From contig JBAWZF010000001.1 in NCBI GenBank assembly GCA_037143175.1, positions 106,199 to 170,198 on the forward strand: a DNA stretch of 64,000 bases. Reading direction: 5' to 3'. The DNA comes from a bacterium (GTDB lineage: Bacteria > Verrucomicrobiota > Kiritimatiellia > CAIKKV01 > CAITUY01). The position numbers and the translations under genes were made by a program. Of this stretch, positions 1 to 64,000 are shown piece by piece. The notes beneath the pieces were generated by a model. It was given only the letters and a program-made list of their open reading frames with translations. It made no database searches and had not been told where the DNA came from. Each line of letters opens with the position of its first letter. Positions within the stretch are counted from its first letter, which is position 1.

Positions 1-171
1 CACAAGATAGACCAGGCTCCATGTGGTAAGGGTATTGGCTACGATCGTGGCGCTTGCCCCTTGCTGCGACAGACGGATCGCATTGATGAACATAAACTGG
101 GCAACCACCATATCGGCAACCGCTGGCAGTAAGTAAATGCAGAGAGATAATCGCTGTCGAGAAATTTGCAT
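1..171 (-). CDS. Hypothetical membrane protein, N-terminal 57 aa only (gene runs off the window start)
   Basis: The reverse complement of 1-171 reads MQISRQRLSLCIYLLPAVADMVVAQFMFINAIRLSQQGASATIVANTLTTWSLVYLV from an ATG at 169-171. The reading frame is open to the window edge and the residues are hydrophobic. Confidence 0.3.
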   Translation of the reverse strand, partial: MQISRQRLSLCIYLLPAVADMVVAQFMFINAIRLSQQGASATIVANTLTTWSLVYLV

Positions 172-327
172 GGGCCGGAACGTACCATAGGGTGAAAACC
201 AGAGAAAGCGTGAAGTTAGATCTACTTGATTGTGTTTCCGTCTCGATTTTGACACTTTCTTAATCCGTGATTTTTTATATCTGAGTTTCGGAGTACGTGC
301 CAGCACCATCAGAAAAGTGGAATAATT

Positions 328-1446
328 ATGAAGATGCCTTCAAACAGTGAGCCTTTAAACTGCAAAGCGGATACCATGCGATATCGTCCCTTTGGTAAGA
401 CCGGTATGACCGTGTCCGCCCTGTCTTTTGGTTGTATGCGTTTGGGCGAGGATCAGCCTTATAACACTTCGCTCATTGCTCAGGCCATAGATATGGGAGT
501 CAATTATTTCGAGACTACACGGTATTACCTGGGCGGCACCTGTCAGCATCGTACGGCTCCGGGACTTGTTGGTAAAACAGCAGGGGTTATTATTTCCGGT
601 AAGGAAGGCATCGGTCCCGACCAGACGGCTTACCGGTTCCGAAAGGAGATCGAGCGCCAGCTCGATATTCTCGGGCTGACTCACTTCAAGTTTTTCCAGG
701 TTGGCTGGTTTGCCTGGGCCAATATGCCGCATCTGCTTAAACGTGGTGGTGTGCTTGAAGCCATCCGAAGCGCCCAGAATGAAGGTCTGATTCAGCATGT
801 CGGGTTTACCGGCCACGATACGCCGGAGAATTTCACCCGATGCATTGAGACGGGGTTATTTGACAGCCTGACTGTTCCTTACAATTTATTGAATCGTCAG
901 TATGAGCCGACCATCAAGCGGGCAGGGGAACTGGGTGTGGGCGTTGTGGCGATGTGCCCTGTCGCCGGGGGGATGTTATCCTTTGAATCCGACAAGTTGA
1001 AGGAAGCGCTCAAGATGGATCTGCCTACCACCGAGATGGCACTACGATTTGTTCTTTCCAATCCAAACGTGAGCACTGCCTGCTCCGGCATGAATCGAAC
1101 GGAACAGCTCGATCAGAACGTTAAAACGGTTCGGGAGTTTGTGCCCGGCTCGGTTGATTTTGAGGCGATGTGTGAAGGCCTGGATCGGTTGCGCGCCACA
1201 TTGGGCGACCGTTTTTGTACGATGTGCCGTTATTGTATGCCTTGTCCGCAAGGGGTTGACATTCCGCGGCATATGGAGGTTTACAGGAACTGGAAGTGTT
1301 TTGGCCTTTCGGATTGGCCTCAGAGCGGACTCAAGGGGATTCCGGAGGCGCAAAGCGCCGCCCGATGTAACGAGTGCGGCGCGTGCGAGCAGAAATGTCC
1401 TAATAGTCTGGGCATCCGGGCCATGCTGCGCGAACTCCGCATGTGA
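328..1446 (+). CDS. Aldo/keto reductase family oxidoreductase with C-terminal 4Fe-4S ferredoxin-like domain (COG1453-type)
   Basis: 372-aa ORF. The N-terminal AKR signature is RYRPFGKTGMTVSALSFGCMRL. The C-terminal Cys clusters are CTMCRYCMPCP and CNECGACEQKCP. Confidence 0.8.
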   Translation: MKMPSNSEPLNCKADTMRYRPFGKTGMTVSALSFGCMRLGEDQPYNTSLIAQAIDMGVNYFETTRYYLGGTCQHRTAPGLVGKTAGVIISGKEGIGPDQTAYRFRKEIERQLDILGLTHFKFFQVGWFAWANMPHLLKRGGVLEAIRSAQNEGLIQHVGFTGHDTPENFTRCIETGLFDSLTVPYNLLNRQYEPTIKRAGELGVGVVAMCPVAGGMLSFESDKLKEALKMDLPTTEMALRFVLSNPNVSTACSGMNRTEQLDQNVKTVREFVPGSVDFEAMCEGLDRLRATLGDRFCTMCRYCMPCPQGVDIPRHMEVYRNWKCFGLSDWPQSGLKGIPEAQSAARCNECGACEQKCPNSLGIRAMLRELRM

Positions 1447-1580
1447 GAATTCCCGCGTTATCAATATGAATTGAGGCTGTGGAGATTGCTTGAATCAGAG
1501 CAAGGGGTGGTATAGCCTCTGGCCCTATTTTGATAATGGATATTGTTTCTGTGTATGGGCTTTGGATTGGATCGAAAAGG

Positions 1581-4235
1581 ATGGCTATTATGACGAAATC
1601 AGCAATGACGGTGGCAGAAATCAGGCAATCGTTTATGGACTTCTACAAGTCCAAGCAACATCAGATTGTCCCCAGTTCGCCTGTGGTATTGCAAGCGGAT
1701 CCGACGCTTCTGTTCGTCAACGCCGGGATGAACCAGTTCAAGGAAATCTTTCTGGGTGCCCGTGTGAGCCAGTATGGGCGGGTTGCTAACAGTCAGAAGT
1801 GTATTCGCGTAAGCGGCAAACATAACGACCTCGAAGAGGTCGGCCATGATACCTATCATCATACCTTTTTCGAGATGCTGGGGAATTGGTCTTTCGGGGA
1901 TTACTACAAGCGGGAATCCATCGCCTGGGGCTGGGAACTGCTAACTAAGGTCTGGGGACTCCCCAAAAACCGTCTGTGGGCTACGGTTTATAAGAATGAT
2001 GATGAGGCAATTGCCATCTGGAAAGAGGTCACTGACATTGATCCAACCCATATTTTGAAATTTGCCGAAAAGGATAACTTCTGGGAAATGGGTGAAACCG
2101 GCCCCTGCGGGCCCTGCTCTGAAATTCATTTTGACCGTACGGTCAATGGCTGCACACCGGATATGATCAATGCCGGTCTGCAGGAGGTGATCGAAATCTG
2201 GAATCACGTCTTCATGCAGTACAATCGTCGACAAGATGGGTCTCTCGAGGAGCTTCCTGCCAAACACGTCGATACCGGGATGGGGTTGGAACGTGTGGTT
2301 TCCGTGATTCAGGGGAAGACCTCCAACTACGACACCGACATCTTTCAGCCCGTGATCCAGAAGATGGTCCAGATGAGTGGGTATCCCTATGAAGGATCGG
2401 GAGGGGTGGCGATGCGGGTGATTGCCGATCACCTCCGGACGCTCGCCTTTGCCATTGGTGATGGGGTGCTTCCCTCTAATGACGGGCGGGGATATGTGTT
2501 GCGTCGTTTACTGCGCCGTGCGGTTCGCTATGGACGGAAGATCGGCTTTACCAAGCCCTTTATGACGGCGCTACTGCCCACACTGGAGGAGACGATGGGT
2601 GCTCAATACCCGGAGTTAGGTCAACATCGCAAAGAGATTGCCCGGGCTATTCTGGCTGAGGAGGAGAGTTTCTCTGTGACCCTTGACCGGGGGCTTTTCC
2701 TGTTTGATGAGGTGACTGCCGACGTGGTTGCTTCTAGGAGTACTGTGTTCCCCGGAGATGCGGCCTTCAAACTCTACGATACCTACGGGTTCCCGCTGGA
2801 CCTGACCGTGGTAATCGCCAAAGAAAAAGGTTTGGATGTCGATGAAAAGCGGTTTGCTGTTTTGATGGATGAGCAGCGGAAACGGGCTCGGAATGCCCGC
2901 AAGGCGGCCACGGCGGACGCTGATGTGGATCTGGTGTCGGATCTTGTTGCGAGTGGTATCAAAACGAAATTCATCGGTTACGCCGGCCTTTCCGGCAAAG
3001 CCCCTGTACTGAAACTATTGGGCAAGGATGCCGCTGGGGCTAGTGCTGTGGTGGAAGCAATGTTCGAAGGGCAGGAAGGCGCCATTCTGCTGGCGGAAAC
3101 ATCTTTTTATCCAGAAAAAGGCGGACAAGTCGGGGATCGTGGAACCATTACCGGCCCCGATGGTGAGTTTGAAGTGACGGATACCCGGCAACCGACCGAA
3201 GGAATCGTTCTTCATGTGGGGCGGGTGACGCGCGGTAAAATAACGGCAAGTGAGATGGTGTCAGCCACTGTGGACCCCGAGAGACGGGCGGCGACGGCCC
3301 GTCACCATACGGCAACGCATTTAATGCAGTTTGCCTTGAAAGAGATTGTGGGCACCAGCATTAAGCAGGCTGGCTCCATGGTTTCTCCCGAGCGGCTGCG
3401 GTTTGACTTTAATTACTTCCAGGCGCTAACACCGCTTGAGCTGGCTGCCGTAGAGCGCCGTGTTAATGAACTGATTATTGCCAATGCGTCTGTTGGCATC
3501 AGTGAGATGGCTCTTAAAGATGTGCCCGGATCGGGGATTGTTGCCATCTTTGATGAGAAATATGGTGACACCGTGAGGGTCGTGAATGTAGGTGGATTCA
3601 GTCGTGAGCTCTGTGGGGGAACTCATGTATCGGCCACGGGCACAATTGGCCTGTTCAGGATCGTGTCGGAATGTTCCATCGCTTCCGGAGTTCGGCGCAT
3701 CGAGGCCGTGACCGGCATCCCGGCCTATGACGCGATGTGTAATGACCGGTCTATGTTGGAGGGCTTGGCCAAGCGTTTCAGTGTGTCGGCAGTCGAAATC
3801 CCCGGACGTGTGGACACTCTTGTGGATCAGGTGAAGGCGCTTGAAAAGCAGATCAGGGATAACGAAAATGCCGCAGCGATGCAGAAGTTAGATGGTGTTC
3901 TGGCCGCTGCGGCAGAGGTAAAAGGGGTCAAACTGATGGCCGTTGCGGTGGGCGAGGTTTCTCCTGATGCCCTGAAGAATCTCGCGGAAGCGGCTCTCGA
4001 AAAGGCTGGATCTGCTGTTGTGGTTCTCGGTGCGACAAGCGATGGTAAGGCCCAGTTTATCGTGGTTGTGAGCCCTGATCTTGTGAAGAAGGGAGTCCAT
4101 GCCGGCAAGATTATCAAGGAAGTGGCCAAGATCGCGGGCGGCGGCGGTGGTGGTCAGCCGGCCATGGCGCGGGCTGGTGGCAAAGATGTGAGTAAGATTG
4201 CCGAGGCGGTGGCGAAGGCAAGTGAATTGGTATAG
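1581..4235 (+). CDS. alaS: Alanine--tRNA ligase
   Basis: 901-aa ORF. The N-terminus reads TVAEIRQSFMDFYKSKQHQIVPSSPVV and the HxxxH editing motif is RHHTATH. The C-terminal DHHA1-like region carries a GGGGGQ motif. The ORF track starts at 1530, but 1581 or 1590 is the likelier start, each with an upstream AAAAGG. Confidence 0.95.
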   Translation: MAIMTKSAMTVAEIRQSFMDFYKSKQHQIVPSSPVVLQADPTLLFVNAGMNQFKEIFLGARVSQYGRVANSQKCIRVSGKHNDLEEVGHDTYHHTFFEMLGNWSFGDYYKRESIAWGWELLTKVWGLPKNRLWATVYKNDDEAIAIWKEVTDIDPTHILKFAEKDNFWEMGETGPCGPCSEIHFDRTVNGCTPDMINAGLQEVIEIWNHVFMQYNRRQDGSLEELPAKHVDTGMGLERVVSVIQGKTSNYDTDIFQPVIQKMVQMSGYPYEGSGGVAMRVIADHLRTLAFAIGDGVLPSNDGRGYVLRRLLRRAVRYGRKIGFTKPFMTALLPTLEETMGAQYPELGQHRKEIARAILAEEESFSVTLDRGLFLFDEVTADVVASRSTVFPGDAAFKLYDTYGFPLDLTVVIAKEKGLDVDEKRFAVLMDEQRKRARNARKAATADADVDLVSDLVASGIKTKFIGYAGLSGKAPVLKLLGKDAAGASAVVEAMFEGQEGAILLAETSFYPEKGGQVGDRGTITGPDGEFEVTDTRQPTEGIVLHVGRVTRGKITASEMVSATVDPERRAATARHHTATHLMQFALKEIVGTSIKQAGSMVSPERLRFDFNYFQALTPLELAAVERRVNELIIANASVGISEMALKDVPGSGIVAIFDEKYGDTVRVVNVGGFSRELCGGTHVSATGTIGLFRIVSECSIASGVRRIEAVTGIPAYDAMCNDRSMLEGLAKRFSVSAVEIPGRVDTLVDQVKALEKQIRDNENAAAMQKLDGVLAAAAEVKGVKLMAVAVGEVSPDALKNLAEAALEKAGSAVVVLGATSDGKAQFIVVVSPDLVKKGVHAGKIIKEVAKIAGGGGGGQPAMARAGGKDVSKIAEAVAKASELV

Positions 4236-4257
4236 GGGAGCGGGTTATTTGTTCTGA

Positions 4258-4306
4258 GTTATTGGTTATTGGGGCTGAATAACCATAACCGATAACAGAT
4301 AACTGA
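4258..4306. promoter_or_regulatory. Palindromic cluster of GTTATT / (G/A)ATAAC repeats between alaS and the zinc-ribbon gene (imperfect hairpin; possible operator or atypical terminator)
   Basis: The sequence GTTATTGGTTATTGGGGCTGAATAACCATAACCGATAACAGATAAC carries two GTTATT repeats on the left, a GGGGCTG loop and four ATAAC repeats on the right. It can pair over 8-9 bp, but no T-tract follows. Confidence 0.3.
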
Positions 4307-4325
4307 GATCCCTAAGGAGTGCTTA

Positions 4326-4673
4326 ATGGCCAGTGTTGAGATAATTTGTTCTGCATGTGGGCAGGAAAGTTTGCTTAAACGTGTGCCTAAGTTTGACGGG
4401 TTCAAGAAGGTCGGGGAGAGCCTGACCTGCGCGGCCTGTGGACATGAGTATTTGGATGAGGCTGAGGTGCCGTTTAAGCAGCGGCGCAAGCCGAAGGTGT
4501 TTGATGACAGCGACGTCTCCCGCGTCATTAAGGTGTTTGATGAGGCCGAGGCGGAACGCCTTTGCCGGCACTGTCAGCACTATGTGGTGAATCCCTTCGT
4601 ACAACGATGCAGCAAACACGGCAAGGTCGTGGAAGCCACTGATACTTGCCGTGACTTTTTAAAGAAATTATGA
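4326..4673 (+). CDS. Small zinc-ribbon protein (CxxC x2 N-terminal, CxxC + Cys C-terminal), function unknown
   Basis: 115-aa ORF with C8/C11, C36/C39 and a C-terminal CRHCQH...C...C. A GGAG lies 8 nt upstream of the ATG. Confidence 0.5.
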   Translation: MASVEIICSACGQESLLKRVPKFDGFKKVGESLTCAACGHEYLDEAEVPFKQRRKPKVFDDSDVSRVIKVFDEAEAERLCRHCQHYVVNPFVQRCSKHGKVVEATDTCRDFLKKL

Positions 4674-5807
4674 TTTCAGACCGAACATCTGTTCCTTGAG
4701 ATCCAGGTAATAGAGGTAATATTCCGGTTTCACATTGGGGGGGCACCGATGATCGCAGAACGGGATGTAACCGCCACGTTCGACAAGCGGAATCAAGGTT
4801 TTCATATAAGCTTTGATGGCGTCGGGGCCTTTGGCCATCTCGATTTTATCGAACCCGCCCATGATGCGCAGTTCTTTGCCGTACTCAGCCAGCAGTTCTG
4901 CCGGGTGGGCGCAGCCATTGACTTCAAAGGGGAACAGGCAATTCATGCCCCCTTCCATCATATATTTTAAAATGGGTCTCACATCGCCATCACAATCAAT
5001 CCACCAGAGCTTGATTCCTGCGGCTTGGAGGCGTTTGGAAATTCGTTTGTAGCGAGGCATCACGACGTCGCGGAAGAAATCGGCCGAGACGATGGGCCCA
5101 TTTTTAAAGCAAATATCCTCCCAGCCAGCCGCGAAGTCGAAATCCATTTGGGGGAGCATCTGGTCGAGGGCATTCTCGACGAGTTGGCAGGACGTTTCGA
5201 CCATGTCCTCAACCATTTCCGGGTAGTCAAAGCCAGCGTAGGCGAGACCCTCAAAAGTCAGCATGTCACGAATTTTACCGATCATTGAGCCGCACCAGAC
5301 GCCCAGGGGATAGTCCCGGGTCGTGGGATGAGCGCGTTTCATCGCTTCGATATTTACCTTGCGCGCGGGATCGTCCAGCCGGAACCGTTCTTCCTTGCAG
5401 CGTTTCCAGTCGTCCGGGGTCACGATGCTGGCCTTGATGTAATGGGGGATTGTGTCGTGGCCATCCTTGGGGACCTCGGCCAGCAAACCATCCCCGTTCA
5501 TGACAATTTTCGTGTTCGCGGTTTCCTCAATCACCGCATGGGGGAACGGCGGACTCATCCATACATTGCCTCCCGTCACGGCCTGTTTATCAAAGCTGAA
5601 AAATACATCCGCCTCGTCATTATTCTTAATGTTGTTTTTTGTAAATAGATCCCATTCGCTGAAGTTCTCTTCCCAGTAGCCAAACTCCATGTTGAAACAG
5701 CGGTCAACCGGGAGATACTGCATCTGGTTGTTGAAGCGCTGGCGGTCAGTCATGGTGCCCTTCCATTTTTGACGGCAGGGAGTGATCACTTTTTGGGGAG
5801 AGCTCAT
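4668..5807 (-). CDS. Uroporphyrinogen decarboxylase (URO-D) family protein (HemE/MtaA-like methyltransferase/decarboxylase fold)
   Basis: 379-aa ORF with the size and general composition of URO-D-like proteins. This is a family-level guess from sequence feel rather than specific motifs. It lies divergent to an AraC regulator. Confidence 0.5.
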   Translation of the reverse strand: MSSPQKVITPCRQKWKGTMTDRQRFNNQMQYLPVDRCFNMEFGYWEENFSEWDLFTKNNIKNNDEADVFFSFDKQAVTGGNVWMSPPFPHAVIEETANTKIVMNGDGLLAEVPKDGHDTIPHYIKASIVTPDDWKRCKEERFRLDDPARKVNIEAMKRAHPTTRDYPLGVWCGSMIGKIRDMLTFEGLAYAGFDYPEMVEDMVETSCQLVENALDQMLPQMDFDFAAGWEDICFKNGPIVSADFFRDVVMPRYKRISKRLQAAGIKLWWIDCDGDVRPILKYMMEGGMNCLFPFEVNGCAHPAELLAEYGKELRIMGGFDKIEMAKGPDAIKAYMKTLIPLVERGGYIPFCDHRCPPNVKPEYYLYYLDLKEQMFGLKS

Positions 5808-5837
5808 GAGGTATATCCTTCCTTAATATTGCAGAAC

Positions 5838-6752
5838 ATGAATAAAAGTAATTTGTTAAAAACAAAAACCAGTTACTATGAGTTAGTATACATTGAATGG
5901 ATCAGGAAAACAATGGATGACGGTTGGGTTTTCATGGACAATAATAAGAAATTTATTCAGCTAACGGTGAATGAGCTTCGCCCTGTTGTGAGTGTTGCGA
6001 ATTACTTGGAGGTCAGTCGCGGGCGGTATTGGGGCGAACGACAAATACCGGATTTCGAATTAATCCTGATTATCGAAGGACGTTTTGCCTATGAAACCCG
6101 AACGGCTTCTCCCCTTATTTTGAGCGCCGGAGATGTATTGCTGATTCCCCCGATGGAGTGGCACACTGTCAGGCGGGTAGATGAGCTGGCTCATGCAGTT
6201 TTTAGTTGTATTCATGGCGAGCTCATTCCCGGTGCGAGCTGGGCGCAGGGAGACTATGGCTTTTCGCCACCCCCCCAGCGGGTGACCCGAACGGACGGCG
6301 ATACCGCCATTCATGACCTGTTTATGCGCTGTCGGACGGTGTTCGAGGGGTATGATAAATATCGGGCGGTGTTGCTTGAGACCATACTTAAGGAAATCTG
6401 GGTGAGGTTAGCTGGGTTCTGGAGTGGAGGGCAGTCGGGCGTTTTTTCAGGGCGGATGAAGGTCATGGTGTCATATCTTCGTACTCATCTCGACCAGAAG
6501 ATCACCCGGCGCAGTTTAGCTCATGTATTTGGGGTTACCCCGGAACATGTGAATGCGTTGTTTAGGAAACAGCTTGGAGTCACGCCCACCCAGTTCATTC
6601 ATCGCGAGCAGATGCAGTTGGCCTACCGCTATCTGCGTGATGAGGGACTCAGTGTCAAGGAGACGGCCGCACGCCTGGGATATGATGATCCCTTTTATTT
6701 TTCGAGGGTATTCAAGCGCGTGATGCATCGGACACCTGCTTCTGTTAGGTAG
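5838..6752 (+). CDS. AraC family transcriptional regulator (N-terminal cupin sensor + C-terminal HTH)
   Basis: The C-terminal AraC HTH reads LAHVFGVTPEHVNALFRKQLGVTPTQFIHREQMQLAYRYL...LGYDDPFYFSRVFKR. The track start of 5769 overlaps the divergent gene, so the ATG at 5838 (MNKSNLL) is preferred. Confidence 0.8.
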   Translation: MNKSNLLKTKTSYYELVYIEWIRKTMDDGWVFMDNNKKFIQLTVNELRPVVSVANYLEVSRGRYWGERQIPDFELILIIEGRFAYETRTASPLILSAGDVLLIPPMEWHTVRRVDELAHAVFSCIHGELIPGASWAQGDYGFSPPPQRVTRTDGDTAIHDLFMRCRTVFEGYDKYRAVLLETILKEIWVRLAGFWSGGQSGVFSGRMKVMVSYLRTHLDQKITRRSLAHVFGVTPEHVNALFRKQLGVTPTQFIHREQMQLAYRYLRDEGLSVKETAARLGYDDPFYFSRVFKRVMHRTPASVR

Positions 6753-6782
6753 CTGTGGTGAATTCTATCAAGGGGAACGATT

Positions 6783-7361
6783 ATGCATAATTTCTGGTTG
6801 TGTTTTGTGCCGCTGTTTGTTGCCGTGGATGCGGTGGGTGTGCTTCCGATGTTTTTGGCCCTGACCGAGGGCATTGACCAACAGAAGCTCCGGAAGGTGA
6901 TCTGGCAATCACTGATTACCGGCACCCTGGTGGCGATTGTTTTTGTGATGATCGGGAAGGCTGTATTCCAACTGCTGGGGATCACGACTTCCGACTTCAT
7001 GGTCGCGGGGGGAGTTCTGCTTTTTGCCATTTCATTGCGCGATCTTCTGGTGAGCAATAAACATCCGGATCCAGAGGATCCTGATAGTCTCGGCGCTGTT
7101 CCAGTTGGGGTTCCCCTGATTGTCGGGCCAGCGGTGCTGACCACCATCTTACTGCTCGTCGATCAGTATGGAATTATTCCCACGATCTCTGCCGCCATCA
7201 TGAACATTCTGCTGGCTGGTATTGTTTTCCACTTCGCCGGTTTCATTACCTCCCTTTTGGGCCGGGCAGGTACCAAAGCCGTCTCCAAACTGGCCAGTCT
7301 CCTGCTCGCCGCGATCGCCGTGATGATGGTGCGAAAAGGTATCATCCAATTCATGCATTAG
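6783..7361 (+). CDS. MarC family (UPF0056) integral membrane protein
   Basis: 192-aa polytopic ORF MHNFWLCFVPLFVAVDAVGVLPMFLAL... with MarC-like length and topology. Confidence 0.7.
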   Translation: MHNFWLCFVPLFVAVDAVGVLPMFLALTEGIDQQKLRKVIWQSLITGTLVAIVFVMIGKAVFQLLGITTSDFMVAGGVLLFAISLRDLLVSNKHPDPEDPDSLGAVPVGVPLIVGPAVLTTILLLVDQYGIIPTISAAIMNILLAGIVFHFAGFITSLLGRAGTKAVSKLASLLLAAIAVMMVRKGIIQFMH

Positions 7362-7710
7362 GCGGATTCATTCGCCGGATGGATGCCAGTATGATCAGAT
7401 ATTGGAGGGCGATCAGACTGCCGAATATGAAACTGGCCAGAATCAGGTTCTGGGGGAGAAGCCGGTTGAGGAGGGGGTGTAGCAGGAATATATTCATCCA
7501 CCAGCCTGCACAAAATGATTCCGGCCATCCTCCATATTTCAGTAGGCTGGGCACAATTGCGGCAAAGCCAAGGCCCCAGGCGGCGAGGACCCACCACCTT
7601 GCGGCAGCGTACACATGCCGTCGCGTTTGCCAGGCCGTTCTGAGGCGTGGAGCCAGTAGCACCATGCCCGCCGTCATTCCCACCGCGAAATGGAGTGCAG
7701 CGTGAGCCAT
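7351..7710 (-). CDS. Hypothetical membrane protein
   Basis: 119-aa hydrophobic ORF starting MAHAALHFAVGMTAGMVLLA. Its ATG overlaps the stop of the upstream gene (TGATG). Confidence 0.4.
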   Translation of the reverse strand: MAHAALHFAVGMTAGMVLLAPRLRTAWQTRRHVYAAARWWVLAAWGLGFAAIVPSLLKYGGWPESFCAGWWMNIFLLHPLLNRLLPQNLILASFIFGSLIALQYLIILASIRRMNPPNA

Positions 7711-8051
7711 CAGGGAGTCTCCCGTATTTTTAGTTCACGCAGGGCAGCCAGCATAACCGCCATCCCCAGCAAAAAGATTCCCGCAGCATACCAGGAGGAG
7801 TCGGTCTCAATCTGGTCAATGGTATAGTGCCAGAAGAAGATATTGATCCGTGGATCCATGGAGAGCTTCATATAGAGTGAGTGCCAGCCAACTAACCGGG
7901 GAAGATCCGGAATGGACGCCCACACGCCGCAGATGGCCATGGCGAGGGGAGTGATGATGAGCATGGCAAAACTCGCCCGGCAGTGCCGTATTAAGTACCA
8001 GATAAGCGCTATGGCAAATGGAAATGACGCACCCAGGAGGCTGTGGTTCAT
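7710..8051 (-). CDS. Hypothetical membrane protein
   Basis: 113-aa hydrophobic ORF. Its start overlaps the stop of the O-antigen-ligase-like gene by 4 bp. Confidence 0.4.
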   Translation of the reverse strand: MNHSLLGASFPFAIALIWYLIRHCRASFAMLIITPLAMAICGVWASIPDLPRLVGWHSLYMKLSMDPRINIFFWHYTIDQIETDSSWYAAGIFLLGMAVMLAALRELKIRETP

Positions 8052-9796
8052 GGTGTGGATCCCCCAGGGATTACGGGTGGGGTCATCCAGGATCGGAGCG
8101 CTTGAGCCTTTTGAAAGGCCTCGGTGGCCCGCTGCTTATCATCAAGGCTGAGCCGGATCTGGCCCACTTCATACCAAAGCCAGTAATTTTGAGGATCCAG
8201 TGTCGCGGCACGGGTCATTAAGGATTCCGCCTGGCTGCAAAGAGGACCATTCCTTACTATCGAACCTTCTTTAAACATGGTCCGTCCCAGATAAAGCCAG
8301 GCCGATGATGTTGGTGCCCAGATCAGCGCACGGTGCAAGTCCCGGTATTTGGCCTTATAGAGATAATTTGGATCATCCATGGTTCGTACCGCGGAGGGTT
8401 GATAGCAGGCAATGGCGATAGTCCCAAGAAGCGCGATCAGTGCTGGCGTCATGGTCAGCCAACAGCGGGGATGAGTTTCTGGCACCGGGGTAAGTAATAA
8501 TCCGACCAGCGCACCCAGAACAAGCGCATAGATCGGAAGATGAGCAGGGAAATCAAAGATGCAGTGGATGGCCGTGACAGACAGAGCGCCTGAAACCGCG
8601 GTAATGATGACTGCAGGAGGTCGTGCAGAAGCTTGTTTCAGTCTTTGTCGAAGGCTCCATGCCACCATGAAGACAAGTCCCACTCCCAGCAGCCCGCATT
8701 CGGCTACGAGTTGGATGTATTCATTTTCTGCATGGATCAAACGGGCGCCGACACTGGTCTGCCGATATTGGGGGTATACCATGCGGAGGGCGTTGGCTCC
8801 GGCCCCTAGGATGGGGTAATGGGGCCAGACTCGCAGGGATTCCTTCCATTCATTCAGACGACTGTTAACGCTGTCAACTTGTGCCGGGTTATGAATCCCT
8901 GCCAGACGTGTGCGGATGGCCGGACTTTGTGTAACCAACAGGCCACTACCTGCCGCCATTAAACAGAGAAGTATGCCCCCCCAGAGTAGTCGGTGTCGAA
9001 AGGTAATGATCAGGGCCGTTGTTACCAGGCCGACAGCCATGGCCAGCATGGCACCACGGGAAAGTGACATGAAGACCACGCATCCCATCAGGCTGGTCAG
9101 TCCAAAATAAAAAATGGCGCCAACCCATCGTCGTGTACTGATGGAATGGGCGGCGAGCGCCAGGGCAACTGGACAAAGCATGGCTACAAATCCCCCGAAG
9201 TGGTTGCGGTTGAGGAAGCAACCTACCGGTGAAGTGGGTGCATGGGGGACCGGAATAAACCACCACAGGGTATCCCCCTGTGGAATTTTCCATTGGCCGA
9301 TATGTCCGGCTATTCCAACACCCGTTCCCAGCAGGGCCAGGAAACCCAAGAATAATAGTCTGCCTTTTGAGGGTAAGGCAGCAGTCAGGAGGCACGCACT
9401 TATGGCGGCTGCCAGCAGGAGAAAAAAGCGGAGCGTACCCGCCCGGTTCCGGCTCAGGCAGAACCAGGGCTCCTCCATCAGGGGGAGTGCCCCATATTGT
9501 GCTGCCTCATGGATCGATGTCACAACAGCCTGATTTTGTTGATGTCGCAATGAGCCGGCGAGTGCATCCAGGGCCGGCGGCAGGGGAAGGGCGGTAATCA
9601 GAATGAAGAGGAGGATGAGTGCGAGGCTAATCTCGAGATGGGGGCGGGATCCGGAATTCCGGTGGGTGACCACGCAGGCCAGTGCGCTGGTTGCTATTGC
9701 CACAATGCCGACTGTAATGGGGAAAAGGCCGCCACCACTAATGGTCAGGAACAGCATAGACCCCACCAGCGTTAAAAATATTGCCGCTGCCATCAT
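8048..9796 (-). CDS. O-antigen ligase (Wzy_C) family polytopic membrane protein with C-terminal TPR-like region
   Basis: 582 aa with at least 10 predicted TM segments. The Wzy_C-like loop reads RLIHAENEYIQLVAECGLLG. The C-terminal soluble tail YEVGQIRLSLDDKQRATEAFQKAQALR is TPR-like. Confidence 0.6.
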   Translation of the reverse strand: MMAAAIFLTLVGSMLFLTISGGGLFPITVGIVAIATSALACVVTHRNSGSRPHLEISLALILLFILITALPLPPALDALAGSLRHQQNQAVVTSIHEAAQYGALPLMEEPWFCLSRNRAGTLRFFLLLAAAISACLLTAALPSKGRLLFLGFLALLGTGVGIAGHIGQWKIPQGDTLWWFIPVPHAPTSPVGCFLNRNHFGGFVAMLCPVALALAAHSISTRRWVGAIFYFGLTSLMGCVVFMSLSRGAMLAMAVGLVTTALIITFRHRLLWGGILLCLMAAGSGLLVTQSPAIRTRLAGIHNPAQVDSVNSRLNEWKESLRVWPHYPILGAGANALRMVYPQYRQTSVGARLIHAENEYIQLVAECGLLGVGLVFMVAWSLRQRLKQASARPPAVIITAVSGALSVTAIHCIFDFPAHLPIYALVLGALVGLLLTPVPETHPRCWLTMTPALIALLGTIAIACYQPSAVRTMDDPNYLYKAKYRDLHRALIWAPTSSAWLYLGRTMFKEGSIVRNGPLCSQAESLMTRAATLDPQNYWLWYEVGQIRLSLDDKQRATEAFQKAQALRSWMTPPVIPGGSTP

Positions 9797-10434
9797 AAGT
9801 CCAAGTGAAACTCTGCAAGATCGGACAGGATTTCATCTGCCATGCTCACGTCTTGAGGCGGATGCCCCTTCTGATGCAATGCAACGCAGTGCATGCCCGC
9901 AGCTTTGGCGGCGCGTACGCCAGCGGAAGAGTCCTCGAAAACCAAACAGTTTTCCGGGTCAATCCCGAAATGGCAGGCGGCAAGGAGGAATCCCGAGGGG
10001 TCGGGCTTGCCGCGGGGATAATCCTCGTTACCCAGGTAGAATTGAACGTAATCGTGAATATCCATCAACGCGATGGCATCAGCGATCTGGCGGCGTGTTG
10101 ATCCGGAGACGATGGCGACAGGGTACCGCTCGGCCAGTTTTTTAAGAAGGTCGATGGAGCCGTGAATCCGGATATCCACGGTGGCGTGGAGGGTTTCATA
10201 GTATTGCTGACTTTCCTGCTCAAGAACCCAGGCCGCTTCTGTGATTGATGGATAATCCTGACGCAGTCGGGCGAGGATGTCACCCCAGGAGCGACCAAAG
10301 ACCAACTCGCAGGCATAGGAATCAGTTACGGGCAGGCCCCGGCTGTAAATAAGCTGTTGCATGGCCTTGCACCAAAGTATTTCGGAATCCAATAGGGTGC
10401 CGTCTAAATCGAATATATAGGCCTTAATCGGCAT
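9793..10434 (-). CDS. HAD-IA family hydrolase (beta-phosphoglucomutase/phosphatase-like)
   Basis: HAD motif I is FDLDGTLLDSE, motif II is VSGSTR, and the K...ED motif is FEDSSAGVRAAKAAGM. Confidence 0.85.
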   Translation of the reverse strand: MPIKAYIFDLDGTLLDSEILWCKAMQQLIYSRGLPVTDSYACELVFGRSWGDILARLRQDYPSITEAAWVLEQESQQYYETLHATVDIRIHGSIDLLKKLAERYPVAIVSGSTRRQIADAIALMDIHDYVQFYLGNEDYPRGKPDPSGFLLAACHFGIDPENCLVFEDSSAGVRAAKAAGMHCVALHQKGHPPQDVSMADEILSDLAEFHLDL

Positions 10435-10456
10435 GATCCCCCTATACTATTTCCGC

Positions 10457-10726
10457 TTACCCTTTTGTGCCTGCTTTGGCCGGTTTAGCTTTTTCCGGAG
10501 CAGGGGACTCGCTTTGTCCATCCATGGCTAGGGCCGCTTTCATCGTGGATAGAAAGGCCTCGGCATCTGCGGGGGCAATGTAAAACAATCCCTCCATGCT
10601 GTCGGGATCATTGGGTTCGAGGACGGCGCAGTCCAACAGGATCACCCCTCCATCTTTTTCGCGGTTAATGATATATCGTGAGTCGTCACTCTTTACCACC
10701 CACCGGCTTTGGATTTTCTTTGTCAT
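10457..10726 (-). CDS. Hypothetical small acidic protein
   Basis: 89-aa ORF in the same operon directly downstream of the PilT-like gene. The C-terminus is Lys/Ala/Pro-rich. Confidence 0.4.
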   Translation of the reverse strand: MTKKIQSRWVVKSDDSRYIINREKDGGVILLDCAVLEPNDPDSMEGLFYIAPADAEAFLSTMKAALAMDGQSESPAPEKAKPAKAGTKG

Positions 10727-10761
10727 GGTCTTCGTCCTGTTTTGTGGAGTCTTTACTACTA

Positions 10762-11604
10762 TTATGTCAGGGTTATCGATCCCGCCGGATCCGCGTTCAC
10801 GCTGATCGTTTTAAGGATATGGTGGCACAGGAGAGGAAAGTCATCTTGCAACCGTTTTTCCAGATCTCCCAACAGATGCTGTTCATTAATGGCGATGGCA
10901 CTTACGAGCACCAGCGCGCCTGCCTGGGCGGCGCACATGAGTGCCTCGAACTCCTCCGGCGTTTTTGGATTGCTGACATACATCAAATCAGGAGTGAGGA
11001 AAAGTCCGTTGCGGATTCCCTCCGAAAGGGTCGGGACATCAATGCCCACCTCGACTTGAATCACGATGGAGTTCCGATGTTTCAGAAGGAATGACAGGTG
11101 TTGTTCCAAAACGTAGATCACCATGTTTCTAGAATCGTTCACGCGGGCCAGTGTAGCGTACATGAAACGCATCAAGGTGTCGGGTGAAGGGCCGGTAAAA
11201 AGGACAATTCCTCCACCGGATTGAGCCAGGGCCTCGTCGACCTGCGAAAGTTGAGCTGGCTGAGCGAGAAGGTTTTCCAGCTTAGGGACGTCAAAAGGCA
11301 TACGCTGGATTGAGACAAAATCACTACCCCGTTGCGTCAGATAATAAATTTTGAATCGGCCCTGATTCGGCATGCCGAAAGCAAAAACCCCTTGTTTGCC
11401 CAAATCTGAAGGCCCCGTACGCCGGGCGTGACTTGCAAAGATCGCCAGCGTGTCACGGATATCCTCAGGGGTAAGTACCGTGTTGAGGACGATCTTGAAT
11501 TGCGTCCCCACTTTTTCGACGGGGGGGGCGCCCGCAATGAGTAATACCTGTGAAAATCGATCCGGCTCGCCTAGGTAAGCCAGAATTTTGTTGGCATAAT
11601 TCAT
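10762..11604 (-). CDS. PilT/PilU-like protein with degenerate Walker A and Walker B (predicted catalytically inactive type IV pilus retraction ATPase paralog)
   Basis: It is collinear with PilT. The N-domain is present. The P-loop position reads [16 protein letters not shown] where canonical PilT has GLILVTGPTGSGKSTT. The Walker B position reads [10 protein letters not shown] instead of EDPDVILVGE. Conserved spacing and hydrophobic pattern are retained (EVGIDVPTL..., [12 protein letters not shown]). Confidence 0.6.
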
Positions 11605-13307
11605 TTGGTTCCTCCTGCGGCTTTCAGTCCTGAATCCTTGAGTGGTACGATCTGGTTGAAGACCGGGTACGAGTCGCGGTGGTCCTGGCTATCGGCGATG
11701 AAGTATCCCTTGCGCTCGAACTGGAAGCGGGTTCCAGGGGTGGCTTTCGCCAGGGCAGGTTCAACTACAGCCTTAACGATTTTCAAGGAATCCGGGTTCA
11801 GGTTGGTTTTATAATCCATACCTTCGGGCACCTCTTCGGGATGTTCGTCTTTAAACAGACGGTCATAGATCCGGATTTCAGCCAGTATTCCCTCCGAGGC
11901 GGATACCCAATGGATGGTGCCCTTGACTTTGCGGCCATCCGGAGCATTGCCGCCCCGGGTGGCGGGGTCATAGGTACAGCGAATCTCGGTAACCAGGCCA
12001 GTTACCGGATCCTTGGTGAAGCCGGTGCAGGTGATGAAATAGCTGTAACGCAGCCGAACTTCCTGGCCAGGGGCCAGGCGGTAATACTTTTTAGAAGACT
12101 CTTCGCGGAAATCATCACGTTCAATGTAGAGTTCGCGTGTGAAGGGGATGATCCGTACACCCGCATCCGGGTTCTCAGGGTTATTGATTCCTTCGAGGAA
12201 ATCGACCTGATCCGCCGGGAAGTTATCAATGACCACTTTGATCGGATCCAGCACCGCCATGGCGCGGTTAGCGGATTGGTTAAGTTCCTCCCGCACACAG
12301 AACTCAAGCAGGGCGATGTCCGTGTAGCCGTCAAATTTGGTGACGCCAATCCGTTTGCAGAAGTGGCGAATGGACTCTGCCGTGAAACCACGGCGGCGCA
12401 ATCCGGCAACGGTTGGCATGCGCGGATCGTCCCAGCCCTTGACATGGCCATCACGCACCAATTCCAGCAGTTTACGCTTGCTGAGAACTGTGTAAGTCAG
12501 GTTCAGGCGGGCAAATTCAATTTGGCGGGGTGGGGTGGGGTTCATGTGCAATTGCTGCAAAACCCAGTCGTAGAGAGGGCGGTGCACTTCAAATTCCAAG
12601 GTGCACAGGGAGTGGGTAACGTACTCAATGGCATCTTCGATCGGGTGGGCAAAATCATAAGTGGGATAGATGCACCATTTGTCGCCGGTTCGGTAATGAT
12701 GCGCCCTCATGATCCGGTAAATCACCGGGTCACGCATATGAAGGTTGGGTGACGACATATCGATTTTGGCACGGACGCAAAGGGTTCCGTCCTGAAATTC
12801 TCCCGCTCTCATACGGTTGAACAGGTCCAGACTTTCCTCCGCCGGCCGATTCCGGAAGGGACTCTCTTTTCCCGGCTGGGTGGGGATGCCACGGTAGTCT
12901 TTCCATTGCTCCTGGGTCAGCTCGCAGACATAGGCGCCTCCCTTGCGGATTAAGGCGCAGGTGCAGTCGTACATCCGTTCAAAGTAATCAGCCGAGAAAT
13001 AAAAATGCTCGCCCCAGTCGAAGCCGAGCCAGCGTACGTCGTTTTTGATGCTCTCGACGTATTCCATGGTTTCTTTGGAAGGATTGGTGTCGTCCATGCG
13101 CAAATGACATTCGCCACCAAATTCGAGGGCGGTCCCGAAGTCAATGCAGATGGCCTTGGCATGACCGATGTGCAGGTAGCCGTTGGGTTCCGGAGGGAAA
13201 CGGGTGACCACCCGGGAATGTTTGCCGCTGGCAAGATCCTCGCTGATGATATCTCGGATGAAATCTGAGGGTACAGGTGTTTCTGGAGTGTGCATGGTTT
13301 TTTCCAT
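11601..13307 (-). CDS. glnS: Glutamine--tRNA ligase
   Basis: 568 aa. The HIGH motif is [16 protein letters not shown] and the KMSKS region is near LSKRKL. A GlnRS-type C-terminal anticodon-binding beta-barrel region is present. Confidence 0.95.
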
Positions 13308-13322
13308 TGGAATGGCTAGACT

Positions 13323-14624
13323 TTATAGGATATTGATGGAATTCGTCAGTCGTGCCAGGGTCCGTTCACGACCCATAATGGCGAGGATTTCGTAAATGCC
13401 AGCCCCGATAGCAACCCCGGTGACGGCTACACGGAGGGGTTGGTTTAGTTTTCCTTCTCCGGACCCTATGGCGGATTCCGCCTGCCGGATGGCTTGCTGA
13501 ATGCTGGCCTCGGAGAAATCAGAGTTCGTCAAGGCCGTGCGAAGCGCCTCCAGCGCAGGCTTGACGCCCTCTTTCCTCAGCGTTTTCTGCACGGATTTCT
13601 CGTCGTATTCAATCGGATCGACAAAGAAGTACTTCCAGGTTTCGCATTGGGGATAGAGTGGGGTGCGGGACTGCATCAACTTGCAGACAGACATGAAGAT
13701 CTCTTCATTGATAGTTTTGCCCCAGTCCAACTTTTCAAGATGTCGGCGAACCTCAGCCGCAAAGACGGTGAGGGGGAGTTCAGCGAGATAGAGTCCGTTC
13801 ATATGCGTCAGTTTCCGGATATCCATCTGGGCCGGGCCGCTTCCGATGCGGTCCAGGGTGAAGGCCGAGATGATTTCCTCGCGGGTCATTTTTTCGCGAT
13901 CTTCGCCCGGGGACCAGCCCAGCAGGGTCAGGTAATTAAACAGGGCTTCAGCCGAGATGCCCATGTCCCGGAACTGCCCGACATAGGCGGCGCCATCCCG
14001 TTTTGAATAAGGTTTTCCCTGCGCATTGACAATCATCGGCAGATGGGCGTAGTGGGGAACCGGAGCGCCCAGGGCCTGATAGAGGGCGACATGACGGAAG
14101 GTGTTTTCAACATGATCATCGCCCCGGATGATATGGGTGATGTTCTGGGTAATGTCGTCCACCACGTTGGCGAGATGAAACACGGGGGAGCCATCGGAAC
14201 GGACGATGACGAAATCCTTTACGTCGGCGGCCTTCTTTTTCAGGTCGCCCTTGACTTCATCGTGGAAGGCCATATCGGTGCCGGGCATCCGGAAGATAAT
14301 GCATTCACCCTGGCCGGTGCCGCCTTTGTCCTCTTTATACGCATGTCCGTTTTGCAACAGTTTTGCCGCCGCCAACCGATGCTGTTCGTGCTGGGTGGAT
14401 TGGTAGAGGGGGGCTTCGTCAAAGTTGAGGCCCAGCCATTCCATTGCTTGTAAAATGGTTTGAACTGCCTCAGGTGTCGATCGCTCACGATCAGTATCCT
14501 CAACACGGAGGAGAAACTGGCCGCCATTATGACGGGCAAAAAGCCAGTTAAAAATGGCAGCCCGGATATTTCCAATGTGAACCTGCCCTGTCGGGCTGGG
14601 GGCAAAACGTACGCGAACACTCAT
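13323..14624 (-). CDS. gltX: Glutamate--tRNA ligase (short form)
   Basis: 433 aa. The HIGH motif is FAPSPTGQVHIGNIRAA and the KMSKS-equivalent is GKPYSKRDG. A C-terminal anticodon-binding domain is present. Confidence 0.9.
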   Translation of the reverse strand: MSVRVRFAPSPTGQVHIGNIRAAIFNWLFARHNGGQFLLRVEDTDRERSTPEAVQTILQAMEWLGLNFDEAPLYQSTQHEQHRLAAAKLLQNGHAYKEDKGGTGQGECIIFRMPGTDMAFHDEVKGDLKKKAADVKDFVIVRSDGSPVFHLANVVDDITQNITHIIRGDDHVENTFRHVALYQALGAPVPHYAHLPMIVNAQGKPYSKRDGAAYVGQFRDMGISAEALFNYLTLLGWSPGEDREKMTREEIISAFTLDRIGSGPAQMDIRKLTHMNGLYLAELPLTVFAAEVRRHLEKLDWGKTINEEIFMSVCKLMQSRTPLYPQCETWKYFFVDPIEYDEKSVQKTLRKEGVKPALEALRTALTNSDFSEASIQQAIRQAESAIGSGEGKLNQPLRVAVTGVAIGAGIYEILAIMGRERTLARLTNSINIL

Positions 14625-14930
14625 TTTCGATTCCTTTACTTTCTGAAAAAATACTGACTTAAATTATCATAAGACCTATTTGGGCGCAACGGATACCGCC
14701 TGTGGAGTCATGGCGGACTCTACCGACTTACGCGAGTTTCTTGAAGAAGATGGCCTGGGATAGGGATTTCCCTGACGGAAAAATCAGGGAAACCCTCATA
14801 TCTTTCATCCCTGTAAGTGTTAGATTTTTTTATTCGAATGCCATTCTGCTTGACTGAGGTGCGAATGGGGAGTTATACCAAACTCATTGGTAATGTCGCA
14901 TTCAGTGGGTGGTCGTCTGGGGGAAGCACA

Positions 14931-15287
14931 ATGGACGATAGCTGTATAGATGAAAAGGCTTTAGAGGTTCTGAAAGAACTTGGCGGCGTCAGTTTTGTCG
15001 TCCAGATGATTGACGTTTTTCTGGCCTATGTTCCCAAAGTTCTTGTCGAGGCTCGGAATGGCCTCGCCGTGGGGAATCTTGAACCGGTGGTGCGGTTGGG
15101 GCATTCCCTGCGATCAAGCGGGCGTAACATAGGGGCGCAGAAGATTGTGGAACTGGCGCAAAGCGTCGAATCGGCCAGTCGTGCGGGCCAGTTAATTCCT
15201 TTACCCGTGCTTCTGGATCAGTTGGAAGAAGCATTTCTTCAGGCGAAAGTCTGCCTTGAAGAAACAAAAGCGCGATTATTGTCGTAA
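14931..15287 (+). CDS. Stand-alone Hpt (histidine phosphotransfer) domain protein
   Basis: The Hpt signature GHSLRSSGRNIGAQKIVELA matches the HxLKGSSxxxGA pattern. The ATG at 14931 follows GGGGGA. The track start of 14817 is probably too far upstream. Confidence 0.7.
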   Translation: MDDSCIDEKALEVLKELGGVSFVVQMIDVFLAYVPKVLVEARNGLAVGNLEPVVRLGHSLRSSGRNIGAQKIVELAQSVESASRAGQLIPLPVLLDQLEEAFLQAKVCLEETKARLLS

Positions 15288-15317
15288 CATCAGATGGGTG
15301 GATGAGGGTTCTTCGGC

Positions 15318-16244
15318 ATGAGAAATGACGTCATGGTCTTTACTCTCGACGAGCAGCGGATTGCACTCCCGCTTCCAGGGGTGGCTCAACTCATCCGTTC
15401 TGCAGTGGTTACACCCCTGCCTCAGGCGCCTGCCAATGTGTTGGGCGTGATCAGCGTACAGGGGGAAAGCGTCCCGGTTCTTAACCTGCGCCAGCTTCTC
15501 GGTTTGCCTGAACGTGGGATCGGGCCGGACGCTCAGTTCATCATTATGATAACTGGGCGGCGCCGTCTGGCTTTGGTGGTGGATGAGGTCAAGGGGGTTA
15601 TGGACTTCCCCGAGCAGGACCTGACGGCGGCGGAGCCGATTCTGCCGGGGTTGGCGTTTGTGAAAGGGGCGGTCCGAACCCGCGATGGGACGATTCTGAT
15701 CAAGAATCCTGATTTATTCCTTTCGTTTTCCGACGAACGACTGTCGGATGAGTCGATACCATCCCCGGTAAAAACCCCGGAACCGCCGACTCCGGCTCAG
15801 ACGGGGTTTGACGTCATGGTCTTCACTCTGATGAATGAACATTACGGGATTGAAACGGCCCATGTGCGGGAAGTTTACCCGGCAATGGAAGTGACTCCCA
15901 TTCCCTGTACCCCCCATTTTGTGGCCGGAGTGATCAATGTGCGGGGGGATATCATCGCGGTGATCAACCTTAAAACCTATTTTGAACTTCCAGTGTCTGA
16001 GTCTTCAAGTTCAGGCGAGGTCATCATTGTGGAGGCGGGTGACTCTCTCTTTGGCGTTTTGGCCGATAGCACCCTCGGCGTATCTTTCGTTTCTCTCGCC
16101 GATTTTCAGGCGCCGCTCCCCGACTTATCCGGTATTCGGGCGGAGTCCTTGAGGGGGGTTACCAAGGATCAGATGTTTCTTCTCGATATTCCCAGGATGT
16201 TGGCAGATAAGAAACTATGGGTACACGAGGAGGTTGCATTATGA
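15318..16244 (+). CDS. cheW: Chemotaxis coupling protein with two tandem CheW domains
   Basis: There are two repeats of the MVFTL...VxTPxP...GVISVxG...VxNL CheW pattern, one in residues 1-140 and one in residues 165-300. Confidence 0.85.
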   Translation: MRNDVMVFTLDEQRIALPLPGVAQLIRSAVVTPLPQAPANVLGVISVQGESVPVLNLRQLLGLPERGIGPDAQFIIMITGRRRLALVVDEVKGVMDFPEQDLTAAEPILPGLAFVKGAVRTRDGTILIKNPDLFLSFSDERLSDESIPSPVKTPEPPTPAQTGFDVMVFTLMNEHYGIETAHVREVYPAMEVTPIPCTPHFVAGVINVRGDIIAVINLKTYFELPVSESSSSGEVIIVEAGDSLFGVLADSTLGVSFVSLADFQAPLPDLSGIRAESLRGVTKDQMFLLDIPRMLADKKLWVHEEVAL

Positions 16245-18481
16245 ACAATCAACGACAGAATCGGAATGGATCGGCCATGGGCGTTTGGTTGAAGGGGTTT
16301 ATGTTGGGGCTGGCAGGGGTGGCGGTTCTGCTGGCAAGTCCTGTCTTGGCGGAAGAGACTGGAAAGGCGCAAACAGCGGGTTCGGGCCAGGAACCAAAAA
16401 AGTTGAAATATATGACGCTCGACGAATTGATGAAGGTGGAGGTTGCTACGGTTACCACCGCCTCCAAGAAGGAGGAAAAGGCCACCGAAGCTCCGGCCAC
16501 CGTGATTGTGATCAGTGCCGCGGACATCAGGATGCGCGGCTATTCCACCCTGAAGGACGTGCTCCGCGACCTTCCCGGGATGGAAACCCGGGAATACTAT
16601 TTTGCGGAAGACGGCACGGAGGTTTCCGTGCGCGGCATTGTCGGTAACAACAAGATTGTGGTGTTGGTCAATGGCATGCGTGTCAATCCTCCCGGTGGCG
16701 AGAATTTTCCGTTTCGCAGTGACTTCAGTGTGAGGAACGCGGAGCAGATCGAGGTGATCTATGGTGCGGGCTCGACGCTTTACGGCCGCGATGCGGTGTC
16801 TGCCGTCATCAATATCATCACGAAGAAACCCGTGGAAGGTGTCACCGGGGAAGCGGGAGTGGCTGGGGGGCTTCATAATGAACGCGAAGCCTGGGGTTCG
16901 TTTGGTGGCATTCTTGACAAGGCCGGGCTCGTCCGGCTGAGCGGCATGATCCAGCACCACGACTCCGACCTGACGCGGCTTGACAGGGAATATCCGGGCT
17001 GGTGGCAAACCTATCGTGATGTCGCCAAAGCGAAGGGCTCCGGCTTGACGCCCACGCGAAGCGACTACGGTTTGAGCACTTTCGTACGGCTTGAAGCCGC
17101 TGACTTTTCACTGCAAACCTGGTATCGGGATTCAAGGCGCAGCAGTTCAGACAGCATGGCTCCCGCGTTCGGGTTTATTCCGGAGGCGTTGTGGGAGGAC
17201 TCCTCCTCCGTGACGGAGGCCAGATACCTGACCCGCTTTACCGACAAGGTGTGCCTGGACTCTGCCGTGACTTTCAACCGCTACGAGGTCGATCCGTCAA
17301 CCCGTTATGTCTGGGAAAATCCAGTGGACACGAAGTCATGGTATTACAATGACTACAAGTATGCGCGCGGGATATCCTATTCTGCCGAAGAGACCCTCAA
17401 GGTGGAATTCTCCAGGGACGTTTCGGTGCTGGCTGGCGTCGATGCCGCCCACTACGATATCGTGCCGAAATGCACGGTACCCGGCGGGGCGCATGGCTCC
17501 ATCGGGGACATCATGGAGGAAGGTGGGAGCTTTGAATATTACAGGGCGGACGGGAGTGGTCCCTATGGGATCCCCCGGGTCTATAATCAGAAGTATGAGA
17601 TGTACGGGGCTTATCTGGAAGGTGACTGGAGGGTTCTGGAGCGGGTGAAGGTCCTAGGCGGCCTCCGTGTGGATAAAGACACGCGGATCGACGATCCGTC
17701 CCTCACTCCGCGTGCGGGCGCCCTTTGGAATGTGAGCGATGAGCTGACGGTAAAATACAACTACTCCACCGCCTACATTTCCCCGGCCGCGTATTTTGCA
17801 GACAACGTCTACATGAACAATTACCAGATCAGTACGGCAAACCCCGGCTTGGAGCCTGAAAAATCGAGGACCCATGAGGTTGACTTAAACTATGCTAAAA
17901 AGGACTTCCAGCTCGGGTTAGCCCTGTATCATGGCGACCAGGAAAACCTGATCCAGATTTCCGACCGGAATTTGCCGCTGAACGTCATTGAAACCGTTTA
18001 TCTGGATTCAGCGCGCACCCAGCCAATAAACCTGATCCGGTCGGCCAATGGTGGCACAAGCTCCAATCAAGGGTTGGACTTATACGGCCGGGCGAACTTC
18101 GGGTCAGTCAGCCCCTGGTTCTCTTATTCCTACACGACTTTTGAAATGGAGACCGACGGTAAGATGACCGGTTTGCCTGGCATTTCGCATCATAACGGGC
18201 GTGTGGGGTTGACCTGGGCGGTTACGTCAAAACTGTTCGTCACGCCGAGCCTTGTGATCAGGTCTACTCCTGAAAACGTGCAGGCCGGGGCATTGGAACA
18301 CGAACTGGAAACACCCTGGCAGGCAAACGTGTACGCGTTGTATCATCTCTCGAAGTCTTTGGATCTCTATGCGGATCTGCGTAATGTTACCGATCATCAC
18401 TATGCCTTGAACGGGCTTTACGGCACGGCTGTTCCCCAGGAAACCTTGAGTGGCGTCATAGGAGTGAAAGCAACCTTCTGA
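16241..18481 (+). CDS. TonB-dependent outer-membrane receptor (plug + 22-strand barrel) encoded inside the che operon
   Basis: The signal peptide is MGVWLKGFMLGLAGVAVLLASPVLA. The plug motifs are ATVIVISAADIR and IEVIYGAGSTLYGRDAVSAVINIITKKP. The C-terminus ends ...IGVKATF with a terminal aromatic residue. The ATG overlaps the cheW stop (ATGA). Confidence 0.85.
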   Translation: MNNQRQNRNGSAMGVWLKGFMLGLAGVAVLLASPVLAEETGKAQTAGSGQEPKKLKYMTLDELMKVEVATVTTASKKEEKATEAPATVIVISAADIRMRGYSTLKDVLRDLPGMETREYYFAEDGTEVSVRGIVGNNKIVVLVNGMRVNPPGGENFPFRSDFSVRNAEQIEVIYGAGSTLYGRDAVSAVINIITKKPVEGVTGEAGVAGGLHNEREAWGSFGGILDKAGLVRLSGMIQHHDSDLTRLDREYPGWWQTYRDVAKAKGSGLTPTRSDYGLSTFVRLEAADFSLQTWYRDSRRSSSDSMAPAFGFIPEALWEDSSSVTEARYLTRFTDKVCLDSAVTFNRYEVDPSTRYVWENPVDTKSWYYNDYKYARGISYSAEETLKVEFSRDVSVLAGVDAAHYDIVPKCTVPGGAHGSIGDIMEEGGSFEYYRADGSGPYGIPRVYNQKYEMYGAYLEGDWRVLERVKVLGGLRVDKDTRIDDPSLTPRAGALWNVSDELTVKYNYSTAYISPAAYFADNVYMNNYQISTANPGLEPEKSRTHEVDLNYAKKDFQLGLALYHGDQENLIQISDRNLPLNVIETVYLDSARTQPINLIRSANGGTSSNQGLDLYGRANFGSVSPWFSYSYTTFEMETDGKMTGLPGISHHNGRVGLTWAVTSKLFVTPSLVIRSTPENVQAGALEHELETPWQANVYALYHLSKSLDLYADLRNVTDHHYALNGLYGTAVPQETLSGVIGVKATF

Positions 18482-18483
18482 TT

Positions 18484-19110
18484 ATGAATACACACATCCA
18501 TCCCGAGATCATTCTGTCGCGGACCGCCGGAATCCGGCCCGGCCAGCGGATGGTTGCTGCTGTCCTGCTGGCGGTGATGGGCTGGTTTGGTCTTCCCGCA
18601 TTTACTGTAACGGCTGCTTCTGAAGTATATAAGGAATACGAGGTCAAAGCCGTGTTTCTCTTTAACTTCGCCCAGTTCGTGGAATGGCCACAGGAGGCCT
18701 TTCAGGATGCCGCTACCCCCGTGTGCATCGGCGTGCTGGGGGATGATGCTTTTACCGACATTCTTGAAGGGATGGTAAAAGGGGAGACGGTCAAAGGGCG
18801 GTCCCTGGTGATCAAGAGGCTTCGTGATATGGCCGATGTCGCGACATGCCACGTGCTGTTCGTCAGCCGGTCAGAGGAATACCGGTTGTCAAAAATTTTC
18901 AGTCTTTTGAAAAATGCGGGTGTTTTAACCGTGGGGGAGTGCAAAGATTTTGCGATCCGGGAGGGAGTCATCAATTTCTTCCTTCAGGGGAATAAAATCC
19001 GGTTTGAAATCAATCCTGAGGCGGCGCGCAAGAAAGGACTCAAGATCAGTTCGCAGTTGTTGAGTCTCGCCAGAATTATTGAGATGGAACCCCCCAAGGA
19101 GAGGCGCTAA
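18484..19110 (+). CDS. YfiR/DUF4154 family periplasmic protein
   Basis: The signal peptide is followed by EYEVKAVFLFNFAQFVEWP, a CxGVLG motif, CHVLFVS, and the C-terminal INFFLQGNKIRFEINPEAARKKGLKISSQLLSLARI. This is collinear with P. aeruginosa YfiR (CVLG, CHLLYL, VSFEANLDSIARSGVRVNPSVLKLAR). Confidence 0.8.
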   Translation: MNTHIHPEIILSRTAGIRPGQRMVAAVLLAVMGWFGLPAFTVTAASEVYKEYEVKAVFLFNFAQFVEWPQEAFQDAATPVCIGVLGDDAFTDILEGMVKGETVKGRSLVIKRLRDMADVATCHVLFVSRSEEYRLSKIFSLLKNAGVLTVGECKDFAIREGVINFFLQGNKIRFEINPEAARKKGLKISSQLLSLARIIEMEPPKERR

Positions 19111-19114
19111 ACAC

Positions 19115-20707
19115 ATGAACTGGTTCCGGAATCTATCAATCAAGGGTAAGTTGATCCTGGCCATGCTGTTGACCAGCACCACCATCCTGGTGCTGGCTTG
19201 CACGGCGTTTGTCGCCTACGAGATGAATACGTTTCAGCGTGGGTTGAATCTCGAGATGAACGTTCTCGCCGATGTGTTGAGCCGTAACAGTACCGCGGCC
19301 TTGCAATTCGACGACCCGGTCGCTGCTGAAGTCACCCTCCACGCCCTGCAGGCGGAGCCGCATGTGGTTGTTGCCTGCCTTTACAAGGGAAATGGTGGAC
19401 GGTTTGCCTCCTATCACCGTAATGGTGACAAGGTGATGCCGCCCGAAAAAGCGGGTCCGGATGGATCCGTTTACCGCGCTGATCACCTGGAGATCATTCG
19501 GCCTGTCATGATGAATGACAAGCGGGTTGGATCTCTTTATCTCCGGGTGGATCTAGAGGGGATTCGTGAGCGTATTAACTTGTATGTCAGCATAGTTATC
19601 TTGGTGCTGATCAGCGCCTTTATCCTGACATTGGTCCTGGCGGCGGCGCTCCAGCGCGTGATTTCAAAGCCCATCCTGACCCTGGCGGACACCGCCAAGA
19701 TCATTAAGGAACGGAAAGATTATTCCGTTCGCGTTGAGGTTTATGGACAGGACGAAATAGGCCAGCTTACAGATGCGTTCAACCAGATGCTGGGGGAAAT
19801 TCAGGCGGGCCAGGAGACGATTCAGAAGGCGAACAAGTCGTTGCTGACTCAGGCCGGCCAGATCATGGATGGCGTCGGAATTTTGAGTTCATCCGCCAAA
19901 TCGATCCTCGGGTTCAGCAGCCAGTTGGTGGCCAATGCCGCCGATACCGTCACATCCGTGGTCGAGACCACGACCACTGTGGACGAGGTGCGGCAGACCG
20001 TGAAGTTGACAACCAGGAAAGCAGGACAGGTGGCCGAAGGCTCGGCCAACGCGAACCAAATCTCGCAGGCAGGTAAGAAGGCGGCCGAGGAGGCTGCGGA
20101 GGGGATGCGCCGTATCCGCACGCAGATGGATGCGATTGCCACCAGCATGCTCCGCTTAAGCGAGCAGAGCCAGACCATTCAGCAGATCATTGCGACGGTC
20201 GAGGACTTGGCGGCCCAGTCCAACGTGCTGGCGGTGAACGCCTCTATCGAGGCGGCCAAGGCCGGTGAACAGGGAAAAGGATTTGCCGTTGTGGCCCAGG
20301 AGGTCAGAAGACTGGCGGAACAGTCCAAGCAGGCCACGTCTCAGGTCCGGACGATCCTGAAGGAGATTCAGGCCGCCACTTCGATTGCCGTGATGGCCAC
20401 CGAACAGGGGACGCGTGTGGTGGAGACAGGAGTCAAACAGTATGCGGTGGCAGGAGAATCCATTCTTGCCCTGGCACGAAATGTCATGGAGGGAGCCCAC
20501 GCGGTGACGCAGATTGCCGCGTCAAGCCAGCAGCAACTGGCGGGAATGGATCAGGTGGCATCGGCCATTCAGAGTATCAAGGTGGCGGCGGATCAGAATG
20601 CGGATAACGCGAGGGAGTTGGAAACCTCCGCCCAACACCTTAACGAACTGGGCCAGAAGTTGAGGGAACTCGTCGTGCATTATGAAGGGCAGGAGACCGC
20701 CACGTGA
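19115..20707 (+). CDS. Methyl-accepting chemotaxis protein with YfiN-type (CHASE8-like) periplasmic sensor, HAMP and MCP signalling domain
   Basis: TM1 is at residues 12-34. The periplasmic segment VLADVLSRNSTAALQFDDPVAAEVTLHALQAEPHVVVACLYKGNGGRFASYHR parallels the YfiN periplasmic domain (ISYTVEAAVVFGDAQAAEESLALIASSEEVSSAIVYDRQGQALASWHRE). TM2 and a HAMP domain (ISKPILTLADTAKII...DEIGQLTDAFNQMLGEI) follow. The MCP core reads AAQSNVLAVNASIEAAKAGEQGKGFAVVAQEVRRLAEQS. Confidence 0.85.
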   Translation: MNWFRNLSIKGKLILAMLLTSTTILVLACTAFVAYEMNTFQRGLNLEMNVLADVLSRNSTAALQFDDPVAAEVTLHALQAEPHVVVACLYKGNGGRFASYHRNGDKVMPPEKAGPDGSVYRADHLEIIRPVMMNDKRVGSLYLRVDLEGIRERINLYVSIVILVLISAFILTLVLAAALQRVISKPILTLADTAKIIKERKDYSVRVEVYGQDEIGQLTDAFNQMLGEIQAGQETIQKANKSLLTQAGQIMDGVGILSSSAKSILGFSSQLVANAADTVTSVVETTTTVDEVRQTVKLTTRKAGQVAEGSANANQISQAGKKAAEEAAEGMRRIRTQMDAIATSMLRLSEQSQTIQQIIATVEDLAAQSNVLAVNASIEAAKAGEQGKGFAVVAQEVRRLAEQSKQATSQVRTILKEIQAATSIAVMATEQGTRVVETGVKQYAVAGESILALARNVMEGAHAVTQIAASSQQQLAGMDQVASAIQSIKVAADQNADNARELETSAQHLNELGQKLRELVVHYEGQETAT

Positions 20708-20709
20708 AC

Positions 20710-22482
20710 ATGGATTCGGATCAACTGGGTGCCGGGAAGTACACGACTTTTGTACGGGTGTCGGGTGGGGTTGTTTTGGCTTGGGCTTTTTTTGTTTGGA
20801 TCGGGTGGCGTTTTGATTATCCGGGCCTGACAAGCGTCTTGCCCGGTTGCAAAGCCATGAGCCCCCTGTCGGCGGTTGCGTTCTTTTTTGCGGGGAGTGG
20901 GCTGTTTTTGTGGAATGTCGCCTGTCCGGCCCGAAAACGGGTGCATCAGGTCGCCATCGGCCTGGGGGCGGCAGTGGTGCTGATCGGACTGTTCCGCCTG
21001 CTGGAAATTGTGTTCGATAAGGAATGGGGTTTTAATGCCCTGTTTCCCCTGCAGGTGACCCACATGGCTCCCCCTACGGCGGTTGCGTTCATCCTGCTCG
21101 GGTTCGCCTTGTGCAGCATGGGGGTTGGAACATGGCGTGGCATCAGTCTGGTCGAATGTTTCGTCCTGGTGCCGATTTTAATCGCGTTGCTGGTTTTGGT
21201 GGGGTACGGGTATCGGATACAACCCTTGTATTCCGTCAGTTCAGCAGTACCCGTCTCCTTCCCTTCGGCGCTGCTGATCATGATCCTTTCAGCGGGCATT
21301 CTCTATTCCTGTCCGGATCGGGGCCTGATGGGGCTGGTGACCCTCAAAACGGCGGCAGGGCGTATGGTGCGCCACTTGATGACGGGTAGCATGGTTCTTT
21401 TGTTCACCTTGGGCTGGCTTCGTCTGGAGGGGGAACGCTCGGGTCTATACAGTTCGGATATTGGATTTGCCCTGTTCATGATGTCGAATATCGTGCTTTT
21501 GGGAATGCTCATTTTCCGGAATGCCAGTCAGCTTCGCCGGGCGGAAATTCTGCATGAAGTGGAAGATGACACCCTGCGCAGGGAACACAAGGAATTGGAG
21601 GGCCATGCCGAGGAACGGACGCAGGATCTGGCACGGGTGGTGGCCGAACTGAGCAATGGTATTGCTATGCTCTTGGACGTAGCTCGTGATGTCATGACCG
21701 TCAGCAACCAGATGAGTACGGGGGCCGCCGAGACGGCCACGTCTGTGGCACAGACCGCCACCACTTTTGAAGAGGTCCGCCAGACCGTGCGAATGACCAC
21801 CCATGATGCGGGACAGGTTGCCTCGAGTGCCTTGCAGGCGGCCCAGTTTTCCCAGGAGGGGAGGAAATCCACTGAGGAGGCGATTGCCACCATGCAGCGC
21901 ATACGGGACGAAATGGATGCCATTGCCGATAGTATGATGCGGCTGAATGACCAGACTCAGTCCATTGGTCAGATTATCGACGCCGTGAATGCCCTCGCTG
22001 CGCAATCCAACCTCCTGGCTGTCAATGCCGCCATCGAGGCGTCGAAGGCAGGGGAACGAGGCAAGGGATTTTCTATTGTTGCTCAGGAGGTGAGGAACCT
22101 GGCGGATCAGTCCCGGCGGGCGACGCACCAGATCGGGATGATTCTGAATGACATCCAGAAGGCAACCCACCTGTCAGTCACGGCGATCGAGAACGGTCGT
22201 AAGGCGGTGGAAAGGGGTGTGTCTCAATCTGTGCAGACCGGCCATTCCATTGAGACGCTTGCCGCCAGCGTGAACTCCGCGGCGGAGGCGGCATCCCATA
22301 TCGCGAATGCCAATCAGCAGCAGCTCTATGGGGTGGATCAGGTATCGGTTTCCATGACGAACATCAGGGAGGCGACGACCAACAGCCTTTCCTGTTCCCG
22401 GCAGATGGAAGTCGCCGCACAGCATTTGAAGGAACTGGGACAGAAACTTGAGCAAGTGGTTGTCCAATACAAGGTCCCGTAA
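20710..22482 (+). CDS. Methyl-accepting chemotaxis protein with polytopic (about 7-8 TM) membrane-embedded N-terminal sensor, no HAMP
   Basis: The N-terminal ~270 aa are hydrophobic with multiple TM segments. The MCP core reads AAQSNLLAVNAAIEASKAGERGKGFSIVAQEVRNLADQS. The alternative GTG start at 20704 overlaps the upstream stop. Confidence 0.85.
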   Translation: MDSDQLGAGKYTTFVRVSGGVVLAWAFFVWIGWRFDYPGLTSVLPGCKAMSPLSAVAFFFAGSGLFLWNVACPARKRVHQVAIGLGAAVVLIGLFRLLEIVFDKEWGFNALFPLQVTHMAPPTAVAFILLGFALCSMGVGTWRGISLVECFVLVPILIALLVLVGYGYRIQPLYSVSSAVPVSFPSALLIMILSAGILYSCPDRGLMGLVTLKTAAGRMVRHLMTGSMVLLFTLGWLRLEGERSGLYSSDIGFALFMMSNIVLLGMLIFRNASQLRRAEILHEVEDDTLRREHKELEGHAEERTQDLARVVAELSNGIAMLLDVARDVMTVSNQMSTGAAETATSVAQTATTFEEVRQTVRMTTHDAGQVASSALQAAQFSQEGRKSTEEAIATMQRIRDEMDAIADSMMRLNDQTQSIGQIIDAVNALAAQSNLLAVNAAIEASKAGERGKGFSIVAQEVRNLADQSRRATHQIGMILNDIQKATHLSVTAIENGRKAVERGVSQSVQTGHSIETLAASVNSAAEAASHIANANQQQLYGVDQVSVSMTNIREATTNSLSCSRQMEVAAQHLKELGQKLEQVVVQYKVP

Positions 22483-22484
22483 AA

Positions 22485-24713
22485 ATGAACAGGCAGGAGG
22501 AAGAACTGTTGACGGCACTGAGGGCGGAATTCGCCGTCGAGGCCGTAGAGTATCTCCGCGCGATCACGGATGAACTCCTGGAATTGGAAAAGGGGCTGAA
22601 TCCCGACCGTCAGACCGTGGTGGTGGATAGCATCTGTCGGCAGATCCACAGCCTGAAAGGGGAGTCCCGTGCGGTTAATTTTCAGGACATTGAGACCATT
22701 TGCCATGCCCTGGAAAGTGTTTTGCTACCCTGGAAACCGCGTGGGTCTACGCCTCCACCGGGCGCCTTTGATACGCTGCACGAGGCACTGGATTCGATTC
22801 GGGCGATGCTTGCAACAGAAGGGGCGATGGGGCGACGTCAGCGTGATGAGGTGGTGGCCAAACTCGCGCTGTTCGTGCCAGCACCTGTGGCTGTTCCCGC
22901 CCCCCCGCCGCGGCCTGAACCTGTCCACCCTGAAACAGAAGAGGTTAAACTGCCGTCGGCGGAGGGAGGGGAAACGCGGCCTGAAGAAACCGTGCGGATG
23001 CCGGTGGCGCGGCTCGAGACGCTCCTGCTGCAATTGGAGGAGATGCTGGAGGTGAAGCTCACCCTGAATCAGCGGGCTGATGCCCTGCGGGCGGCGGTGG
23101 CCCTGGTTGAACAGGGAAAACGACAGGCGGTGAAAATTAACACTGAAGTCCGGTTGCTGGCAGGGGCTCAGGCCTGCCTGCCAACCCTCTTGGACGAGTT
23201 GCTGGAACGTCATAAAACCACGGTCAGCACACTCGGGGATGCCCTTGCCAGCCTCGCGAGGGGGGCAGATCAGGATGCCCATACGGTGAGCCTCCTGGTT
23301 GATAACCTTCTTGGCCAATCCAAGCGACTCCTGATGCTGCCTTTCAATACCCTGTTGGGGATTCTTCCAAAACTGGTAAGGGATCTCTGTCGTGATCAGG
23401 GCAAGGATGCGGAGATCGTCATCCGGGGGGGGGATATTGAGATCGACAAGCGAATCCTCCAGGAGTTGAAAGACGCCGTTATACACCTGACCCGCAACTG
23501 TGTGGACCACGGGATCGAGACGGTGGCGGTGCGGGAGCAGAAAAACAAGCCGGGTCGAGGAACCATTACCGTGGAGATCCTGCCGTTAGATGCCGGTAAG
23601 GTGGAACTGGTGATTCGGGATGATGGGGCAGGAATTGATGTCGAGGCGGTGAAAAAAGTAGCCATCAAACTGGGCGTGATTTCGGCCGCTAGCGCGGCGC
23701 ACCTGTCCCGGGACATGGCGTTAGATCTGATATTCCGGTCTTCTGTTTCTACCAGCAAGGCTGTGACCGCTGTCTCGGGACGCGGGCTGGGGATGGCGAT
23801 CGTGAAGGATCGGGTGGAAACGCTCGGTGGCCGGATAACGGTGGAAACCAGCCCGACTATGGGGAGCACATTCAGGATCACGCTGCCCCTTACCTTGACC
23901 ACATTTCGCGGTACCTTTGTGGACGCCGCTGGCCAGTGGTTCATTCTGCCTTCGGCCAGCGTGGATCGGGTCGCCCGGGTTCGGCGGAACCAGATCACGA
24001 TAGTGGACAGCCGGGAAGTGCTCTCTCTGGACGGTCACACCCTTGCGTTCGTGGAGCTGGCGGATGTGCTGGGGTTACCTTCGTTGGGCAGGTCGCCAAT
24101 GTATAAACCACTGGTCTCGATAGGGATTGTGGGTGTCGGGGATAAGCGAATCGCCCTTGGGTTTGATGAAGTTCTGACTGAGCAGGAAGTGCTGGTGAAG
24201 TCATTTATGAAGCCTCTTTCCCGGGTTCGCAATGTGGCTGGCGCAACGGTGCTTGCCTCGGGCCGTGTGGTGCCGATCCTCAATGTGGCTGACCTGCTAA
24301 AGTCAGCTGCCGTCCTTTCCAGTGCCCCCGCCCCCACCGCCCTGGAGCGGCAAAAGTCCCTCCTTTTGGTTGAGGATTCCATCATCTCGCGGGTGTTGTT
24401 CAAGTCCATTCTGGAGTCTGCCGGGTATGTGGTGAAAACCGCAGTCGACGGGGAGGGGGCGTGGGAGGTGATGAAGAAAGAAAATTTTGATGCCGTGGTT
24501 TCTGATATTGACATGCCAAGGCTGAACGGGCTTGAGCTCACCTCCCGGATCCGGCATGATAAACGCTTCGGTGATACACCCGTAATCTTGGTTACCGGGC
24601 TGTCGTCGCCGGAAGACCGTGTTCGCGGGTTAGAGGTGGGCGCTAACGCGTATATTGCCAAAAGCAGCTTCGAACAGAGCGACCTCCTTGAGGCGCTCAG
24701 GAGGGTGGTGTGA
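22485..24713 (+). CDS. cheA: CheA-type histidine kinase fused to C-terminal receiver domain (Hpt-dimerization-HATPase-CheW-REC hybrid)
   Basis: The Hpt motif is HSLKGESRAV. The HATPase_c motifs are HLTRNCVDHGIE, DDGAGID and GRGLGMAIV. A CheW-like domain (TFRGTFVDAAGQWFILP) is followed by REC (LLLVEDSIISR...VVSDIDMPRLNG...AYIAKS). Confidence 0.9.
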   Translation: MNRQEEELLTALRAEFAVEAVEYLRAITDELLELEKGLNPDRQTVVVDSICRQIHSLKGESRAVNFQDIETICHALESVLLPWKPRGSTPPPGAFDTLHEALDSIRAMLATEGAMGRRQRDEVVAKLALFVPAPVAVPAPPPRPEPVHPETEEVKLPSAEGGETRPEETVRMPVARLETLLLQLEEMLEVKLTLNQRADALRAAVALVEQGKRQAVKINTEVRLLAGAQACLPTLLDELLERHKTTVSTLGDALASLARGADQDAHTVSLLVDNLLGQSKRLLMLPFNTLLGILPKLVRDLCRDQGKDAEIVIRGGDIEIDKRILQELKDAVIHLTRNCVDHGIETVAVREQKNKPGRGTITVEILPLDAGKVELVIRDDGAGIDVEAVKKVAIKLGVISAASAAHLSRDMALDLIFRSSVSTSKAVTAVSGRGLGMAIVKDRVETLGGRITVETSPTMGSTFRITLPLTLTTFRGTFVDAAGQWFILPSASVDRVARVRRNQITIVDSREVLSLDGHTLAFVELADVLGLPSLGRSPMYKPLVSIGIVGVGDKRIALGFDEVLTEQEVLVKSFMKPLSRVRNVAGATVLASGRVVPILNVADLLKSAAVLSSAPAPTALERQKSLLLVEDSIISRVLFKSILESAGYVVKTAVDGEGAWEVMKKENFDAVVSDIDMPRLNGLELTSRIRHDKRFGDTPVILVTGLSSPEDRVRGLEVGANAYIAKSSFEQSDLLEALRRVV

Positions 24714-24716
24714 ACC

Positions 24717-25787
24717 ATGGATTCGCAGATGATCAAAATTCTAATTGTGGATGATTCTCCCATCTTCCAGAAGCTCTATACGCTACTGTTCCGGGCTGAT
24801 CCCGAACTCCGGGTCATAGGAATCGTCAACGATGGCGCGGAGGCGCTTGCGTTCGTCGCGAATCAAAGGCCGGATGTGATTTTGATGGACCTCCAGATGC
24901 CCGTGATGAACGGGTATGAGGCAACGCGGCGCATTATGGAAACGGATCCCATCCCGATTGTCATCTGTAGCGCCAGTTCCCAGCACGATGATGTCAACAA
25001 GACGTTTCAGGCGGTGGAAGCTGGGGCCGTGGCATTTCTTAACAAGCCAGCCGGTCCGGGGCATCCGGATTTTCAGAGCTCCGTGGCCAATATGATACAG
25101 ACCATCAAGCTGATGGCGGAGATCAAACAGGTGAAACGGATGCGGCGTCCGGCACAGGCGAGGGAGGAAGGCACCCGGCTGATGCCCGGTGCGATGTCGT
25201 TTGCCAACGCTCCCCGCGTGGTTGCCATCGGTGCCTCGACCGGGGGACCACTGGTGCTGCAAACGATCCTTGGGTTTTTGCCGAGGAATTATCCTGTGCC
25301 CCTGTTGATTGTTCAACACATTGCCGAGGGCTTTGTAAAAGGTTTTGCGGAGTGGTTGGGCAGTACCACGGGTTTTCCAATCCACATTGCAGAACATAAT
25401 GTCCGGGCATTGCCCGGGCATGTCTACCTTGCTCCAGACAATCTCCATCTGGGGATGTCGGCGGGTGGGACCCTGGTGTTGAGTGGGGATGCCCCAGAGA
25501 ATGGCCTTCGTCCGGCGGTATCTTACCTGTTCCGGTCCGTGGCCCTGACCTTCGGCCCTTCTGCCGTGGGCGTTTTACTGACTGGTATGGGAAAGGATGG
25601 TGCCCAGGACTTGAAGCAACTGAAGGAGAGGGGTGGGATCACCATCGCTCAGGACAAGGAGAGTTCACTGATCCATGGGATGCCGGGTGAGGCTATTCGT
25701 CTGGAGGCAGCGCTTCATGTGCTCCCGCCGGAAAAAATTTCCGCCCTGTTGGTGCAATTGGTGAACTCGAGAGGAGTGCTGCCATGA
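24717..25787 (+). CDS. cheB: Chemotaxis response-regulator protein-glutamate methylesterase
   Basis: The REC domain reads ILIVDDSPI...ILMDLQMPVMNG. The CheB catalytic domain reads VVAIGASTGGPLVLQTIL and IVQHIAEGF, with an HxxxD-type His. Confidence 0.9.
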   Translation: MDSQMIKILIVDDSPIFQKLYTLLFRADPELRVIGIVNDGAEALAFVANQRPDVILMDLQMPVMNGYEATRRIMETDPIPIVICSASSQHDDVNKTFQAVEAGAVAFLNKPAGPGHPDFQSSVANMIQTIKLMAEIKQVKRMRRPAQAREEGTRLMPGAMSFANAPRVVAIGASTGGPLVLQTILGFLPRNYPVPLLIVQHIAEGFVKGFAEWLGSTTGFPIHIAEHNVRALPGHVYLAPDNLHLGMSAGGTLVLSGDAPENGLRPAVSYLFRSVALTFGPSAVGVLLTGMGKDGAQDLKQLKERGGITIAQDKESSLIHGMPGEAIRLEAALHVLPPEKISALLVQLVNSRGVLP

Positions 25788-26953
25788 ACACACCGCTCAA
25801 AGCTCTCATCATTGAGGATTCTGAAAGTGATGCGCTTCTGTTACTTGCGTATTTGCGGCATGGGGGATATGAGCCTCAGTTTCGCCGGGTTGATAACGCG
25901 GCGGACCTTGCAGATGCCCTCAATCAGCAGACCTGGGATATTGTTTTCTCCGACCATAATATGCCGGGATTCAGCTCCACGGCGGCCCTTGCAATGGTCA
26001 GGGCCGTCAATGTGGACATTCCTTTTCTGATCGTGTCGGGGAGCATCGGTGAGGAAGTGGCTGTGGCTGCGATGAGGGCTGGCGCTCAGGATTACCTGAC
26101 CAAAGGACATCTGGCGCGCCTGGTTGCGGCGGTGGATCGGGAGCTGAAGGATGCGGAAGACCGGCAGGGCCGCCGGGCGGCGGAACGTTGTTTACTGGTT
26201 CGGGAGGAGGAACTTCGCATTGCGAAAGAGATCCAGCAACAGCTCTTTCCCGCCATCTCCCCGGCGTATGCGGGCTATGATATGGCGGGGGCATCATGTT
26301 CTGCCGAAGCCACGGGTGGTGATTATTTCGATTTTATTGCCGGTCCACACGGGGAGATTTTTGTCGTGGTGGGGGATGTTACCGGGCATGGCCTCGGACC
26401 CGCCCTGCTGATGACGGATGTCCGGGCTTATTTGAGGGCATTGGTTCTCTCGAACCGGAGCCTCGAGGACATTATGGTTCAGGCAAGACATCTCCTGGTG
26501 GAAGACCTTGGCAGTGACCGGTTCATCACGCTGCTCTTTGCCCAACTTAGTCCCCAAACCGGTGCGTTGGATCACATTAATGCCGGTCACCCGACCGGCT
26601 ATGTGATTGCGCATGAGGGCCATGTCCGTGAAGAATTGGTGGCGACGGCGCCAGCATTGGGCATTGATGCGGAGAACGAACGCTTGGTTTCCGCCCGGGT
26701 CTTGCTACAAAAAGGGGATCTGGTGTTTCTCCTCACCGATGGGATATTGGAATCGACGTCTCCTACCGGTGAAGAATTCGGAGTGTCTCGCGCACTGGAG
26801 CTGGTCAAAGGGGCTCGACACCTTCCCTCCGCGCAGATCATTCAACTGCTGTTTGATGAAGTTCGACGTTTCAGCGGCGCCGATACCCTTCAGGATGACA
26901 TTACGGCGGTGGTGATCAAATGCCAGAATGAGAACCATTGCATCCCGGCATAA
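25784..26953 (+). CDS. Response regulator with PP2C-type (SpoIIE/RsbU-like) serine phosphatase output domain
   Basis: The REC domain reads ALIIEDSESD...VFSDHNMPGFS. The PP2C/SpoIIE motifs are GGDYFDF, VVVGDVTGHGLGPALLMT and LTDGILE. It overlaps the cheB stop (ATGA). Confidence 0.85.
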   Translation: MNTPLKALIIEDSESDALLLLAYLRHGGYEPQFRRVDNAADLADALNQQTWDIVFSDHNMPGFSSTAALAMVRAVNVDIPFLIVSGSIGEEVAVAAMRAGAQDYLTKGHLARLVAAVDRELKDAEDRQGRRAAERCLLVREEELRIAKEIQQQLFPAISPAYAGYDMAGASCSAEATGGDYFDFIAGPHGEIFVVVGDVTGHGLGPALLMTDVRAYLRALVLSNRSLEDIMVQARHLLVEDLGSDRFITLLFAQLSPQTGALDHINAGHPTGYVIAHEGHVREELVATAPALGIDAENERLVSARVLLQKGDLVFLLTDGILESTSPTGEEFGVSRALELVKGARHLPSAQIIQLLFDEVRRFSGADTLQDDITAVVIKCQNENHCIPA

Positions 26954-27100
26954 ACTTGGGTTTCCGGCCTCTGGCCGAATCGAGCTTTTCACCATCTGAT
27001 GATTTTTTCTCCCCGCAACATTCTATTTTCTTTGCGGGCCGCGGTATGCAATAGTTCCGGCTCTTTGTTGGTATGAAATGGACGGACGGAGGTCGATTGG

Positions 27101-28078
27101 ATGAAACGGATATTTCTAGCACTCGTGGTACTGGCTCTGGCGCCTGTTATAAAAGGGGGGACTGTCACCCTTGATGGCGTGGCAGCCTATGTGAACGATA
27201 CCGTCGTAACGGTGGGGGAGGTCAATGAGGCCATTGCCCCGTCTTTGCCTCAGTGGCGTCAGGTTTATGAGGGCGCCGAACTGACGGCGAAAATCAAGGA
27301 GGCTTTTGACGAAGCGTGTGACGACCTGATCAACGCTAAATTAATCCTGAAATCTTATGATGCTGACACTAAAATTAACAAAGACGGTGTCGATAAATAT
27401 GTCGAAAAAAAGGTGAGTGATTTCATCCAGGATCGTTTCGGCGGGGATCGACAGGAATTTCTCAAGGCGCTTCGTGATGAAAAACTTTCCATGGAAGAGT
27501 GGCGTCGCCGGATGCGGGAGCGGGTGATCGTTGGCATGATGCGGGGGCGTGAAGTGGAATCCAAGGTGGTGATTTCGCCCAGGGAGGTCCGGGAGATATA
27601 TGCCGCGAATCCCGTGAAGTTTCATCAGGAAGAACAGTTGAAACTCCGGGTCATCCTGATCCATGGGTCCACCAACACGGCAGATTTGGCTGTCCGTGAG
27701 GCGTCCGTGTCTACGGCGTTAACGCAGCTGAAGTCCGGGATCGATTTTGCCGACATGGCCAAGAAGCTATCTGAGGATGGTAAGGCGCAACAAGGTGGGG
27801 ATTGGGGTTGGGTTGAAACAAAAGATCTTCGCCCTGAATTGACCGCTTCGCTGTCCAAGCTCGCCACAAACACGATTAGCGGCATCATTCGTATGGATGG
27901 CGATTTCTATCTGGTTAAGGTGGAGGATCGGCATCCGTCGGGAACCTTGCCCTTTGAAGTGGTAAGGGCTTCTATTGAGAAGGACTTGCGCCGGAAAGAA
28001 ATCCGGAATCTTACCTCGGTGTGGATCGCACGGTTAAGAAAAGATGCCTATATCAAGCTTGTTGAACCGGGCCCTTGA
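27101..28078 (+). CDS. Parvulin-type peptidyl-prolyl cis-trans isomerase (SurA/PpiC-like periplasmic chaperone)
   Basis: A signal peptide and a SurA-N-like domain are followed by a PpiC rotamase domain (LRVILIHG...DFADMAKKLSEDGKAQQGGDWGWV...GDFYLVKVEDR). Confidence 0.8.
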   Translation: MKRIFLALVVLALAPVIKGGTVTLDGVAAYVNDTVVTVGEVNEAIAPSLPQWRQVYEGAELTAKIKEAFDEACDDLINAKLILKSYDADTKINKDGVDKYVEKKVSDFIQDRFGGDRQEFLKALRDEKLSMEEWRRRMRERVIVGMMRGREVESKVVISPREVREIYAANPVKFHQEEQLKLRVILIHGSTNTADLAVREASVSTALTQLKSGIDFADMAKKLSEDGKAQQGGDWGWVETKDLRPELTASLSKLATNTISGIIRMDGDFYLVKVEDRHPSGTLPFEVVRASIEKDLRRKEIRNLTSVWIARLRKDAYIKLVEPGP

Positions 28079-28097
28079 TGGGTTTTGATCGGAGTCC

Positions 28098-28961
28098 ATG
28101 GTGAATCTTACAAGCCCTTCTCAAGTTCTGGCATTGCTCCATCTTCGTGGACTCACCCCGAATACCCTGCTGGGGCAGAATTTCCTGATTGATGCCAACA
28201 TCCGTGACATCATCCTCAATACGGCCGATCCCCAGCCTGATGACGTGGTGTTGGAAGTGGGGCCCGGACTTGGTGTGCTGACGGAGATTCTGGCCCAAAA
28301 GGCTGGTCGGGTGATTGCCGTGGAAAAGGATCGTGGGTTCCATGAATATCTCCGGGAGCAGTTTCATGATCACCCCTCCCTGTCCCTGATTCTCGGTGAT
28401 GCGTTAGATCTGGATGCAGATTTCTTTGAACGGGAAAAGATCACCCGGTTAGTTTCAAATCTCCCGTATTCCGTGGGAAGCCGGATTCTGATGAATGTGT
28501 TTACTCTGCCGCATCCTCCCGCCAGGGTGACCGTGACCCTTCAACTGGAAGTGGCGGAACGTCTAGCGGCGGCTATTGGTGCGGAGGCGCGCGGGTTGAT
28601 GGGGGTCTGGGCACAACGGGTGTACCACGTTGAAATCGTCAAGGTGATCAGTCCCTCCTGTTTTTGTCCGCGGCCGAAGGTGAAGTCGGCAGTGGTGCTG
28701 TTGAAACGGCTTCCGGAGGACGTGCTGAACACCGGCGATCGTAAAATGTTTGCCCGACTGACAAAGGAGTCCTTTGTCTTCCGGCGAAAGCAGTTGGCGA
28801 CGATCCTTTCGCGTGTGGCTCCGAAATTGGGATTTGAACTGGATCACGCCCTGACGGTGTTGGAGACGATGGGGGTAGATCCCCGGATCCGCCCTGAGAT
28901 GTTGGCTGTGAGCCAGTGGCAGCAACTGGCAGATGGAGTGGGGCAGAAAGGGGTATCATGA
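28098..28961 (+). CDS. rsmA: 16S rRNA (adenine1518-N6/adenine1519-N6)-dimethyltransferase
   Basis: LLGQNFLIDANI...VLEVGPGLGVLT is the SAM-binding motif I, and the protein is KsgA-length. Confidence 0.9.
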   Translation: MVNLTSPSQVLALLHLRGLTPNTLLGQNFLIDANIRDIILNTADPQPDDVVLEVGPGLGVLTEILAQKAGRVIAVEKDRGFHEYLREQFHDHPSLSLILGDALDLDADFFEREKITRLVSNLPYSVGSRILMNVFTLPHPPARVTVTLQLEVAERLAAAIGAEARGLMGVWAQRVYHVEIVKVISPSCFCPRPKVKSAVVLLKRLPEDVLNTGDRKMFARLTKESFVFRRKQLATILSRVAPKLGFELDHALTVLETMGVDPRIRPEMLAVSQWQQLADGVGQKGVS

Positions 28962-31459
28962 GTGGTGAAACATTGACGCCAATGATGTCGCAGTATCGGC
29001 AGATTCGAAACAAGCTGCCTGCGGATACGATTCTTTTTTTCCGGCTTGGCGATTTTTATGAAATGTTTTTTGAGGATGCCAAGGAGGCCGCACAGATTTT
29101 GGATATCACCCTGACGCGACGCCAGAGCATTCCCATGTGCGGAATTCCTTTCCATGCGGTTGACGGGTATCTGGCCAAGTTGATCCGGGCTGGAAAGAAA
29201 GTGGCCATTTGTGAACAGGTTGAAGATCCCGCCATGACCAAAGGCATTGTCCGGAGAGAAGTCACGGGCATCGTGACTCCCGGGACTGTGATGCAGGATG
29301 CGATTCTGACTTCGGTTCAGAATAACTATCTTGGAGGATTTTGCCGAAGCGGGGATGTGTTTGGCCTGGCCTTACTGGACATTTCCACGGGTGCCTTCTG
29401 GGTGGAAGAATCTTCCGATGCCGGCATTCTGGTGGATACACTGAAACAATTCGGTCCGCGTGAATGTGTGTTTCCGGCTGAGCAGATGTCTGATCCGGTG
29501 ATGAAAGCCCTGATTGCCTCGCTCGACAGGATTGTCATTACCAGCAGTGAAGACTGGGTATTCCGTTACGATGTGGCGCGCGATCGGTTGATCCGCCATT
29601 TTGCGGTTCATTCGCTGGATGGGTTTGGCTGTGAGCAAATGTCTGCGGCCGTCGGGGCCGCCGGGGGCGTGTTGTACTACGTTCAAGATGAGCTGAAGCG
29701 AGATCTCAAGCATGTCCGTTCTCTGCGGGTGAGTAATCCAGCTGAATTCATGATGATTGACCAGGCGACCTGTATGAATCTGGATTTGGTGCCGCGCCGG
29801 AATGAGGAACGGCGTGACTCGGTGACGTTGTTGGGGACGCTGGATCAAACCAAAACGCCAATGGGAGCCCGGTTGATGCGCGAATGGATTCTGCGGCCTT
29901 TGGCCGATGTGAAGGGCATTGAGCGCCGTCTCGATGCCGTTGAGGCCTTGATGCGGGATCGGACGTTGTTGCATGATATTCGTGAGCGATTTACGGGAAT
30001 CCGCGACTTGGAACGATTGGTGGCGCGCTTGAGCGCGGGAAGCGGGAATGGCCGTGATTTGAAGGGGATGGGATCCTCCCTGTCCGCCTTGCCGGAGCTG
30101 CGGAATTTGGTGGTGGATCACCCGGTGGTGCTATTGAAGCAGTTGGGTGGTGAGATGCGCCTGTTGCCGGAACTTGCGGCGCTGATCGAGCAGGCGATTG
30201 AAGATGAACCCCCAATCACCTTGAAAGAGGGGGGCATCATCCGCAAGGGCTTCAGCCCTGAGTTGGATGAGCTTCGCGTGGCGGCCAGCGAAGGCCGGCA
30301 GTGGTTGGCGGAGTTTCAGACCCGTGAACAGGCCCGGACTGGGATCAAAACGCTGAAGGTCCGCTTCAATAAGGTATTTGGCTATTACATTGAGATTTCC
30401 AAGGGACAACTGGCGAACGCGCCGGATGATTATATTCGCAAGCAGACGCTCGTGAATGGGGAGCGATTTGTAACCCCGGAACTCAAGGAGTATGAACGCA
30501 AGATCACCGGAGCACAGGAACGTGCCGAAGCCCTGGAATATGAGTTATTTGTGGAGATTCGAGACAAAGTGGTGGAGCAGACCGCTGCGATTCAGCAGAC
30601 TGCCACCGCCCTCGCTCAAACCGATGTCCTGTCCGCCTTGGCGGAACGCGCGGTCATGGGGCGCTATGTGCGGCCTCGCATTTCAGCGGATGATCAAGTC
30701 TCTATCAAGGATGGCCGTCACCCGGTGATTGAAGGGATGTCGGGAGCGGAGCGCTTTGTTCCCAACGATACTCTGCTGAATGGGACCGATTCGCAGCTGA
30801 TTGTGCTGACCGGGCCCAATATGGCCGGAAAGTCCACCTACATCCGGCAGGTGGCACTGATTGTGATTATGGCCCAGATGGGGTCCTTTGTGCCGGCTTC
30901 TTCCGCTGAGATTGGCGTGGTGGATCAGGTGTTCACCCGGGTTGGCGCAAGCGACGATATTGCGCGAGGGCGCAGTACCTTCATGGTCGAGATGCAGGAA
31001 ACAGCCAACATTCTCAATAATGCCACCTCGCGGAGCTTGATTATCCTGGATGAAATCGGACGCGGAACCAGCACCTTTGATGGGATCAGTATCGCCTGGG
31101 CGGTGGCGGAATACCTGCACAATAATCCCAAGGCGAAGGCGAAGACGCTTTTTGCAACCCATTATCACGAGCTGACGGATTTGGCGCTGACCATGAACGG
31201 AGTCAGGAATTACAATGTGGTGGTGCGTGAGCGGAATGACCAGATTGTGTTCCTGCGCAAGATTGTGCCGGGCGCTGCCGATAAGAGCTATGGGATTCAG
31301 GTCGCCCGCTTGGCCGGTTTGCCCGGTGAAGTGATTGACCGCGCTAAAGAAATTCTTGCGAACCTGGAAGAGGGTGAATTCAGCGATGCCGGCCAACCCA
31401 AATTAGCCCGCCAGAAACGCAAACCCCGTGACTCCGCCCAGATGTCATTGTTCGGGTAA
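28958..31459 (+). CDS. mutS: DNA mismatch repair protein MutS
   Basis: The N-terminal mismatch-recognition region is TPMMSQYRQIRNKLPADTILFFRLGDFYEMFFEDA. The Walker A is LTGPNMAGKSTY. The ATG overlaps the rsmA stop (ATGA). Confidence 0.95.
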   Translation: MSGETLTPMMSQYRQIRNKLPADTILFFRLGDFYEMFFEDAKEAAQILDITLTRRQSIPMCGIPFHAVDGYLAKLIRAGKKVAICEQVEDPAMTKGIVRREVTGIVTPGTVMQDAILTSVQNNYLGGFCRSGDVFGLALLDISTGAFWVEESSDAGILVDTLKQFGPRECVFPAEQMSDPVMKALIASLDRIVITSSEDWVFRYDVARDRLIRHFAVHSLDGFGCEQMSAAVGAAGGVLYYVQDELKRDLKHVRSLRVSNPAEFMMIDQATCMNLDLVPRRNEERRDSVTLLGTLDQTKTPMGARLMREWILRPLADVKGIERRLDAVEALMRDRTLLHDIRERFTGIRDLERLVARLSAGSGNGRDLKGMGSSLSALPELRNLVVDHPVVLLKQLGGEMRLLPELAALIEQAIEDEPPITLKEGGIIRKGFSPELDELRVAASEGRQWLAEFQTREQARTGIKTLKVRFNKVFGYYIEISKGQLANAPDDYIRKQTLVNGERFVTPELKEYERKITGAQERAEALEYELFVEIRDKVVEQTAAIQQTATALAQTDVLSALAERAVMGRYVRPRISADDQVSIKDGRHPVIEGMSGAERFVPNDTLLNGTDSQLIVLTGPNMAGKSTYIRQVALIVIMAQMGSFVPASSAEIGVVDQVFTRVGASDDIARGRSTFMVEMQETANILNNATSRSLIILDEIGRGTSTFDGISIAWAVAEYLHNNPKAKAKTLFATHYHELTDLALTMNGVRNYNVVVRERNDQIVFLRKIVPGAADKSYGIQVARLAGLPGEVIDRAKEILANLEEGEFSDAGQPKLARQKRKPRDSAQMSLFG

Positions 31460-31935
31460 ATATCTCAGTAATAACCAGTAATCCCACATGAATTCAGATG
31501 TTACGGAGGCAGATGATGCAGTTTTCACAGCATGATACCAATATCAGCACGATGTAATCCGGGATGATGCCGCCTTCGACCCCACCTTCACTGTTGGGTG
31601 TCCGGTGACGATCAGCGATTTCGGCATTCCTTTCAAACAATCTCTCAGTGACCAGTCGGGTGGCGCCTACCATGATGAGCCTGGCGCCCTGGAGTGCTCA
31701 GGCGCGGTGTGCGGAATTGTTCGGGCGCCATTACGTCTATTGTCGCAAGCCCAAGCCAACTCCGGTCTGCATGGGTTTCAACGAGGCGGACATCCGCCTT
31801 GAGTTTCAGGAAACGCTCAAGTATGCCGGTGCCCTGAATACGGTCATGATTCTGAAGGATACCCATACTGTTGAAAATGAGCCCCAGCGATTTGCCCGCT
31901 GGGTTCAGGTGGGGCGTGATGAGTTCAGCTCCTAA
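31460..31935 (+). pseudogene. Possible degraded gene remnant downstream of mutS (short ORF fragments in two frames)
   Basis: ORFs 31605-31802 and 31648-31935 are offset by one frame and overlap. The 95-aa product has no credible start context and an unusual composition. No confident homology could be assigned by eye. Confidence 0.2.
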
Positions 31936-31950
31936 AGGGGTGCTGAGTCC

Positions 31951-34803
31951 CTAGCCGTTCCACTCCGCTCCATTGACCCAAATGCGGGTGAAGGTCTGCC
32001 AGTCTGGATTGCGGACGATACGCCAATGGACGGATGAGGGCATGTCCACCTGAATATGCAAGTCACCGCCTTTGATACGCCATCCGACGTGTAGCGGACC
32101 ATGTGGCGAGGCGCTGGCGCCTTCTGCCCATTCCAGATCGCAAGGGTGCGGGCTGACCATCACCTCGGTGGCGCCCGGCGCGGCGGGCAAGATTCCCAGC
32201 ACACTGCGGTTGAGCACATACACGGGAGTGGAGGACCAGGCGTGGCAGTGACTGCGGGTCGGTATTTTTGCCTCCCAGCCGCGGAAAGTTTCCCAGCAGG
32301 TAGTGGCATCGCTGTCGATCATGTCGCGCCAGGAGCGGCGGATCATGTTCAAGGCATTCCGGGCATCGCCGACTTTTTCCAGGGCTTCCATGACGTACTG
32401 TAAGGCGAAGGGACTGCCGATGTGGACCATGCCGGCGGGCGGATCCAGTAGGTTCCGGAGCGCGCAGGCGCGGGCGGTGTTATCCGGGAACACATCATGG
32501 ATCAGTGCCAGCGCACTGGTGTGCTGACTGAGCGTTGGGCTGATCGTACCGTCGTCACGGATGGCATCGGGATAACCGCCTTTGACTGGATCCCACAGTG
32601 CCACGATGGCGTTGTGGACCCGATGGCGCCAGGTCTCAAGCCAGGCCACATCATCCATGCGGCCAAGCTGCGCAGCCGCGCTGTGGGTGGCGTCGAGGGC
32701 CCCGATCAGGAACAGGGAGTTATGCAGCACGGTGCGGTGGTCCTGGTCAATGGGCGCCCAGTCGAAGAGATTCCAGACTTGGATGGAGAGCAGGCCGCCG
32801 CGCTCGGTGCAGTAGGCTTCAATCGCCTGGAGGTTCTGTTTCACGGCGGGGTAAAGTTCCATCAGGCCGCTGGCATCGCCGCTGGCTTGGTAATACTCCC
32901 AGACGTTTTGAACCCAGAGCAGACTCCAGGCGGTGAGGATGATGTCCCACCCGCTGGGCACCTGGCAACCTGTGATGGGCATATCATCGAGCGACTGTGC
33001 AGTCAGTCGCAGGCAGCGCAATGTGATATCATTGGCACCAAAACAGATGTTGTTGTAAAGCGATTCGTTGCGCGCGTCGCCGACCCATAACGTCTGCTCA
33101 TACAGTGGGCAGTCTGTATAGGTGTCCTCCATACAGAGGCGTAGCGTGTAGGCGCTGATCTCCCAGATCCGGGTGAGGAGCGGTTCGGAACAGCGGAACT
33201 CGCCCTGACGTTCCACGGGATAAGTGGCCAGGAGAAGGCGGATGGTGCGGATACGGACGGGCCCGGTCTGATTGCGCAAGGTCAGAAACAGATAGCGTCC
33301 GGCGCGGCGTTTCAGCGACGTAAATGCGTTTACACCCTCCCGACAAATATAACGCAATCCATTGCGATTGCCATTCGTGTGCTGGAGTTCCTCGCCGATT
33401 CTGAATTCAATCAGATTCACGTCCACAATGGTTCCGGCGGCCGCCTCCACTTCAAACTCGACCCAGCCGATCAGTTCCTGCCCGAAGTCGAGGCACAGTT
33501 CGACATCACCAGTGGCCGCCGGAGCTACCGTGGTCCACTCATGATTGGCCGACAGGAGCGCGGCGGGATCGTCAACTTGCGGGCTGGCGTTGTGTTGTAC
33601 TTCGCGGAAACGAAACTGGAGGGTGCTGTTGGCCAGGAACATCTCGCCGTGCGGGATCGGTCGGTACTGGCTGGCGGCGGCCGCCCGGGCAAACGAGGCG
33701 GCATCGCCACAGACGGCAAAGGGCTCGGCGCGCCCGGCGAACTCAGCGGGACCCGTGTCGTGGGTGGTGTTGGTGATATTGGAGGGGGGGACAAACCCGA
33801 CGGCGAGATTGATCAGTGCCCATGGGTTTGTATCCTCGGATGCGCAGGGGTTACGCCAACCCAGGTCTGTTACGTCATCAAACCCCAGGCCGAGATCGTA
33901 ACACCCATGGCCATAGTCATTTTGAACCAGCAGAGTAAGCAGATTATCACCCGGCTGTAATCGTAGTATGCCGTCGGTGACCTCACGCCCGCGGCAGAAG
34001 CAGCGGAATCCGTTTGTGTCGGTGTTGAGGCGGAGATCGCGGGAATGGTTGGACACTAGAAGCGTGCCCAGAACCGCGGCGAAAGGCATAATGTTCGCTG
34101 TACGATCCTGTGGATAGCAGAGATGCTTGAGGTCAAAGGTAACGATGTGTTGGGGGGCACTCACGACTTGCGCCTCCATCATCCGCTGGGGAAACACCGG
34201 CTCACGTGTCAGGAAGCGGACATCGCGTGGATGCAGATCCTGCCACGGTCCGGCACCGGCGGCATGGAACTCGCGGGCTCGAGGCCAGTCGCGATCATTG
34301 AGATCTTGACAAATTGCAGATGGAATTTCCTGCAGGGCATCCATCCATTCGGTGGCTTCCTGTTGGATACTGATGCGGGCCGTATCTGCGCGGTGTGCCG
34401 GACTGACACGGGCGCGCCAGGTTCGGTCGCTTTTGAGCCGTAACGACGTTCCGCTGCGGAATTGGACATCCAGTTGAGCCAGCAGGCCTGCTTCCTGCGG
34501 CACTTTGTGAAACGTGCTGTAACCGTAGTGGCGCGCGATGACCGCAATGACGTTGCGCCCCGGCTTTAAAAGATGGGCGACATTCAGTACGTCATACTGG
34601 AAATGCCTGGGCCAACTGCGACAGGGGCCGTCTTCAATCCAGTTGCCATTGATAAACAGGCGGTATTGTGAGTCGGCGGTGATCGCCAGCGTGGCCGTCG
34701 TGATCGCCTGCAGATGGAATGTTTTACGGAAAATTACGGTCTGATTTTGAGGACGTCGTTCGGGCGTGTCCGCCCAAATCCATTTTGCATTCAATTTATT
34801 CAT
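31951..34803 (-). CDS. Alpha-L-rhamnosidase, glycoside hydrolase family 78
   Basis: The N-terminal MNKLNAKWIWADTPE...VIFRKTFHL is typical of bacterial GH78 N-domains. A large (α/α)6 catalytic region is present. The total length is about 950 aa. Confidence 0.8.
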   Translation of the reverse strand: MNKLNAKWIWADTPERRPQNQTVIFRKTFHLQAITTATLAITADSQYRLFINGNWIEDGPCRSWPRHFQYDVLNVAHLLKPGRNVIAVIARHYGYSTFHKVPQEAGLLAQLDVQFRSGTSLRLKSDRTWRARVSPAHRADTARISIQQEATEWMDALQEIPSAICQDLNDRDWPRAREFHAAGAGPWQDLHPRDVRFLTREPVFPQRMMEAQVVSAPQHIVTFDLKHLCYPQDRTANIMPFAAVLGTLLVSNHSRDLRLNTDTNGFRCFCRGREVTDGILRLQPGDNLLTLLVQNDYGHGCYDLGLGFDDVTDLGWRNPCASEDTNPWALINLAVGFVPPSNITNTTHDTGPAEFAGRAEPFAVCGDAASFARAAAASQYRPIPHGEMFLANSTLQFRFREVQHNASPQVDDPAALLSANHEWTTVAPAATGDVELCLDFGQELIGWVEFEVEAAAGTIVDVNLIEFRIGEELQHTNGNRNGLRYICREGVNAFTSLKRRAGRYLFLTLRNQTGPVRIRTIRLLLATYPVERQGEFRCSEPLLTRIWEISAYTLRLCMEDTYTDCPLYEQTLWVGDARNESLYNNICFGANDITLRCLRLTAQSLDDMPITGCQVPSGWDIILTAWSLLWVQNVWEYYQASGDASGLMELYPAVKQNLQAIEAYCTERGGLLSIQVWNLFDWAPIDQDHRTVLHNSLFLIGALDATHSAAAQLGRMDDVAWLETWRHRVHNAIVALWDPVKGGYPDAIRDDGTISPTLSQHTSALALIHDVFPDNTARACALRNLLDPPAGMVHIGSPFALQYVMEALEKVGDARNALNMIRRSWRDMIDSDATTCWETFRGWEAKIPTRSHCHAWSSTPVYVLNRSVLGILPAAPGATEVMVSPHPCDLEWAEGASASPHGPLHVGWRIKGGDLHIQVDMPSSVHWRIVRNPDWQTFTRIWVNGAEWNG

Positions 34804-35201
34804 GCGAGGGACGTTGCCAGAACGGTGCCGGGAAATCAAGACCGGTGGCTGTCATGCGGCGGCCGCGTTCAAAGAAGTCTTCGAGGGTTTCGAACTTCAC
34901 TTCGGGCGGGAATGAATGGTCGGGGGGGGCTGGCATAGTTGCAGCCCATCTCCATGAGAGTGCCGATGGTACGGGTCATGACCATGTTCTTGTAAAGCCG
35001 AGGTTGGCATAAAAATACACTAATGTCGTGTCTTGTGTTTGTACGACAAAATTGTCGTCAAGCTGTAAGACTTTTCGAAGGCTTATTTGTGTCCCTGCGC
35101 TAATTCATGATTGTTAATTCAGTGATATAAGTGATTTGATTTTAACCTGTTGCGACATTTTGCGCTTTTTTTCAGTGGGATAAACCGGTTTCTCATGCAA
35201 T

Positions 35202-35217
35202 TGGTACACCCTTTGCT
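35202..35217 (+). promoter_or_regulatory. Putative sigma-54 (-24/-12) promoter for amt-glnK
   Basis: TGGTACACCCTTTGCT matches TGGCAC-N5-TTGCW at the GG and GC positions with correct spacing, about 115 bp upstream of the amt ATG. A perfect 7-2-7 dyad ACGACAAAATTGTCGT at 35043-35058 lies about 145 bp further upstream, which is the geometry expected of an enhancer-binding-protein site. Confidence 0.4.
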
Positions 35218-35332
35218 ATTGAAAATAAGAAATGTGTAAATTGGGGTAGGTCAAGCGAGTGACAAGATATTTGCCTGACAATGATGGTGAAGTGGCCATA
35301 TAGCGTAATATGAAAGCAGAGGGTATCGCGGT

Positions 35333-36685
35333 ATGAGATTAGCTAGTCGCTGGATGTGGTTTCTTGCGGTGGTGGTGGGGATGCTTCCCGCTATGCTCAG
35401 GGCTGGGGATGAGGTTTTCATTGCGACAACGACGGGTGGTCTCCCGGGGATCAATGGCGCGGATACCGTTTGGGTGTTGCTTTCCGCGGCGCTCGTGATG
35501 TTGATGACGCCCGGGTTGGCTTTTTTCTATGGAGGACTGGTCCGGCGGAAAAATGTACTCTCCATTCTGATGCAGTGCTTCATGATGTTGAGCGTCATCA
35601 GTCTGCAATGGGTCTTTTGCGGGTACAGTTTGTCGTTTGGCCCTGATTTGTTCGGGATCGTGGGAAGTCTGGAATGGGTAGGCTTAAAGAATGTGGGGAT
35701 GGAAGCGTCCTCTTATGCCCCGACAGTTCCTCATACCGCCTTTGTAATCTTCCAAATGATGTTTGCAGTCATTACGCCGGCCTTGATTATTGGTGCCTTT
35801 GCCGAGCGTATGCGGTTTGCCGCCTTTGTTGTCTTCAGTCTATTGTGGACGACGCTGGTGTATGATCCCGTGGCACATTGGGTTTGGGGGCAGGGTGGTT
35901 TTCTGGGCACTCAGGGAGGAATGGGGGCCGTGGATTTTGCCGGGGGCATTGTGGTTCACATCAATGCTGGTATGGCCGCTCTGGCTGCGGTCATCGTGTT
36001 GGGCAAGCGCAAGGGCTTTCCCGATGCCATCTCGCCGCCTCATAATCTGCCCGTGGCCGTCCTGGGCGCCGGGTTGCTGTGGTTCGGCTGGTTTGGCTTT
36101 AATGCCGGAAGTGCCTTGGCCGCCAATCATGTGGCCGTTAACGCGTTTATGTGTACCCATATTGCGGGTGCCGCAGCCGGGCTCATCTGGTCGATTCTGG
36201 ATTGGGTGAAATTCGGCAAGCCGACGACGTTGGGAATGATCACGGGTGCGGTGGCCGGGTTGGCCGCAGTGACGCCCGGGGCGGGCTATGTCGCGATATC
36301 GGGGGCCATCTGGATTGGCTTGCTGTCCGGGATCATCTGTTGGTTGGCGGTGACCGCTTTGAAGGCCAAATACCAGTACGATGATTCCCTGGACGCTTTC
36401 GGCGTACACGGGATTGGCGGTATCTGGGGAACCATTGCGGTGGGCATCTGGGCCACGCAATCGGTTAATCCCGCGGGTGTGAGTGGTCTTTTCTATGGAA
36501 ATCCGATGCAGCTTTGGATCCAATTGAAAGCGGTGGGTATCACGATGGTCTATTCGTTCGTCATGTCCCTGGTGTTGTTTAAGGTGGTTGATTTTGTGAT
36601 CGGCCTGCGCGTGAAGGAACATGAAGAGGCGATTGGGCTGGATCTTACCCAGCATCGTGAGTCAGGATATACCGTATTGGATTAA
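35333..36685 (+). CDS. amt: Ammonium transporter (Amt family)
   Basis: 450 aa with a signal-like N-terminus and the DTVWVLLSAALVMLMTPGLAFFYGG Amt signature. It has 11 TM segments. Confidence 0.9.
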   Translation: MRLASRWMWFLAVVVGMLPAMLRAGDEVFIATTTGGLPGINGADTVWVLLSAALVMLMTPGLAFFYGGLVRRKNVLSILMQCFMMLSVISLQWVFCGYSLSFGPDLFGIVGSLEWVGLKNVGMEASSYAPTVPHTAFVIFQMMFAVITPALIIGAFAERMRFAAFVVFSLLWTTLVYDPVAHWVWGQGGFLGTQGGMGAVDFAGGIVVHINAGMAALAAVIVLGKRKGFPDAISPPHNLPVAVLGAGLLWFGWFGFNAGSALAANHVAVNAFMCTHIAGAAAGLIWSILDWVKFGKPTTLGMITGAVAGLAAVTPGAGYVAISGAIWIGLLSGIICWLAVTALKAKYQYDDSLDAFGVHGIGGIWGTIAVGIWATQSVNPAGVSGLFYGNPMQLWIQLKAVGITMVYSFVMSLVLFKVVDFVIGLRVKEHEEAIGLDLTQHRESGYTVLD

Positions 36686-36696
36686 GAGGAGTAACC

Positions 36697-37038
36697 ATGA
36701 AGTACATAATTGCAATCATTCAGCCGGATCGACTCGATGAGGTGCTCGCCTTGTTGTTGGCGAAAGATATTCAATTGGTGACCGTATCCAACGTGGTGGG
36801 CCGGGGCCGTCAGAAGGGAATCGCCGAGGTCTACCGGAGCCATAAAGAAGCCGGCACCCTGCTCAAAAAGGTGAAGCTCGAGATTGCCGTCAATGATGAG
36901 TTTTTGAAGCCCGCCATGGATGCCATCACTGAGGGAGCGCGTACGGGGCAGACTGGGGATGGTAAAATATTCGTGTTCGACATGCAGGATTGCCTGCGGA
37001 TTCGTACCGGTGAAACAGGCTCCGTGGCGATCGGGTAG
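36697..37038 (+). CDS. glnK: Nitrogen regulatory protein P-II
   Basis: 112 aa, MKYIIAIIQPDRLDEV. The T-loop region GRGRQKGIAEVYRS carries the uridylylation Tyr, and the protein ends in a C-terminal GDGKIFV. Confidence 0.9.
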   Translation: MKYIIAIIQPDRLDEVLALLLAKDIQLVTVSNVVGRGRQKGIAEVYRSHKEAGTLLKKVKLEIAVNDEFLKPAMDAITEGARTGQTGDGKIFVFDMQDCLRIRTGETGSVAIG

Positions 37039-37042
37039 GTGT

Positions 37043-38554
37043 TCAGACTTCCAGATTGCCTGATACGTACGGGACCCCGTGGCGGCGCGAGATCAGGTTG
37101 GCGGAGATACGACCTGATTCGTAAATGGTTGGCAGCCCGCTCCCCGGGTGGGTTCCGCCGCCGACCAGATAACAGTGGTCAACGTCTTCAAATTTATTGC
37201 GTGGCCGCAGGTACACCATCTGGCCCAGATTGTGAGCCAGATTGAAGGTGGCTCCCTCGTAAACGTGATAGTCTTGATTCCAGTTCGCCGGGGTCACGAG
37301 TGTCTCGGTGACAATATGGTTCCGGAGTTTCATGCCCGTGCGCGCCTCGACGGCGTCGAGTGTCATTTCGCGATAAGCGATCCGGCGCTCGTCCCAATTG
37401 ATGGCCCCGCGTAAATTAGGCACGGGGACCAGGATGTACAGGGCGGAGTGGCCGGCGGGCGCAAGGGTGGGGTCGGTCACGCTGGCGTTGCGCACGTAAA
37501 ACGAAAGATCGCCCGACAGTTCCTTTCCGTTAAAAATGCGATCGATGTTGGCCCGGTAATCGCGGGCGAATACAATCTCGTGATGAGGGGAGTCGTAGCT
37601 CTTATCCAACCCGAGATACATCATGAACGTGGAGCAGGAGAGCTTCATGCTTTTCATTTTACGAGGTGTGTATTTTCGCAGGGCGCCAGGTGCGAAGAGC
37701 CGGGTGGCAGCATGCCCGAAGTCGGCGTTGATGACGACCTCATCGGCTTCCACGACGTCGCCACTGGTCAGGCGGACGCCTACAGCCACTCCGTTACGTA
37801 CGACGATTTCCTCGACGGGTGTGGAGAGATGGATGTCGGCCCCATTACGGCGGGCGACGTCGGCCATGCACTCGGAGATCCGACTCAGGCCGCCGATGGG
37901 GTGGTAGATGCCATAGGCGTGTTCGATATAGGGAATCATCGCGAACATTCCCGGACATTCCCACGGAGACATGCCCAGATATTTGGATTGAAAAGTGAAG
38001 GAGAGCGCCAGGTCCTTATCCCCGAAGATCTTCATGACTTCCGAGAATAAGCTACGGCCTAGCGCCATGTGGGGGAGCGCCTGGATCAGGCTGCCGGAGA
38101 ACAATGAAGACAGGGTATGGTAGGATTTTTGCAGGCAGGGGTAAAGTTTCTTGAATCGCACCGCTTCGCGGCTCATGAACTCATCATAGTGATTCTCGCG
38201 GCCTGGGAAAACGCGGGCAATTTCGGCTTTCATCCGTTCACGATTCATCGAGGTGTCGATGGTTTTGTCGGCGAAGTGGAGCCGGTACATGGGGTCCAGC
38301 CGGCGCATGTCCATCAGACTGTCAGTGGTCGCCCCGGCCTCCAGGAAGACCTCGTCGAGTACGTCTTTCAACATTAGGAATGTGGGGCCGGCGTCAAACA
38401 CATAAGGGCCTGATTTAATGGCTGCATTCCGGCCGCCCACGGCGGGCTGGGCCTCGAAGAGGGTAACTTTGAATCCCCGGTGGGCGAGAATCATGGCCGT
38501 GGTGAGCCCTCCGGGGCCTCCGCCTACGATAACGATATGTTTTTGGGCTGGCAT
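37043..38554 (-). CDS. crtN: CrtN/CrtI-family carotenoid desaturase (4,4'-diapophytoene desaturase-like)
   Basis: The FAD-binding motif is IVIVGGGPGGLTTA. It is collinear with S. aureus CrtN (...LAPAGHSALYILVPVPNL... versus LAPEGKTGIYVLMPTPEL). The total length is 503 aa. Confidence 0.7.
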   Translation of the reverse strand: MPAQKHIVIVGGGPGGLTTAMILAHRGFKVTLFEAQPAVGGRNAAIKSGPYVFDAGPTFLMLKDVLDEVFLEAGATTDSLMDMRRLDPMYRLHFADKTIDTSMNRERMKAEIARVFPGRENHYDEFMSREAVRFKKLYPCLQKSYHTLSSLFSGSLIQALPHMALGRSLFSEVMKIFGDKDLALSFTFQSKYLGMSPWECPGMFAMIPYIEHAYGIYHPIGGLSRISECMADVARRNGADIHLSTPVEEIVVRNGVAVGVRLTSGDVVEADEVVINADFGHAATRLFAPGALRKYTPRKMKSMKLSCSTFMMYLGLDKSYDSPHHEIVFARDYRANIDRIFNGKELSGDLSFYVRNASVTDPTLAPAGHSALYILVPVPNLRGAINWDERRIAYREMTLDAVEARTGMKLRNHIVTETLVTPANWNQDYHVYEGATFNLAHNLGQMVYLRPRNKFEDVDHCYLVGGGTHPGSGLPTIYESGRISANLISRRHGVPYVSGNLEV

Positions 38555-38565
38555 GGGTTGACTCC

Positions 38566-39948
38566 TTAGTTGCTCATAAAAAAATGCTGGAATCGTTTCA
38601 AGGTGACAAGAGAAATCCGGGAAGGGTGATAGGCCAGACCCGGGTCAAAGTGCGAGGAACGTGTCAACACGCTCCGATAATGGGTGAAGGTGTCAAAGCC
38701 CGCCTTTCCGTGATAGGCGCCCATACCGCTTTCCCCGAGGCCGCCGAACGGCAGGTCACGACTGAGGATGTGGCTCAGGGTATCATTGAAGCAGACGCCA
38801 CCCGAGTGGGTTTCGGCGAGCAGGCGTTCCTGGGTGGCCCGTTCGCCGGTAAAGGCGTAAAGCGCCAGAGGCCGCGGCTGGCTACGGAGGTGGCTTATGA
38901 CGTCATCCAGTTTTTCAAACGGAAGGACCGGCAGGATGGGTCCAAAAATCTCCTCCTGCATGACGGGGGCGGTTAGTGGGATGGCGGTGAGGACGGTAGG
39001 GGCGAGGTAGCGGTCGCTTTCGTCATATTGCCCGCCGCACTCGAGGTGGCCCTGCTTAAGAAAGGCCGTCAGGCGGTTCAGGTGGGAGGGGTTGACGATG
39101 CGCCCATAATCCGGACTTTGCTTCGGGTCGGGGCCATAGAACTCACGCAGGGTTCGGGTGAGGTGTTCGAGCCAGGGTTTCAGTAACTCCGCCTGAACCC
39201 AGACATGGTCCGGAGCCACACACGTTTGACCGGCGTTGAGAAATTTTCCCTGGACTATCCGGCGGGCCGCAACCTGTAGGTCGGCATCAGCGCAGATAAT
39301 GCAGGGTGATTTTCCGCCCAGTTCCAGAGTGACGGGCGTGAGGTTCGGGGCTGCCGCCGCCAGCACCAGACGCCCCACGGCAGTGCTGCCGGTGAAGAAG
39401 ATTTTATCGAACGGTTGGCAAACCAGTTCCCGGGCGCGGGTCGCATCGCCTTCCACCGCGGTGATATAGTCCTGCTGGAAATGGTCACGCAGGAGCCGGG
39501 CGATCACACCCGAGACATGCGGTGCGTATTCGGACGGCTTGACACATACGCCGTTTCCCGCCGCCACGGCGGACACCAGCGGCGAGAGGGCCAGGGCGAA
39601 GGGGTAGTTCCAGGGGCCGATGATGAGGGCTACGCCGTAGGGTTCGGGGTGAACGTGGCTGGAGCCTGGCTTGAGCCAAAGGGGAGTGCGGCGGCGCTGG
39701 GGGCTGCCCCAATCGTCGAGATGTTTCAAGGCGTAACGGATGTCGGCGAGAACAAAACCGATTTCGGAGGCATAGGCCTCGATGACCGGTTTGCCCAGAT
39801 CCCGGTGCAGGGCGTCAAGAATATCGCCTTCGAAGGACTCAATCGCAGACGCCAGAATGTGGAGTTGCGCCCGCCGGTAGGTCAGGGAGCGGGCGGTGCC
39901 TTTGTCCCGGAATGCTTGCGCCTGCGTCAACCATGAATGTGCAGTCAT
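38566..39948 (-). CDS. aldH: Aldehyde dehydrogenase, class-3-like (candidate 4,4'-diapolycopene/diaponeurosporene-aldehyde dehydrogenase)
   Basis: 460 aa, the same length class as S. aureus AldH. The ALDH motifs are GPWNYPF and ELGGKSP, and the catalytic Cys lies in GQTCVAPD. It sits immediately upstream of crtN on the same strand. Confidence 0.75.
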   Translation of the reverse strand: MTAHSWLTQAQAFRDKGTARSLTYRRAQLHILASAIESFEGDILDALHRDLGKPVIEAYASEIGFVLADIRYALKHLDDWGSPQRRRTPLWLKPGSSHVHPEPYGVALIIGPWNYPFALALSPLVSAVAAGNGVCVKPSEYAPHVSGVIARLLRDHFQQDYITAVEGDATRARELVCQPFDKIFFTGSTAVGRLVLAAAAPNLTPVTLELGGKSPCIICADADLQVAARRIVQGKFLNAGQTCVAPDHVWVQAELLKPWLEHLTRTLREFYGPDPKQSPDYGRIVNPSHLNRLTAFLKQGHLECGGQYDESDRYLAPTVLTAIPLTAPVMQEEIFGPILPVLPFEKLDDVISHLRSQPRPLALYAFTGERATQERLLAETHSGGVCFNDTLSHILSRDLPFGGLGESGMGAYHGKAGFDTFTHYRSVLTRSSHFDPGLAYHPSRISLVTLKRFQHFFMSN

Positions 39949-40115
39949 GGGACAGGGAACGAAATATCGTCGCTTCCCGTCAAGGATATTGTATAAGACA
40001 TTTTATCGAAAAGCGTTGGAGGCGAACCCGCGTGATAAGCTTGCTTTGAAATCTATCGCCGAGCGAACAGAGTGAGGGGAGCCACGACATCATGGCGGGA
40101 GAAAGAGGAGAAGTT

Positions 40116-41606
40116 ATGAGTACACCGAAGCGCAAAAAAGTGATTGTCATCGGGGCTGGCCTGGGCGGACTATCGGCGGCAATTTCGCTGGCCCAGGAGG
40201 GTTATGCCGTGGAGGTCTTTGAAAAGAACGCGAAGATCGGCGGTAAACTGAACGTCCTCAGCGGGCGGGGCTATACGTTCGATCTGGGCCCTTCCATTCT
40301 CACGCTTCCCCATATCTTCGAACGGCTTTTCCAGATGTCGGGCCGGCGGCTGGCCGACTATATCCCGATCCGGCCGCTGCGGCCCCATTGGCGCAACTTT
40401 TTCGAAGACGGGACAGTGCTCGATCTGGTCCCTGAGGCTGACCTCATGGAAAAAGAGTTGCGCAAGGTCGGGCAGGATCCGGGGCAATTCAAAAAATTCT
40501 TAGACTATGCGGGGCAGCTTTACGACCTCGTTAATAAGGGCTACTTTGAGCGCGGGCTGGACAACGTGCGCGATTTTCAGCGGTTCTATGGACTTTTGGA
40601 TTTCCTGAAGTTTGATCTTTTCCGCACGATGCACGGGGGCGTGGAACGGTTCATTGATGAACCGCATGTGCGCGATGTGCTTGATTATTTTATCAAGTAT
40701 GTGGGATCCTCCGCCTACGATGCCCCCGCGTTCATGAACTGCCTGCCCACGATCCAGTTCCGGTACGATCTCTGGTATGTGGATGGGGGGCTTTACAACA
40801 TCGCATTGGGATTACGCAGGCTGATGGATGAACTCGGGATTCCCGTGCATCTGAACTCCGAGGTGGCAAAGATCCGGACGCAAGGCAACCGGGTGATAGG
40901 CATCACCACCTCTGAGGGCGGGCAACACGAGGCGGAGATAATCGTCTCCAATATGGAGGTTATTCCCGCCCACCAGAAACTGTTGCCGCCGGATGTCGCG
41001 GCGCAACGGCGACTCCGGCGTTTCGAGCCCGCCTGTTCGGGGCTGATCCTTGACCTGGGCCTGGATATCAGCTACCCGCAACTCGCACACCATAACTTCT
41101 TTTATTCGGGCGAGCAGCGGGCACACTTTGATGCGGTCTTTAAAAAGGGGGTTCTCTCCGACGATCCTACCATCTATCTGGTGGCCGCTTCCAAGACCGA
41201 CCCGACGGTGGCGCCGCCAGGGTGTGACTGTCTTAAAATCCTGCCCCACATTCCCTGCCTGAATGAGAAGCAACCGCTGACCGACGCGGACTACATGGCT
41301 TTTAAGGATCGGGTCATCCTCAAACTCGAGCGTATGGGTCTGACGGACTTGCGCAAGCACATTGTGTTTGAGCATGTGTGGACGCCCCGTGACATTCAGC
41401 GGCAGTATTACTCGAACCGGGGTTCCATCTACGGGGTGGTGGCGGATAAGTGGAAAAATTTCGGATTCAAGGCACCCAAGCAGGATGCGCGCTATGCCAA
41501 TTTGTTTTTTGTCGGCGGCTCCGTTAATCCCGGTGGCGGAATGCCGATGGTCGTATTGTGCGGCCAGAATGTGTGCCGCAAGATTGTAGAGTGGGACCGG
41601 GGGTGA
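40116..41606 (+). CDS. crtP: 4,4'-diaponeurosporene/diapolycopene oxygenase (CrtP/CrtNb)
   Basis: It aligns closely with S. aureus CrtP along its whole length. Shared segments are LGPSILTLPHIFERLF, YFIKYVGSS, NMEVIP, LAHHNFF, GLTDLRKHIVFEHVWTPRDI, YGVVADKWKN and FVGGSVNPGGGMPMV. Confidence 0.8.
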   Translation: MSTPKRKKVIVIGAGLGGLSAAISLAQEGYAVEVFEKNAKIGGKLNVLSGRGYTFDLGPSILTLPHIFERLFQMSGRRLADYIPIRPLRPHWRNFFEDGTVLDLVPEADLMEKELRKVGQDPGQFKKFLDYAGQLYDLVNKGYFERGLDNVRDFQRFYGLLDFLKFDLFRTMHGGVERFIDEPHVRDVLDYFIKYVGSSAYDAPAFMNCLPTIQFRYDLWYVDGGLYNIALGLRRLMDELGIPVHLNSEVAKIRTQGNRVIGITTSEGGQHEAEIIVSNMEVIPAHQKLLPPDVAAQRRLRRFEPACSGLILDLGLDISYPQLAHHNFFYSGEQRAHFDAVFKKGVLSDDPTIYLVAASKTDPTVAPPGCDCLKILPHIPCLNEKQPLTDADYMAFKDRVILKLERMGLTDLRKHIVFEHVWTPRDIQRQYYSNRGSIYGVVADKWKNFGFKAPKQDARYANLFFVGGSVNPGGGMPMVVLCGQNVCRKIVEWDRG

Positions 41607-41809
41607 CCGTGCTACTGATAGTGATGGGGCTATTGGAGCAGCGGTATAACCGGTTGAGATTGACAGCCGTTTTGAGGCGCAAGCGTCCCGATGCCTTGTC
41701 CTGATGCTTTTTGGGGTGTGCATCCGTCCCGGCTCTGGTATAGTCAAAATGCATTAAGAACTGATTCGGTGTGGTTCAAAAATTATCGAACCTGCAGGAG
41801 GAAGTGACT

Positions 41810-42424
41810 ATGTGTAACGTCTTAATTGTTGAATACAGTCTGTACGGCCATATTTACAAAATGGCAGAAGCGGTCGCTGAGGGCGTTCGGGGAGTGGCCG
41901 GTTGCAATGTCGTCATAAAGCGTGTGCCGGAAACTCTGTCGGAAGAGGTGTTGGGCAAGATGGGGGCTGTTGAGGCCCAGAAAAAGATGGCGCATATCCC
42001 GATTGCTTCCGTGGATGACCTTGCTGCCGCAGACGCTATTATCTTTGGCGTCCCGACCCGTTTCGGCAATATGTGCGGCCAGATGCGTCAGTTTCTGGAT
42101 GCTACTGGCGGGCTTTGGATGAAAGGCGCGCTGATCGGTAAGCCGGGGAGCGTATTTTGCAGCTCAGCCTCACAGCATGGCGGACAGGAATCAACGATTC
42201 TCAACTTTCACACCACGCTGTTGCACCAGGGGATGATCGTGGTCGGGCTGCCTTATGCCTTTGCAGGACAACTTGGTTTTGCCGAGGTGACCGGTTGCAG
42301 CCCCTATGGCGCGTCAACCATCACGGGTGGCCAGGGTGAACGGATGCCCAGCGAGAACGAACTGGCTGGTGCCCGTTTTCAGGGTGCTCATGTGGCCCGC
42401 ATCGCCCTGAAACTCAAGGGCTGA
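41810..42424 (+). CDS. wrbA: NAD(P)H:quinone oxidoreductase, WrbA-type flavodoxin-like
   Basis: The flavodoxin-like region is [25 protein letters not shown]...[21 protein letters not shown], and a WrbA-specific [10 protein letters not shown] insert is present. The ATG at 41810 follows GGAGGAAG. Confidence 0.85.
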
Positions 42425-42930
42425 TGGAAAAGCGAAAAATTGTTGTCAACGACCGGATGCAGTCCGGCTTTGTCTACTGGTTGACAGAGCCGGTGGGGTG
42501 GAATTTTCTGCCTGCCTTTGATCCTGAATTATCGCCAAAACAAATGCTCGAAATGGGCGTTTTCGGCGGGAAATACATGACCGATTGTCAGGAGGAATTT
42601 CCCCGCTCCTGGTTCTTGAGAGCGAAGCTGAGCCCCGATAAGCGTAATCCCAAACTGAATTATTTTGGCGTCAATGCTTCGAAACCCCTGAGTTATTGGA
42701 TGGAGAAGGACTGGATCTACCCGGATGATCCACGGGGCTGGTTCCAATGGTACTGCCGGTATTACATGGGACGGCGATGTCCCGACGACAACCGCCAGAT
42801 CAAGCGCTGGGCAGCGATGACCCGCCATGTGGCCCAGCTCAAGAAAGCCTGCCCGGCGGGAGACGTAAGTTGCCGCCCGCGCCAGCGTCAGGCCCTCTTG
42901 CATTGGGCTTATGATAGCCGGACGTTGTGA
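42424..42930 (+). CDS. Conserved hypothetical protein (Trp/Tyr/Cys-rich, 168 aa) translationally coupled to wrbA
   Basis: Its start overlaps the wrbA stop (ATGA). No family could be assigned by eye. Confidence 0.45.
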   Translation: MEKRKIVVNDRMQSGFVYWLTEPVGWNFLPAFDPELSPKQMLEMGVFGGKYMTDCQEEFPRSWFLRAKLSPDKRNPKLNYFGVNASKPLSYWMEKDWIYPDDPRGWFQWYCRYYMGRRCPDDNRQIKRWAAMTRHVAQLKKACPAGDVSCRPRQRQALLHWAYDSRTL

Positions 42931-42943
42931 CCGGCCTCTACGG

Positions 42944-45900
42944 TCAATCGAACCGCACCTTAAAGGTTCGTATCTCGTAAGGTTTGATCTCAAAGGTCAA
43001 CGTCTTACCGTCCATTTTAACCGGGACATCCTCACGTTCGAGCAGATTGCACTCCGTCGCCGTACGTAGCGCCTTATCAAAGGTCACGGTCACCGGGCGG
43101 GTCGCGCCATACCGCTCCAGCAAACGGATCACAACATCATGGCTCTTCTCCGCCTGCTTCAGGGCCTCCAGCGTCACATTGGGCGCATCCACGGAAATAA
43201 ACCCGTGAATCGGGGGCAGTTCGCCTTTGTGCCCATCGCACACCACCACGCCAACAGGATCATTCAGGTCCAGCGCCTGCTGGTGTGTTCCCCCTTCAGC
43301 CCAGCTCCCGTTATGCGGGTAGAGCGAGTAGGTGAACCAGTGTTGCTCCTGATCCGACAGCGGGTCGGGACTGAGCGGACCGCGCAACAGCGAGAGTGAC
43401 ATCATGCCGTCGAAGGCTTCATGTCCATACTTGCAGTTGTTCAGGACGCTTAAACCATAATCATGCTGCGAGAGATCCATCCAGTAATGGGCTGATACCT
43501 CGAACTTGGCCTCATCGAACGAATTGTTCCGGTAACTGCTGCGCTGGATATTGCCATAGGGAATATCATACGTCGCCAGTCGCGTCACAATATTGGTGAA
43601 GAAACGGATCTTCAGCAACTTCTGCTGTTCATGCCAATCCACCCATGTTTCGAAATCAACGCGGGCAGAATTGCGGGTGAGCACAATCCGTTGGGTCATC
43701 TTCGAACCGCGGAACGATCGCGAGACTTGAACGGCCGAACGGACCGGGCCATTTTCCAGTACTTCCACGGTCGCGCCTGAAACATCAAACGTGACCTTGG
43801 TATAAGTTGGAGCAATATCCCACGCCTCATAGTTACCCGGCACATCCTCGTAAAGCTTCAGGACATTACCGCGCTTGCCGGCATCAATACATTCATGTCC
43901 CGTCTGTTTATCCACCAGCGAAACAATTTCCCCTTCGCCGTTCAGGGTCACCCGCACCAGATCGTTCTCCAGTAACGTCCGGCTGACGGAAACAGGCTTG
44001 AAGCTGGTTTTGCCTGTTCCCTGGATCAGGCGGAACACCTTGTACCCGACGGCAGGAACCCCGTCCGCTTCAAACAGCATGACGCTGCGTCCGGTCTCAT
44101 AGTGTTTGATAAACTGGCAAGGGACTTCATGCCCTTCACTATCAATCACGTGGACGTTTGCGGGTTCCAACTCCACCGATGCGATGGTATTGCGGACAAA
44201 TGGCTGGCTGTTAAACACGACCAGGGCACGCCCTTCGCCAGACGTATGCACGCGGCGGACTATCGCTACGCGGGACTGGCCCAGCACCTCGTTGCCGATA
44301 GCGAGCGTCTTGTCATAGGCTTCCAGCAGATCCTGATAAACAGGGGAAATGTGGGAGCCTGGCAGCGAATCATGGAACTGATTGGTCAGCACAATCTTCC
44401 AACCCTGTTCCAGCGTTTCGCGCGGATAGACGCGGCCGCTCAACACACTGAAGAGTTCGGCGTTACGATACAGGTTTTCACAAATGCGGTTGAGCTTTTT
44501 GAGGCGGGCTTTGGTGGTATGTACCCCGCGGTGCTCTTCCAGATAGAGTTCATCGTTCCAGACCGGCAGGTCGGCGTCCTTGCCCTTCTCGTACATGCGA
44601 TCCAACGCCTCTTCGACGAATGAAGGCTTGGTCGGAACCACGCCGGGGAAGTTCGCATATCTGCGTTGATACTCCAGCATTTCCACATCCGGCCCACCAC
44701 CGCCATCACCCCAACCGAAGTTGTAGAGACTTTCGCCAATGGTCTTCTTGTCCCCGAAGTTCTTCCAGTGCTCAGCCAGATGGTCGGCCTCGATCGAGCC
44801 GATAAAGTGCGTTGGGGGCATCAGCGAGAAAATGCGCGAGCCGTCCGGGCCCTGCCACCAGAACGTGTTTTTCCGCCAGGGGTTGGTGTCGTTCCAGACG
44901 CCCATTTTGTGCGTCACAAAGTACTTCAGCCCACTCTTGGCCAGAATTTGGGGCATGGTCCAGGCGTTGCCAAAAACGTCCGGGCACCAGCAGGTTCGCG
45001 GGGTGACCCCGAACTCACGCTCCACAAAATCGATTCCGTACAGAATCTGACGGGTAAACGATTCGCCTGAAATCAGGTTGCAGTCAGGCTCGACCCAGAA
45101 GGCGCCGATCACTTCCCACCGCTTAGCCTTCACCATCTGCTTAACTTCCTCGTACATCTCCGGATAGTTATTCTTCATCTCCTCGTACATGAGCGGTTGG
45201 CTCTGGGAGAAGGTGTACTCCGGGTATTGTGCCAGCAGCCGCAGGGCGGTCGCGTGGGTACGCCCGAGCTTGCGCACGAACTCGGCATGAGTCCACAGGA
45301 AGACCACGTCCAGGTGGGAGTTTCCGGCCAGATGAATCAGTCCTTCCTTCTGGAAGCGATCTGTTTCATAGATTTCGCGGCGCAGGATATCACGGGCTTT
45401 CCGGGCATTGGCGCGCCGTGCATCCATATCTTTCTCATTTTGGTCGATCGGCTCGATGGCCTTGATGAAGCCGGCCTTGAGGAATTCCACCAGGTCAGGA
45501 TCCTGATTGGGCACCATCATGACATTGTAGGCGGCGCGGAAATCCCAGTAGATGTCTTTCATTTCAACATCCATCACGGCCAGTTGCGAGATTTCCAGCG
45601 TCTTGATCTCGTCTTCGCCGAAATGCCACATGATGTAGGACTCGGCCTCGAACTCATAACTTTCGTCGCCATTGGCGTGATTGGTCAAAAATACAGTATC
45701 CCGAAACGGGTCGATGCCGTGATAGGGCTTGCCGTTTACGTAGAGCAACGTGTCTCAGCTGAAATAGACCTTGAGGACAACCGTCTTGCCCTTGAAACGG
45801 GCGGGCATCCGGCCATTGCACCGGAACTTGGCACTCATGTCGGGACCACCCCAACGCTCGCCCACGGAAATCGGACGCCACTCGTCGTCGATCGCGATAC

Positions 45901-46099
45901 GCTCGCGCTGGCGGGTATATTTGAAATGTTTGAACTCCCAACCATTTAACGGTTCGACATCTGTAAAGATCAGCTTGTTCAGGGAGTTAATCTTGATGTC
46001 GACGGTCTCCTCGAAGGAAATGATGCGGCGGCGCTTTCCCTTGATTTCCGTCCGCCAACGCCCGAGAATCTCATCCAGTCCAGAAACTTTCTTAGCCAT
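42944..46099 (-). CDS. GH38 alpha-mannosidase, interrupted by one in-frame TGA at 45755-45757 (pseudogene, sequencing error or recoding)
   Basis: The C-terminal 934-aa ORF carries GH38 catalytic-region motifs (GNSHLDVVFLWTHAEF, WCPDVFG, FWWQGPDGSRIF). The N-terminal 114-aa ORF 45755-46099 is in the same frame and is separated only by TGA plus 2 codons (...KVYFS*DTLLYVNGKPY). The downstream ORF is forced to use TTG. Confidence 0.75.
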
Positions 46100-46181
46100 G
46101 TTCGATCTCCTTAAGCAGGTTCCGTTTACTCATCAGGGTAAATAAAAAAAGTTTCAATTCTAATTGTCCAAGCAAAGGAAG

Positions 46182-46748
46182 TCATCGGGATTGCCCGCGA
46201 GATGATTCCGAGAGAAGTTCGTCAAGGCCCTCGAGCCGGTATTGTTCGCACACCGTCCGGATTTCGTTCAGGTCAAAATCGGGATTACGGGCCAATAACT
46301 CGACGATGTCGGCTTTCGATTTGTAGCCGCCGGCATAGAGTTTAAGAGCGACAAGATGGGGGATTGGGACGATCCTGAGCGGACTGCCCTCCCTCACCAC
46401 AAGATTCGAAAGACGCAAGGCGTCTTCAATCACCGCCGGGAATCTGTTCGCGTAACTGATGATTTGCAGGAGGCCAAAGGGGCCGCTCACATCGATGACG
46501 CCTCCCAAGGGATCGTCGCCGTCAGGCTCCCTCAGTTCAGCCGTGAAGCCCGCCTTGCGGAGCGATTCTGTGAGCGCCCGCATCGTCGGAAGGTCGGCAT
46601 TCACCCCCAGGTCGAGATCTTCCGTTTGTCGCACGTAGTGGTGGGCGGCGAGCGCCACGGCGCCGATCACCACGGCGTCAATGCGATGCCCCTTAAGGAT
46701 GCCGATGACACCTTCCGCGGCACGCAGGATGGCTTCAGGATCGTTCAC
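46182..46748 (-). CDS. Nucleotidyltransferase-fold protein (minimal NTase; possible toxin-antitoxin or abortive-infection component)
   Basis: 188 aa. GS/DxD-like NTase motifs are DAVVIGAVALAAH...EDLDLGV. It has a GTG start. Confidence 0.5.
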   Translation of the reverse strand: MNDPEAILRAAEGVIGILKGHRIDAVVIGAVALAAHHYVRQTEDLDLGVNADLPTMRALTESLRKAGFTAELREPDGDDPLGGVIDVSGPFGLLQIISYANRFPAVIEDALRLSNLVVREGSPLRIVPIPHLVALKLYAGGYKSKADIVELLARNPDFDLNEIRTVCEQYRLEGLDELLSESSRGQSR

Positions 46749-46751
46749 GGG

Positions 46752-46928
46752 TCAGTTATCCTTGGGTTGCGGTTTGAGCCACGCGAAACGGGTGCTCATG
46801 GTCAGCGCCGTTTCTATTCTCGCCTGTACGGACAAGCGTTTAAGCCGTTCCAATTCCAGCTCACGGGAACGCTCCAGGCACAAACTGCGTCGCGGCCGAT
46901 GCGCAACATTGGTGATGATTGACTCCAT
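46752..46928 (-). CDS. Small ORF (58 aa) directly upstream of the NTase gene and in the same frame; candidate partner protein, or an N-terminal extension broken by a stop
   Basis: The product is MESIITNVAHRPRRSLCLERSRELELERLKRLSVQARIETALTMSTRFAWLKPQPKDN. It ends TGA-CCC-GTG, where the GTG is the NTase start. It is Arg/Glu-rich and helical. Confidence 0.25.
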   Translation of the reverse strand: MESIITNVAHRPRRSLCLERSRELELERLKRLSVQARIETALTMSTRFAWLKPQPKDN

Positions 46929-47001
46929 GTGTTTAGAATAACCTTTCCGCTGTGAAAATTACCAAGGATGCCAAGCGAGACGCAAGAAGAATGACTGACG
47001 C

Positions 47002-48429
47002 TCATTTAAGTTCCACGAGGCGCCAGGAGACCCAGTCGAGGGGGATTTCTCCCAGGTAGGTTCGGGCGCAGACAAACAGGCGTTCGGGGCACCCCAGGAG
47101 ATCGAGAGGGATCTCGGCTTCAATGTCCCGCATATGGTGCAAAACTCTGATTCTATTGGTTGGTAGTGAAAGGTTCTGGTTGTGGACGGTATTTCCCAGG
47201 AGGCCGATCTCCACCCGGATCTTAGGCATCAGTTCGAAGGGGACATCGTGGCGGTACCCGAAAACCTGGATAGCTGCTGATACCGCTTCGCCCAGAGGGC
47301 GCGACAGGTTAATGGATAATTTGACGGCATTGGTTTCCAACTGGATATGGCGCCACTCAAGACCAACGAAACCATTGCGTTCAGATTCGGTTAAATGGTT
47401 TTCCTCATCACGTTCATCAGGCCGGGGGGGCGCGGTTGGCAACAGGCTCACCTTGGAGCGGGTCGTGATCGGAGCCGGGAAGACGATTCTTTCGAAATCT
47501 CCGAAAAGCTCATTGGTTCGCATGAATGATTCCAGATAGTGTGCGGCATATTCAAATTGGGACCGGTGTGCCCGCAACGCTTTTTCCTTGCCGGCAATCA
47601 ACTCCGGCGTCAGTCTGAAATCGCGCCAGGCAATATCGTCCTCGAAAAACGCTGGCGGTTTGAGGGGGAGGCCGGGGTGGTTGCCGCGCGGATTGGGCCA
47701 GCGGGGAAAATGGACCATGTAAGGGAAAACTTCAGGGCGAATCTCACTTTCAAGATTCCACAGGGTCAATTGTGTAAAGCAATAAAGTGCCCGGTGATCC
47801 ACGTTGAAATCGGCCGGGTGTGAAACGCAAATCTTGGTTGGCATAAAGGCGCGTATCACGCTGGTGAGATCCTTGACGATTTCTTCCCCTCGGTAAGGTG
47901 CCCCGGGCCGCAAGGCATTGGCATAGGGTACTGCAGTGGCGTGAGTCATCATCCCTTCGGCAGGAGGGCTATCGCCCCAGTGGTTGATCCAGATGCGGAG
48001 GGTCCCGAAGTCGGGATAGCCCAGAAACGTGAGTTGGTTGGTGGATAGCCCCAACGTTTCCGCCGCCACCACCGCTTCATTATGACGGATCAGGCCCATC
48101 TGTTTGACGGCTCCGGGGGCCAGTACGGCATGTTTGCGGTAAATTAGAAAGGACCATTCATTATTGTCCCCATATGTGAAATAGACCACCCGTACGGGAA
48201 GCTTCATGGCGACACTTTGCTGAATGACTCCTCCGCATCCAATGACTTCATCATCTGGGTGCGGGGCGAGGATGAGAATGCGGTCAGTGTTGCAAAGCGT
48301 TACAGGGCCTGAAGAGAGCCGTTCGGCTGTGGCCAGCAAGGGGACTGTGATGAGGGCGAGGAGGAGTAAACGCGCGCTGCAACTCCGTTTTTTAACGAAC
48401 CGCTTTTCCAAATACGATAACATGAACAT
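47002..48429 (-). CDS. PIG-L/LmbE family N-acetylglucosaminyl deacetylase domain protein with long C-terminal extension, secreted
   Basis: A signal peptide is followed by the hallmark ILILAPHPDDEVIGCGG and a downstream HxxH (VSHPADFNVDH). The total is about 475 aa. Confidence 0.75.
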   Translation of the reverse strand: MFMLSYLEKRFVKKRSCSARLLLLALITVPLLATAERLSSGPVTLCNTDRILILAPHPDDEVIGCGGVIQQSVAMKLPVRVVYFTYGDNNEWSFLIYRKHAVLAPGAVKQMGLIRHNEAVVAAETLGLSTNQLTFLGYPDFGTLRIWINHWGDSPPAEGMMTHATAVPYANALRPGAPYRGEEIVKDLTSVIRAFMPTKICVSHPADFNVDHRALYCFTQLTLWNLESEIRPEVFPYMVHFPRWPNPRGNHPGLPLKPPAFFEDDIAWRDFRLTPELIAGKEKALRAHRSQFEYAAHYLESFMRTNELFGDFERIVFPAPITTRSKVSLLPTAPPRPDERDEENHLTESERNGFVGLEWRHIQLETNAVKLSINLSRPLGEAVSAAIQVFGYRHDVPFELMPKIRVEIGLLGNTVHNQNLSLPTNRIRVLHHMRDIEAEIPLDLLGCPERLFVCARTYLGEIPLDWVSWRLVELK

Positions 48430-49120
48430 CGCGAACTCCCTTGTTAGCCGGCAGGGTTTCATCGTATTCAAAAATCGGCTTGAAGTCCATCCGTTCAAAA
48501 AATGCGCAGGCCCCGGCATTATTGGCGAGAACAGTGGCGTGGACGCCCGGGACATGATTGGTCTTGAGCTTTTGCAGCAGCAATGAAATCAGTTTAGAGC
48601 CGGTATGGTGGCCTCGTGCCTGCTTCAAGAGGTTGATATGGAGGTGGGCGGGGTAATTCTCCGGCACGTGGAAAGGGGGGCGGATACATTGACCTTTTCG
48701 CTTTATTAAGGCTCCCGCCATGGCCCAGGTTGTCGACTTGAAAAGAAGCCCCCGCCCGAGCGCCAGAAGGAAGGCTTGTGGGCCGATGCTCCAGTGGAGA
48801 CTTTTTCTGAAAGCATGGGTGTCAGGGGCAGCCGTCAGGTACCCGACTAGTTGTCCATTGAGTTCGGCAACCCAGGAATAATCGCTGACGAAGTCGGTAT
48901 AATATCGTGTTACAAGGTCACTAACCAATTCCCGGTCTGAAAAGAAGTTTTCCAGCGGCTCGCCCGCAGCAGCCGTTTCAGCGCAGATATGCCGGATGGC
49001 ACTCCGGTCACTGGCCTGATAGGGACGGATGTTCACGGTGTCTATGGAACTGGGTTGTTCGAGGGGGGGCATGAGTCTATTCCGGTTACCGTTGGCTGAT
49101 ACGGAGCTGGTGGCATTCAT
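48392..49120 (-). CDS. GNAT family N-acetyltransferase
   Basis: The acetyl-CoA-binding region reads LLQKLKTNHVPGVHATVLANNAGACAFFERMDFKP. The ATG at 49120 follows GAGGCGGGA. Confidence 0.75.
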   Translation of the reverse strand: MNATSSVSANGNRNRLMPPLEQPSSIDTVNIRPYQASDRSAIRHICAETAAAGEPLENFFSDRELVSDLVTRYYTDFVSDYSWVAELNGQLVGYLTAAPDTHAFRKSLHWSIGPQAFLLALGRGLLFKSTTWAMAGALIKRKGQCIRPPFHVPENYPAHLHINLLKQARGHHTGSKLISLLLQKLKTNHVPGVHATVLANNAGACAFFERMDFKPIFEYDETLPANKGVRDVHVIVFGKAVR

Positions 49121-49152
49121 TCCCGCCTCTAAGCTTAGGGGCGGAAGGTTGG

Positions 49153-49650
49153 TTACTTTTTCCTGGAATCCTTGTGATGGCATGCAATGAACTTGGCTCG
49201 CACCTTTTCGACATGCTGCTTCGTATCCGCTCCAAGCTCGCGGGCAATAGCCTGATATTCAGGGGAATCGGCTTTCACGATTTCGTAGAAATGTGAGTCA
49301 ATCAGTGATGTTTCCACGTCCAGAGCAACTGAAAGGGCATGTATGGGAGAGGGGGGCGTTAGACGTGCTGATTCTAATTCCTTTTTAACCATGTCCATTA
49401 AGGGTGCCATCGCAACGGTGTCGAACCGTCCAATATCCTGAAAAATCAGGCCCTTTCCCTGAAGGTGAACCACCGATGTGAGTTGAGCGGCATGTTCTTT
49501 TTCCTCAAGCGCAAGGTCCTGCCAGAATTCAGACATTTCCTGATTTGTCCGCCCGAACTCTGAGTAGAGGTCAGCGATCAGTAACTCACAGGTTATCAGG
49601 TTGTTGATAATCTTGCGTTGGGCTTCGCGAATATGATGCTTGATATCCAT
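49153..49650 (-). CDS. Ferritin-like / rubrerythrin-like diiron-fold protein
   Basis: ExxH-type motifs ALEEKEHAAQL and ELGADTKQHVEK lie in a four-helix-bundle-like sequence. Confidence 0.5.
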   Translation of the reverse strand: MDIKHHIREAQRKIINNLITCELLIADLYSEFGRTNQEMSEFWQDLALEEKEHAAQLTSVVHLQGKGLIFQDIGRFDTVAMAPLMDMVKKELESARLTPPSPIHALSVALDVETSLIDSHFYEIVKADSPEYQAIARELGADTKQHVEKVRAKFIACHHKDSRKK

Positions 49651-49769
49651 AGTGATGCGTTCTTTTTCTAATGTCTTCAAAAAGTACCACAATTCCGTGT
49701 GTCGGTGTCAAATGTCTTTTAACTAAAACATTCGATGCCACATGCTTCTTGGATATTTATGAGGAATCT

Positions 49770-50810
49770 CTACCGTTGGTAGATGGGGAGCTGGCGGTAG
49801 GAGACACTCAGGGAGAGAATGGCCATGCTGGTGCAATAGGTGATATCTTTATCATGGCTGCCCGAGATTGGCCATGAACCGTCTTTTGACTGCGTTTTAA
49901 GAATGGTGTCATAGAGGATCGGGGCAAAGGCTTCCCATTCCGGACCACCCAGCTGGAACATCCCGTTGGCCACATAGTACAGGGCATAGTAGCGGCCAGA
50001 ATCGCCACTGAACGGTGAGTCTTTTTTGAACTGATTAATAATATACTGCCCCGCCTTAAGCGTGACATCTTCGCGGTGCCTTCCGGATAGTTCCAGGCAG
50101 AGGAGGCCGATTCCTGTACGGGCCAGGTTGGCCCCGCCACCGGGCTGGTAGGCGAACCCATTGTCCTGGGTCCGGCAGCGGAGGATGAACTTCACGGCTT
50201 TATCAATCGCCTCCTTGGGCACTGGTGCGCCATTGTTCCGGGTCGAGCGCAAGGCCGCCAAGGCCCAGCCGGCAAGGGAGATATCGCTGTCGGTACTGGT
50301 GGGCTGATAGCGCCAGCCGCCAGCCATGGACTCGGGCTTATTGACATCCTGGGCGTCCAATATGATGCGGATGGCCCTTGGCAGAATCGCATCGATCCTG
50401 GCCTGGCGTTCCGGATCCACCATGCCGGAGACTTCCGAGAGCATCAGGCAGGCGATGTTGTGGCTATACATCTGGCCCTGGCCGCCCATCATCGTGCCTT
50501 TCGTGTCCGGGGTTGTGAGAATGAAATCTATGCCGTGATTGATCACATCGCCATAGGGAGGAAGTCCCGGTGTATGGCCCCGGGCCAGAAATGCCATGAC
50601 GGCCAGAGATGTGATGGCGGGTGACTGCTTTTCTCCGATCGCCCCATCTTTTGTTTGTGATTTGGCGAGGAAGGAGAGCCCTTTATCCACCGCCTCATCA
50701 AACGCGCGTTGATACTTTACATCTTGTATCACAGAGGGTGCAGCGTTGGACGAGGAGGCCAGCAGGAGAGTGAGCGTTGCCAGTCCAAGTAATCGTGTGA
50801 AGATATTCAT
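49770..50810 (-). CDS. Secreted prenyltransferase/squalene-oxidase-repeat (terpenoid cyclase-like alpha/alpha toroid) protein
   Basis: A signal peptide MNIFTRLLGLATLTLLLASSSNA is followed by repeated QxxDGSW/GGW-type motifs (QTKDGAIGEK, QDNGFAYQPGG, SKDGSWPISG). The ATG lies 1 nt after the giant-gene stop. Confidence 0.6.
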   Translation of the reverse strand: MNIFTRLLGLATLTLLLASSSNAAPSVIQDVKYQRAFDEAVDKGLSFLAKSQTKDGAIGEKQSPAITSLAVMAFLARGHTPGLPPYGDVINHGIDFILTTPDTKGTMMGGQGQMYSHNIACLMLSEVSGMVDPERQARIDAILPRAIRIILDAQDVNKPESMAGGWRYQPTSTDSDISLAGWALAALRSTRNNGAPVPKEAIDKAVKFILRCRTQDNGFAYQPGGGANLARTGIGLLCLELSGRHREDVTLKAGQYIINQFKKDSPFSGDSGRYYALYYVANGMFQLGGPEWEAFAPILYDTILKTQSKDGSWPISGSHDKDITYCTSMAILSLSVSYRQLPIYQR

Positions 50811-50811
50811 A

Positions 50812-53800
50812 TTACTCCTCTTCTCCATGACCGGAAACCTCATGGAAATAGCGCTGGATTAAGGGGCGGTATTCTTCGGGGCCTTCATTATTGGCCGCCT
50901 TGAGCACATCGTCTTTCAATTCACCGTGCAGACGGAGCCAATCCTGAAGTTTTAGCCCCATACGTCGTGCAAAGGAGGGGACCCCTTCGGAGGCCTGTGA
51001 GGTATCGTTTTTGCCGTCACTGTTAAGACTGGCCGATTGGAGGGTCGCAGGGCGTGCGTTGGCGCCTGAGGCTTGAGCATCGGCGGCAGCCAGTTGAGCG
51101 GCTTGCGCCAGTTGAGTGGCGGACTGTGCGGCGGCAGATACTTGTGAACTTTCCGCCGCCTGTTTGGCCGACTGATAGGCTTGGGCGATGGCTTCCTGAG
51201 CTGCCAGCGAGGCGGCGGGTTGCTGGCCAGGGGCCGCCCTGGGCGTTTGAGGGGAACCCGCAGCACTGGCAACCTGTTGCAATTGAGCGGAGGCCTGTTG
51301 CAGTGATTGGGCGGCGTTCTGCTGGTTCTGAAGGGTTTGGCTGGCAGCCTGTTGTTGTTCCTGGGCTGAGGCCCTGCGCCCGGAATCATCATCCTTTCCG
51401 GTTGCCTCGATGAATCGTTTGGCGGATTGTTCTGCAGATTGGGTTGCCCGGTTTAATTCCTGGGCCGCCTGTGCTGTTTTGGGGCCAATCTGGGATTGTG
51501 CCAGAACATCGTTCGCTTGTTCATGGAGTACGTTGGCTTCCTGGGTGAGTTCTTTCGCCTCTCCGCCCAATTGTTCCTGCTGTTGTTGCAAGGCATCGTG
51601 TGGCCTGTTCTCGGCGAGGGCACCCATCAGATGTCCCAGTTGTGCCTGCTGTTTTGAGAGGGTGTCGGCCTGCTGGGCAAGACGGGCGAGTTCTGCACGT
51701 TTATCGAGCCGGTCTGAGGCGGTCGCTGTGGTTGCGGAGCGAAGCGTATCGGCGAGTTGATTCATGGCCTGACTGGCTTCCGTCGCGGATGAACTTGCTT
51801 GTGGCAGGTCACCTTTTTGCATTTCAGAGGCGGTCTGACGGGCCGTATCTGCCGCCCGGGTTGCCTGTATCGCCGCGCGGGTGGGAGGGGGCTCCTTATT
51901 CAATTCACGTGCCAGCGCATCGGTTTCATCCGCTAATTTCTGCTGCTGTTCGCCCGCCTGTCGTGAGAGGTTTGCGTTCAGTAAATCTTTTGCGTTCTCT
52001 TTTCCTGTAATCAGGTTGGCGGCTTCGCGGTGAAGTTCCGCTTGCTGCCGGGCCAGTTCTGACAACTTTAGCGCATTGTTTTGTTGAAGGATCCGCGCGG
52101 CAATTTCGCTGGTTTTCAATGCCGCTTCGGCTGCGGCCACGGCATTGGCGGTAGCTGTGGACGTCACCTTCGTGGCTTCTGATTGAGCCTGTTCGGCGGC
52201 GCGTGTGGAGGTTGAAGCGGCGGCCTTCTGGGCTTGCTCGATGGCATTTTGGGCTGCTTGCTGGGCCGTTTGAGCCGCCTGTTGTGCGTTTTGAACCTGT
52301 TGATTCACGGACTGGACGGATTGTTTTGCCTGCTGTGAGGCGTCCCGGGCTGCGGCTTCATTTTGTTTGGCGGCCAGGGCGTTTTGCTGTGCGGTCTGAG
52401 CAGCGCGAGCCATTGCCTGTTCGTCGGGTTTACCCTTGGCTTGAGTTGCCTGCTGAGTAATCTGCTGAGCGGCCTGAGCACTTCGGGCCGCCGTCTGTTG
52501 GGCGGTGGCTGCCTGTTGATCGATTTGTTGGGCTGCCTGCCGGGCTTTTTCTGCTGCCTGCTTTGTGGCCTCTGCTGCTTGTTGGGCAATCTTGTTGGCC
52601 TCCTGAGCTTGCTGCGCGGCTCGTTGTGCGGACGCTTTCGCCGAGACATTTCCGAATTTCGGCGCAATGGCGGCGGTAACTTGGGCATTGGTCTTGATAC
52701 CTGCTGCCTGGGTGGCAAACTCGTTGGCCTTTAGCGCCGCTTCCTGGGCGGCTACGGCGTTGGCGGTGGCGGCGGCGGCCGCCTTGGCCGTTTCTGCCTG
52801 TGCCTGCTCGGCGGCGCGCGTGGAGTTGGCGGTGGCTCCCCGCTGGGCTTGTTCAGTTGCCTGTTGAGCGGCTTGCTGGGCCGCTTGAGCCGCCTGCTGT
52901 GATTTTTGCACCTGTTGTTCTGCGGCTTGGGTGGCTTGCTTTGCCTGCTCTGCAGCCGCACGCGCTTCGACTTCGTTCTGCTTCGCGGTCTGCGCATTTT
53001 TCTGGGCGGTCTGAGCAGCTTGAGTCATGATTTGTTCGTTGGCGGTACCCTTGGATTGCTGGGCCAGTTGTGCCGCTTGTTCAGCTGTTTGTGAGCCTTT
53101 AGCGGCGGCTTCCTGGGCTGTGGCCAATTCTTGTGCGGCCTGTTGGACTGACTGTTTGGCGCGTTCTGCCGCCTCACCGGCGATTTTGGCAGCTTGTTGG
53201 GCCATCCGGCGGGCGTCTTGAGCTTGCTGTTCTGAACGTTGAGTGGCGTTCTTAGTCGCGGCATTTTCAAGGTTGAGTTTACTGGAGTCCTGTTGCTCGG
53301 CTTTCAAGCCTGCGGCACGCGCGGCGAAGTCACTGGCTTTGAGCGCGGCCTCTTCTGCGGCCAAGGCCTTGGTTGCGGCTAAGGCGGCGGCCTTACGGGT
53401 TTCGTCCTGAGCCTGTTCAGTGGCGCGTGGGGACGTGGCAGAAGCAGCCTTCTGCGCTTGATCAATTGCCTCTTTCGCCGCCTGCTGGGCTTCTTCAGCC
53501 GCATTTTGCGCTTTTTGTGCCTGAACTTCGGCGGACTGGTTGATTTGTTTTGCCTGTCGCGCGGCTTGTGAGGCAGTTTGTGCACTCTTTGAGGAAGTTT
53601 GTTTAGCCATCGCCGCCTGTTGTTCGAGTTGTTGGGCTGTCTGCCTGGTATTTTCAGCCGCCTGCCCGGCGTTTACCGTTGCCTGCCGGGCAAGTTTGGC
53701 ATCTTCCTGTGCTTGCTGTGCGGCCTGTTGCGTGGCGGCTTTTGCCAGGGCGTTTTCGAGCGGGGATTTTCCTGAGGCTTGCTGTTCCGCACTCAGGTCT

Positions 53801-56800
53801 GTCGCCCGTTCGGCAATTTTTGCAGCTTTCAAGGCTGCTTCTTGTGCAGTCACGGCATGGGCCGTGGCTGCTGCTGCCGTCCTGGCAGTTGCGGCTTGTG
53901 CCTGTTCGGCGGCGAACGGGGTGGGGGCGGCGGCACCTTTCTGGGCTTGTTCAGTTGCCTGTTGAGCGGCTTGCTGGGTATCCTCGGTCGCTTTTTGAGC
54001 TTTCAGAACCTCTTGCTCGGCTGCTTTCAATAACCCTTGTGCCTGCTTGCTGGCCTTGCGTGCCGCGTCCTCGTTTTGTTGTGCGGACAGAGCTTTCTGC
54101 CGTGCCGCCTGAGTGGCATTGATCAGTTCCTGTTCGTTGGCTTTCCCCATGGCATGTTGCGCTTGTTGGGCCGCTTGTTCCGCTGCCTGTGAACTCTTTA
54201 CTGCAGTTTGCTTTGCCAGCGAAAGCTGTTGTTCGATTTGTTGAACTGCCTGTCTGGTTTTGTCCGCCGCCTGTTCGGCGCGTTGGGTCGACTGCTGGGC
54301 CAGCTTACGGGCATCCTGAGCCTGCTGTGCCGCCTGTTGTGTATCATTTTTTGCCGGGGTAACCGCAGAGTTGGGGGTGGAGGAAGCTTCCTGATTGGCT
54401 CTTATCTCCGCCGCCCGTGCGGCGAGTCCACTGGCTTTCAACGCCGCATCTGATGCCGTCTTGGCATGGACGGTGGCTGAGTCGGCTGACTTCGCAGTCT
54501 CGGCGAGCGCCTCTTCTGCGGCGTGTGTGGAAGTGGAGTAAGTTGATTTTTGAACCAGCTCAGCGGCTTGATTGGCCTCATGTTGGGCGGCTTGAGCCGC
54601 CTGTTGTGCTCGTTTCGCCTGGTCTGCCGCTGCTTGTGCGGTTTGTCTGATCTCTTGTGCGGCCTCGCGAGTCGCGGCTTTGTTTTGGTCAATTTGTTGA
54701 GCGGTCTGTTGGGCCCTCTCCGCAGCCTGTCCGGCGTTCAGTGCGGCGAGTTTGGCAAGGCTGCTGGCTTCCTGTGCTTGCCGCGCTGCTTGTTGTGTTG
54801 CGGCTTTTGCAGAGGGGTCTTCAGGTTTGGGGTTGGCGGAGGCTTGCTGGTCGGCATTCAGTTCAGCCGCGCGGGCGGCGAGTTCGCGCGTGGGGTTCGG
54901 TTTGATAGAATCCTGAGACTGCTGCTGTGCAGCCTGTGGCACGGCGGTCTGTTGAGCGTTGGCAGCCTGGCGCAGTATATCAGCGGCCTGTTTCAGGGCG
55001 TCGGATACGTTGGCCTGGGTTTCGACGGCATGTGCGGTTTTTCCGGATTCCAGATCGCGGGCGGCATTTCGCATGGCTTCGCTTTGGGCCGCTGCCAGCG
55101 GTTCGTTGCGGGCAAGATCTGCCAACTGATTCTGGCGAGTGGTGAGCTCGCGCCATTGGCTGTCCTGTTTCTGAAGTCGCTCCGTTTCTTCTTTTGTTAA
55201 AGCCGCGAGCTCTTTCTGCCGCGTCGCGAGGTCATTGGCCTGAGTGGCGGCTTGAGTCGTACGGTTACTGATAGCCGCGGCAATCTGGGCTGCGGAGCCG
55301 GGGGTTTCGCGGGTGACTTTGGCGAGTTCATTGGCCACCTGATTCTGGGCACGCTTCCACTCATTTGAGGCGGCAGCAGCCTGGGCGATGGCGGTCGTGT
55401 TACTGGAAGGGATGGGCGGGGTGTTGTCCATGTCTTGCCGGGCTTGCGCAAGGGCGGCCTGTTTATTCGCCAACTGCTCGAGTTTCACGGCGCGGTGAAC
55501 TGCGGCCCTGGCAATTTCATGATTCTCAATAGCCTTCTCCACGGTCTCCAGCGAGGTGGTGATTTCCGCAGTGATATTGCTGTTGATGGCGGTGCGCTCG
55601 GCGGGGGTGTCAAGAAGACGGATTTGCCCCGCCATATTTTCCGCCTTGCTGATATGGCCTTCCGCAAGTGTGGTCAGGTTACTGGCCATGGATTCAAAGA
55701 AGCCCTTGTCAATATCAGCGGCGATTTTCCTCAGCCCGTTGTCGGTGGAGGCCAGCGTATCCTGAAGGGTGTCAATTTGGCGGGTGGTGCTGTCGGGGAG
55801 GGTGGGCTGGCCCAACGGCTTTTCCAGGGCCCGTGCCTGTTCGCGGGCAAGGTTGAGTTGATCCCGGACCTTCTTGAGTCCCTGTTGGACGCGCTGATCC
55901 TGACTGGTCAGAACTTGTTCTGTCCAGGAGGCCGCCTGATTATCAATGAGGATGGTGCAGGGCTCCGAGTCGGTGCTCTGGGGACCTTGGAAAGGCCTCG
56001 GGAGGTTATCAAACGCCCGGATGCGGAAGGAGACGCGTGTCGCGTTGCTGAAACAGATGTCCTCAAGCGCGATAAGTGTTTCTCCATTGAGGGTTCTTGG
56101 AATTGTTTCTGGCGAGGAATCCGGCAGGGGCAGGGACCGGATCAGGTCGTTGGTCATTCCCGAAACAGTGCAAACAAGGGCCACGGCGGTTAACCCGTGA
56201 TCGTCTTCAGCCCGGTAGGTGATAGGGAGGCGGGCCTCGCGGTTCAGGTGCAGCTCACGGGTGAGGGGGCTGGTTAGGGTGACCACGGGTGGATTGTCCG
56301 GGATGCTCTGTATAGGGTGCTCGAATGGAGAGTTGGTCAGGTTGATTTCGTCAGTCAGTCGGATGGTCCAACTACCGTTCAGTTTTCCTGGTAACGTGAG
56401 ACTGAAATCATAAAAATTGATTTTTCCTTCCGTGCGGAGAAGTCCTGTGAAGGTGTTAGTCAGGGTGGGGGTCATCACCAAAAGTATGGCTTGGCGCGCG
56501 GGTTTGTTGACTTGAGCCGACAGGGATACGGCGGTGCCGGCAAGCGCCCGGATGGTTCCGGAGCCGTCACGCTCCTGCTTGATGCTCAGGCGTGAGTATT
56601 CGGGGTAGCTGTATTGGAGGGCGAGGTGTTCAATGACGGGGGGGATGGCCACACGGACGGTGAAATACCGGGAGAGTGCATCGCCGGCCTGAACGCGATA
56701 CCGGAAGTCGTTCAGGATGCGGGGAACGGTGACGGCAAAGCGTCGTCCCGGCTGATTGGTTGAGGCCGGCAGTGGAGCCATTTCCATGACCGTTACACGG

Positions 56801-57531
56801 CCTTGACGATCCACCTGGCGAAGCCGTGCGAAGGAGACGACCGGGTTGGCTGTGCGAAGCGAAACGTTCAAGGAAGATCCTGCGGCAACAAGGGTATCGC
56901 CGGGTTCAACCACGAGGTCGACCGCCTGAACGTTGGGGAGATTTAGGAAGGGGGCTGTGGCACGTGCCAGCAGGAAACAAGTTTGCCGGGGCCATACCAG
57001 GTAGATCGTCGACAGCGAAATAAATACGATTGCGGCGGCGGCGACGAACGGAATCGCGCCGCGAAATGAGATTTCATGGCGGGGTTGGATCGTGATGGCT
57101 TCGCGGACCGCTTCTTCGGTCAAGGCCGCGATGAGGGTTTCTGAGCCGCGAATGGAGGGGAGATCCTTACTGCCCAGGAGTTGGACGGCGGAACTGATGC
57201 GCTCCTGTAATTCCGGATGGTGTGTTTCGATGAGCCGTGCAACGCCGGCCAGCGTGAACGAGTGGGTCAGGGGCCGGATCAGGTACCAGACTGTCGCTCC
57301 CACCCAGGCAGCATAGGCCAGCACGGTCATGACCCAGCGGGGCCACTCGACCAGCAGGGTGACGCTGGCATCCAGCAGCATGATCAGCAGGAACGCTCCG
57401 AGTCCGGCGGCACAGGAAGCGCAAAGTCCGCGGAGAATCATCAGGTGCCGTGTCCGCCGGATCAGCCCGCTGAGTGCGGTTACAATCTGGGCTGGCAGCG
57501 GGGCCGGTTCGTTTATCGGGGTCTTGTTCAT
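50812..57531 (-). CDS. Giant (2239 aa) membrane-anchored Ala/Gln/Glu/Lys-rich coiled-coil protein with internal tandem repeats, part of the BatA/BatB cassette
   Basis: Two or three N-terminal TM helices are followed by a beta-rich region of about 450 aa. About 1500 aa of heptad-like low-complexity sequence follow, containing at least 5 tandem units of roughly 170-200 aa (...QQAQEASSLAKLAALNAGQAAERAQQTAQQIDQ... recurring). The C-terminus is acidic. The start MNKTPINE overlaps the upstream stop by 1 nt. Confidence 0.8.
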   Translation of the reverse strand: MNKTPINEPAPLPAQIVTALSGLIRRTRHLMILRGLCASCAAGLGAFLLIMLLDASVTLLVEWPRWVMTVLAYAAWVGATVWYLIRPLTHSFTLAGVARLIETHHPELQERISSAVQLLGSKDLPSIRGSETLIAALTEEAVREAITIQPRHEISFRGAIPFVAAAAIVFISLSTIYLVWPRQTCFLLARATAPFLNLPNVQAVDLVVEPGDTLVAAGSSLNVSLRTANPVVSFARLRQVDRQGRVTVMEMAPLPASTNQPGRRFAVTVPRILNDFRYRVQAGDALSRYFTVRVAIPPVIEHLALQYSYPEYSRLSIKQERDGSGTIRALAGTAVSLSAQVNKPARQAILLVMTPTLTNTFTGLLRTEGKINFYDFSLTLPGKLNGSWTIRLTDEINLTNSPFEHPIQSIPDNPPVVTLTSPLTRELHLNREARLPITYRAEDDHGLTAVALVCTVSGMTNDLIRSLPLPDSSPETIPRTLNGETLIALEDICFSNATRVSFRIRAFDNLPRPFQGPQSTDSEPCTILIDNQAASWTEQVLTSQDQRVQQGLKKVRDQLNLAREQARALEKPLGQPTLPDSTTRQIDTLQDTLASTDNGLRKIAADIDKGFFESMASNLTTLAEGHISKAENMAGQIRLLDTPAERTAINSNITAEITTSLETVEKAIENHEIARAAVHRAVKLEQLANKQAALAQARQDMDNTPPIPSSNTTAIAQAAAASNEWKRAQNQVANELAKVTRETPGSAAQIAAAISNRTTQAATQANDLATRQKELAALTKEETERLQKQDSQWRELTTRQNQLADLARNEPLAAAQSEAMRNAARDLESGKTAHAVETQANVSDALKQAADILRQAANAQQTAVPQAAQQQSQDSIKPNPTRELAARAAELNADQQASANPKPEDPSAKAATQQAARQAQEASSLAKLAALNAGQAAERAQQTAQQIDQNKAATREAAQEIRQTAQAAADQAKRAQQAAQAAQHEANQAAELVQKSTYSTSTHAAEEALAETAKSADSATVHAKTASDAALKASGLAARAAEIRANQEASSTPNSAVTPAKNDTQQAAQQAQDARKLAQQSTQRAEQAADKTRQAVQQIEQQLSLAKQTAVKSSQAAEQAAQQAQHAMGKANEQELINATQAARQKALSAQQNEDAARKASKQAQGLLKAAEQEVLKAQKATEDTQQAAQQATEQAQKGAAAPTPFAAEQAQAATARTAAAATAHAVTAQEAALKAAKIAERATDLSAEQQASGKSPLENALAKAATQQAAQQAQEDAKLARQATVNAGQAAENTRQTAQQLEQQAAMAKQTSSKSAQTASQAARQAKQINQSAEVQAQKAQNAAEEAQQAAKEAIDQAQKAASATSPRATEQAQDETRKAAALAATKALAAEEAALKASDFAARAAGLKAEQQDSSKLNLENAATKNATQRSEQQAQDARRMAQQAAKIAGEAAERAKQSVQQAAQELATAQEAAAKGSQTAEQAAQLAQQSKGTANEQIMTQAAQTAQKNAQTAKQNEVEARAAAEQAKQATQAAEQQVQKSQQAAQAAQQAAQQATEQAQRGATANSTRAAEQAQAETAKAAAAATANAVAAQEAALKANEFATQAAGIKTNAQVTAAIAPKFGNVSAKASAQRAAQQAQEANKIAQQAAEATKQAAEKARQAAQQIDQQAATAQQTAARSAQAAQQITQQATQAKGKPDEQAMARAAQTAQQNALAAKQNEAAARDASQQAKQSVQSVNQQVQNAQQAAQTAQQAAQNAIEQAQKAAASTSTRAAEQAQSEATKVTSTATANAVAAAEAALKTSEIAARILQQNNALKLSELARQQAELHREAANLITGKENAKDLLNANLSRQAGEQQQKLADETDALARELNKEPPPTRAAIQATRAADTARQTASEMQKGDLPQASSSATEASQAMNQLADTLRSATTATASDRLDKRAELARLAQQADTLSKQQAQLGHLMGALAENRPHDALQQQQEQLGGEAKELTQEANVLHEQANDVLAQSQIGPKTAQAAQELNRATQSAEQSAKRFIEATGKDDDSGRRASAQEQQQAASQTLQNQQNAAQSLQQASAQLQQVASAAGSPQTPRAAPGQQPAASLAAQEAIAQAYQSAKQAAESSQVSAAAQSATQLAQAAQLAAADAQASGANARPATLQSASLNSDGKNDTSQASEGVPSFARRMGLKLQDWLRLHGELKDDVLKAANNEGPEEYRPLIQRYFHEVSGHGEEE
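51700..54950 (-). repeat. Intragenic tandem repeat array (about 5 units of about 0.5-0.6 kb, degenerate) encoding the coiled-coil repeats of the giant protein
   Basis: Recurrent protein blocks (AATQQAA[RQ]QAQE[AD]..., AAEEALAETAKSA.../AAEQAQAETAKAA..., ...AEEAALKAS[DG][FL]AARAAG) appear at about 170-200-aa intervals. The boundaries are approximate. Confidence 0.55.
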
Positions 57532-60500
57532 CAGGGCAGCCTCACTTTCTTGCGCAGCATCCACTCGGCGGTCAGGAGCGTCAGGATCAGAAGAAACCAG
57601 GGCCAGGAATTCCATATATCAATCTGGCGCCGTTCTGTGCTCGTGATTTTTGCGGGCCCGAGCCGTTTGGAAATGGAGTCGAGCGCAGATGTATCCAGGA
57701 CCTTGCCGGCGGAAAGTCCGGCCAGACTGGTCAGCACTCCGCGGTCCGCCGAAAGCTCAACTTTTTCAGCATCCGTTACCGCCGTGACGGAAAATTCGGT
57801 GAACGGTGACGGGGCGGTATCCTTTTTGCTGATTCCAGACGTTTCCAGTTCAATGCGGTAATTCCCTTCGGGTAACGCACTCAGTTCGGTGAAGTAGATC
57901 CCCGGAGAGCTCTCGCGATAACTCAATTGGAAATGGGAGACTTTCCGGTCGCCGCGCCACAGCGTTGCGCCAGGGGAAGCTTTTATGATGGGCATGAAGT
58001 CCGGCGTGGCCAGCCGTGCGGTAACGCGAATCGGGCTTCCGGCAGGGTAACGCGAGCGGGAGGTTCCAATCCGGAGCGTATTGGAACCGGTGGCAATTCT
58101 ATCGGCCGTGGCCCAGCCGAGAATTTGACCCCATAGTTTGTGGTGAAATTGATCGCCCTTCTTGTAACGCATACGCCAGGTCTGGTCGAACCCGAACATC
58201 AGAACCGAGCCGAAGCCGGCTTGATGGCTGATCACGAGCGGATTCTCCTGTTCAAGTCGTTGTTGCTTGAGAAGACTTTCGGCGTCAGGAATACGGCTAG
58301 GCAGCCCATCGGATTCCGGCTGTGGTGGTGTCGCATAGGCGAGCACGGTGGCCCCGTTCTTGGCCGTGATGGCGCCGTTCCTCCAGCGGAGTCCGGGCAC
58401 TTCGCCCCAGGCTTTCAGGTTCCCGGCCGGGTCATCATCAAGCCTCATAAACATGGCATCCCGGCCCGCCGCAGTCAGGCTGAGCCGAAATTCCATTTCC
58501 GGTGCCGCAAGAAGGGGACGCTGGGTGGGTTTGAAAGTGACGGGAAGGATTTCTGTCAGGGGAGTACCGGTATAGGCTTGCGGCATATGCCGACTTCCTG
58601 CGATGACAATGAGTGAACCGCCGCGGCTGAGGACATAGTCCCGCAGGATGTCCATGTTGGCCTTGCCCAGTTCATCAGGGGCCACATCTCCCAGGATAAT
58701 GACATCGAATTTCAGCCACTCCGCCGTATTCGTCGGAAGGAGGGTGGCTTCGGGTTCCGCCTGGTCTGCCGCGACAGTGGCAGCGCGCGGGGGGCGGTTG
58801 GTGATTCCCGCAACCTGGTCAGGATGAAGCAACAGGTACTGGAGCCGCACATTCTTGTCCCGTTGCATGAAGAGATTTTTGAGATAACGGAATTCCCAGC
58901 GCGGTTGGCCGTCGATCAGCAGGACATTGATGGCATCGCTCTCTACCCGCACGGGAATATTGAATACGTTATTGCTGGAATCGACTTCGGAAGGGAAATT
59001 TCCAACCCTGACGGAATAGGCGTGCAGGCCATTTGTTTTTGGGGCATCCGAGAGCAGGAGCTGCTGTCGGAAGGCAGCGGCTGAAGGTGTGACGGTGTTA
59101 GAGGCAACCGGGGTGGCGCCATCGAAGAGGGTGACGGTCACATTGGAGCCAGACAGGCCATCCAGTTTCAAATCGAGCGCAAAGGAGATCCGGTCGTTTG
59201 TGCTGACCGATTCGGGCGCGGTGACAGAGGCGATGGCGGCATCGGTCGGGGGGAACTGATTTCCTCCGAGTACAACAGGGAAGATAGGAATTCGCTGTAC
59301 GCCGAATTTGCGGGCGATGGATTCCACGGAACCGGCGGTGTTGTGGCGGCCGTCCGTAAGAAGAAGCACCCCGGCGGTCTGTTCCGGTACCATGGTGGAT
59401 GAGATCCTGGCCAAGGCTCCAGCGATATCGGTTCCCTGAACCTGCCGGGGCGGAGGCGAGGTGATGACCAGGGTGCCAGCGGCCTCAAGAAATGTTTTGG
59501 TTTTTACTTCGGTGGGTGATGACCCGAAGGTCAAGAGTTGAACGCCATATTCATGCTCGAGACGTTCGAGCAGGGACTGTGTGCCGGTGCGGGTTGTCAG
59601 GAGTTTATACGCCACCTCACTCCGGCGGAACGTGGCCATCTGGTCGATGGCCTTGCGATCCGACTCGGACAGGGAACGGTAGAAGCGTTCATCCACGGCA
59701 TCGCCGATGAGCCGCAGTCGTGCTTCGCCCTCGGCGAGGAAGGTCGCCGTTTTTTGCACGGTTTCGCGGATGGAGTCATAGGCGGCACCGCTATTGGTGA
59801 CGGTCTGCCAGTCGTCAACCCGCTTGATGGCAAGCTCCAGGGGTTGACTGGCTTCGGAGGTAATTCGGGATCTGAAGCGCTTCAGATCGGTGATTTGGGA
59901 GGTGGCATCCTTCTGAAGGAAGGGCGCCGCCGCGGTTTCGTCGAGGACTTTTACGGTTTCTTCGAGACTGTCGCGAACCTGGGTCAGCGCTTTCCGTTGC
60001 GCTTTAACATGCTGTTTCAATTGGCGGGCGCGGAGATCCTGGCCGGTTCCGGAAAGAGCATTAAGCCAGTCGAGTTGCGCCAGAAGGTTCTGACTGGCTT
60101 CGTTCAAGCGGTCGGCAAGTGTGTCGACTTGGAAGAGGCGTTGAGCCATGGGGAGCTGCAGGCTCTCGGCCAGGCGTAGTTTTTCGGCCACGGTCAGGTT
60201 GTTATCCGGGATCTGCATGGAGGCGCTGACATCCAGCAAGACCACGATGTGACGCTGGATTTTATGGGCGACGTTGTAGACGAAAACGGGCTGACAGAGC
60301 ATCAGGACAACCGCCAGTAGGGTGGATATCCTGAGGAGGGTCAGGGCTCTGCCAGCCCGGGGGGATACGATATTCCGTTCAAGACGTGCCAGTGCCATGA
60401 CCGTTTCGATCAGGAGGGCGGCGAGAAGCAAGAGTGGCCACAGACGCCATTTAGTTGAAAATACGACGGCCTGTTGGGCCAGTCCGGCGGCGGCGAGGAG

Positions 60501-60653
60501 CGTCAAAAATCCAAGGGCTGATCTGCCGGTAAACGCCAGCCATTTCCACGGGTTCACCACCACGCGGCTCCAAACCTGGGCGCGTATCCACAAACCCAGC
60601 AGAAGACAGGTTAGTAGGCTGTAGACTAATAGACTGTTCGAGAAATCAATCAT
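57531..60653 (-). CDS. BatB-like vWA protein: N-terminal multi-TM region, split von Willebrand A domain with coiled-coil insert, class-I glutamine-amidotransferase-like (DUF4159/ThuA-like) domain, C-terminal TM
   Basis: The vWA DxSxS motif is VVLLDVSASM and the later vWA half is VLLLTDGRHN. The amidotransferase-like segments are VLLIDGQPRWEFRYLKN, DVIILGDV and GGSLIVIAGS. The C-terminal TM is WPWFLLILTLLTAEW. The start MIDFSN overlaps the BatA-like stop (ATGA). Confidence 0.7.
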   Translation of the reverse strand: MIDFSNSLLVYSLLTCLLLGLWIRAQVWSRVVVNPWKWLAFTGRSALGFLTLLAAAGLAQQAVVFSTKWRLWPLLLLAALLIETVMALARLERNIVSPRAGRALTLLRISTLLAVVLMLCQPVFVYNVAHKIQRHIVVLLDVSASMQIPDNNLTVAEKLRLAESLQLPMAQRLFQVDTLADRLNEASQNLLAQLDWLNALSGTGQDLRARQLKQHVKAQRKALTQVRDSLEETVKVLDETAAAPFLQKDATSQITDLKRFRSRITSEASQPLELAIKRVDDWQTVTNSGAAYDSIRETVQKTATFLAEGEARLRLIGDAVDERFYRSLSESDRKAIDQMATFRRSEVAYKLLTTRTGTQSLLERLEHEYGVQLLTFGSSPTEVKTKTFLEAAGTLVITSPPPRQVQGTDIAGALARISSTMVPEQTAGVLLLTDGRHNTAGSVESIARKFGVQRIPIFPVVLGGNQFPPTDAAIASVTAPESVSTNDRISFALDLKLDGLSGSNVTVTLFDGATPVASNTVTPSAAAFRQQLLLSDAPKTNGLHAYSVRVGNFPSEVDSSNNVFNIPVRVESDAINVLLIDGQPRWEFRYLKNLFMQRDKNVRLQYLLLHPDQVAGITNRPPRAATVAADQAEPEATLLPTNTAEWLKFDVIILGDVAPDELGKANMDILRDYVLSRGGSLIVIAGSRHMPQAYTGTPLTEILPVTFKPTQRPLLAAPEMEFRLSLTAAGRDAMFMRLDDDPAGNLKAWGEVPGLRWRNGAITAKNGATVLAYATPPQPESDGLPSRIPDAESLLKQQRLEQENPLVISHQAGFGSVLMFGFDQTWRMRYKKGDQFHHKLWGQILGWATADRIATGSNTLRIGTSRSRYPAGSPIRVTARLATPDFMPIIKASPGATLWRGDRKVSHFQLSYRESSPGIYFTELSALPEGNYRIELETSGISKKDTAPSPFTEFSVTAVTDAEKVELSADRGVLTSLAGLSAGKVLDTSALDSISKRLGPAKITSTERRQIDIWNSWPWFLLILTLLTAEWMLRKKVRLP

Positions 60654-63154
60654 TTCGACATCAACTCCGTTAGTCGTGTTTTCGTAGCCTGTACGCTTTC
60701 TGCCGGGGATTTCAGGGTTACCGGTTTGGCCTGATGCAGATGCCGGTGTAGCGTGATCCAACGGGTGAGGGTAACTTCGGCAAGGAGTGTAAACAAGGCA
60801 CAGATAACCAGGATCTTCCATAATTCCTGGCCGGGTATATTCCCTGTGAAGGCGGTGAGAAGTTCATCCAGAGATTTCGGCAGGAACAAGTCGACGTGGC
60901 TTCGGATGGCCGCGATATCGGCATCGGATAGAAAGGTGAGGGTGCTTTCTTCAGGCTGGTTCTTCACCGCAAAGAGCACCTCGGAGTTACCATTCGAGGC
61001 GACCCCGGCAGCGGCGGCAAGGGCTGCGGGGAATTGGACACGGTAAATTCCGGGTTGGCGGGTCTCGCCGCAACGGACGATGAACCGGTTTTTTTCCTGT
61101 TTGATCCGGATGGGAAGTTGCTCGCCAGCGGGGAGGGTGACCGTGGCTGTTTCCCAATCCGCCGTATTATTGACGTCCGCAGGAACTACGCCAGCCAACG
61201 TCCATTCTGTACCCGGCATGATATTGCAGTCCTGCAGGGATGAGGTCGCCAGGAAGTACACCATCTCATGGAGCAGCGGGACAAAGCATTTGAGGGAATA
61301 CAGGTTGCTGTCGCGGCGATCAAAGGCCATGGGCGTCATCAATACGTTCCCTTTTCCGAGTGGACGTTCCAGCAGCCAGGGGGCGCCGGATTCAAGCCGG
61401 CCGCCGACCCGGCTCTCGTTGGAGGCGGGATCGAGTCCCATTTCCCAATAGCTGGCTATAAGGCCAAGCCGGGCGTCCGATTGATCCGGTTGCGCCACCA
61501 GTCGGACTGCGGGATGGGTAAAGGACTTGAGTTCCAGTTTCAGCGGATCGGGTGGGTAGATGCGTTGCTCGAGCCGGGCGGGAAGAAGGGTCTCCCCGGC
61601 GGTGGTCTGCCAGGCATTGTAGAACGCCGGTTCGGCGCGGGCACCGGGAGTCACCAGCAGGCCGCCCCCTGCCTTGACGAAAACGGCCACACGTTCGGCC
61701 TCTGCCGCAGGCAGACGGGAGACGTCCGCCAGAATTATGACGCGATATGGGGTGAGATCTTTGATGGTGCCGATATCAGCTGCCTCAACAATGGTGGGCT
61801 TGACCAGATAGGGCAATTCCGAGGTGTCGGCACTCTTATTGGCGGAGGCGTCACGTGGGGTCAACGCGACCCGGATGAGGCTTGCCGTTTTACGGAAGAA
61901 GAAACGTTCCGTAGAGGCGCCCTCAACCAGCAGGATCGGTAGACGATCCAGGATGTGGACAATCTGTTCGAGGGAATTATCGGCGAGGAGATCATCTTCG
62001 GCCACGAGTCGGGCTTGAATGACATGGTAGCCGGGTGTCTCGAACATGTGGTTGAAAAGGAATACCTCGGCCGCCTGCGGCACCAGATCCTTCATGATCG
62101 GAGTTCGCTCGATTTGTTTTCCATCCACCAGCAACTCGAGCGCGGACGGGTGGACCGGGACGTTACCTGAGTTGGCGACGCTGACTTCGATTTTTACCGG
62201 GCGATCTGTACCGATGATGGAGCGTGACAGGCGGATTCCAGTGACCAGCGTATTCCTGAACAGTTCAGGGTGGGGAAGGCGGCGGCAGATGATACGCGGC
62301 GGAGTCGGCAGTTGCTTGAAGCCGGAGGCCAGAAAGTTCCAGCGGGCTTCTGTCTGTCCGTCCCAACCTGCGGCCTGGCCATCTGTGAATATCACCACGG
62401 TCTTAGACACATTAGGACCATCGGCCAGGATCGAGGTCGCCAGGTTCAGGGCTTCCAGTGTGGCCATGATGCTGCCGGTGGGTTTGCAGGCCTTGCTGTC
62501 GAGGGCGCGCAGCAACTCGCGCCGATCAGAGGTGGGGCGACTGACAAGGGCCTGGGGGACGGGGCCCGCCAGGATAATCGCCATGGCGTCACCGGGGCGT
62601 GACTTTTCAATCAGGTCACGGGCTTCCTGGACCGCCTGGGTGAATTGGCTTGGACCCTCGGAGGCCATGGTCATTGAGAGAGAGGCGTCGAGAACGATCA
62701 CCGTGTCGCCACCTCCCGCCGCCGTCATCCAGCGGCGTGCCTGGATCCGCTGTTCCAGGAGGGTCGCCAGTACGGCAATGACCAGCATGGCGGCCGCGAT
62801 TTTCAACAGCCGGCGGCGCAACTTTTCATTGGGCCAGAGGACCGTGGCAATGCCGGCGCAGAGTACGGCGAGAAAGATGCCGGGCAGGATGAGGATCCAG
62901 GGGATGGCGGACATACTGGGAAGAAAGGGGCGGGCCATGGCCAATGCCAGGGTGGCCAGCGCCAGGCAGCGCAGGCACAGGAGGATACCGTCCTCGATCT
63001 TTACGCGGCGGCTACGGGCGGTCATGGAGGCCCTCAGGAACTGCATGGCACCCCATTCGATGGGACGGGGTTTGCTGCGGTTCAGCAAATGAATCAGGAT
63101 CGGGATGGCGATCGCCGCAAGGCCAATGAGGATAAGTGGATTTAAAAATGTCAT
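60650..63154 (-). CDS. BatA-like vWA protein with N-terminal double-transmembrane domain (834 aa)
   Basis: The N-terminus [40 protein letters not shown] is the characteristic Bat-type N-terminal double-TM signature. The vWA motif is [10 protein letters not shown] with a MIDAS-like TDGQ. The C-terminal TM is [11 protein letters not shown]. The track extension to 63340 just reads through the heptamer repeats. Confidence 0.75.
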
Positions 63155-63166
63155 GGTGACTCCGGC

Positions 63167-63380
63167 ACGGGCAGTGGCCAGTAGGCAGTGGGCAGTGAGC
63201 AGAGAGCAGTGGGCAGTGGGCAGTAGGCAGTGGGCAGTGGGCAGTGAGCAGTGAGCAGTGGCCAGTGGGCAGTGAGCAGTAGGCAGAGAGCAGAGAGTAA
63301 AAGAGGGGTATTCGAGCTCTGTCGACTGCCCACTGCCCACTGCCCACTGGCCACTGTTAACTGTTCACTGCTCACTGGCC
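63167..63380. repeat. Heptanucleotide tandem-repeat inverted array: about 18 direct copies of GGGCAGT-like units, a 28-bp spacer, then about 8 inverted copies (ACTGCCC-like)
   Basis: Positions 63167-63297 read cagtggc cagtagg cagtggg cagtgag cagagag cagtggg and so on. The spacer taaaagaggggtattcgagctctgtcga follows. Positions 63326-63380 read ctgccca ctgccca ctgccca ctggcca ctgttaa ctgttca ctgctca ctggcc. The element fills the whole DUF58-BatA intergenic region. Confidence 0.9.
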
Positions 63381-63383
63381 TCT

Positions 63384-64000
63384 TCATCTTCTCACCAGGC
63401 TCTTCCGATGGGCCAGGTAACTGGCCAAGGCCAGATCAAAATCCTGGCGGGTTGAAAAGGGGACGTAGTCTATCCGCATTTCCCCGCAGCCTTTTTCAAT
63501 GGCATCAAGAAAGGTGCGGACTTCACGGAGATAAGCTGAACGCAGGGATTCCGGATCGATCTCCAGATGGTTTCCGTTCTGTTCTAGATCCTGGAACTGG
63601 CTCCAATGTTTGAACGGGAAGGTCAACTCCTCATCCGCCATCACGTGCATGAGAATAATTTCATGCTTGCGGAAGCGGAAGTGGTGCAATGCCTTGAGAA
63701 TCTCCTCCGGCTTGTCGAACAGATCGGAGATGATGATCAGGAGGCCGCGCCGGTGAATCCGTTCGGCAACTTCATGGAAAACCGGGGCGAGGGCCGATTC
63801 TTCGCCAGGGGTTGTGTTGAACATCGCCTCCAACAGGACGTTCATATGATTGGTTCGCGTCCGGGAGGGAATGTAGTTGCGGATGGCGTTGTCATAGGTC
63901 ACGAGCCCGACAGCGTCCTGCTGGTTCAGGAGGAGACGGGTCAGACTCGCGGCGAGGAAGCGGGCGTACTCAAATTTACTGAGCGGTTGTCCCTGATGTT
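63384..64000 (-). CDS. DUF58 family protein (vWA-like, MoxR-operon type), 5'-truncated by window end
   Basis: The C-terminal ~205 aa read ...[67 protein letters not shown]...[10 protein letters not shown], which is typical of DUF58. The frame is open to position 64000. Confidence 0.75.

Follow-up and report, generated by a model that had tools for sequence, protein, structure and literature searches.

A PilT-derived protein without catalytic motifs encoded downstream of glnS and its family in Kiritimatiellia/Verrucomicrobiota and Aquificaceae

The gene located at 10762..11604 (minus strand, stop codon included) of the window, i.e., the whole stretch of 64,000 nucleotides analyzed, encodes a 280-aa protein that derives from PilT and lacks its catalytic motifs, according to the ORF list, phmmer searches against the PDB, AF2/Foldseek and dN/dS. 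On balance, this protein seems to be a functional, non-catalytic descendant of PilT/PilU that could act as a nucleotide-independent structural or regulatory subunit modulating a type IV filament machine, a partner and a role that we infer. Type IV pili, type II secretion, competence pili and archaella all depend on PilT-like ATPases as universal motors, and how the timing of their engagement is controlled is only partly understood. A conserved family that retains the PilT fold and the inter-subunit arginines, free of nucleotide chemistry, would offer a handle on the docking and regulation of these motors.

Kinship with PilT and state of the catalytic motifs

Sequence comparison indicates that the product of this ORF, which starts with MNYANKIL, is clearly homologous to PilT/PilU, with a similarity well past chance. 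In the phmmer search against the PDB, residues 16-264 matched residues 23-262 of the Thermus PilT2 chain 5fl3 (E=6.9e-23), and Aquifex PilT (2gsz/2ewv) was also recovered (E=1.6e-21). The TIGR01420 profile (pilT_fam) aligned its positions 12-225 of 343 with residues 15-234 of the window protein (E=2e-20) at 73.3 bits, which does not reach its cutoff of 319.1 bits, and PF00437 (T2SSE) matched residues 104-234 with 21.9 bits (E=8e-5), below the gathering cutoff of 24.9. A precomputed PF00437 match is present on some orthologues. The PDB and TIGR01420 E-values agree with the significant similarity to PilT claimed in the earlier note, where an alignment from end to end was also described. This is right for the window protein, which is covered over its full span, but not for PilT, the C-terminal region of which is unmatched.

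The AF2 monomer model (pLDDT 88.5, pTM 0.81) gave PilU 9n32, PilT2 5fl3 and PilT4 6ojy as best Foldseek matches (TMq 0.73-0.81), PilU 9n32 reaching E=5e-20 and TMq 0.81. The protein is thus predicted to adopt the bilobed PilT fold, in which an N2D-like domain at the N-terminus precedes a RecA-like core, and it clearly shares both ancestry and this two-domain architecture with PilT/PilU (TIGR01420; 2ewv/2gsz, 3jvv, 5fl3, 6ojx, 9n32). The N-terminal domain had been labeled PilT-N, a name that has to be corrected, since it is the N2D of PilT-like ATPases and not a PIN domain; the PIN domain is sometimes named "PilT N-terminus".

The registers of the motifs were taken from the gap-free phmmer alignment to PilT, in which all replacements occur without indels. 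The former Walker A loop (residues 138-146; 11167..11193, minus strand, translation checked) reads GPSPDTLMR where PilT has GPTGSGKST, so that there is neither a Lys nor a Gly-rich loop and the Lys position is occupied by Leu; a pattern scan found no [AG]xxxxGK[ST] anywhere in the window protein. In the former Asp box (11092..11106, minus strand), EQHLS replaces EDPIE within the context LEQHLSF opposite IEDPIEF, the first Glu being kept and the D, the P and the second Glu being gone. The PilT stretch DPDVIMVGEMRD also aligns without gaps, and here the Walker B DPDVIMVGE becomes TPDLMYVSN; in the former Walker B strand itself (PDLMYVSN against PDVIMVGE; 10969..10992, minus strand) the catalytic Glu, E204 in Pseudomonas aeruginosa PilT, is changed to Asn212. 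Finally, the former His box (10894..10920, minus strand) is GALVLVSAI instead of GHLVLSTLH, and both His residues are lost (H222/H229 of P. aeruginosa PilT correspond to Ala230/Ile237). The earlier note had read the Walker A register correctly, with no intact GxxGxGK[ST], and the gap-free alignment bears out the replacement that it had described at the Walker B/Asp box; the degeneracy of both the Asp box and the His box extends its list of motifs. Given that all four sets of catalytic motifs are lost, canonical ATP binding and hydrolysis by the window protein are very unlikely, in line with the earlier view that it is unlikely to hydrolyze ATP.

The protein is also shortened. It terminates about 40 residues past the former His box, and the alignment stops at PilT residue ~262, so that, in the 368-aa 5fl3 chain, the last ~100 residues have no counterpart; in the multiple alignment, the same is true for ~70-75 C-terminal residues of the 344-aa P. 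aeruginosa PilT. The C-terminal helical region of PilT carries the AIRNLIRE motif, which is required for PilT function in vivo. Both this truncation and the membership in a family had been overlooked by the earlier reader.

An old family of short PilT relatives

The sequence evidence places the window protein in a discrete, old and uniformly P-loop-less family, and it is not a one-off degenerate copy. The family was defined by a length of ~275-315 aa, an MNY N-terminus, the GRFRVxYxTQRGS motif, the Glu of the Asp box, Q-x-E-x-G-x-D, the absence of the Walker A Lys and a separate clade. It comprises ~95 clusters at 50% identity with a median length of 283 aa, and both the MNY N-terminus and the protein length are conserved. 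The window protein scores 332 bits against the family HMM and presents the defining residues, with K85 replacing the commoner R. Members are known from Kiritimatiellia/Verrucomicrobiota MAGs and from Aquificaceae, including the cultured Thermocrinis, Hydrogenobacter and Hydrogenivirga. When the diverse alignment was used as a profile to search a word-indexed protein database, matches came only from the close clade.

The [AG]xxxxGK[ST] pattern was absent from all 262 family sequences and present in 29 of 33 canonical PilTs; orthologues with the same degenerate motifs, which the earlier note had proposed to look for, do exist. In addition, a DNA pattern written by hand to recognize the Arg motif was run on metagenome contigs, and all 38 loci found with it were P-loop-less. 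In a neighbor-joining tree, the family was separated from the sampled canonical PilTs in 100/100 bootstrap replicates. When the family profile was compared with known subfamilies, Aquifex PilT was matched with E=2.7e-47 and the scores followed the order PilT/PilU >> DotB > GspE/PilB; among these subfamilies, PilT/PilU is then the nearest to the family, with DotB, GspE and PilB more distant.

Column by column, 84 family sequences (83 of them representatives of the 50%-identity clusters) were aligned with 39 canonical PilTs. The Walker A Lys is absent in 84/84 family sequences, where the column holds mainly N (55%), A (13%) or V (8%), whereas all 39 canonical PilTs keep Lys (90%), or Arg in ~10%. 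An intact Asp box was found in 0/84 family sequences, and most of the 39 canonical PilTs keep the other boxes. The column of the second, Mg-contacting Asp-box Glu (E163 in P. aeruginosa) holds T/S in the family, against E in 100% of the canonical PilTs, while the first one, E167 in the window protein, is invariant in the family. At the catalytic Glu the family shows D (56%), G (13%) or E (12%), compared with 87% E in canonical PilT, and the His-box columns are variable and hydrophobic. Hence, unlike PilT/PilU, the family lacks the Walker A Lys, the Gly-rich loop and a complete Asp box, its His box is degenerate and its catalytic Glu is mostly lost; the window protein, in turn, is ~70-100 C-terminal residues shorter and falls in a separate clade.

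On the other hand, the gene is under purifying selection and is not decaying: dN/dS against orthologues was 0.06-0.11, with saturated synonymous sites, as would be expected for a functional pseudo-enzyme. The N2D is under the strongest constraint and the former P-loop segment under some of the weakest. The N2D-like domain (residues 1-105; 11290..11604, minus strand) is the most conserved part of the protein, with the lowest non-synonymous divergence (pN = 0.06-0.15), and M1, D48, F74, G82, R83, Q91, R92 and G93 are invariant or near-invariant in the family. It contains the retained arginine motif (11323..11361, minus strand), where R83, R/K85 and R92 correspond to residues 80, 82 and 89 of P. 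aeruginosa PilT. Among 77 diverse members, with a mean column identity of 33%, the invariant set consists of G82, R83, Q91, R92, E167 and Q183, of which R83, Q91 and R92 are also common to canonical PilT. R83, R92, E167, E185 and D189 are invariant or nearly so despite the loss of the P-loop, and the residues that the family has in common with PilT are, in P. aeruginosa numbering, R80, R82, Q88, E159, Q175, E177, D181 and P197-D198.

In PilT(Gm), R81 contributes contacts to the packing-unit interface, and the nucleotide site is adjoined by R83 (PMC6858323). Taking the interfaces of that work as reference, the equivalents of R81, S73 and E178 of PilT-Gm are kept in the family; two pairs have been lost, T221-H230 of the closed interface and R195-D161 (PMC6858323). 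As the PilT residues that define open and closed interfaces are mostly unconserved, it is uncertain whether the family engages PilC or forms PilT-like rings.

No model specific for this family was found in Pfam, NCBIfam or PADLOC, and the PADLOC defence models gave no match. Neither PilT pseudo-ATPases nor PilT paralogues devoid of Walker A were found in open-access papers and bioRxiv preprints. The family is thus not found described in this literature, and databases still label its members as ATPases: the current NCBI/IMG names are "twitching motility protein PilT", "PilU" and "ATPase, T2SS/T4P/T4SS family". The ATPase activity implied by PF00437 and by the last of these labels is unsupported by the sequence. 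Matches of ~720 aa were suspected to join a dead PilT to a live one (a Rosetta-stone link), but this idea was dropped, since both PilT copies in these tandem proteins are canonical and each of the two Walker A motifs is intact.

Gene run and neighborhood

The gene lies in a run on the minus strand that is opened by a gltX-like class I Glu/Gln tRNA synthetase (13323..14624; tRNA-synt_1c and Anticodon_2 on an identical product), 15 nt before the glutaminyl-tRNA synthetase gene glnS (11601..13307; tRNA-synt_1c, E=2e-106, and both C-terminal domains). As the earlier note described, the start of the PilT-like gene overlaps the end of glnS: in the minus-strand sequence GCCGCAGGAGGAACCAAATGA, the 4 nt ATGA combine the glnS stop TGA with the ATG. 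Direct reading also locates a Shine-Dalgarno sequence, AGGAGG (11611..11616, minus strand), within the 3' end of glnS and 6 nt 5' of this ATG.

Downstream, also on the minus strand and as the same note had listed them, there are an 89-aa mildly acidic protein (10457..10726; pI 5.0, no family match) after a gap of 35 nt, a HAD-IA hydrolase similar to beta-phosphoglucomutase (9793..10434; HAD_2, E=1.5e-29) with a 22-nt gap at its 5' side, and a Wzy_C membrane protein of the O-antigen ligase/polymerase type (8048..9796; Wzy_C, E=1e-20) which overlaps the HAD gene by 4 nt and has weak C-terminal TPR matches. The hydrolase reached 105 bits with TIGR02009, below the cutoff of this model. The run ends with two small hydrophobic ORFs of 113 and 119 aa (7351..8051, minus strand), translationally coupled through overlaps of 4 and 1 nt, for which no Pfam or PADLOC match was found. 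A scan for terminators and promoters found nothing intergenic within the run.

The order glnS, PilT-like gene, small protein, HAD and Wzy is kept only in relatives with at least 73% identity (loci L005, L006 and L015); the gene for the 89-aa protein is present in L005 and L015 and absent in L006, and the two hydrophobic ORFs are co-conserved in all three. Orthologues at or below 70% identity are flanked by unrelated genes. The translational coupling to glnS is lineage-specific and is probably uninformative about the role of the protein.

No pilB, pilT or pilC, and no other pil or gsp genes, were found within the 64-kb window, and the view of the earlier note that the protein is a paralog, working beside a canonical PilT of this genome, is a putative one. 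Conserved neighbors were then sought in 66 loci from 26 lineages (at 70% identity), and 65 of them showed no pilus or secretion gene beside the family gene and no neighbor was kept across lineages; in one Aquifex MAG, a canonical T2SSE ATPase is encoded at a distance of 800 bp from the family gene. Recurrent neighbors were limited to opposite-strand synteny specific to Aquificota (PLP decarboxylase, Mrp/NUBPL ATPase) and to promiscuous Pyr_redox_2 proteins, with no functional link among them. Similarly, a Pfam tally of 64 neighbors in non-redundant lineages showed no family in more than two members, and no T2SSF, PilM/N/O, secretin or pilin.

Possible roles of the protein

The four readings of these data differ in what the protein still does. 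That the gene is a non-functional, pseudogene-like remnant of pilT, open by chance, would fit a protein that has lost its C-terminus together with all catalytic motifs, but this is extremely improbable and, in effect, already refuted by what selection and conservation show: the dN/dS of 0.06-0.11 with saturated synonymous sites, a uniform length over 262 sequences from two distant phyla, family-specific invariant positions, a strong Shine-Dalgarno sequence with translational coupling ahead of the start, and a confidently predicted fold. It is also improbable, if less so, that the family still binds or hydrolyzes nucleotide via a non-canonical site. The former loop does have the length of a P-loop, many members keep a Ser/Thr after the Asn (GPxxxxN[ST]), and conservation extends to the N2D arginines, to the first Glu of the Asp box and to the PD of Walker B. 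Nevertheless, the window protein has Leu at the Walker A position, where most family members also lack Lys or Arg; the Gly-rich loop has gone, as have the second Asp-box Glu, the catalytic Glu and the two His residues; and a working active site would not be expected to rank with the least constrained segments, as this loop does.

The PilT fold could instead have been recruited outside type IV filaments, as a scaffold or a sensor of ligands that works independently of nucleotide, for instance in cell-envelope or polysaccharide assembly, with the Arg/Glu cluster of the inter-domain cleft binding a different anionic ligand or a partner. We regard this as rather unlikely, though more probable than the two readings above. 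The gene is solitary amid housekeeping genes at nearly all loci and the PilT C-terminal region is gone, and R83, R92, E167, E185 and D189 stay (nearly) invariant without the P-loop; moreover, in the clade of the window the gene is accompanied by a HAD phosphatase and a Wzy_C/TPR protein, three other lineages carry a KpsF/KdsD-like SIS+CBS gene at a distance of a few genes, and another locus (L027) contains kdsB/lptC as well as Wzz/Wzy. However, this proximity to envelope genes is weak and inconsistent, with most of these genes on the opposite strand or separated from it by several others, the 64 neighbors showed no Pfam enrichment, and no ligand-binding motif was identified in the protein. Canonical pilT and pilU, too, often lie apart from the other pil genes; hence, the solitary location is no argument against a role in the pilus.

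Returning to the subunit of a type IV filament machine, which we find slightly more probable than not, the protein, made by translational coupling to glnS in the source genome, could not act as a motor, and work as a nucleotide-free structural or regulatory subunit would be most likely. The kept surfaces (N2D arginines and contacts of the S73-E178 type, which form packing-unit interfaces in PilT; PMC6858323) might serve for self-assembly, or for docking onto or mixing into PilT/PilB-type motors or the platform, and the machine would be modulated rather than powered. The occurrence of the family in pilus-bearing lineages (Aquificaceae) speaks for a motor-linked role; the lack of linked pil genes, the absence of the C-terminal region and the mostly unconserved interface residues speak against it. 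Aquifex aeolicus carries a canonical PilT (2GSZ, PMC6858323). A broader and more doubtful idea, offered tentatively, is that the whole family is an unrecognized natural class of "dead motors" that regulate type IV filament machines without ATP in the deep-branching Aquificota and in PVC bacteria, perhaps by capping or mixing into PilT/PilB rings, or by occupying the docking site of PilC/PilM as a brake or adaptor.

Two known systems are of help here. ATPase-dead point mutants of PilT still support PilU-driven retraction in Vibrio cholerae and Acinetobacter, so a PilT-fold protein without hydrolysis could likewise serve an active motor as an adaptor. Those mutants are laboratory-made, full-length and nucleotide-binding, with the C-terminal region kept, whereas the present family is natural, truncated and P-loop-less, and any partner of it is putative. 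FlaH/ArlH of the archaellum is a RecA/KaiC-like partner of the PilT-like ATPase FlaI and, as a non-motor RecA-fold accessory of a type IV filament ATPase, it provides an analogy for a non-catalytic motor regulator. It differs in its KaiC-like lineage, retains Walker A and binds ATP, and it is not known to share homology outside the RecA core.

Thermostable members from Thermocrinis, Hydrogenobacter and Hydrogenivirga are attractive for structural work. Moreover, the annotation of the family as PilT, PilU or "ATPase" inflates the capacity for pilus retraction deduced in metabolic and motility reconstructions based on MAGs.

The PilT-like gene and its catalytic motifs

The PilT-like gene is located at 10762-11604 (minus strand) and encodes a 280-aa protein with the N-terminus MNYANKIL. 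The minus-strand sequence spanning its start is GCCGCAGGAGGAACCAAATGA, in which the tetranucleotide ATGA contains both the stop of glnS (TGA) and the start codon ATG of this gene, an overlap claimed in the earlier note that can be read directly here. The ATG is preceded at 6 nt by a consensus AGGAGG, located within the final glnS codons. The gene is part of a minus-strand run opened by gltX, which is separated by 15 nt from glnS; glnS overlaps the PilT-like gene by 4 nt, and gaps of 35 and 22 nt flank the following gene for an 89-aa protein. Next come a HAD hydrolase gene, a Wzy_C/TPR membrane protein gene and a 113-aa ORF, joined by 4-nt overlaps, and finally a 119-aa ORF after a 1-nt overlap. 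A consensus scan found no intergenic terminator or promoter within this run, which is compatible with a single transcript, without proving it.

Searched with phmmer against all PDB sequences, the protein matched Thermus PilT2 (5fl3, E=6.9e-23, query residues 16-264), Aquifex PilT (2gsz/2ewv, E=1.6e-21) and P. aeruginosa PilU (9n32, 2.3e-16), with far weaker scores for DotB, PilB and GspE. The NCBIfam model pilT_fam covers residues 15-234 (E=2e-20) at 73 bits, below its cutoff of 319, and Pfam T2SSE reached 21.9 bits, under the gathering score of 24.9. An AlphaFold2 model built from 27 orthologues was confident (pLDDT 88.5, pTM 0.81), and its top Foldseek matches in the PDB were PilU, PilT2, PilT4 and PilT (E 1e-20 to 1e-16; query-normalised TM 0.73-0.81). 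These phmmer, pilT_fam and Foldseek results show that the protein is a genuine homologue of PilT/PilU and has the N-terminal domain (N2D) as well as the RecA-like core, and the similarity to PilT described in the earlier note, N-terminal domain included, is significant. The N2D is distinct from the PIN domain, which confusingly goes by the name "PilT N-terminus".

Gap-free HMMER alignments placed GPSPDTLMR opposite the PilT Walker A GPTGSGKST and LEQHLSF opposite the Asp box IEDPIEF, while the Walker B strand of PilT, DPDVIMVGEMRD, and its His box, GHLVLSTLHT, face window-protein stretches of 12 and 10 residues, respectively. With these replacements, the protein has lost all four motifs: Walker A, Asp box, His box and the catalytic Glu that follows the Walker B strand. 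The register of the earlier note was thus correct, with motifs replaced in place, and the loss of four catalytic motif sets supports its pseudo-ATPase reading at the sequence level. Furthermore, the protein ends about 40 residues past the former His box and, compared with the 368-aa 5fl3 chain and the 344-aa P. aeruginosa PilT, lacks the C-terminal ~100 and ~70-75 residues, respectively. The AIRNLIRE motif of PilT sits in this absent region.

A P-loop-less family related to PilT and PilU

The same degenerate motifs, which the earlier note had proposed to look for in relatives, turned out to be common. A word-indexed search returned 51 clusters of 280-310 aa with 37-100% identity, all from metagenomes or MAGs, and an exhaustive HMM search with the orthologue profile over 1.84 billion representatives gave 106 at E<=1e-30, about 95 of them of 270-315 aa. 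When 83 family cluster representatives and the window protein were aligned with 39 canonical PilTs (the next-best HMM hits plus P. aeruginosa PilT), the Walker A Lys was absent from 84/84 family sequences and the Asp box was intact in none of them. The columns of the catalytic Glu and of the His box were degenerate, with Glu kept in ~12%. At the Walker A position, all 39 canonical PilTs have Lys (or Arg, ~10%), and the other boxes are kept in most of them. The pattern [AG]xxxxGK[ST] occurred nowhere in 262 family sequences versus 29/33 canonical PilTs, and the median length was 283 aa versus 368 aa. Canonical hits (340-415 aa) started at ~120 bits. A DNA pattern back-translated from the family motif GRFRVxYxTQRG retrieved 38 metagenome contigs, all 38 with P-loop-less members.

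Neighbour-joining, with motif columns included and the canonical sample restricted to the best-scoring set, split the family from the sampled canonical PilTs in 100/100 bootstraps. Mean identity was 30% inside the family against 22% between family and canonical PilTs. The window gene belongs to an offshoot of PilT/PilU that is large and old, truncated at the C-terminus and uniformly without a P-loop. In the Walker A column, Asn replaces Lys in 55% of the family. Outside the window's clade the loop mostly reads GPxxxxN[ST] against GPTGSGK[ST] in PilT, with loop length and Ser/Thr kept, and in the Kiritimatiellia clade the divergence is greater still (Leu, then Met/Ser). This pattern suggests either that the loop decayed step by step or that it retains some non-canonical function.

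Hits of ~720 aa were rejected as family members, being tandem canonical PilT-PilT fusions. Four metagenomic library proteins (P0132, P0141, P0148 and P0159; ~720-740 aa) are of this kind, with two intact Walker A motifs; retraction ATPases duplicated covalently in this way would assemble into rings in which the alternation of subunits is fixed.

A scan of GTDB species genomes assigned the window's clade to Kiritimatiellia/Verrucomicrobiota (PVC) MAGs from freshwater lakes and a second clade to Aquificaceae, including the isolates Hydrogenobacter sp. Uz 6-8, Thermocrinis albus DSM 14484, Hydrogenobacter thermophilus and Hydrogenivirga. The Uz 6-8 member has 280 aa, the N-terminus MNYVPHLISYL and FQGKNHALVNTL at the place of the P-loop. 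Source labels of family proteins are "twitching motility protein PilT", "PilU", "ATPase, T2SS/T4P/T4SS family" or "hypothetical"; the family is mis-annotated as an ATPase. Pfam, NCBIfam and PADLOC hold no family-specific model, and a full-text search of open-access papers and bioRxiv found no description of a Walker-A-less PilT family.

Against eight orthologues, non-synonymous divergence was 0.12-0.34 with saturated synonymous sites, and dN/dS, where computable, was 0.06-0.11. Constraint is strongest in the N-terminal domain (pN 0.06-0.15 versus the four closest orthologues) and among the weakest in the former P-loop segment (0.19-0.23). These values point to a functional gene under purifying selection, not a decaying one. 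In 77 family members (mean column identity 33%), G82, R83, Q91, R92, E167 and Q183 are invariant, and conservation reaches at least 90% at M1, D48, F74, G93, H176, E185 and D189. In P. aeruginosa numbering, based on a PilT sequence that reproduces the published positions K136, E163, E204, H222 and H229, the family shares with canonical PilT R80, R82, Q88, position 89 (Arg in most), E159, Q175, E177, D181 and P197-D198. It has lost G133, G135, K136, S137, T138, D160, P161, E163, R176, R194, E204, D207, E219, G221, H222, H229 and R97, and its own specific positions include L11, D48, L53, G72, F74, G77, Y149, H176 and S179.

Possible role and genomic neighbourhood

The PilT hexamer consists of six packing units, each made of the N2D of one chain and the core domain (CTD) of the next, with named residue contacts forming open and closed interfaces between them (McCallum et al., PMC6858323). 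PilT R81 is invariant in the family and its partner E164 has become T/S; the pairs S73-E178 and I163-S73, listed for the open interface, persist (S 81%, E 95%, L/I). The family has lost the pair R195-D161 and the pair T221-H230, the latter specific to the closed interface, and contact residues of the C-terminal region are either absent or aligned unreliably. The family would be unable to run the nucleotide-driven open/closed cycle of PilT and may still form PilT-type domain or subunit contacts, a combination consistent with a static subunit that has a structural or regulatory role and does not depend on nucleotide. The conserved N2D arginines could pair directly with the conserved core acids E167, E185 and D189. 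With moderate confidence, we favour the inferred mechanism in which the protein would partner type IV filament motors, structurally or as a regulator, independently of nucleotide.

The main rival, that the family has been repurposed outside pilus systems, seems less likely to us. The gene neighbourhoods were searched with the family HMM for canonical T2SSE-family ATPases over all ORFs and with Pfam on selected neighbours. By these means no pilus or secretion gene was found near the family gene in 65/66 loci, and the rest of the 64-kb window contains no pil/gsp genes. The sole exception is an Aquifex sp. MAG (locus L026, 5795-8864), where a canonical T2SSE ATPase (5795-7204; 469 aa, GPTGAGKS, Pfam E=8e-140) lies ~800 bp from the divergent P-loop-less gene (8001-8864). 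Canonical pilT and pilU are themselves often unlinked from other pil genes, so the missing linkage argues only weakly against the pilus-related role that we favour.

No neighbour is conserved beyond phylum-level synteny over the 66 loci (26 lineages). The arrangement of glnS, the PilT-like gene, the small gene, HAD and Wzy occurs only in relatives of at least 73% identity (loci L005, L006 and L015), and the 89-aa gene is already missing in L006. Orthologues at or below 70% identity have different neighbours: a Ser/Thr kinase with a PHP protein in one case, and in others hybrid histidine kinases, CoA-disulfide-reductase-like or Nuo51-like oxidoreductases, a PRA-CH gene (phosphoribosyl-AMP cyclohydrolase, histidine biosynthesis), kdsB, or HslUV with an M50 peptidase. 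The operon of the earlier note is thus real as an arrangement in the window and, kept only in those close relatives, uninformative on function.

A KpsF/KdsD-like SIS+CBS gene was observed a few genes from the family gene in three other lineages, the stretches with these or other envelope genes being 6922-9740 and 15318-20561 in locus L027, 8658-9629 in L032 and 4055-5020 in L060; L027 also carries kdsB, lptC and a Wzz/Wzy_C/GT9 block in the vicinity. This proximity to envelope-polysaccharide genes echoes the HAD and Wzy_C genes of the window, as a weak and unproven hint.

Other features of the window

The two small hydrophobic ORFs of 113 and 119 aa (7351-8051, minus strand), translationally coupled behind the Wzy_C/TPR gene, have no family match. 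They are co-conserved with that gene at 77-85% identity in L005, L006 and L015, and may encode accessory subunits of the membrane protein.

Divergent from gltX, a chemosensory cluster (14817-26953, plus strand) encodes, in order, an Hpt protein, a double-CheW protein, a TonB-dependent receptor, YfiR/DUF4154, an MCP with CHASE8 and HAMP, a second MCP, a CheA-like Hpt-HATPase-CheW-REC hybrid, CheB and a REC-PP2C (SpoIIE) protein. No CheR or CheY was found among the products scanned. The cluster is unusual in this respect, in having an outer-membrane receptor and YfiR inside a che operon, and in its apparent output, a phosphatase.

Finally, a 2267-aa ORF without any Pfam match (50812-57615, minus strand) was observed in the stretch 49770-63340. 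It follows genes for a BatA/VWA (60650-63340) and a VWA/DUF7408 (57531-60821) protein, and downstream of it lies a gene for a prenyltransferase/squalene-hopene-cyclase-like protein.

Follow-up and report, generated by a model that had tools for sequence, protein, structure and literature searches.

A conserved nine-gene chemosensory operon with a putative trans-envelope input and a predicted PP2C phosphatase output

What does a chemosensory operon control when it encloses a gene for an outer-membrane receptor and ends in a receiver fused to a protein phosphatase? This question is raised by nine genes located at positions 14931-26953 of a 64-kb stretch of DNA from an uncultured bacterium, which was analyzed in full and is referred to as the window. 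Based on synteny, homology, and conserved residues, we lean toward a Wsp-like chemosensory operon of the alternative cellular function (ACF) class, in which a trans-envelope input composed of a TonB-dependent receptor (TBDR), a YfiR-like protein, and a CHASE8 receptor would control protein dephosphorylation and not motility. The predicted nine-gene signalling operon is real and conserved. It combines parts that were each known before, and Che clusters with Ser/Thr-phosphatase outputs have been catalogued already; its most distinctive feature is the conserved sensory input formed by the TBDR, the YfiR-like protein, and the CHASE8 domain of the first MCP.

Layout and conservation of the locus

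The nine genes are tightly packed on the + strand, and a Pfam scan returned the order Hpt, CheW-CheW, TBDR, YfiR-like, CHASE8-HAMP-MCP, polytopic MCP, CheA-REC, CheB, and REC-PP2C, an exact match to the order given in the initial annotation, which also had the start and end of the cluster right. Almost every junction had been described there as an ATGA or TGATG overlap; the tight packing stands, and the overlaps were overstated. True 4-nt overlaps are present at three of the eight junctions (ATGA at 16241, GTGA at 20704, and ATGA at 25784), TGATG at none of the eight, spacers of 2-4 nt at four, and the Hpt and CheW genes are separated by 30 nt. This packing is compatible with one coupled transcript. 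The 306-nt intergenic region between a divergent GltX-type gene and the Hpt gene (14625..14930, + strand) is presumed to contain the promoter and 5' UTR of the operon, and the Hpt ATG at 14931 is preceded by GGGGGAAG. No Rfam match was found in this 306-nt region, its promoter-like matches did not exceed chance level, and promoter and terminator scans of the operon were uninformative.

The operon is flanked by housekeeping genes. Upstream are the divergent GltX-type and GlnS genes, and no cheR, cheY, or flagellar or pilus genes were found 3' of 26953, the genes present there being those for a SurA-like PPIase, KsgA, and MutS. The same cluster occurs in at least six diverged lineages (the window; L005/L016; L012/L018; L013/L041; L014; L096), with CheA proteins 50-87% identical and unrelated flanks, and more distant, partial versions of the cassette are found in L017 and L025. 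Chance is not enough to explain a gene order that diverged lineages share despite their different flanks. The best-conserved members are the TBDR, MCP1, and REC-PP2C. The REC-PP2C gene is the last of every Che-type locus with enough downstream sequence, and the genes 3' of it vary in every related locus.

The absence of CheR and single-domain CheY, initially reported for the cluster in cis, holds for the whole window: neither of these, nor STAS, was detected in the 64 kb using Pfam on all non-overlapping ORFs of at least 70 aa, no single-domain REC was found among window ORFs outside the cluster, and a tblastn comparison of a CheR seed against the window gave no match. A CheB without a CheR is accordingly true of the window, but it is no family trait. 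The closest outgroup, L015, has the Wsp-like arrangement CheW-CheR(TPR)-CheW-MCP-CheA-REC-CheB-RR, and since CheR-TPR is kept in the sister lineage L013/L041, as it is in L015, the loss of cheR is lineage-specific and would have taken place from the cluster in the lineage of the window.

Signalling core and the phosphorelay question

The CheW-CheW fusion (308 aa; 15318..16244, + strand) contains two CheW domains by Pfam, and its N- and C-terminal halves match the pair of CheW genes located on either side of cheR in L015. Among relatives, CheW is encoded by two separate genes in L012 and by a single gene in L013, L014, and L096. The hybrid CheA-REC (742 aa; 22485..24713, + strand; Pfam Hpt-HATPase-CheW-REC) consists of a P1 domain with His55, a Pro-rich linker that replaces P2, the HATPase, a CheW-like P5, and a receiver with Asp674. 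Hybrid CheA-REC proteins from Verrucomicrobia and Betaproteobacteria are among its relatives at approximately 48% identity, and its nearest neighbors outside the family lie in Wsp-like clusters, of which L015 was examined (50% identity). The CheB methylesterase/deamidase (356 aa; 24717..25787, + strand; Pfam REC-CheB_methylest) scored 340.7 and 313 against two NCBIfam CheB models (cutoffs 342 and 293, respectively) and aligns full-length to CheB structures, with D58, Ser174 of the GASTGG motif, His201, and Asp294 in place.

Both MCPs have complete signalling domains, as had been proposed, and heptad class 40H was considered for them. These domains align with each other without gaps and have hairpins of equal length, each arm of which is 14 aa longer than in the 36H receptor Tsr. 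The aligned span of 283 equals that of PcaY and is near that of the CtpM model, and the alignment with the 44H receptor TM1143 is almost gapless near the hairpin tip. By domain content, both MCPs would assemble with CheW-CheW and CheA; CheA phosphorylated at His55 would pass its phosphate to the receivers of CheB and REC-PP2C, and phosphorylated CheB may deamidate or demethylate the MCPs as feedback.

The stand-alone Hpt (118 aa; 14931..15287, + strand; Pfam Hpt, 2.2e-11) has its phospho-accepting His58 in a GH58SL motif that is invariant in five orthologs, and its gene opens the cluster in all lineages for which upstream sequence is available. A multi-step phosphorelay had been suggested from its presence alongside the Hpt domain of CheA, and all modules and acceptors of a His-Asp-His-Asp chain are indeed present (CheA H55 and D674, Hpt H58, and REC-PP2C D57). 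A relay from CheA-REC through Hpt to REC-PP2C is plausible. It is not obligatory, because L096, together with L097, has lost the core of the CheA receiver through a clean in-frame deletion and yet retains an intact Hpt (68% identical), CheB, and REC-PP2C; the retention of these proteins beside a receiver-less CheA favors direct transfer from P1 to REC-PP2C. The same loci, and two CheA homologs of 614-630 aa without a REC match in Pfam (P0126 and P0136), make doubtful the stricter proposal that phosphate passes from CheA His55 to Asp674, Hpt His58, and REC-PP2C Asp57 in four steps, with Hpt as the sole donor to the phosphatase regulator. In the Wsp system, moreover, the regulators are thought to be phosphorylated directly by the hybrid kinase. 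What the strict relay has in its favor, besides the four modules with their acceptor residues and the constant first position of the Hpt gene, is locus L020, in which the same YfiR/CHASE8 input is carried by a hybrid HK and followed by an Hpt (43% identical to that of the window), a REC, and a REC-SpoIIE protein, and the precedent of P. aeruginosa, where HptB acts on HsbR, a REC-PP2C-kinase protein (PMC6482189). Both L020 and the P. aeruginosa precedent agree better with a true relay than with direct transfer. Within the preferred Wsp-like reading, the CheA-borne receiver and Hpt would form an auxiliary branch, which could work as a relay, drain phosphate as a sink, or, in the manner of HptB, let in signals from other hybrid kinases.

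Sensory input and phosphatase output

The TBDR (746 aa; 16241..18481, + strand) comprises Pfam Plug and TonB_dep_Rec barrel domains and an N-terminal hydrophobic signal segment, and no STN signalling extension was found by Pfam. Its identity across lineages is 57-95%, and it scored 92.9 bits against the NCBIfam TOL_0244 equivalog model, under the cutoff of 645. The YfiR-like protein (208 aa; 18484..19110, + strand; Pfam DUF4154, 1e-45) is predicted to be periplasmic, with a hydrophobic signal-like segment at residues 24-42. It scored 171.6 against NCBIfam NF053591, 'TOL_0243 family YfiR-like' (cutoff 125), and aligned full-length to P. aeruginosa YfiR structures (6e-7). Redox-sensing disulfides have been reported for P. 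aeruginosa YfiR, and they are probably not shared by the window protein since its cysteines, save Cys122, are not conserved among orthologs. MCP1 (530 aa; 19115..20707, + strand; Pfam CHASE8, HAMP, and MCPsignal) has a periplasmic CHASE8 domain between two predicted TM segments (approximately residues 12-33 and 160-178), followed by HAMP and the signalling domain. Residues 8-230 scored 230.1 against NCBIfam NF053592, 'sensor HK, YfiR-like protein-associated' (cutoff 194), and the N-terminus also matches DgcN/YfiN (1e-26). The NF053592 module adjoins a YfiR-like gene here, but its transmitter is an MCP rather than an HK.

Neighborhoods were compared using a sample of 80 metagenomic YfiR-like loci. 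A CHASE8 protein lies directly 3' of the YfiR gene in 55 of the 62 loci with room for one, with the CHASE8 module fused to an HK, an MCP, or other transmitters, and a TBDR lies 5' of the YfiR-like gene in 21 of 35 loci and is absent upstream in the other 14. All full Che-type lineages, and many HK-type loci as well, keep the order TBDR-YfiR-CHASE8, and NCBIfam already has curated models of the trio for histidine kinases. The TBDR, YfiR-like protein, and CHASE8 sensor are thus a widespread predicted input module; the initial annotation had listed the TBDR and YfiR without recognizing that they form one with the CHASE8 domain of MCP1. The YfiR-YfiN pair is experimentally established, and the YfiR-CHASE8 pairing mirrors it. 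No YfiB-like or GGDEF gene was found at the locus by Pfam, the TBDR and MCP occupying those places. By analogy with YfiB-YfiR-YfiN, the three proteins would act as a trans-envelope sensor: the YfiR-like protein would bind the CHASE8 receptor and set its signalling state, and events at the TBDR (ligand occupancy, TonB-dependent transport, or envelope state) may alter YfiR-like binding. Information about the cell envelope probably reaches the kinase complex by way of the outer-membrane receptor and the periplasmic YfiR-like protein. The signalling role of the TBDR is the weakest link, because the protein falls under the TOL_0244 cutoff and a TBDR is absent at 14 of 35 YfiR-like loci.

MCP2 (20704..22482, + strand; Pfam MCPsignal only) may provide a second, membrane-embedded input through a predicted N-terminal module of approximately eight TM segments. 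No Pfam model matches the N-terminal 290 aa. Among cluster representatives, this domain has 9154 relatives, which occur as fusions to PAS-HK, GGDEF, or MCP, and the AF2 model (pLDDT 86.8) gave no fold match in the PDB.

If the TBDR and YfiR-like genes were passengers, encoding a nutrient-uptake receptor and a periplasmic protein that are simply co-transcribed with the rest, the MCPs would sense ligands alone. The TBDR does look like an ordinary transporter, with plug and barrel and no STN, it lies under the equivalog cutoff, and alkane uptake has been discussed as the role of a related TBDR, TOL_0244 (PMC6304351). Passenger status is nevertheless improbable given the recurrent TBDR-YfiR-CHASE8 order, the YfiR-CHASE8 pairing, and a TBDR whose conservation is among the highest in the cassette.

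The REC-PP2C response regulator of SpoIIE/RsbU type (389 aa; 25784..26953, + strand; Pfam REC and SpoIIE, 5.5e-43) scored 147.6 bits against PF07228 (cutoff 25). Receiver residues D57, S85, and K107 are invariant in 35 homologs, and so are the PP2C metal-binding residues D180, D198, D319, and D371/D372, whose loss would have spoken against a phosphatase, and the GDVTGHG motif. Since the catalytic Asp residues are invariant, an active phosphatase output is likely. Phosphorylation of Asp57 would switch the Mn/Mg-dependent PP2C domain, which may dephosphorylate a Ser/Thr phosphoprotein encoded elsewhere. An AF2 model (pLDDT 89) had P. aeruginosa RssB as its best full-length fold match (3e-22), the Foldseek matches including Rv1364c RsbU, SiaA, SpoIIE, and RsbX, and the PP2C domain superposes on Rv1364c RsbU with an rmsd of 3.0-3.4. 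E. coli RssB has a degenerate PP2C-like domain and delivers a sigma factor to a protease. That REC-PP2C is a comparable non-catalytic adaptor merits little credence: RssB proteins are its best full-length fold matches, but its metal-binding residues and GDVTGHG motif are intact, and the alignment with the RsbU-type domain of Rv1364c spans the GGDxxD, GDVxGHG, and TDG motifs. For the substrate of the predicted phosphatase, the textbook candidate would be an anti-sigma antagonist of STAS type. The partner-switching or sigma-cascade target put forward initially is a guess, no STAS or anti-sigma partner being found in the window or beside the cluster in any relative; likewise, no PP2C substrate gene was found in the window or adjoining any related cluster, and no window ORF matched the anti-sigma kinase model HATPase_c_2 by Pfam.

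Functional class and relation to known systems

Assignment to the ACF class, as first suggested, agrees with the Pfam content of the cluster: a CheA, CheW, MCP, and CheB core whose output is a multidomain response regulator, with CheY and CheZ both absent. CheR, typically CheR-TPR, is part of such clusters and is missing from the window. CheR-TPR marks ACF clusters, some of which have REC-Ser/Thr-phosphatase regulators (PMC3447774). The hybrid CheA-REC, the multidomain regulator in the position of WspR, a neighborhood free of CheY, flagellar, and pilus genes, a Wsp-like nearest outgroup, and CheR-TPR in the sister lineage all point the same way. Ordinary flagellar or type IV pilus chemotaxis, with CheY and CheR encoded elsewhere, is very unlikely: every Che system is built on CheA, CheW, CheB, and MCPs, and the search covered a 64-kb window, but these 64 kb contain no CheY, CheZ, flagellar, or pilus genes by Pfam, the housekeeping flanks differ between lineages, REC-PP2C always closes the cluster, and the hybrid CheA, Wsp-like outgroup, and CheR-TPR are ACF hallmarks.

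Several known systems share parts of this arrangement. P. aeruginosa RssB (PDB 3EQ2/3F7A) is likewise laid out as REC, long helix, and PP2C, at approximately 21% identity, but is an orphan regulator beside an anti-sigma antagonist, outside any Che operon. CheR-TPR ACF clusters of Methylococcus capsulatus and Desulfovibrio salexigens, which are on record solely as table entries in the supplement of PMC3447774, have a REC-PP2C-type regulator. The HptB-HsbR-HsbA pathway of P. aeruginosa likewise runs from hybrid kinases through a stand-alone Hpt to a REC-PP2C protein (PMC6482189), but HsbR includes a kinase/anti-sigma domain as its third domain and has the STAS protein HsbA as a neighboring partner, and the inputs are orphan hybrid HKs with no Che array. 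Ancestral F7 'stage 1/2' clusters of gamma-proteobacteria (S. oneidensis Che1 with CrsR/CrsA and V. cholerae cluster III) also have a serine phosphatase genetically linked to a Che cluster, and control of a stress response and not motility has been proposed for them (PMC7184735; PMC9855816). Unlike the window locus, they have their own CheY, CheR, and CheD, 36H Aer2-like receptors, and STAS anti-sigma antagonists in cis, and S. oneidensis CrsR carries an additional anti-sigma/kinase domain.

The input resembles YfiBNR (TpbB) and the NCBIfam TOL_0242-0244-type trio, in which a YfiR-family gene lies directly 5' of a CHASE8/YfiN-type sensor (PMC4655355) and an outer-membrane partner is present. 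It differs from YfiBNR in that this partner is a TBDR and not the OmpA/Pal-like lipoprotein YfiB and in the non-conservation of the YfiR-like cysteines other than Cys122, and from both in that the transmitter is an MCP and not a GGDEF domain or histidine kinase. With Pseudomonas Wsp (WspA-F and WspR), the locus shares the succession of hybrid CheA-REC, CheB, and multidomain response regulator, two CheW modules, an input related to the membrane or envelope with no taxis chemoeffector, and, in L013 and L015, a Wsp-type CheR-TPR. The window locus differs from Wsp in having no cheR, in a PP2C output in place of GGDEF, and in the addition of a stand-alone Hpt, two MCPs, and embedded TBDR and YfiR-like genes.

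Organization of the operon and its surroundings

Nine co-directional genes were identified on the forward strand at 14931-26953 from the ORF listing and Pfam matches. The first encodes a 118-aa Hpt protein with its ATG at 14931 and GGGGGAAG just 5' of this codon. It is followed by genes for a CheW-CheW fusion, a TonB-dependent receptor (TBDR) with plug and barrel domains (16241-18481), a DUF4154/YfiR-like protein, a CHASE8-HAMP-MCP chemoreceptor (MCP1), a polytopic chemoreceptor starting at 20704 (MCP2) with no Pfam match over its first 290 residues, a hybrid CheA with Hpt, HATPase, CheW, and REC domains, CheB, and a REC-SpoIIE protein of the PP2C type (REC-PP2C, 25784-26953). The tight packing described in the initial annotation was confirmed, but its statement that nearly all genes overlap as ATGA or TGATG was too broad: 4-nt overlaps were read from the sequence at three junctions (ATGA at 16241, GTGA at 20704, and ATGA at 25784), and the others are four spacers of 2-4 nt and one of 30 nt.

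Pfam scans of all other non-overlapping window ORFs of at least 70 aa detected no CheR, single-domain receiver, STAS, flagellar, or pilus gene, and no match to a CheR seed was obtained in the window using tblastn, in agreement with the earlier claim that neither CheR nor a single-domain CheY is encoded there. The neighbors are housekeeping genes, with divergent genes for GltX-type and GlnS proteins upstream and genes for a SurA-like PPIase, KsgA, and MutS downstream in place of cheR, cheY, flagellar, or pilus genes. No RNA element was found by Rfam in the window or in the 5' region of the operon, and no riboswitch control is evident. Scans for sigma-70 promoters and terminators gave the same counts as shuffled sequence and were uninformative on operon structure.

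Two further features of the window were recorded. The divergent pair at 11601-14624 on the reverse strand comprises adjacent class-I Glx-tRNA synthetase genes, encoding a GlnS-type protein of 568 aa and a GltX-type protein of 433 aa in which the catalytic-domain match is split into two stretches. A 2267-aa ORF without a Pfam match (50812-57615, reverse strand, noted together with 57531-63902 on the same strand) adjoins BatA/VWA and DUF58 genes of a Bat-like 'aerotolerance' cluster. From about residue 800 to 2267, Ala makes up 20-32% and Gln 16-19% of the protein although the DNA lacks tandem repeats, and this composition accounts for the extreme AT skew of -0.55 at 52-56 kb.

Relatives and evolution of the cassette

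A search of genome contigs with the CheA-REC protein recovered one true relative only, MAG ELA208. The exact REC-PP2C protein is present in MAG GCA_964512545.1 and in lake-metagenome contigs. For individual proteins, the nearest homologs with a name include ones from Lentisphaerae and Verrucomicrobia MAGs, which makes an origin in the PVC group likely. A metagenome scan was performed using an alignment of five YfiR-like orthologs as the query, and the 80 loci obtained were annotated with window seeds. The cassette was found in L005, L012, L013, L014, and L096 (handles for related loci), and the metagenome scan added copies in L016, L017, L018, and L041 and a shorter one in L025. Every carrier recovered is an uncultured organism known from metagenomes of anoxic lakes and soil, and tests would therefore need to be biochemical or heterologous.

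CheA homologs of 50-87% identity all lie in the cassette, in the order Hpt, CheW(s), TBDR, DUF4154, CHASE8-MCP, MCP2, CheA, CheB, REC-PP2C, and the surrounding genes differ each time. The best-conserved members are the TBDR, MCP1, and REC-PP2C, and the variable part is the CheW/CheR region, which consists of a CheW-CheW fusion in the window and L005, two separate CheW genes in L012, a single CheW in L014 and L096, and CheR-TPR with one CheW in L013/L041. The nearest outgroup, L015, is Wsp-like (CheW, CheR-TPR, CheW, MCP, CheA-REC, CheB, REC-HK), and its two CheW genes flanking cheR are matched by the two halves of the window fusion. The simplest reading is that the ancestor was organized as CheW-CheR-CheW, in the Wsp-like manner, and that most lineages later lost cheR by deletion; the absence of CheR beside CheB would thus be a lineage-specific loss in cis. 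No systematic difference in methylation-site residues was detected between the lineage with cheR (L013) and those without it, and an A-S-S-Q-Q-Q-L-A site is conserved in all lineages compared, with and without cheR.

An apparent fusion of CheB with REC-PP2C in L012 (12266-14476), which could have served as Rosetta-stone evidence, was discarded because it differs by only a single-nucleotide indel from the 99.96% identical L018 (16272-18483), which has two separate genes. A frameshift in the assembly or the strain is more probable than a true fusion.

Proposed input module and chemoreceptors

A CHASE8 protein is encoded directly 3' of the YfiR-like gene in 55 of the 62 loci with room for one. 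Where the upstream sequence extends for 900 nt or more (35 loci), a TBDR gene lies 5' of the YfiR-like gene in 21. Fusion partners of the CHASE8 module include histidine kinases (15 or more loci) and MCPs (7 loci) as well as other transmitters. Curated models for the TBDR/YfiR-like/CHASE8 trio, named from Thalassolituus oleivorans genes, are contained in NCBIfam release 20. The YfiR-like protein scores above the cutoff of the 'TOL_0243 family YfiR-like periplasmic protein' model (171.6 vs 125), and MCP1 residues 8-230 score above that of 'sensor histidine kinase, YfiR-like protein-associated' (230 vs 194) and also match DgcN/YfiN (1e-26); the window TBDR falls below the TOL_0244 cutoff. Hydropathy indicated signal-like segments on the TBDR and the YfiR-like protein and placed CHASE8 between two transmembrane helices of MCP1 (periplasmic domain at residues about 36-158). 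The alignment of the YfiR-like protein with solved structures of P. aeruginosa YfiR spans the whole protein.

In the YfiB-YfiR-YfiN mechanism, YfiB is the outer-membrane partner. By analogy, the periplasmic YfiR-like protein would bind the CHASE8 domain and set receptor output, and the TBDR would stand in for YfiB. Synteny gives good support to the YfiR-CHASE8 step, and the TBDR step is weaker. The TBDR itself is unusually conserved for a TonB-dependent receptor (57-95% identity across lineages, compared with 50-87% for CheA and 49-90% for the YfiR-like protein in the same lineages), which fits constraint by protein partners and not by a nutrient ligand alone. The literature search found no paper on the trio except a proteomics mention of TOL_0244, and a link of TOL_0244-type TBDRs to alkane sensing (OmpS), for which 40% similarity is quoted (PMC6304351), is a lead only.

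The N-terminus of MCP2 (20704-21594) comprises approximately 290 aa with about eight transmembrane helices and is matched by no Pfam model. A full HMMER search of 1.84 billion cluster representatives recovered 9154 relatives of this domain (4827 at E<=1e-10), whereas a word-index search returned only 2 matches. In these relatives the domain is always N-terminal, with PAS-HK, GGDEF, or MCP as its partner. Its AlphaFold (AF2) model is confident (pLDDT 86.8, pTM 0.81), and comparison of this model with the PDB gave no fold match (best TM 0.31); the domain looks like a large uncharacterized sensor-domain family. An alignment of the MCP1 and MCP2 cytoplasmic hairpins is free of gaps, so both receptors could belong to a single array. 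Compared with the 36H receptor Tsr, the arms are each extended by 14 residues, and they correspond in aligned span to PcaY and CtpM, presumably both 40H receptors.

Proposed phosphotransfer and output, and comparison with known systems

The signaling proteins appear intact at their key residues. His58 of the Hpt protein does not vary among five orthologs; in CheA, the P1 motif is HSLKGES (His55), P2 is replaced by a Pro-rich linker, and the receiver carries Asp674; and CheB, which aligned end to end with solved CheB structures, retains Asp58, the GASTGG serine, His201, and Asp294. Among 35 REC-PP2C homologs (61-82% identity), receiver residues D57, S85, and K107 and phosphatase residues D180, D198 (in GDVTGHG), D319-G320, and D371-D372 are invariant. 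The metal-binding Asp residues, whose loss would have spoken against the phosphatase output according to the initial annotation, are therefore kept. The PP2C domain is alignable with the RsbU-type domain of Rv1364c. The best full-length similarity of the REC-PP2C AlphaFold model (pLDDT 89) is to P. aeruginosa RssB (E 3e-22), and the modeled phosphatase domain alone matches Rv1364c, SiaA, SpoIIE, and RsbX.

REC-PP2C is encoded by the last gene in all Che-type loci with enough downstream sequence, and its orthologs (61-67% identity) also occur 3' of ordinary histidine kinases in Lentisphaerae-like contigs; it therefore behaves like an output hub that is conserved while the sensors feeding it differ. 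Among the related loci, neither a STAS gene nor any other conserved gene was found 3' of it, so its substrate is probably unlinked.

Direct transfer from CheA P1 to REC-PP2C and CheB is favored, with Hpt and the CheA receiver forming an auxiliary branch that may be a relay or a sink or may give other hybrid kinases a way in. The main rival is a strict four-step phosphorelay. HptB to HsbR is a worked precedent for it (PMC6482189), Hpt is the first cassette gene in every lineage, and in L020 YfiR/CHASE8 input on a hybrid kinase is followed by Hpt (43% identical to the window protein), REC, and REC-SpoIIE. However, in L096 (10001-11893) and L097 (1061-2953) the receiver core of CheA has been cleanly deleted in frame, with the last 17 residues kept, in a cassette that is otherwise complete and retains CheB, REC-PP2C, and an Hpt of 68% identity with an intact His; no REC match was found by Pfam in the short CheA homologs P0126 and P0136 either. 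Direct transfer is favored because Hpt persists in L096/L097 in the absence of the receiver core, and the multi-step phosphorelay suggested earlier survives as an option, not as an obligatory route. L096 and L097 represent a natural test of the relay model.

L020 (1789-8093) is a two-component twin of the cassette. It encodes a DUF4154/YfiR-like protein and a CHASE8-HAMP-GAF-PAS-HisKA-HATPase-REC-REC kinase, and its input and Hpt/PP2C output are like those of the window, whereas Che proteins are absent. Two other loci without Che genes, L008 (4778-11780) and L010 (6381-11801), have REC-PP2C orthologs (63-67%) after a double-SBP_bac_3 histidine kinase and extra receivers. The next gene in both encodes a conserved, apparently secreted protein of 199-210 aa with a Pfam Toxin-deaminase match, for which no homolog was found in the window.

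A joint reading of the cassette, offered tentatively and doubtful as a whole, runs from the TBDR through the YfiR-like protein and the CHASE8 receptor to the Che lattice and PP2C. Ligand binding or TonB-driven movement of the TBDR would be passed to the YfiR-like periplasmic protein and then to the CHASE8 chemoreceptor, a cooperative Che lattice would read these cell-surface events, and CheA, Hpt, and REC-PP2C would adjust the Ser/Thr phosphorylation of an unlinked target accordingly. In lineages without cheR, CheB may act as a deamidase only; if so, one-way desensitization reset by new receptor synthesis would be expected and not reversible adaptation.

Non-motility Che-like pathways are common in genomes, and very few have a defined input or output. 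The cassette offers both ends in testable form, with a YfiR-type periplasmic switch and an outer-membrane receptor as input and an intact PP2C as output, and natural variants that differ in the presence of cheR, in the presence of the CheA receiver, and in the number of CheW genes (one or two), together with the histidine-kinase twin L020, are ready experiments. It also extends the poorly studied TBDR/YfiR-like/CHASE8 trio from histidine kinases to chemoreceptors, and is informative on how non-motility Che systems acquire inputs and outputs.

The cassette is built of familiar parts, and the account of its function is entirely inferential. Linkage of Che clusters to serine phosphatases has been described before: anti-sigma antagonists and a serine phosphatase occur in ancestral F7 'stage 1/2' clusters (PMC7184735), Che1 of S. 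oneidensis is linked to CrsR/CrsA (PMC9855816), and CheR-TPR clusters of the alternative cellular function class in Methylococcus capsulatus and Desulfovibrio salexigens are listed with REC-Ser/Thr-phosphatase regulators (PMC3447774). The trio is likewise recognized at the annotation level, for kinases. What appears to be new is the combination: the trio is connected to a chemoreceptor in a Wsp-like operon that also has a stand-alone Hpt, no partner accompanies the PP2C output in cis, and cheR has often been lost.

Follow-up and report, generated by a model that had tools for sequence, protein, structure and literature searches.

What is known of envelope signalling in response to molecules that cannot pass porins because of their size comes mainly from sigma/anti-sigma systems of the FecA type. 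In FecA-FecR-FecI and FpvA-FpvR-PvdS a TonB-dependent receptor (TBDR) in a regulatory neighbourhood is dedicated to envelope signalling, with an N-terminal periplasmic segment as signal element, and we propose the same for the locus described here. However, the receptor has no STN domain and its operon no anti-sigma factor or ECF sigma factor; in the window (i.e. the whole 64-kb stretch of DNA that was analysed) the relay would instead consist of a soluble YfiR-like protein and a Cache-type sensor. A second described system, YfiBNR of P. aeruginosa and E. coli (TpbB/DgcN; HmsCDE in Yersinia), shares with the window a gene for the same DUF4154/YfiR fold immediately before a TM-CHASE8-TM-HAMP sensor, the partner-binding surface residues of YfiR, and an outer-membrane third component. 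The two differ in output, which is GGDEF in YfiBNR and an MCPsignal domain expected to feed CheA, with no GGDEF match, in the window. They also differ in the third component, an OmpA-like lipoprotein (YfiB) encoded downstream in the former but a 22-strand TBDR encoded upstream in the latter, and in the Cys145-Cys152 disulfide of Pseudomonas YfiR, which the window protein lacks.

The same components in the same gene order as in the window are catalogued in NCBIfam with a kinase output, under the models NF053590 (TOL_0244 TBDR), NF053591 (TOL_0243 YfiR-like) and NF053592 (HK_near_YfiR_like, labelled "sensor histidine kinase, YfiR-like protein-associated"). In place of the histidine kinase, the window has an MCP in a che operon, and its TBDR belongs to another lineage. 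OmpS (B5T_01485) of Alcanivorax dieselolei is reported to sense extracellular alkanes and trigger chemotaxis, OmpS is reported to be 40.3% similar to TOL_0244 of Thalassolituus oleivorans (the NCBIfam exemplar), and TOL_0244 is induced 7-fold on n-C28; the reports mention neither a YfiR-like protein nor a CHASE8 sensor. With OmpS, a sensor role has thus been described before for a TBDR. Both are TBDRs like that of the window, albeit of a different lineage.

On the output side, the Wsp system (WspA-F, WspR) resembles the window in its CheA-REC hybrid, CheW, CheB and enzyme-linked REC, and in the lifestyle control that we propose for the present pathway. Similarly, HptB-HsbR-HsbA of Pseudomonas has an Hpt protein feeding a REC-PP2C protein, as would be the case here.

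The che operon and its gene products

The operon runs in the order Hpt, CheW-CheW, the trio of TBDR, YfiR-like and CHASE8-MCP genes, a second MCP, CheA-REC, CheB and REC-PP2C (Table 1).

Table 1. Genes of the che operon, with positions in the window
Feature	Coordinates	Strand	Profile evidence
Stand-alone Hpt phosphotransfer protein	14817..15287	+	Pfam Hpt, 44.3 bits
CheW-CheW, two-domain coupling protein	15318..16244	+	Pfam CheW, 188 bits, two stretches
Complete TonB-dependent receptor (TBDR)	16241..18481 (ORF from 16217)	+	Pfam Plug, TonB_dep_Rec_b-barrel
YfiR-like periplasmic protein (DUF4154), TOL_0243 family	18484..19110	+	
Chemoreceptor, TM1-CHASE8-TM2-HAMP-MCP	19115..20707 (ORF from 19079)	+	Pfam CHASE8, HAMP, MCPsignal
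Second MCP	20704..22482	+	Pfam MCPsignal as sole match
Hybrid CheA (Hpt, HATPase, CheW, REC)	22485..24713	+	Pfam
CheB methylesterase (REC + CheB_methylest)	24717..25787	+	Pfam
REC-PP2C (SpoIIE/RsbU-type) phosphatase	25784..26953	+	Pfam Response_reg + SpoIIE, 147.6 bits

The Hpt protein probably starts at an in-frame ATG at 14931, which has a G-rich Shine-Dalgarno sequence upstream and gives a product of 118 aa. The ATG of the TBDR gene overlaps the CheW-CheW stop codon (ATGA), with a GAGGAGG Shine-Dalgarno sequence 8 nt upstream. The YfiR-like ATG lies 2 nt past the TBDR stop, the chemoreceptor ATG lies 4 nt past the YfiR-like stop with AAGGAGAGG upstream, and the second MCP starts with a GTG that overlaps the stop of the CHASE8-MCP gene. 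An earlier reading made from the DNA alone (the sequence-only reading) had placed the starts of the trio genes at 16241, 18484 and 19115; the Shine-Dalgarno sequences and the overlaps or short gaps fit these positions, which are likely correct. Its further proposal, that the trio genes are coupled within a che operon, agrees with the same overlaps and 2-4 nt gaps and with the che-type flanking genes identified by Pfam. A scan of the operon for promoters and terminators returned nothing above chance.

Profile searches matched all three domain assignments of that reading (TBDR, DUF4154 and CHASE8-HAMP-MCP). The TBDR matches Plug at 72.6 bits and TonB_dep_Rec_b-barrel at 107 bits in Pfam, and combines a plug and a 22-strand barrel with a TonB box, at about residues 68-74 as placed by alignment to BtuB (residues 6-12) and CirA, and a C-terminal aromatic residue (...KATF, ending in Phe). 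Some 30 residues separate its signal peptide from the TonB box, this segment ends in the motif LDELMKVE (residues 60-67), and no STN signalling domain was matched by Pfam. The YfiR-like protein matches DUF4154 (PF13689, YfiR/HmsC-like) at 155.7 bits (cut-off 24.9) over profile positions 1-143 of 143, and has the three-dimensional fold of YfiR. Its hydrophobic residues 23-37, followed by VTA/AS, were read directly from the sequence as a signal peptide for the periplasm; the TBDR likewise carries an N-terminal signal-like hydrophobic segment.

The chemoreceptor contains CHASE8 (PF17152; 72.5 bits, cut-off 27), HAMP (48.7 bits) and MCPsignal (122.9 bits), the last of these in place of GGDEF, so that its input half is YfiN-like, as had been claimed. 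TM1 spans residues ~13-35, the periplasmic segment 36-157 and TM2 ~158-180. In a predicted model the CHASE8 domain has the fold of a single Cache/PDC domain, as in sensors of the CitA/PhoR/WalK type. The MCP signalling domain comprises about 40 heptads, with the hairpin tip motif EAAKAGEQGKGFAVVA near residue 388; this conserved tip, and CheW, CheA and CheB in the same operon, identify the protein as a member of the MCP family. For the second MCP, a hydropathy scan predicts 7-8 TM helices within the N-terminal ~280 aa, a region that matches no known sensor domain in Pfam.

Family assignment and conservation of the trio

The sequence-only reading had described the locus as a rewired YfiBNR system. 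When scored against NCBIfam, however, the YfiR-like protein passes the TOL_0243 model NF053591 (171.6 bits, cut-off 125) and fails NF053586, the regulatory sequestration protein YfiR (31.1 bits, cut-off 85), which places the trio in a separate TBDR/YfiR-like/CHASE8 family. The chemoreceptor behaves correspondingly: its sensor region (residues 8-230) passes NF053592 (230.1 bits, cut-off 194), whereas the match to DgcN/YfiN reaches 93.7 bits vs 325 and is confined to the N-terminal 239 positions. Conversely, the window TBDR scores 92.9 bits against NF053590 (cut-off 645), over the N-terminal 187 profile positions, and is therefore not a TOL_0244 member. Trio TBDRs of the main lineage (loci L031, L044, L005 and L064) pass this model at 657-844 bits, and the window TBDR, about 19% identical to that main family, represents a distinct lineage. 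Since the NCBIfam models cover the kinase version of the trio, only the MCP/che version with its different TBDR lineage is new, and the novelty previously suggested for the module holds for this part. In keeping with that reading, no paper describing a Yfi-type sensor that feeds CheA was found in the literature on DUF4154, CHASE8, YfiR with TonB, and TOL_0243/0244, and the same search returned no mechanistic or functional study of the trio.

In a neighbourhood survey the TBDR/YfiR-like/sensor gene order recurred in independent genomes and is thus far beyond chance. Of the 73 genes directly downstream of YfiR-like relatives, 71 carry CHASE8, the arrangement of the catalogued kinase trio. A TBDR adjoins the YfiR-like gene in 60 of the 67 loci with enough upstream DNA (55 co-directional, 5 divergent). 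This conserved neighbour agrees with the earlier assignment of a TBDR to the outer-membrane partner slot; no OmpA/Pal-like (YfiB) family was matched among the scanned window ORFs. Trio loci span at least eight phyla, and a reverse search in metagenomes, starting from TBDR relatives, recovered a YfiR-like gene in 36/55 loci. The sensor output is a histidine kinase in 60 of the 73 sampled loci and an MCP in four. The MCP-output version forms its own family, with over 100 clusters of sequences from Verrucomicrobiota and Planctomycetota; a quick neighbour-joining tree built on the CHASE8 region lacked the resolution to show one clade or several for the MCP-linked sensors. In one related locus (L084) the MCP is 66% identical to that of the window and the operon has the same gene content and order, including Hpt at the same position; the second MCP keeps its position in L084 and in L003.

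REC domains are present in 32 of 47 neighbours after the sensor. No ABC transporter, substrate-binding protein, TonB or ExbBD is included in the 15 families that follow the sensor, or in the 25 most frequent of the 60 families that precede the TBDR. The flanking genes therefore point to signalling and not to nutrient uptake. Thousands of environmental genomes contain the trio, for which no published mechanism was found and which suggests another common two-membrane route, built from a TBDR, a YfiR-type protein and a Cache-type sensor. With the che-linked version of the window, the input module proves portable across histidine kinase, c-di-GMP enzyme and CheA phosphorelay, and the medically studied YfiBNR is recast as one branch of a larger family.

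Proposed coupling between receptor, YfiR-like protein and chemoreceptor

The domain identities, folds and topology, the conservation of trio and operon, and the YfiR surface and TBDR motif described below form the basis of the reading that we tentatively prefer: the products could well act as one envelope-spanning sensor, with the TBDR as input, the YfiR-like protein as coupler, and a signal passing from the CHASE8 MCP via CheA and Hpt to REC-PP2C. The specificity of the signal would be set at the outer membrane. In the periplasm, the YfiR-like protein would bind CHASE8 via its conserved C-terminal surface, as in Pseudomonas YfiR, and lock the chemoreceptor in one signalling state. A ligand-loaded TBDR would expose its N-terminal motif and TonB box in the periplasm, and this segment would capture the YfiR-like protein and free the chemoreceptor, akin to the sequestering of YfiR by YfiB. 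All protein-protein contacts in this scheme, as well as the direction of regulation, the ligand and the phosphatase target, are putative.

In the family alignment, F162/E163/N165 of Pseudomonas YfiR correspond to F174/E175/N177 of the window protein, and the pocket residues V176/L181 to I188/L193, all of them invariant. The Pseudomonas surface is the one to which YfiB and YfiN both bind (PMC4655355, PMC4887326). Small molecules bind Pseudomonas YfiR with Kd values of 35-77 mM, in the pocket that anchors Phe57 of YfiB, and the pocket thus resembles a protein-partner site. The pocket and the N-terminal motif of the TBDR are concrete experimental targets, and the hosts in culture include Verrucomicrobium sp. 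BvORR106 and Thalassolituus oleivorans.

Reduction or the loss of DsbA destabilises YfiR in Pseudomonas and E. coli and thereby activates YfiN (PMC4655355). The window protein retains equivalents of Cys71 and Cys110, and the sequence-only reading had considered redox sensing. An envelope-stress or redox sensor operating without YfiB, in which the stability or folding of the YfiR-like protein would report on the periplasm and the TBDR would merely be co-expressed (e.g. as a regulated target), is nevertheless very improbable. The Cys145-Cys152 pair, the stability disulfide of Pseudomonas YfiR, is absent from the window protein, where the aligned residues are Ala157 and Asn164; among 17 family members C122 is the sole invariant Cys, and the position equivalent to Cys71 is variable. 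With this critical disulfide missing, redox sensing in the manner of YfiR is unlikely. Moreover, the persistence of the TBDR beside the YfiR-like gene, across many phyla and sometimes in several copies, would be surprising for a bystander.

Periplasmic sensing of a TBDR-imported ligand is known from PfeA with PfeS/PfeR in Pseudomonas and from SusC-type transporters with hybrid two-component sensors in Bacteroides. By analogy with these precedents, the TBDR of the trio might be a TonB-energised gate for a large or hydrophobic ligand that is recognised in the periplasm, either by the YfiR-like protein as a single-lobe binding protein or directly by the Cache-like pocket of CHASE8. Recognition would shift both the interaction between the YfiR-like protein and CHASE8 and the output of the chemoreceptor, and the TBDR would never touch the YfiR-like protein itself. 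We regard this import-and-sense alternative as possible but doubtful. The plug, TonB box and barrel of the TBDR are intact, vitamin B6 and L-Trp are ligands of Pseudomonas YfiR, and the predicted CHASE8 fold is often that of a small-molecule binder; the reported induction of TOL_0244 on the n-C28 alkane points the same way. However, the ligand affinities of Pseudomonas YfiR are in the millimolar range, and the conserved YfiR-like/sensor pair is found with TBDR lineages only ~20% identical to each other, sometimes in tandem, which fits poorly with a single, specific ligand site in the periplasm.

The YfiR-like protein has a median identity of 48% across phyla and the sensor domain is likewise well conserved, and several divergent TBDR lineages serve such trios. 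One Chthoniobacter locus has four TBDRs in tandem, from three lineages (21-23% identical between lineages), ahead of one YfiR-like gene and one CHASE8 MCP. The idea that the TBDR is by far the most variable part, as a mark of specificity, was rejected for the main lineage, in which its identity is 63% for the plug and 44% at full length vs 48% for the YfiR-like protein.

Directly before the TonB box, a motif with the consensus "LxxLSLEELMxIEV" is kept in 54 trio TBDRs, including all four of the Chthoniobacter tandem array despite their three lineages. With a pattern loosened after a stricter first version had proved too narrow, the motif was found in 30/30 YfiR-linked vs 6/19 unlinked TBDRs, a comparison in which the pattern was written post hoc, shared ancestry confounds and the p-value is descriptive only. 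Every TBDR in the sampled loci adjoins a YfiR-like gene, and the comparison thus has no same-genome controls from outside trios. A docking peptide shared across lineages, as in the reading that we prefer, explains the motif more easily than one periplasmic site for several imported ligands; import and sense leaves it without explanation. Alternatively, the motif might simply serve TonB binding, as a form of the TonB box specific to a lineage. As the window TBDR is of another lineage than the main trio family, findings on one need not apply to the other.

A broader reading, which we consider possible though rather unlikely, would make the trio a third general route of TonB-dependent envelope signalling, in which a peptide exposed by the ligand-loaded TBDR captures the YfiR-like inhibitor and so switches the Cache sensor on, with several receptors that differ in specificity multiplexed onto a single sensor, outputs interchangeable and classical YfiBNR a derived relative. 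The route would then be widespread in Verrucomicrobiota, Acidobacteriota, Gemmatimonadota, Planctomycetota and some Proteobacteria. In this formulation the receptor peptide is given as "LSLEELMxIEV", the outputs as histidine kinase, chemoreceptor or c-di-GMP enzyme, and the other two routes as sigma/anti-sigma and import-then-sense.

The che pathway and its probable output

Judged by its genes, the pathway appears to be of the Wsp type, a chemosensory system that ends in PP2C and serves a purpose other than motility. It combines CheA-REC with an enzyme-linked REC output, in an operon in which Pfam finds no single-domain CheY. Wsp-like systems with alternative cellular functions typically show such a layout, with a CheA-REC protein in an operon that starts with Hpt and ends with REC-PP2C. 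In contrast to Wsp itself, with its GGDEF output, the window has a PP2C phosphatase and a TBDR/YfiR-like/CHASE8 input, and it lacks CheR (tblastn of the 64 kb with the CheR of L001) as well as any STAS or anti-sigma partner among its scanned ORFs. The operon is also free of sigma/anti-sigma genes.

According to the preferred reading, the chemoreceptor would act through CheW-CheW to alter autophosphorylation of CheA-REC, and phosphoryl groups would pass from CheA via the stand-alone Hpt to REC-PP2C, the probable output of the pathway. REC-PP2C would probably target a STAS-type partner-switching protein encoded elsewhere, and CheB would provide adaptation. A PP2C output indicates gene regulation and not motility, and the outcome would accordingly be control of gene expression or lifestyle instead of flagellar switching.

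The MCPs, CheW, CheA and CheB of the operon would suit a conventional chemotaxis receptor, in which the trio would sense an attractant or repellent imported by the TBDR and direct movement by flagella or pili; the alkane chemotaxis reported for Alcanivorax OmpS would be in keeping with this. We consider it unlikely all the same, as the operon contains no stand-alone CheY, CheR, CheZ or flagellar genes, and REC is fused to CheA in the Wsp-like layout described above. This layout is moreover conserved: both ends of the operon, Hpt and REC-PP2C, are kept in L084, and CheA-REC with an adjoining REC-PP2C is found in L084 and L001. A CheR-TPR protein is encoded in the related loci L001 and L002.

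Organisation of the che operon

The trio of genes for a TonB-dependent receptor (TBDR), a periplasmic YfiR-like (DUF4154) protein and a CHASE8 sensor lies in a single compact operon on the + strand, spanning ~14.8–27.0 kb of the window. Profile searches matched Plug and barrel, DUF4154, CHASE8, HAMP and MCPsignal at the positions that the sequence-only reading had assigned to the three genes, every one with a score far over its cut-off, and the architecture proposed there was right. The gene junctions in the operon are overlaps or gaps of 2–4 nt, and the earlier description of the genes as translationally coupled is consequently fair. The operon is surrounded by housekeeping genes (alaS, glnS/gltX-type synthetases, mutS, ksgA and amtB-glnB). 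No CheR gene was present in the 64-kb window, and no TonB/ExbBD, OmpA-like or STAS genes were found among the window ORFs scanned.

Features of the operon and of the distal part of the window
Feature	Coordinates	Strand	Pfam match (bits)
Hpt	14817-15287 (ORF; likely start 14931)	+	
Two-domain CheW	15318-16244	+	
TBDR	16241-18481	+	Plug 72.6; barrel 107
DUF4154/YfiR-like protein	18484-19110	+	DUF4154 155.7
TM-CHASE8-TM-HAMP-MCP chemoreceptor	19115-20707	+	CHASE8 72.5; HAMP 48.7; MCPsignal 122.9
Second MCP, polytopic N-terminus	20704-22482	+	
CheA-REC	22485-24713	+	
CheB	24717-25787	+	
REC-PP2C (SpoIIE type)	25784-26953	+	
AQ-rich ORF (2267 aa)	50812-57615	-	none
BatA/VWA (896 aa) and DUF58 genes	60650-63902	-	

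The TBDR comprises, in order, a signal-like segment, a short linker, L60-DELMKVE-67, a TonB box (~V68-A74, aligned with BtuB residues 6-12 and with CirA), plug, barrel and a C-terminal Phe, without an STN signalling domain. The periplasmic domain of the chemoreceptor (residues 36-157) is a single Cache/PDC domain in a confident model (pLDDT 88.6), with WalK, the LapD periplasmic domain, CitA and PhoR as its closest structural neighbours, and the arms of the cytoplasmic hairpin are ~140 residues long, roughly 40 heptads. The second MCP, which also directly follows the CHASE8 MCP in two related loci (L003 and L084), carries an N-terminal region of ~280 aa with 7–8 predicted TM helices. This region matched no sensor family in Pfam or NCBIfam and could constitute an uncharacterised sensor domain embedded in the membrane.

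Towards the end of the window, the 2267-aa ORF (23% Ala, 13% Gln) carries a membrane-like segment at its N-terminus as well as long AQ-rich, coiled-coil-like repeats, and accounts for the extreme AT skew of the region (-0.55 at 52-54 kb). Close to it, at the window end, lies an aerotolerance-type Bat cluster.

Conservation of the trio and its output domains

MCP output is a rare form of a conserved trio module. A genome scan with the YfiR-like alignment as query, using one genome per species, yielded 585 confirmed relatives; the 80 best loci belong to Verrucomicrobiota, Acidobacteriota, Gemmatimonadota, Planctomycetota, Nitrospirota, Latescibacterota, Bacteroidota, Myxococcota and Proteobacteria. 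Within these best 80 loci, CHASE8 was found on 71 of the 73 genes directly downstream of the YfiR-like gene, and the outputs of the same 73 genes were HATPase_c in 60 (29 also with REC), MCPsignal in four and GGDEF-EAL in one. A TBDR gene was located immediately upstream of the YfiR-like gene in co-directional (55) or divergent (5) orientation among the 67 loci with enough upstream DNA. The trio was also observed in alternative layouts, as sensor-YfiR-like-TBDR, with the TBDR after the sensor, or with the TBDR divergent from the YfiR-like gene (L114, L125, L130, L139, L040; L023, L034, L045, L069, L077); the association is thus independent of any one fixed operon layout. The genes around the trio are regulatory rather than nutritional: the gene after the sensor encodes a response regulator in 32 of 47 cases, and ABC transporters, binding proteins and TonB/Exb were absent from the families after the sensor and from the commonest families before the TBDR.

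Likewise, a YfiR-like gene was present in 36/55 metagenome loci of plug-level TBDR relatives with enough downstream DNA, with no MCP among the linked sensors in this sample. At E <= 1e-30, a search of 1.84 billion representatives gave 2,343 relatives (counted as clusters at 50% identity) for the TM-CHASE8-TM-HAMP head of the window protein. In a Verrucomicrobiota locus (L012, 2091-6701), a TBDR close to that of the window (829 bits, 59% identity) is partnered by a CHASE8 sensor without an MCP domain, probably a histidine kinase; this pairing indicates that output domains have been exchanged within a closely related module.

The MCP-linked CHASE8 sensors constitute a family of their own. Identities of the best 120 full-length homologues of the chemoreceptor range over 44-93%, and 117 carry the annotation CHASE8+HAMP+MCPsignal. 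One or more TBDRs, DUF4154 and a CHASE8 MCP occurred together in all five inspected neighbourhoods of this form. L084 reproduces the window operon gene for gene, and in Verrucomicrobium sp. BvORR106 (L001) the trio adjoins CheA-REC, REC-PP2C, CheB, CheR-TPR and CheW. Tandem TBDRs upstream of one YfiR-like gene and one CHASE8 MCP were seen in a Phycisphaerales MAG (L002, 5203-9388; two, with che genes alongside), in L085 (3197-7597; two) and in a Chthoniobacter MAG (L083, 143-8939; four, with che genes absent within 10 kb).

Relation to catalogued families

NCBIfam release 20 contains a consecutive series of three curated models, NF053590 ('TOL_0244 family TonB-dependent receptor'), NF053591 ('TOL_0243 family YfiR-like periplasmic protein') and NF053592 ('sensor histidine kinase, YfiR-like protein-associated'), and the kinase version of the trio has thus already been recognised by curators. 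The window YfiR-like protein is a TOL_0243 member (171.6 bits vs a cut-off of 125) and falls under the cut-off of the model for YfiR proper (31 bits vs 85), while the sensor head is a member of NF053592 (230 bits vs 194). The window TBDR lies outside the TOL_0244 family (92.9 bits vs a cut-off of 645), to which the main-lineage trio TBDRs belong (657-844 bits). The che-linked trio, with its other TBDR lineage, is a variant of the catalogued kinase trio; the parent is this TBDR/YfiR-like/CHASE8 kinase trio and not the YfiBNR system from which the earlier reading had derived the module. The trio is catalogued, but full-text literature searches retrieved no paper on how it works. Residues 8-230 of the chemoreceptor (19115-19810) pass NF053592 despite its histidine-kinase name, and automatic annotation could consequently label such MCPs histidine kinases.

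TOL_0244 shows 7-fold induction on n-C28 alkane in Thalassolituus oleivorans. A similarity of 40.3% is reported between it and OmpS of Alcanivorax dieselolei, a protein described as the sensor and chemotaxis trigger for extracellular alkanes. These alkane data are the only functional hints, and indirect ones.

Proposed signalling across the envelope

Linkage, topology and YfiR/YfiN homology lend good support to a pathway in which the TBDR would serve as input of an envelope-spanning sensor and the YfiR-like protein as a periplasmic coupler bound to CHASE8, with the MCP controlling CheA-REC, then Hpt and then REC-PP2C. A motility receptor is less likely, as the hybrid CheA, Hpt and PP2C output and the lack of a stand-alone CheY fit it poorly. 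A redox sensor of the YfiR type, as suggested earlier, is likewise less likely and unsupported, the YfiR-type disulfide being absent from the YfiR-like protein.

As the first step we tentatively prefer sequestration, albeit at somewhat less than even confidence: the ligand-bound TBDR would expose its N-terminal segment, which would capture the YfiR-like protein. The partner-binding pocket of YfiR, which in Pseudomonas holds a hydrophobic YfiB side chain in place and binds small molecules only at 35-77 mM, is conserved in the YfiR-like protein and was counted in favour. Import and sensing of the ligand in place of such capture is somewhat less probable; in its favour, the transport machinery of the window TBDR is intact, the YfiR fold resembles substrate-binding proteins, Cache domains are often ligand binders and PfeA/PfeS provides a precedent.

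Sequestration is further consistent with a motif that TBDRs adjoining YfiR-like genes conserve immediately ahead of their TonB box (54 aligned sequences). The motif occurs in 30/30 linked vs 6/19 unlinked TBDRs, a post hoc comparison confounded by shared ancestry and made without same-genome control TBDRs. The L083 TBDRs were also counted in favour: they represent three lineages (21-23% identical to each other, one being the window's lineage at 56% identity), all of which have preserved the LEELM-type motif at the N-terminus, and they share a single YfiR-like protein and a single sensor. A general, multiplexable mechanism by which TBDRs capture YfiR-like proteins would, if true, be the more exciting reading, and we consider it doubtful at present.
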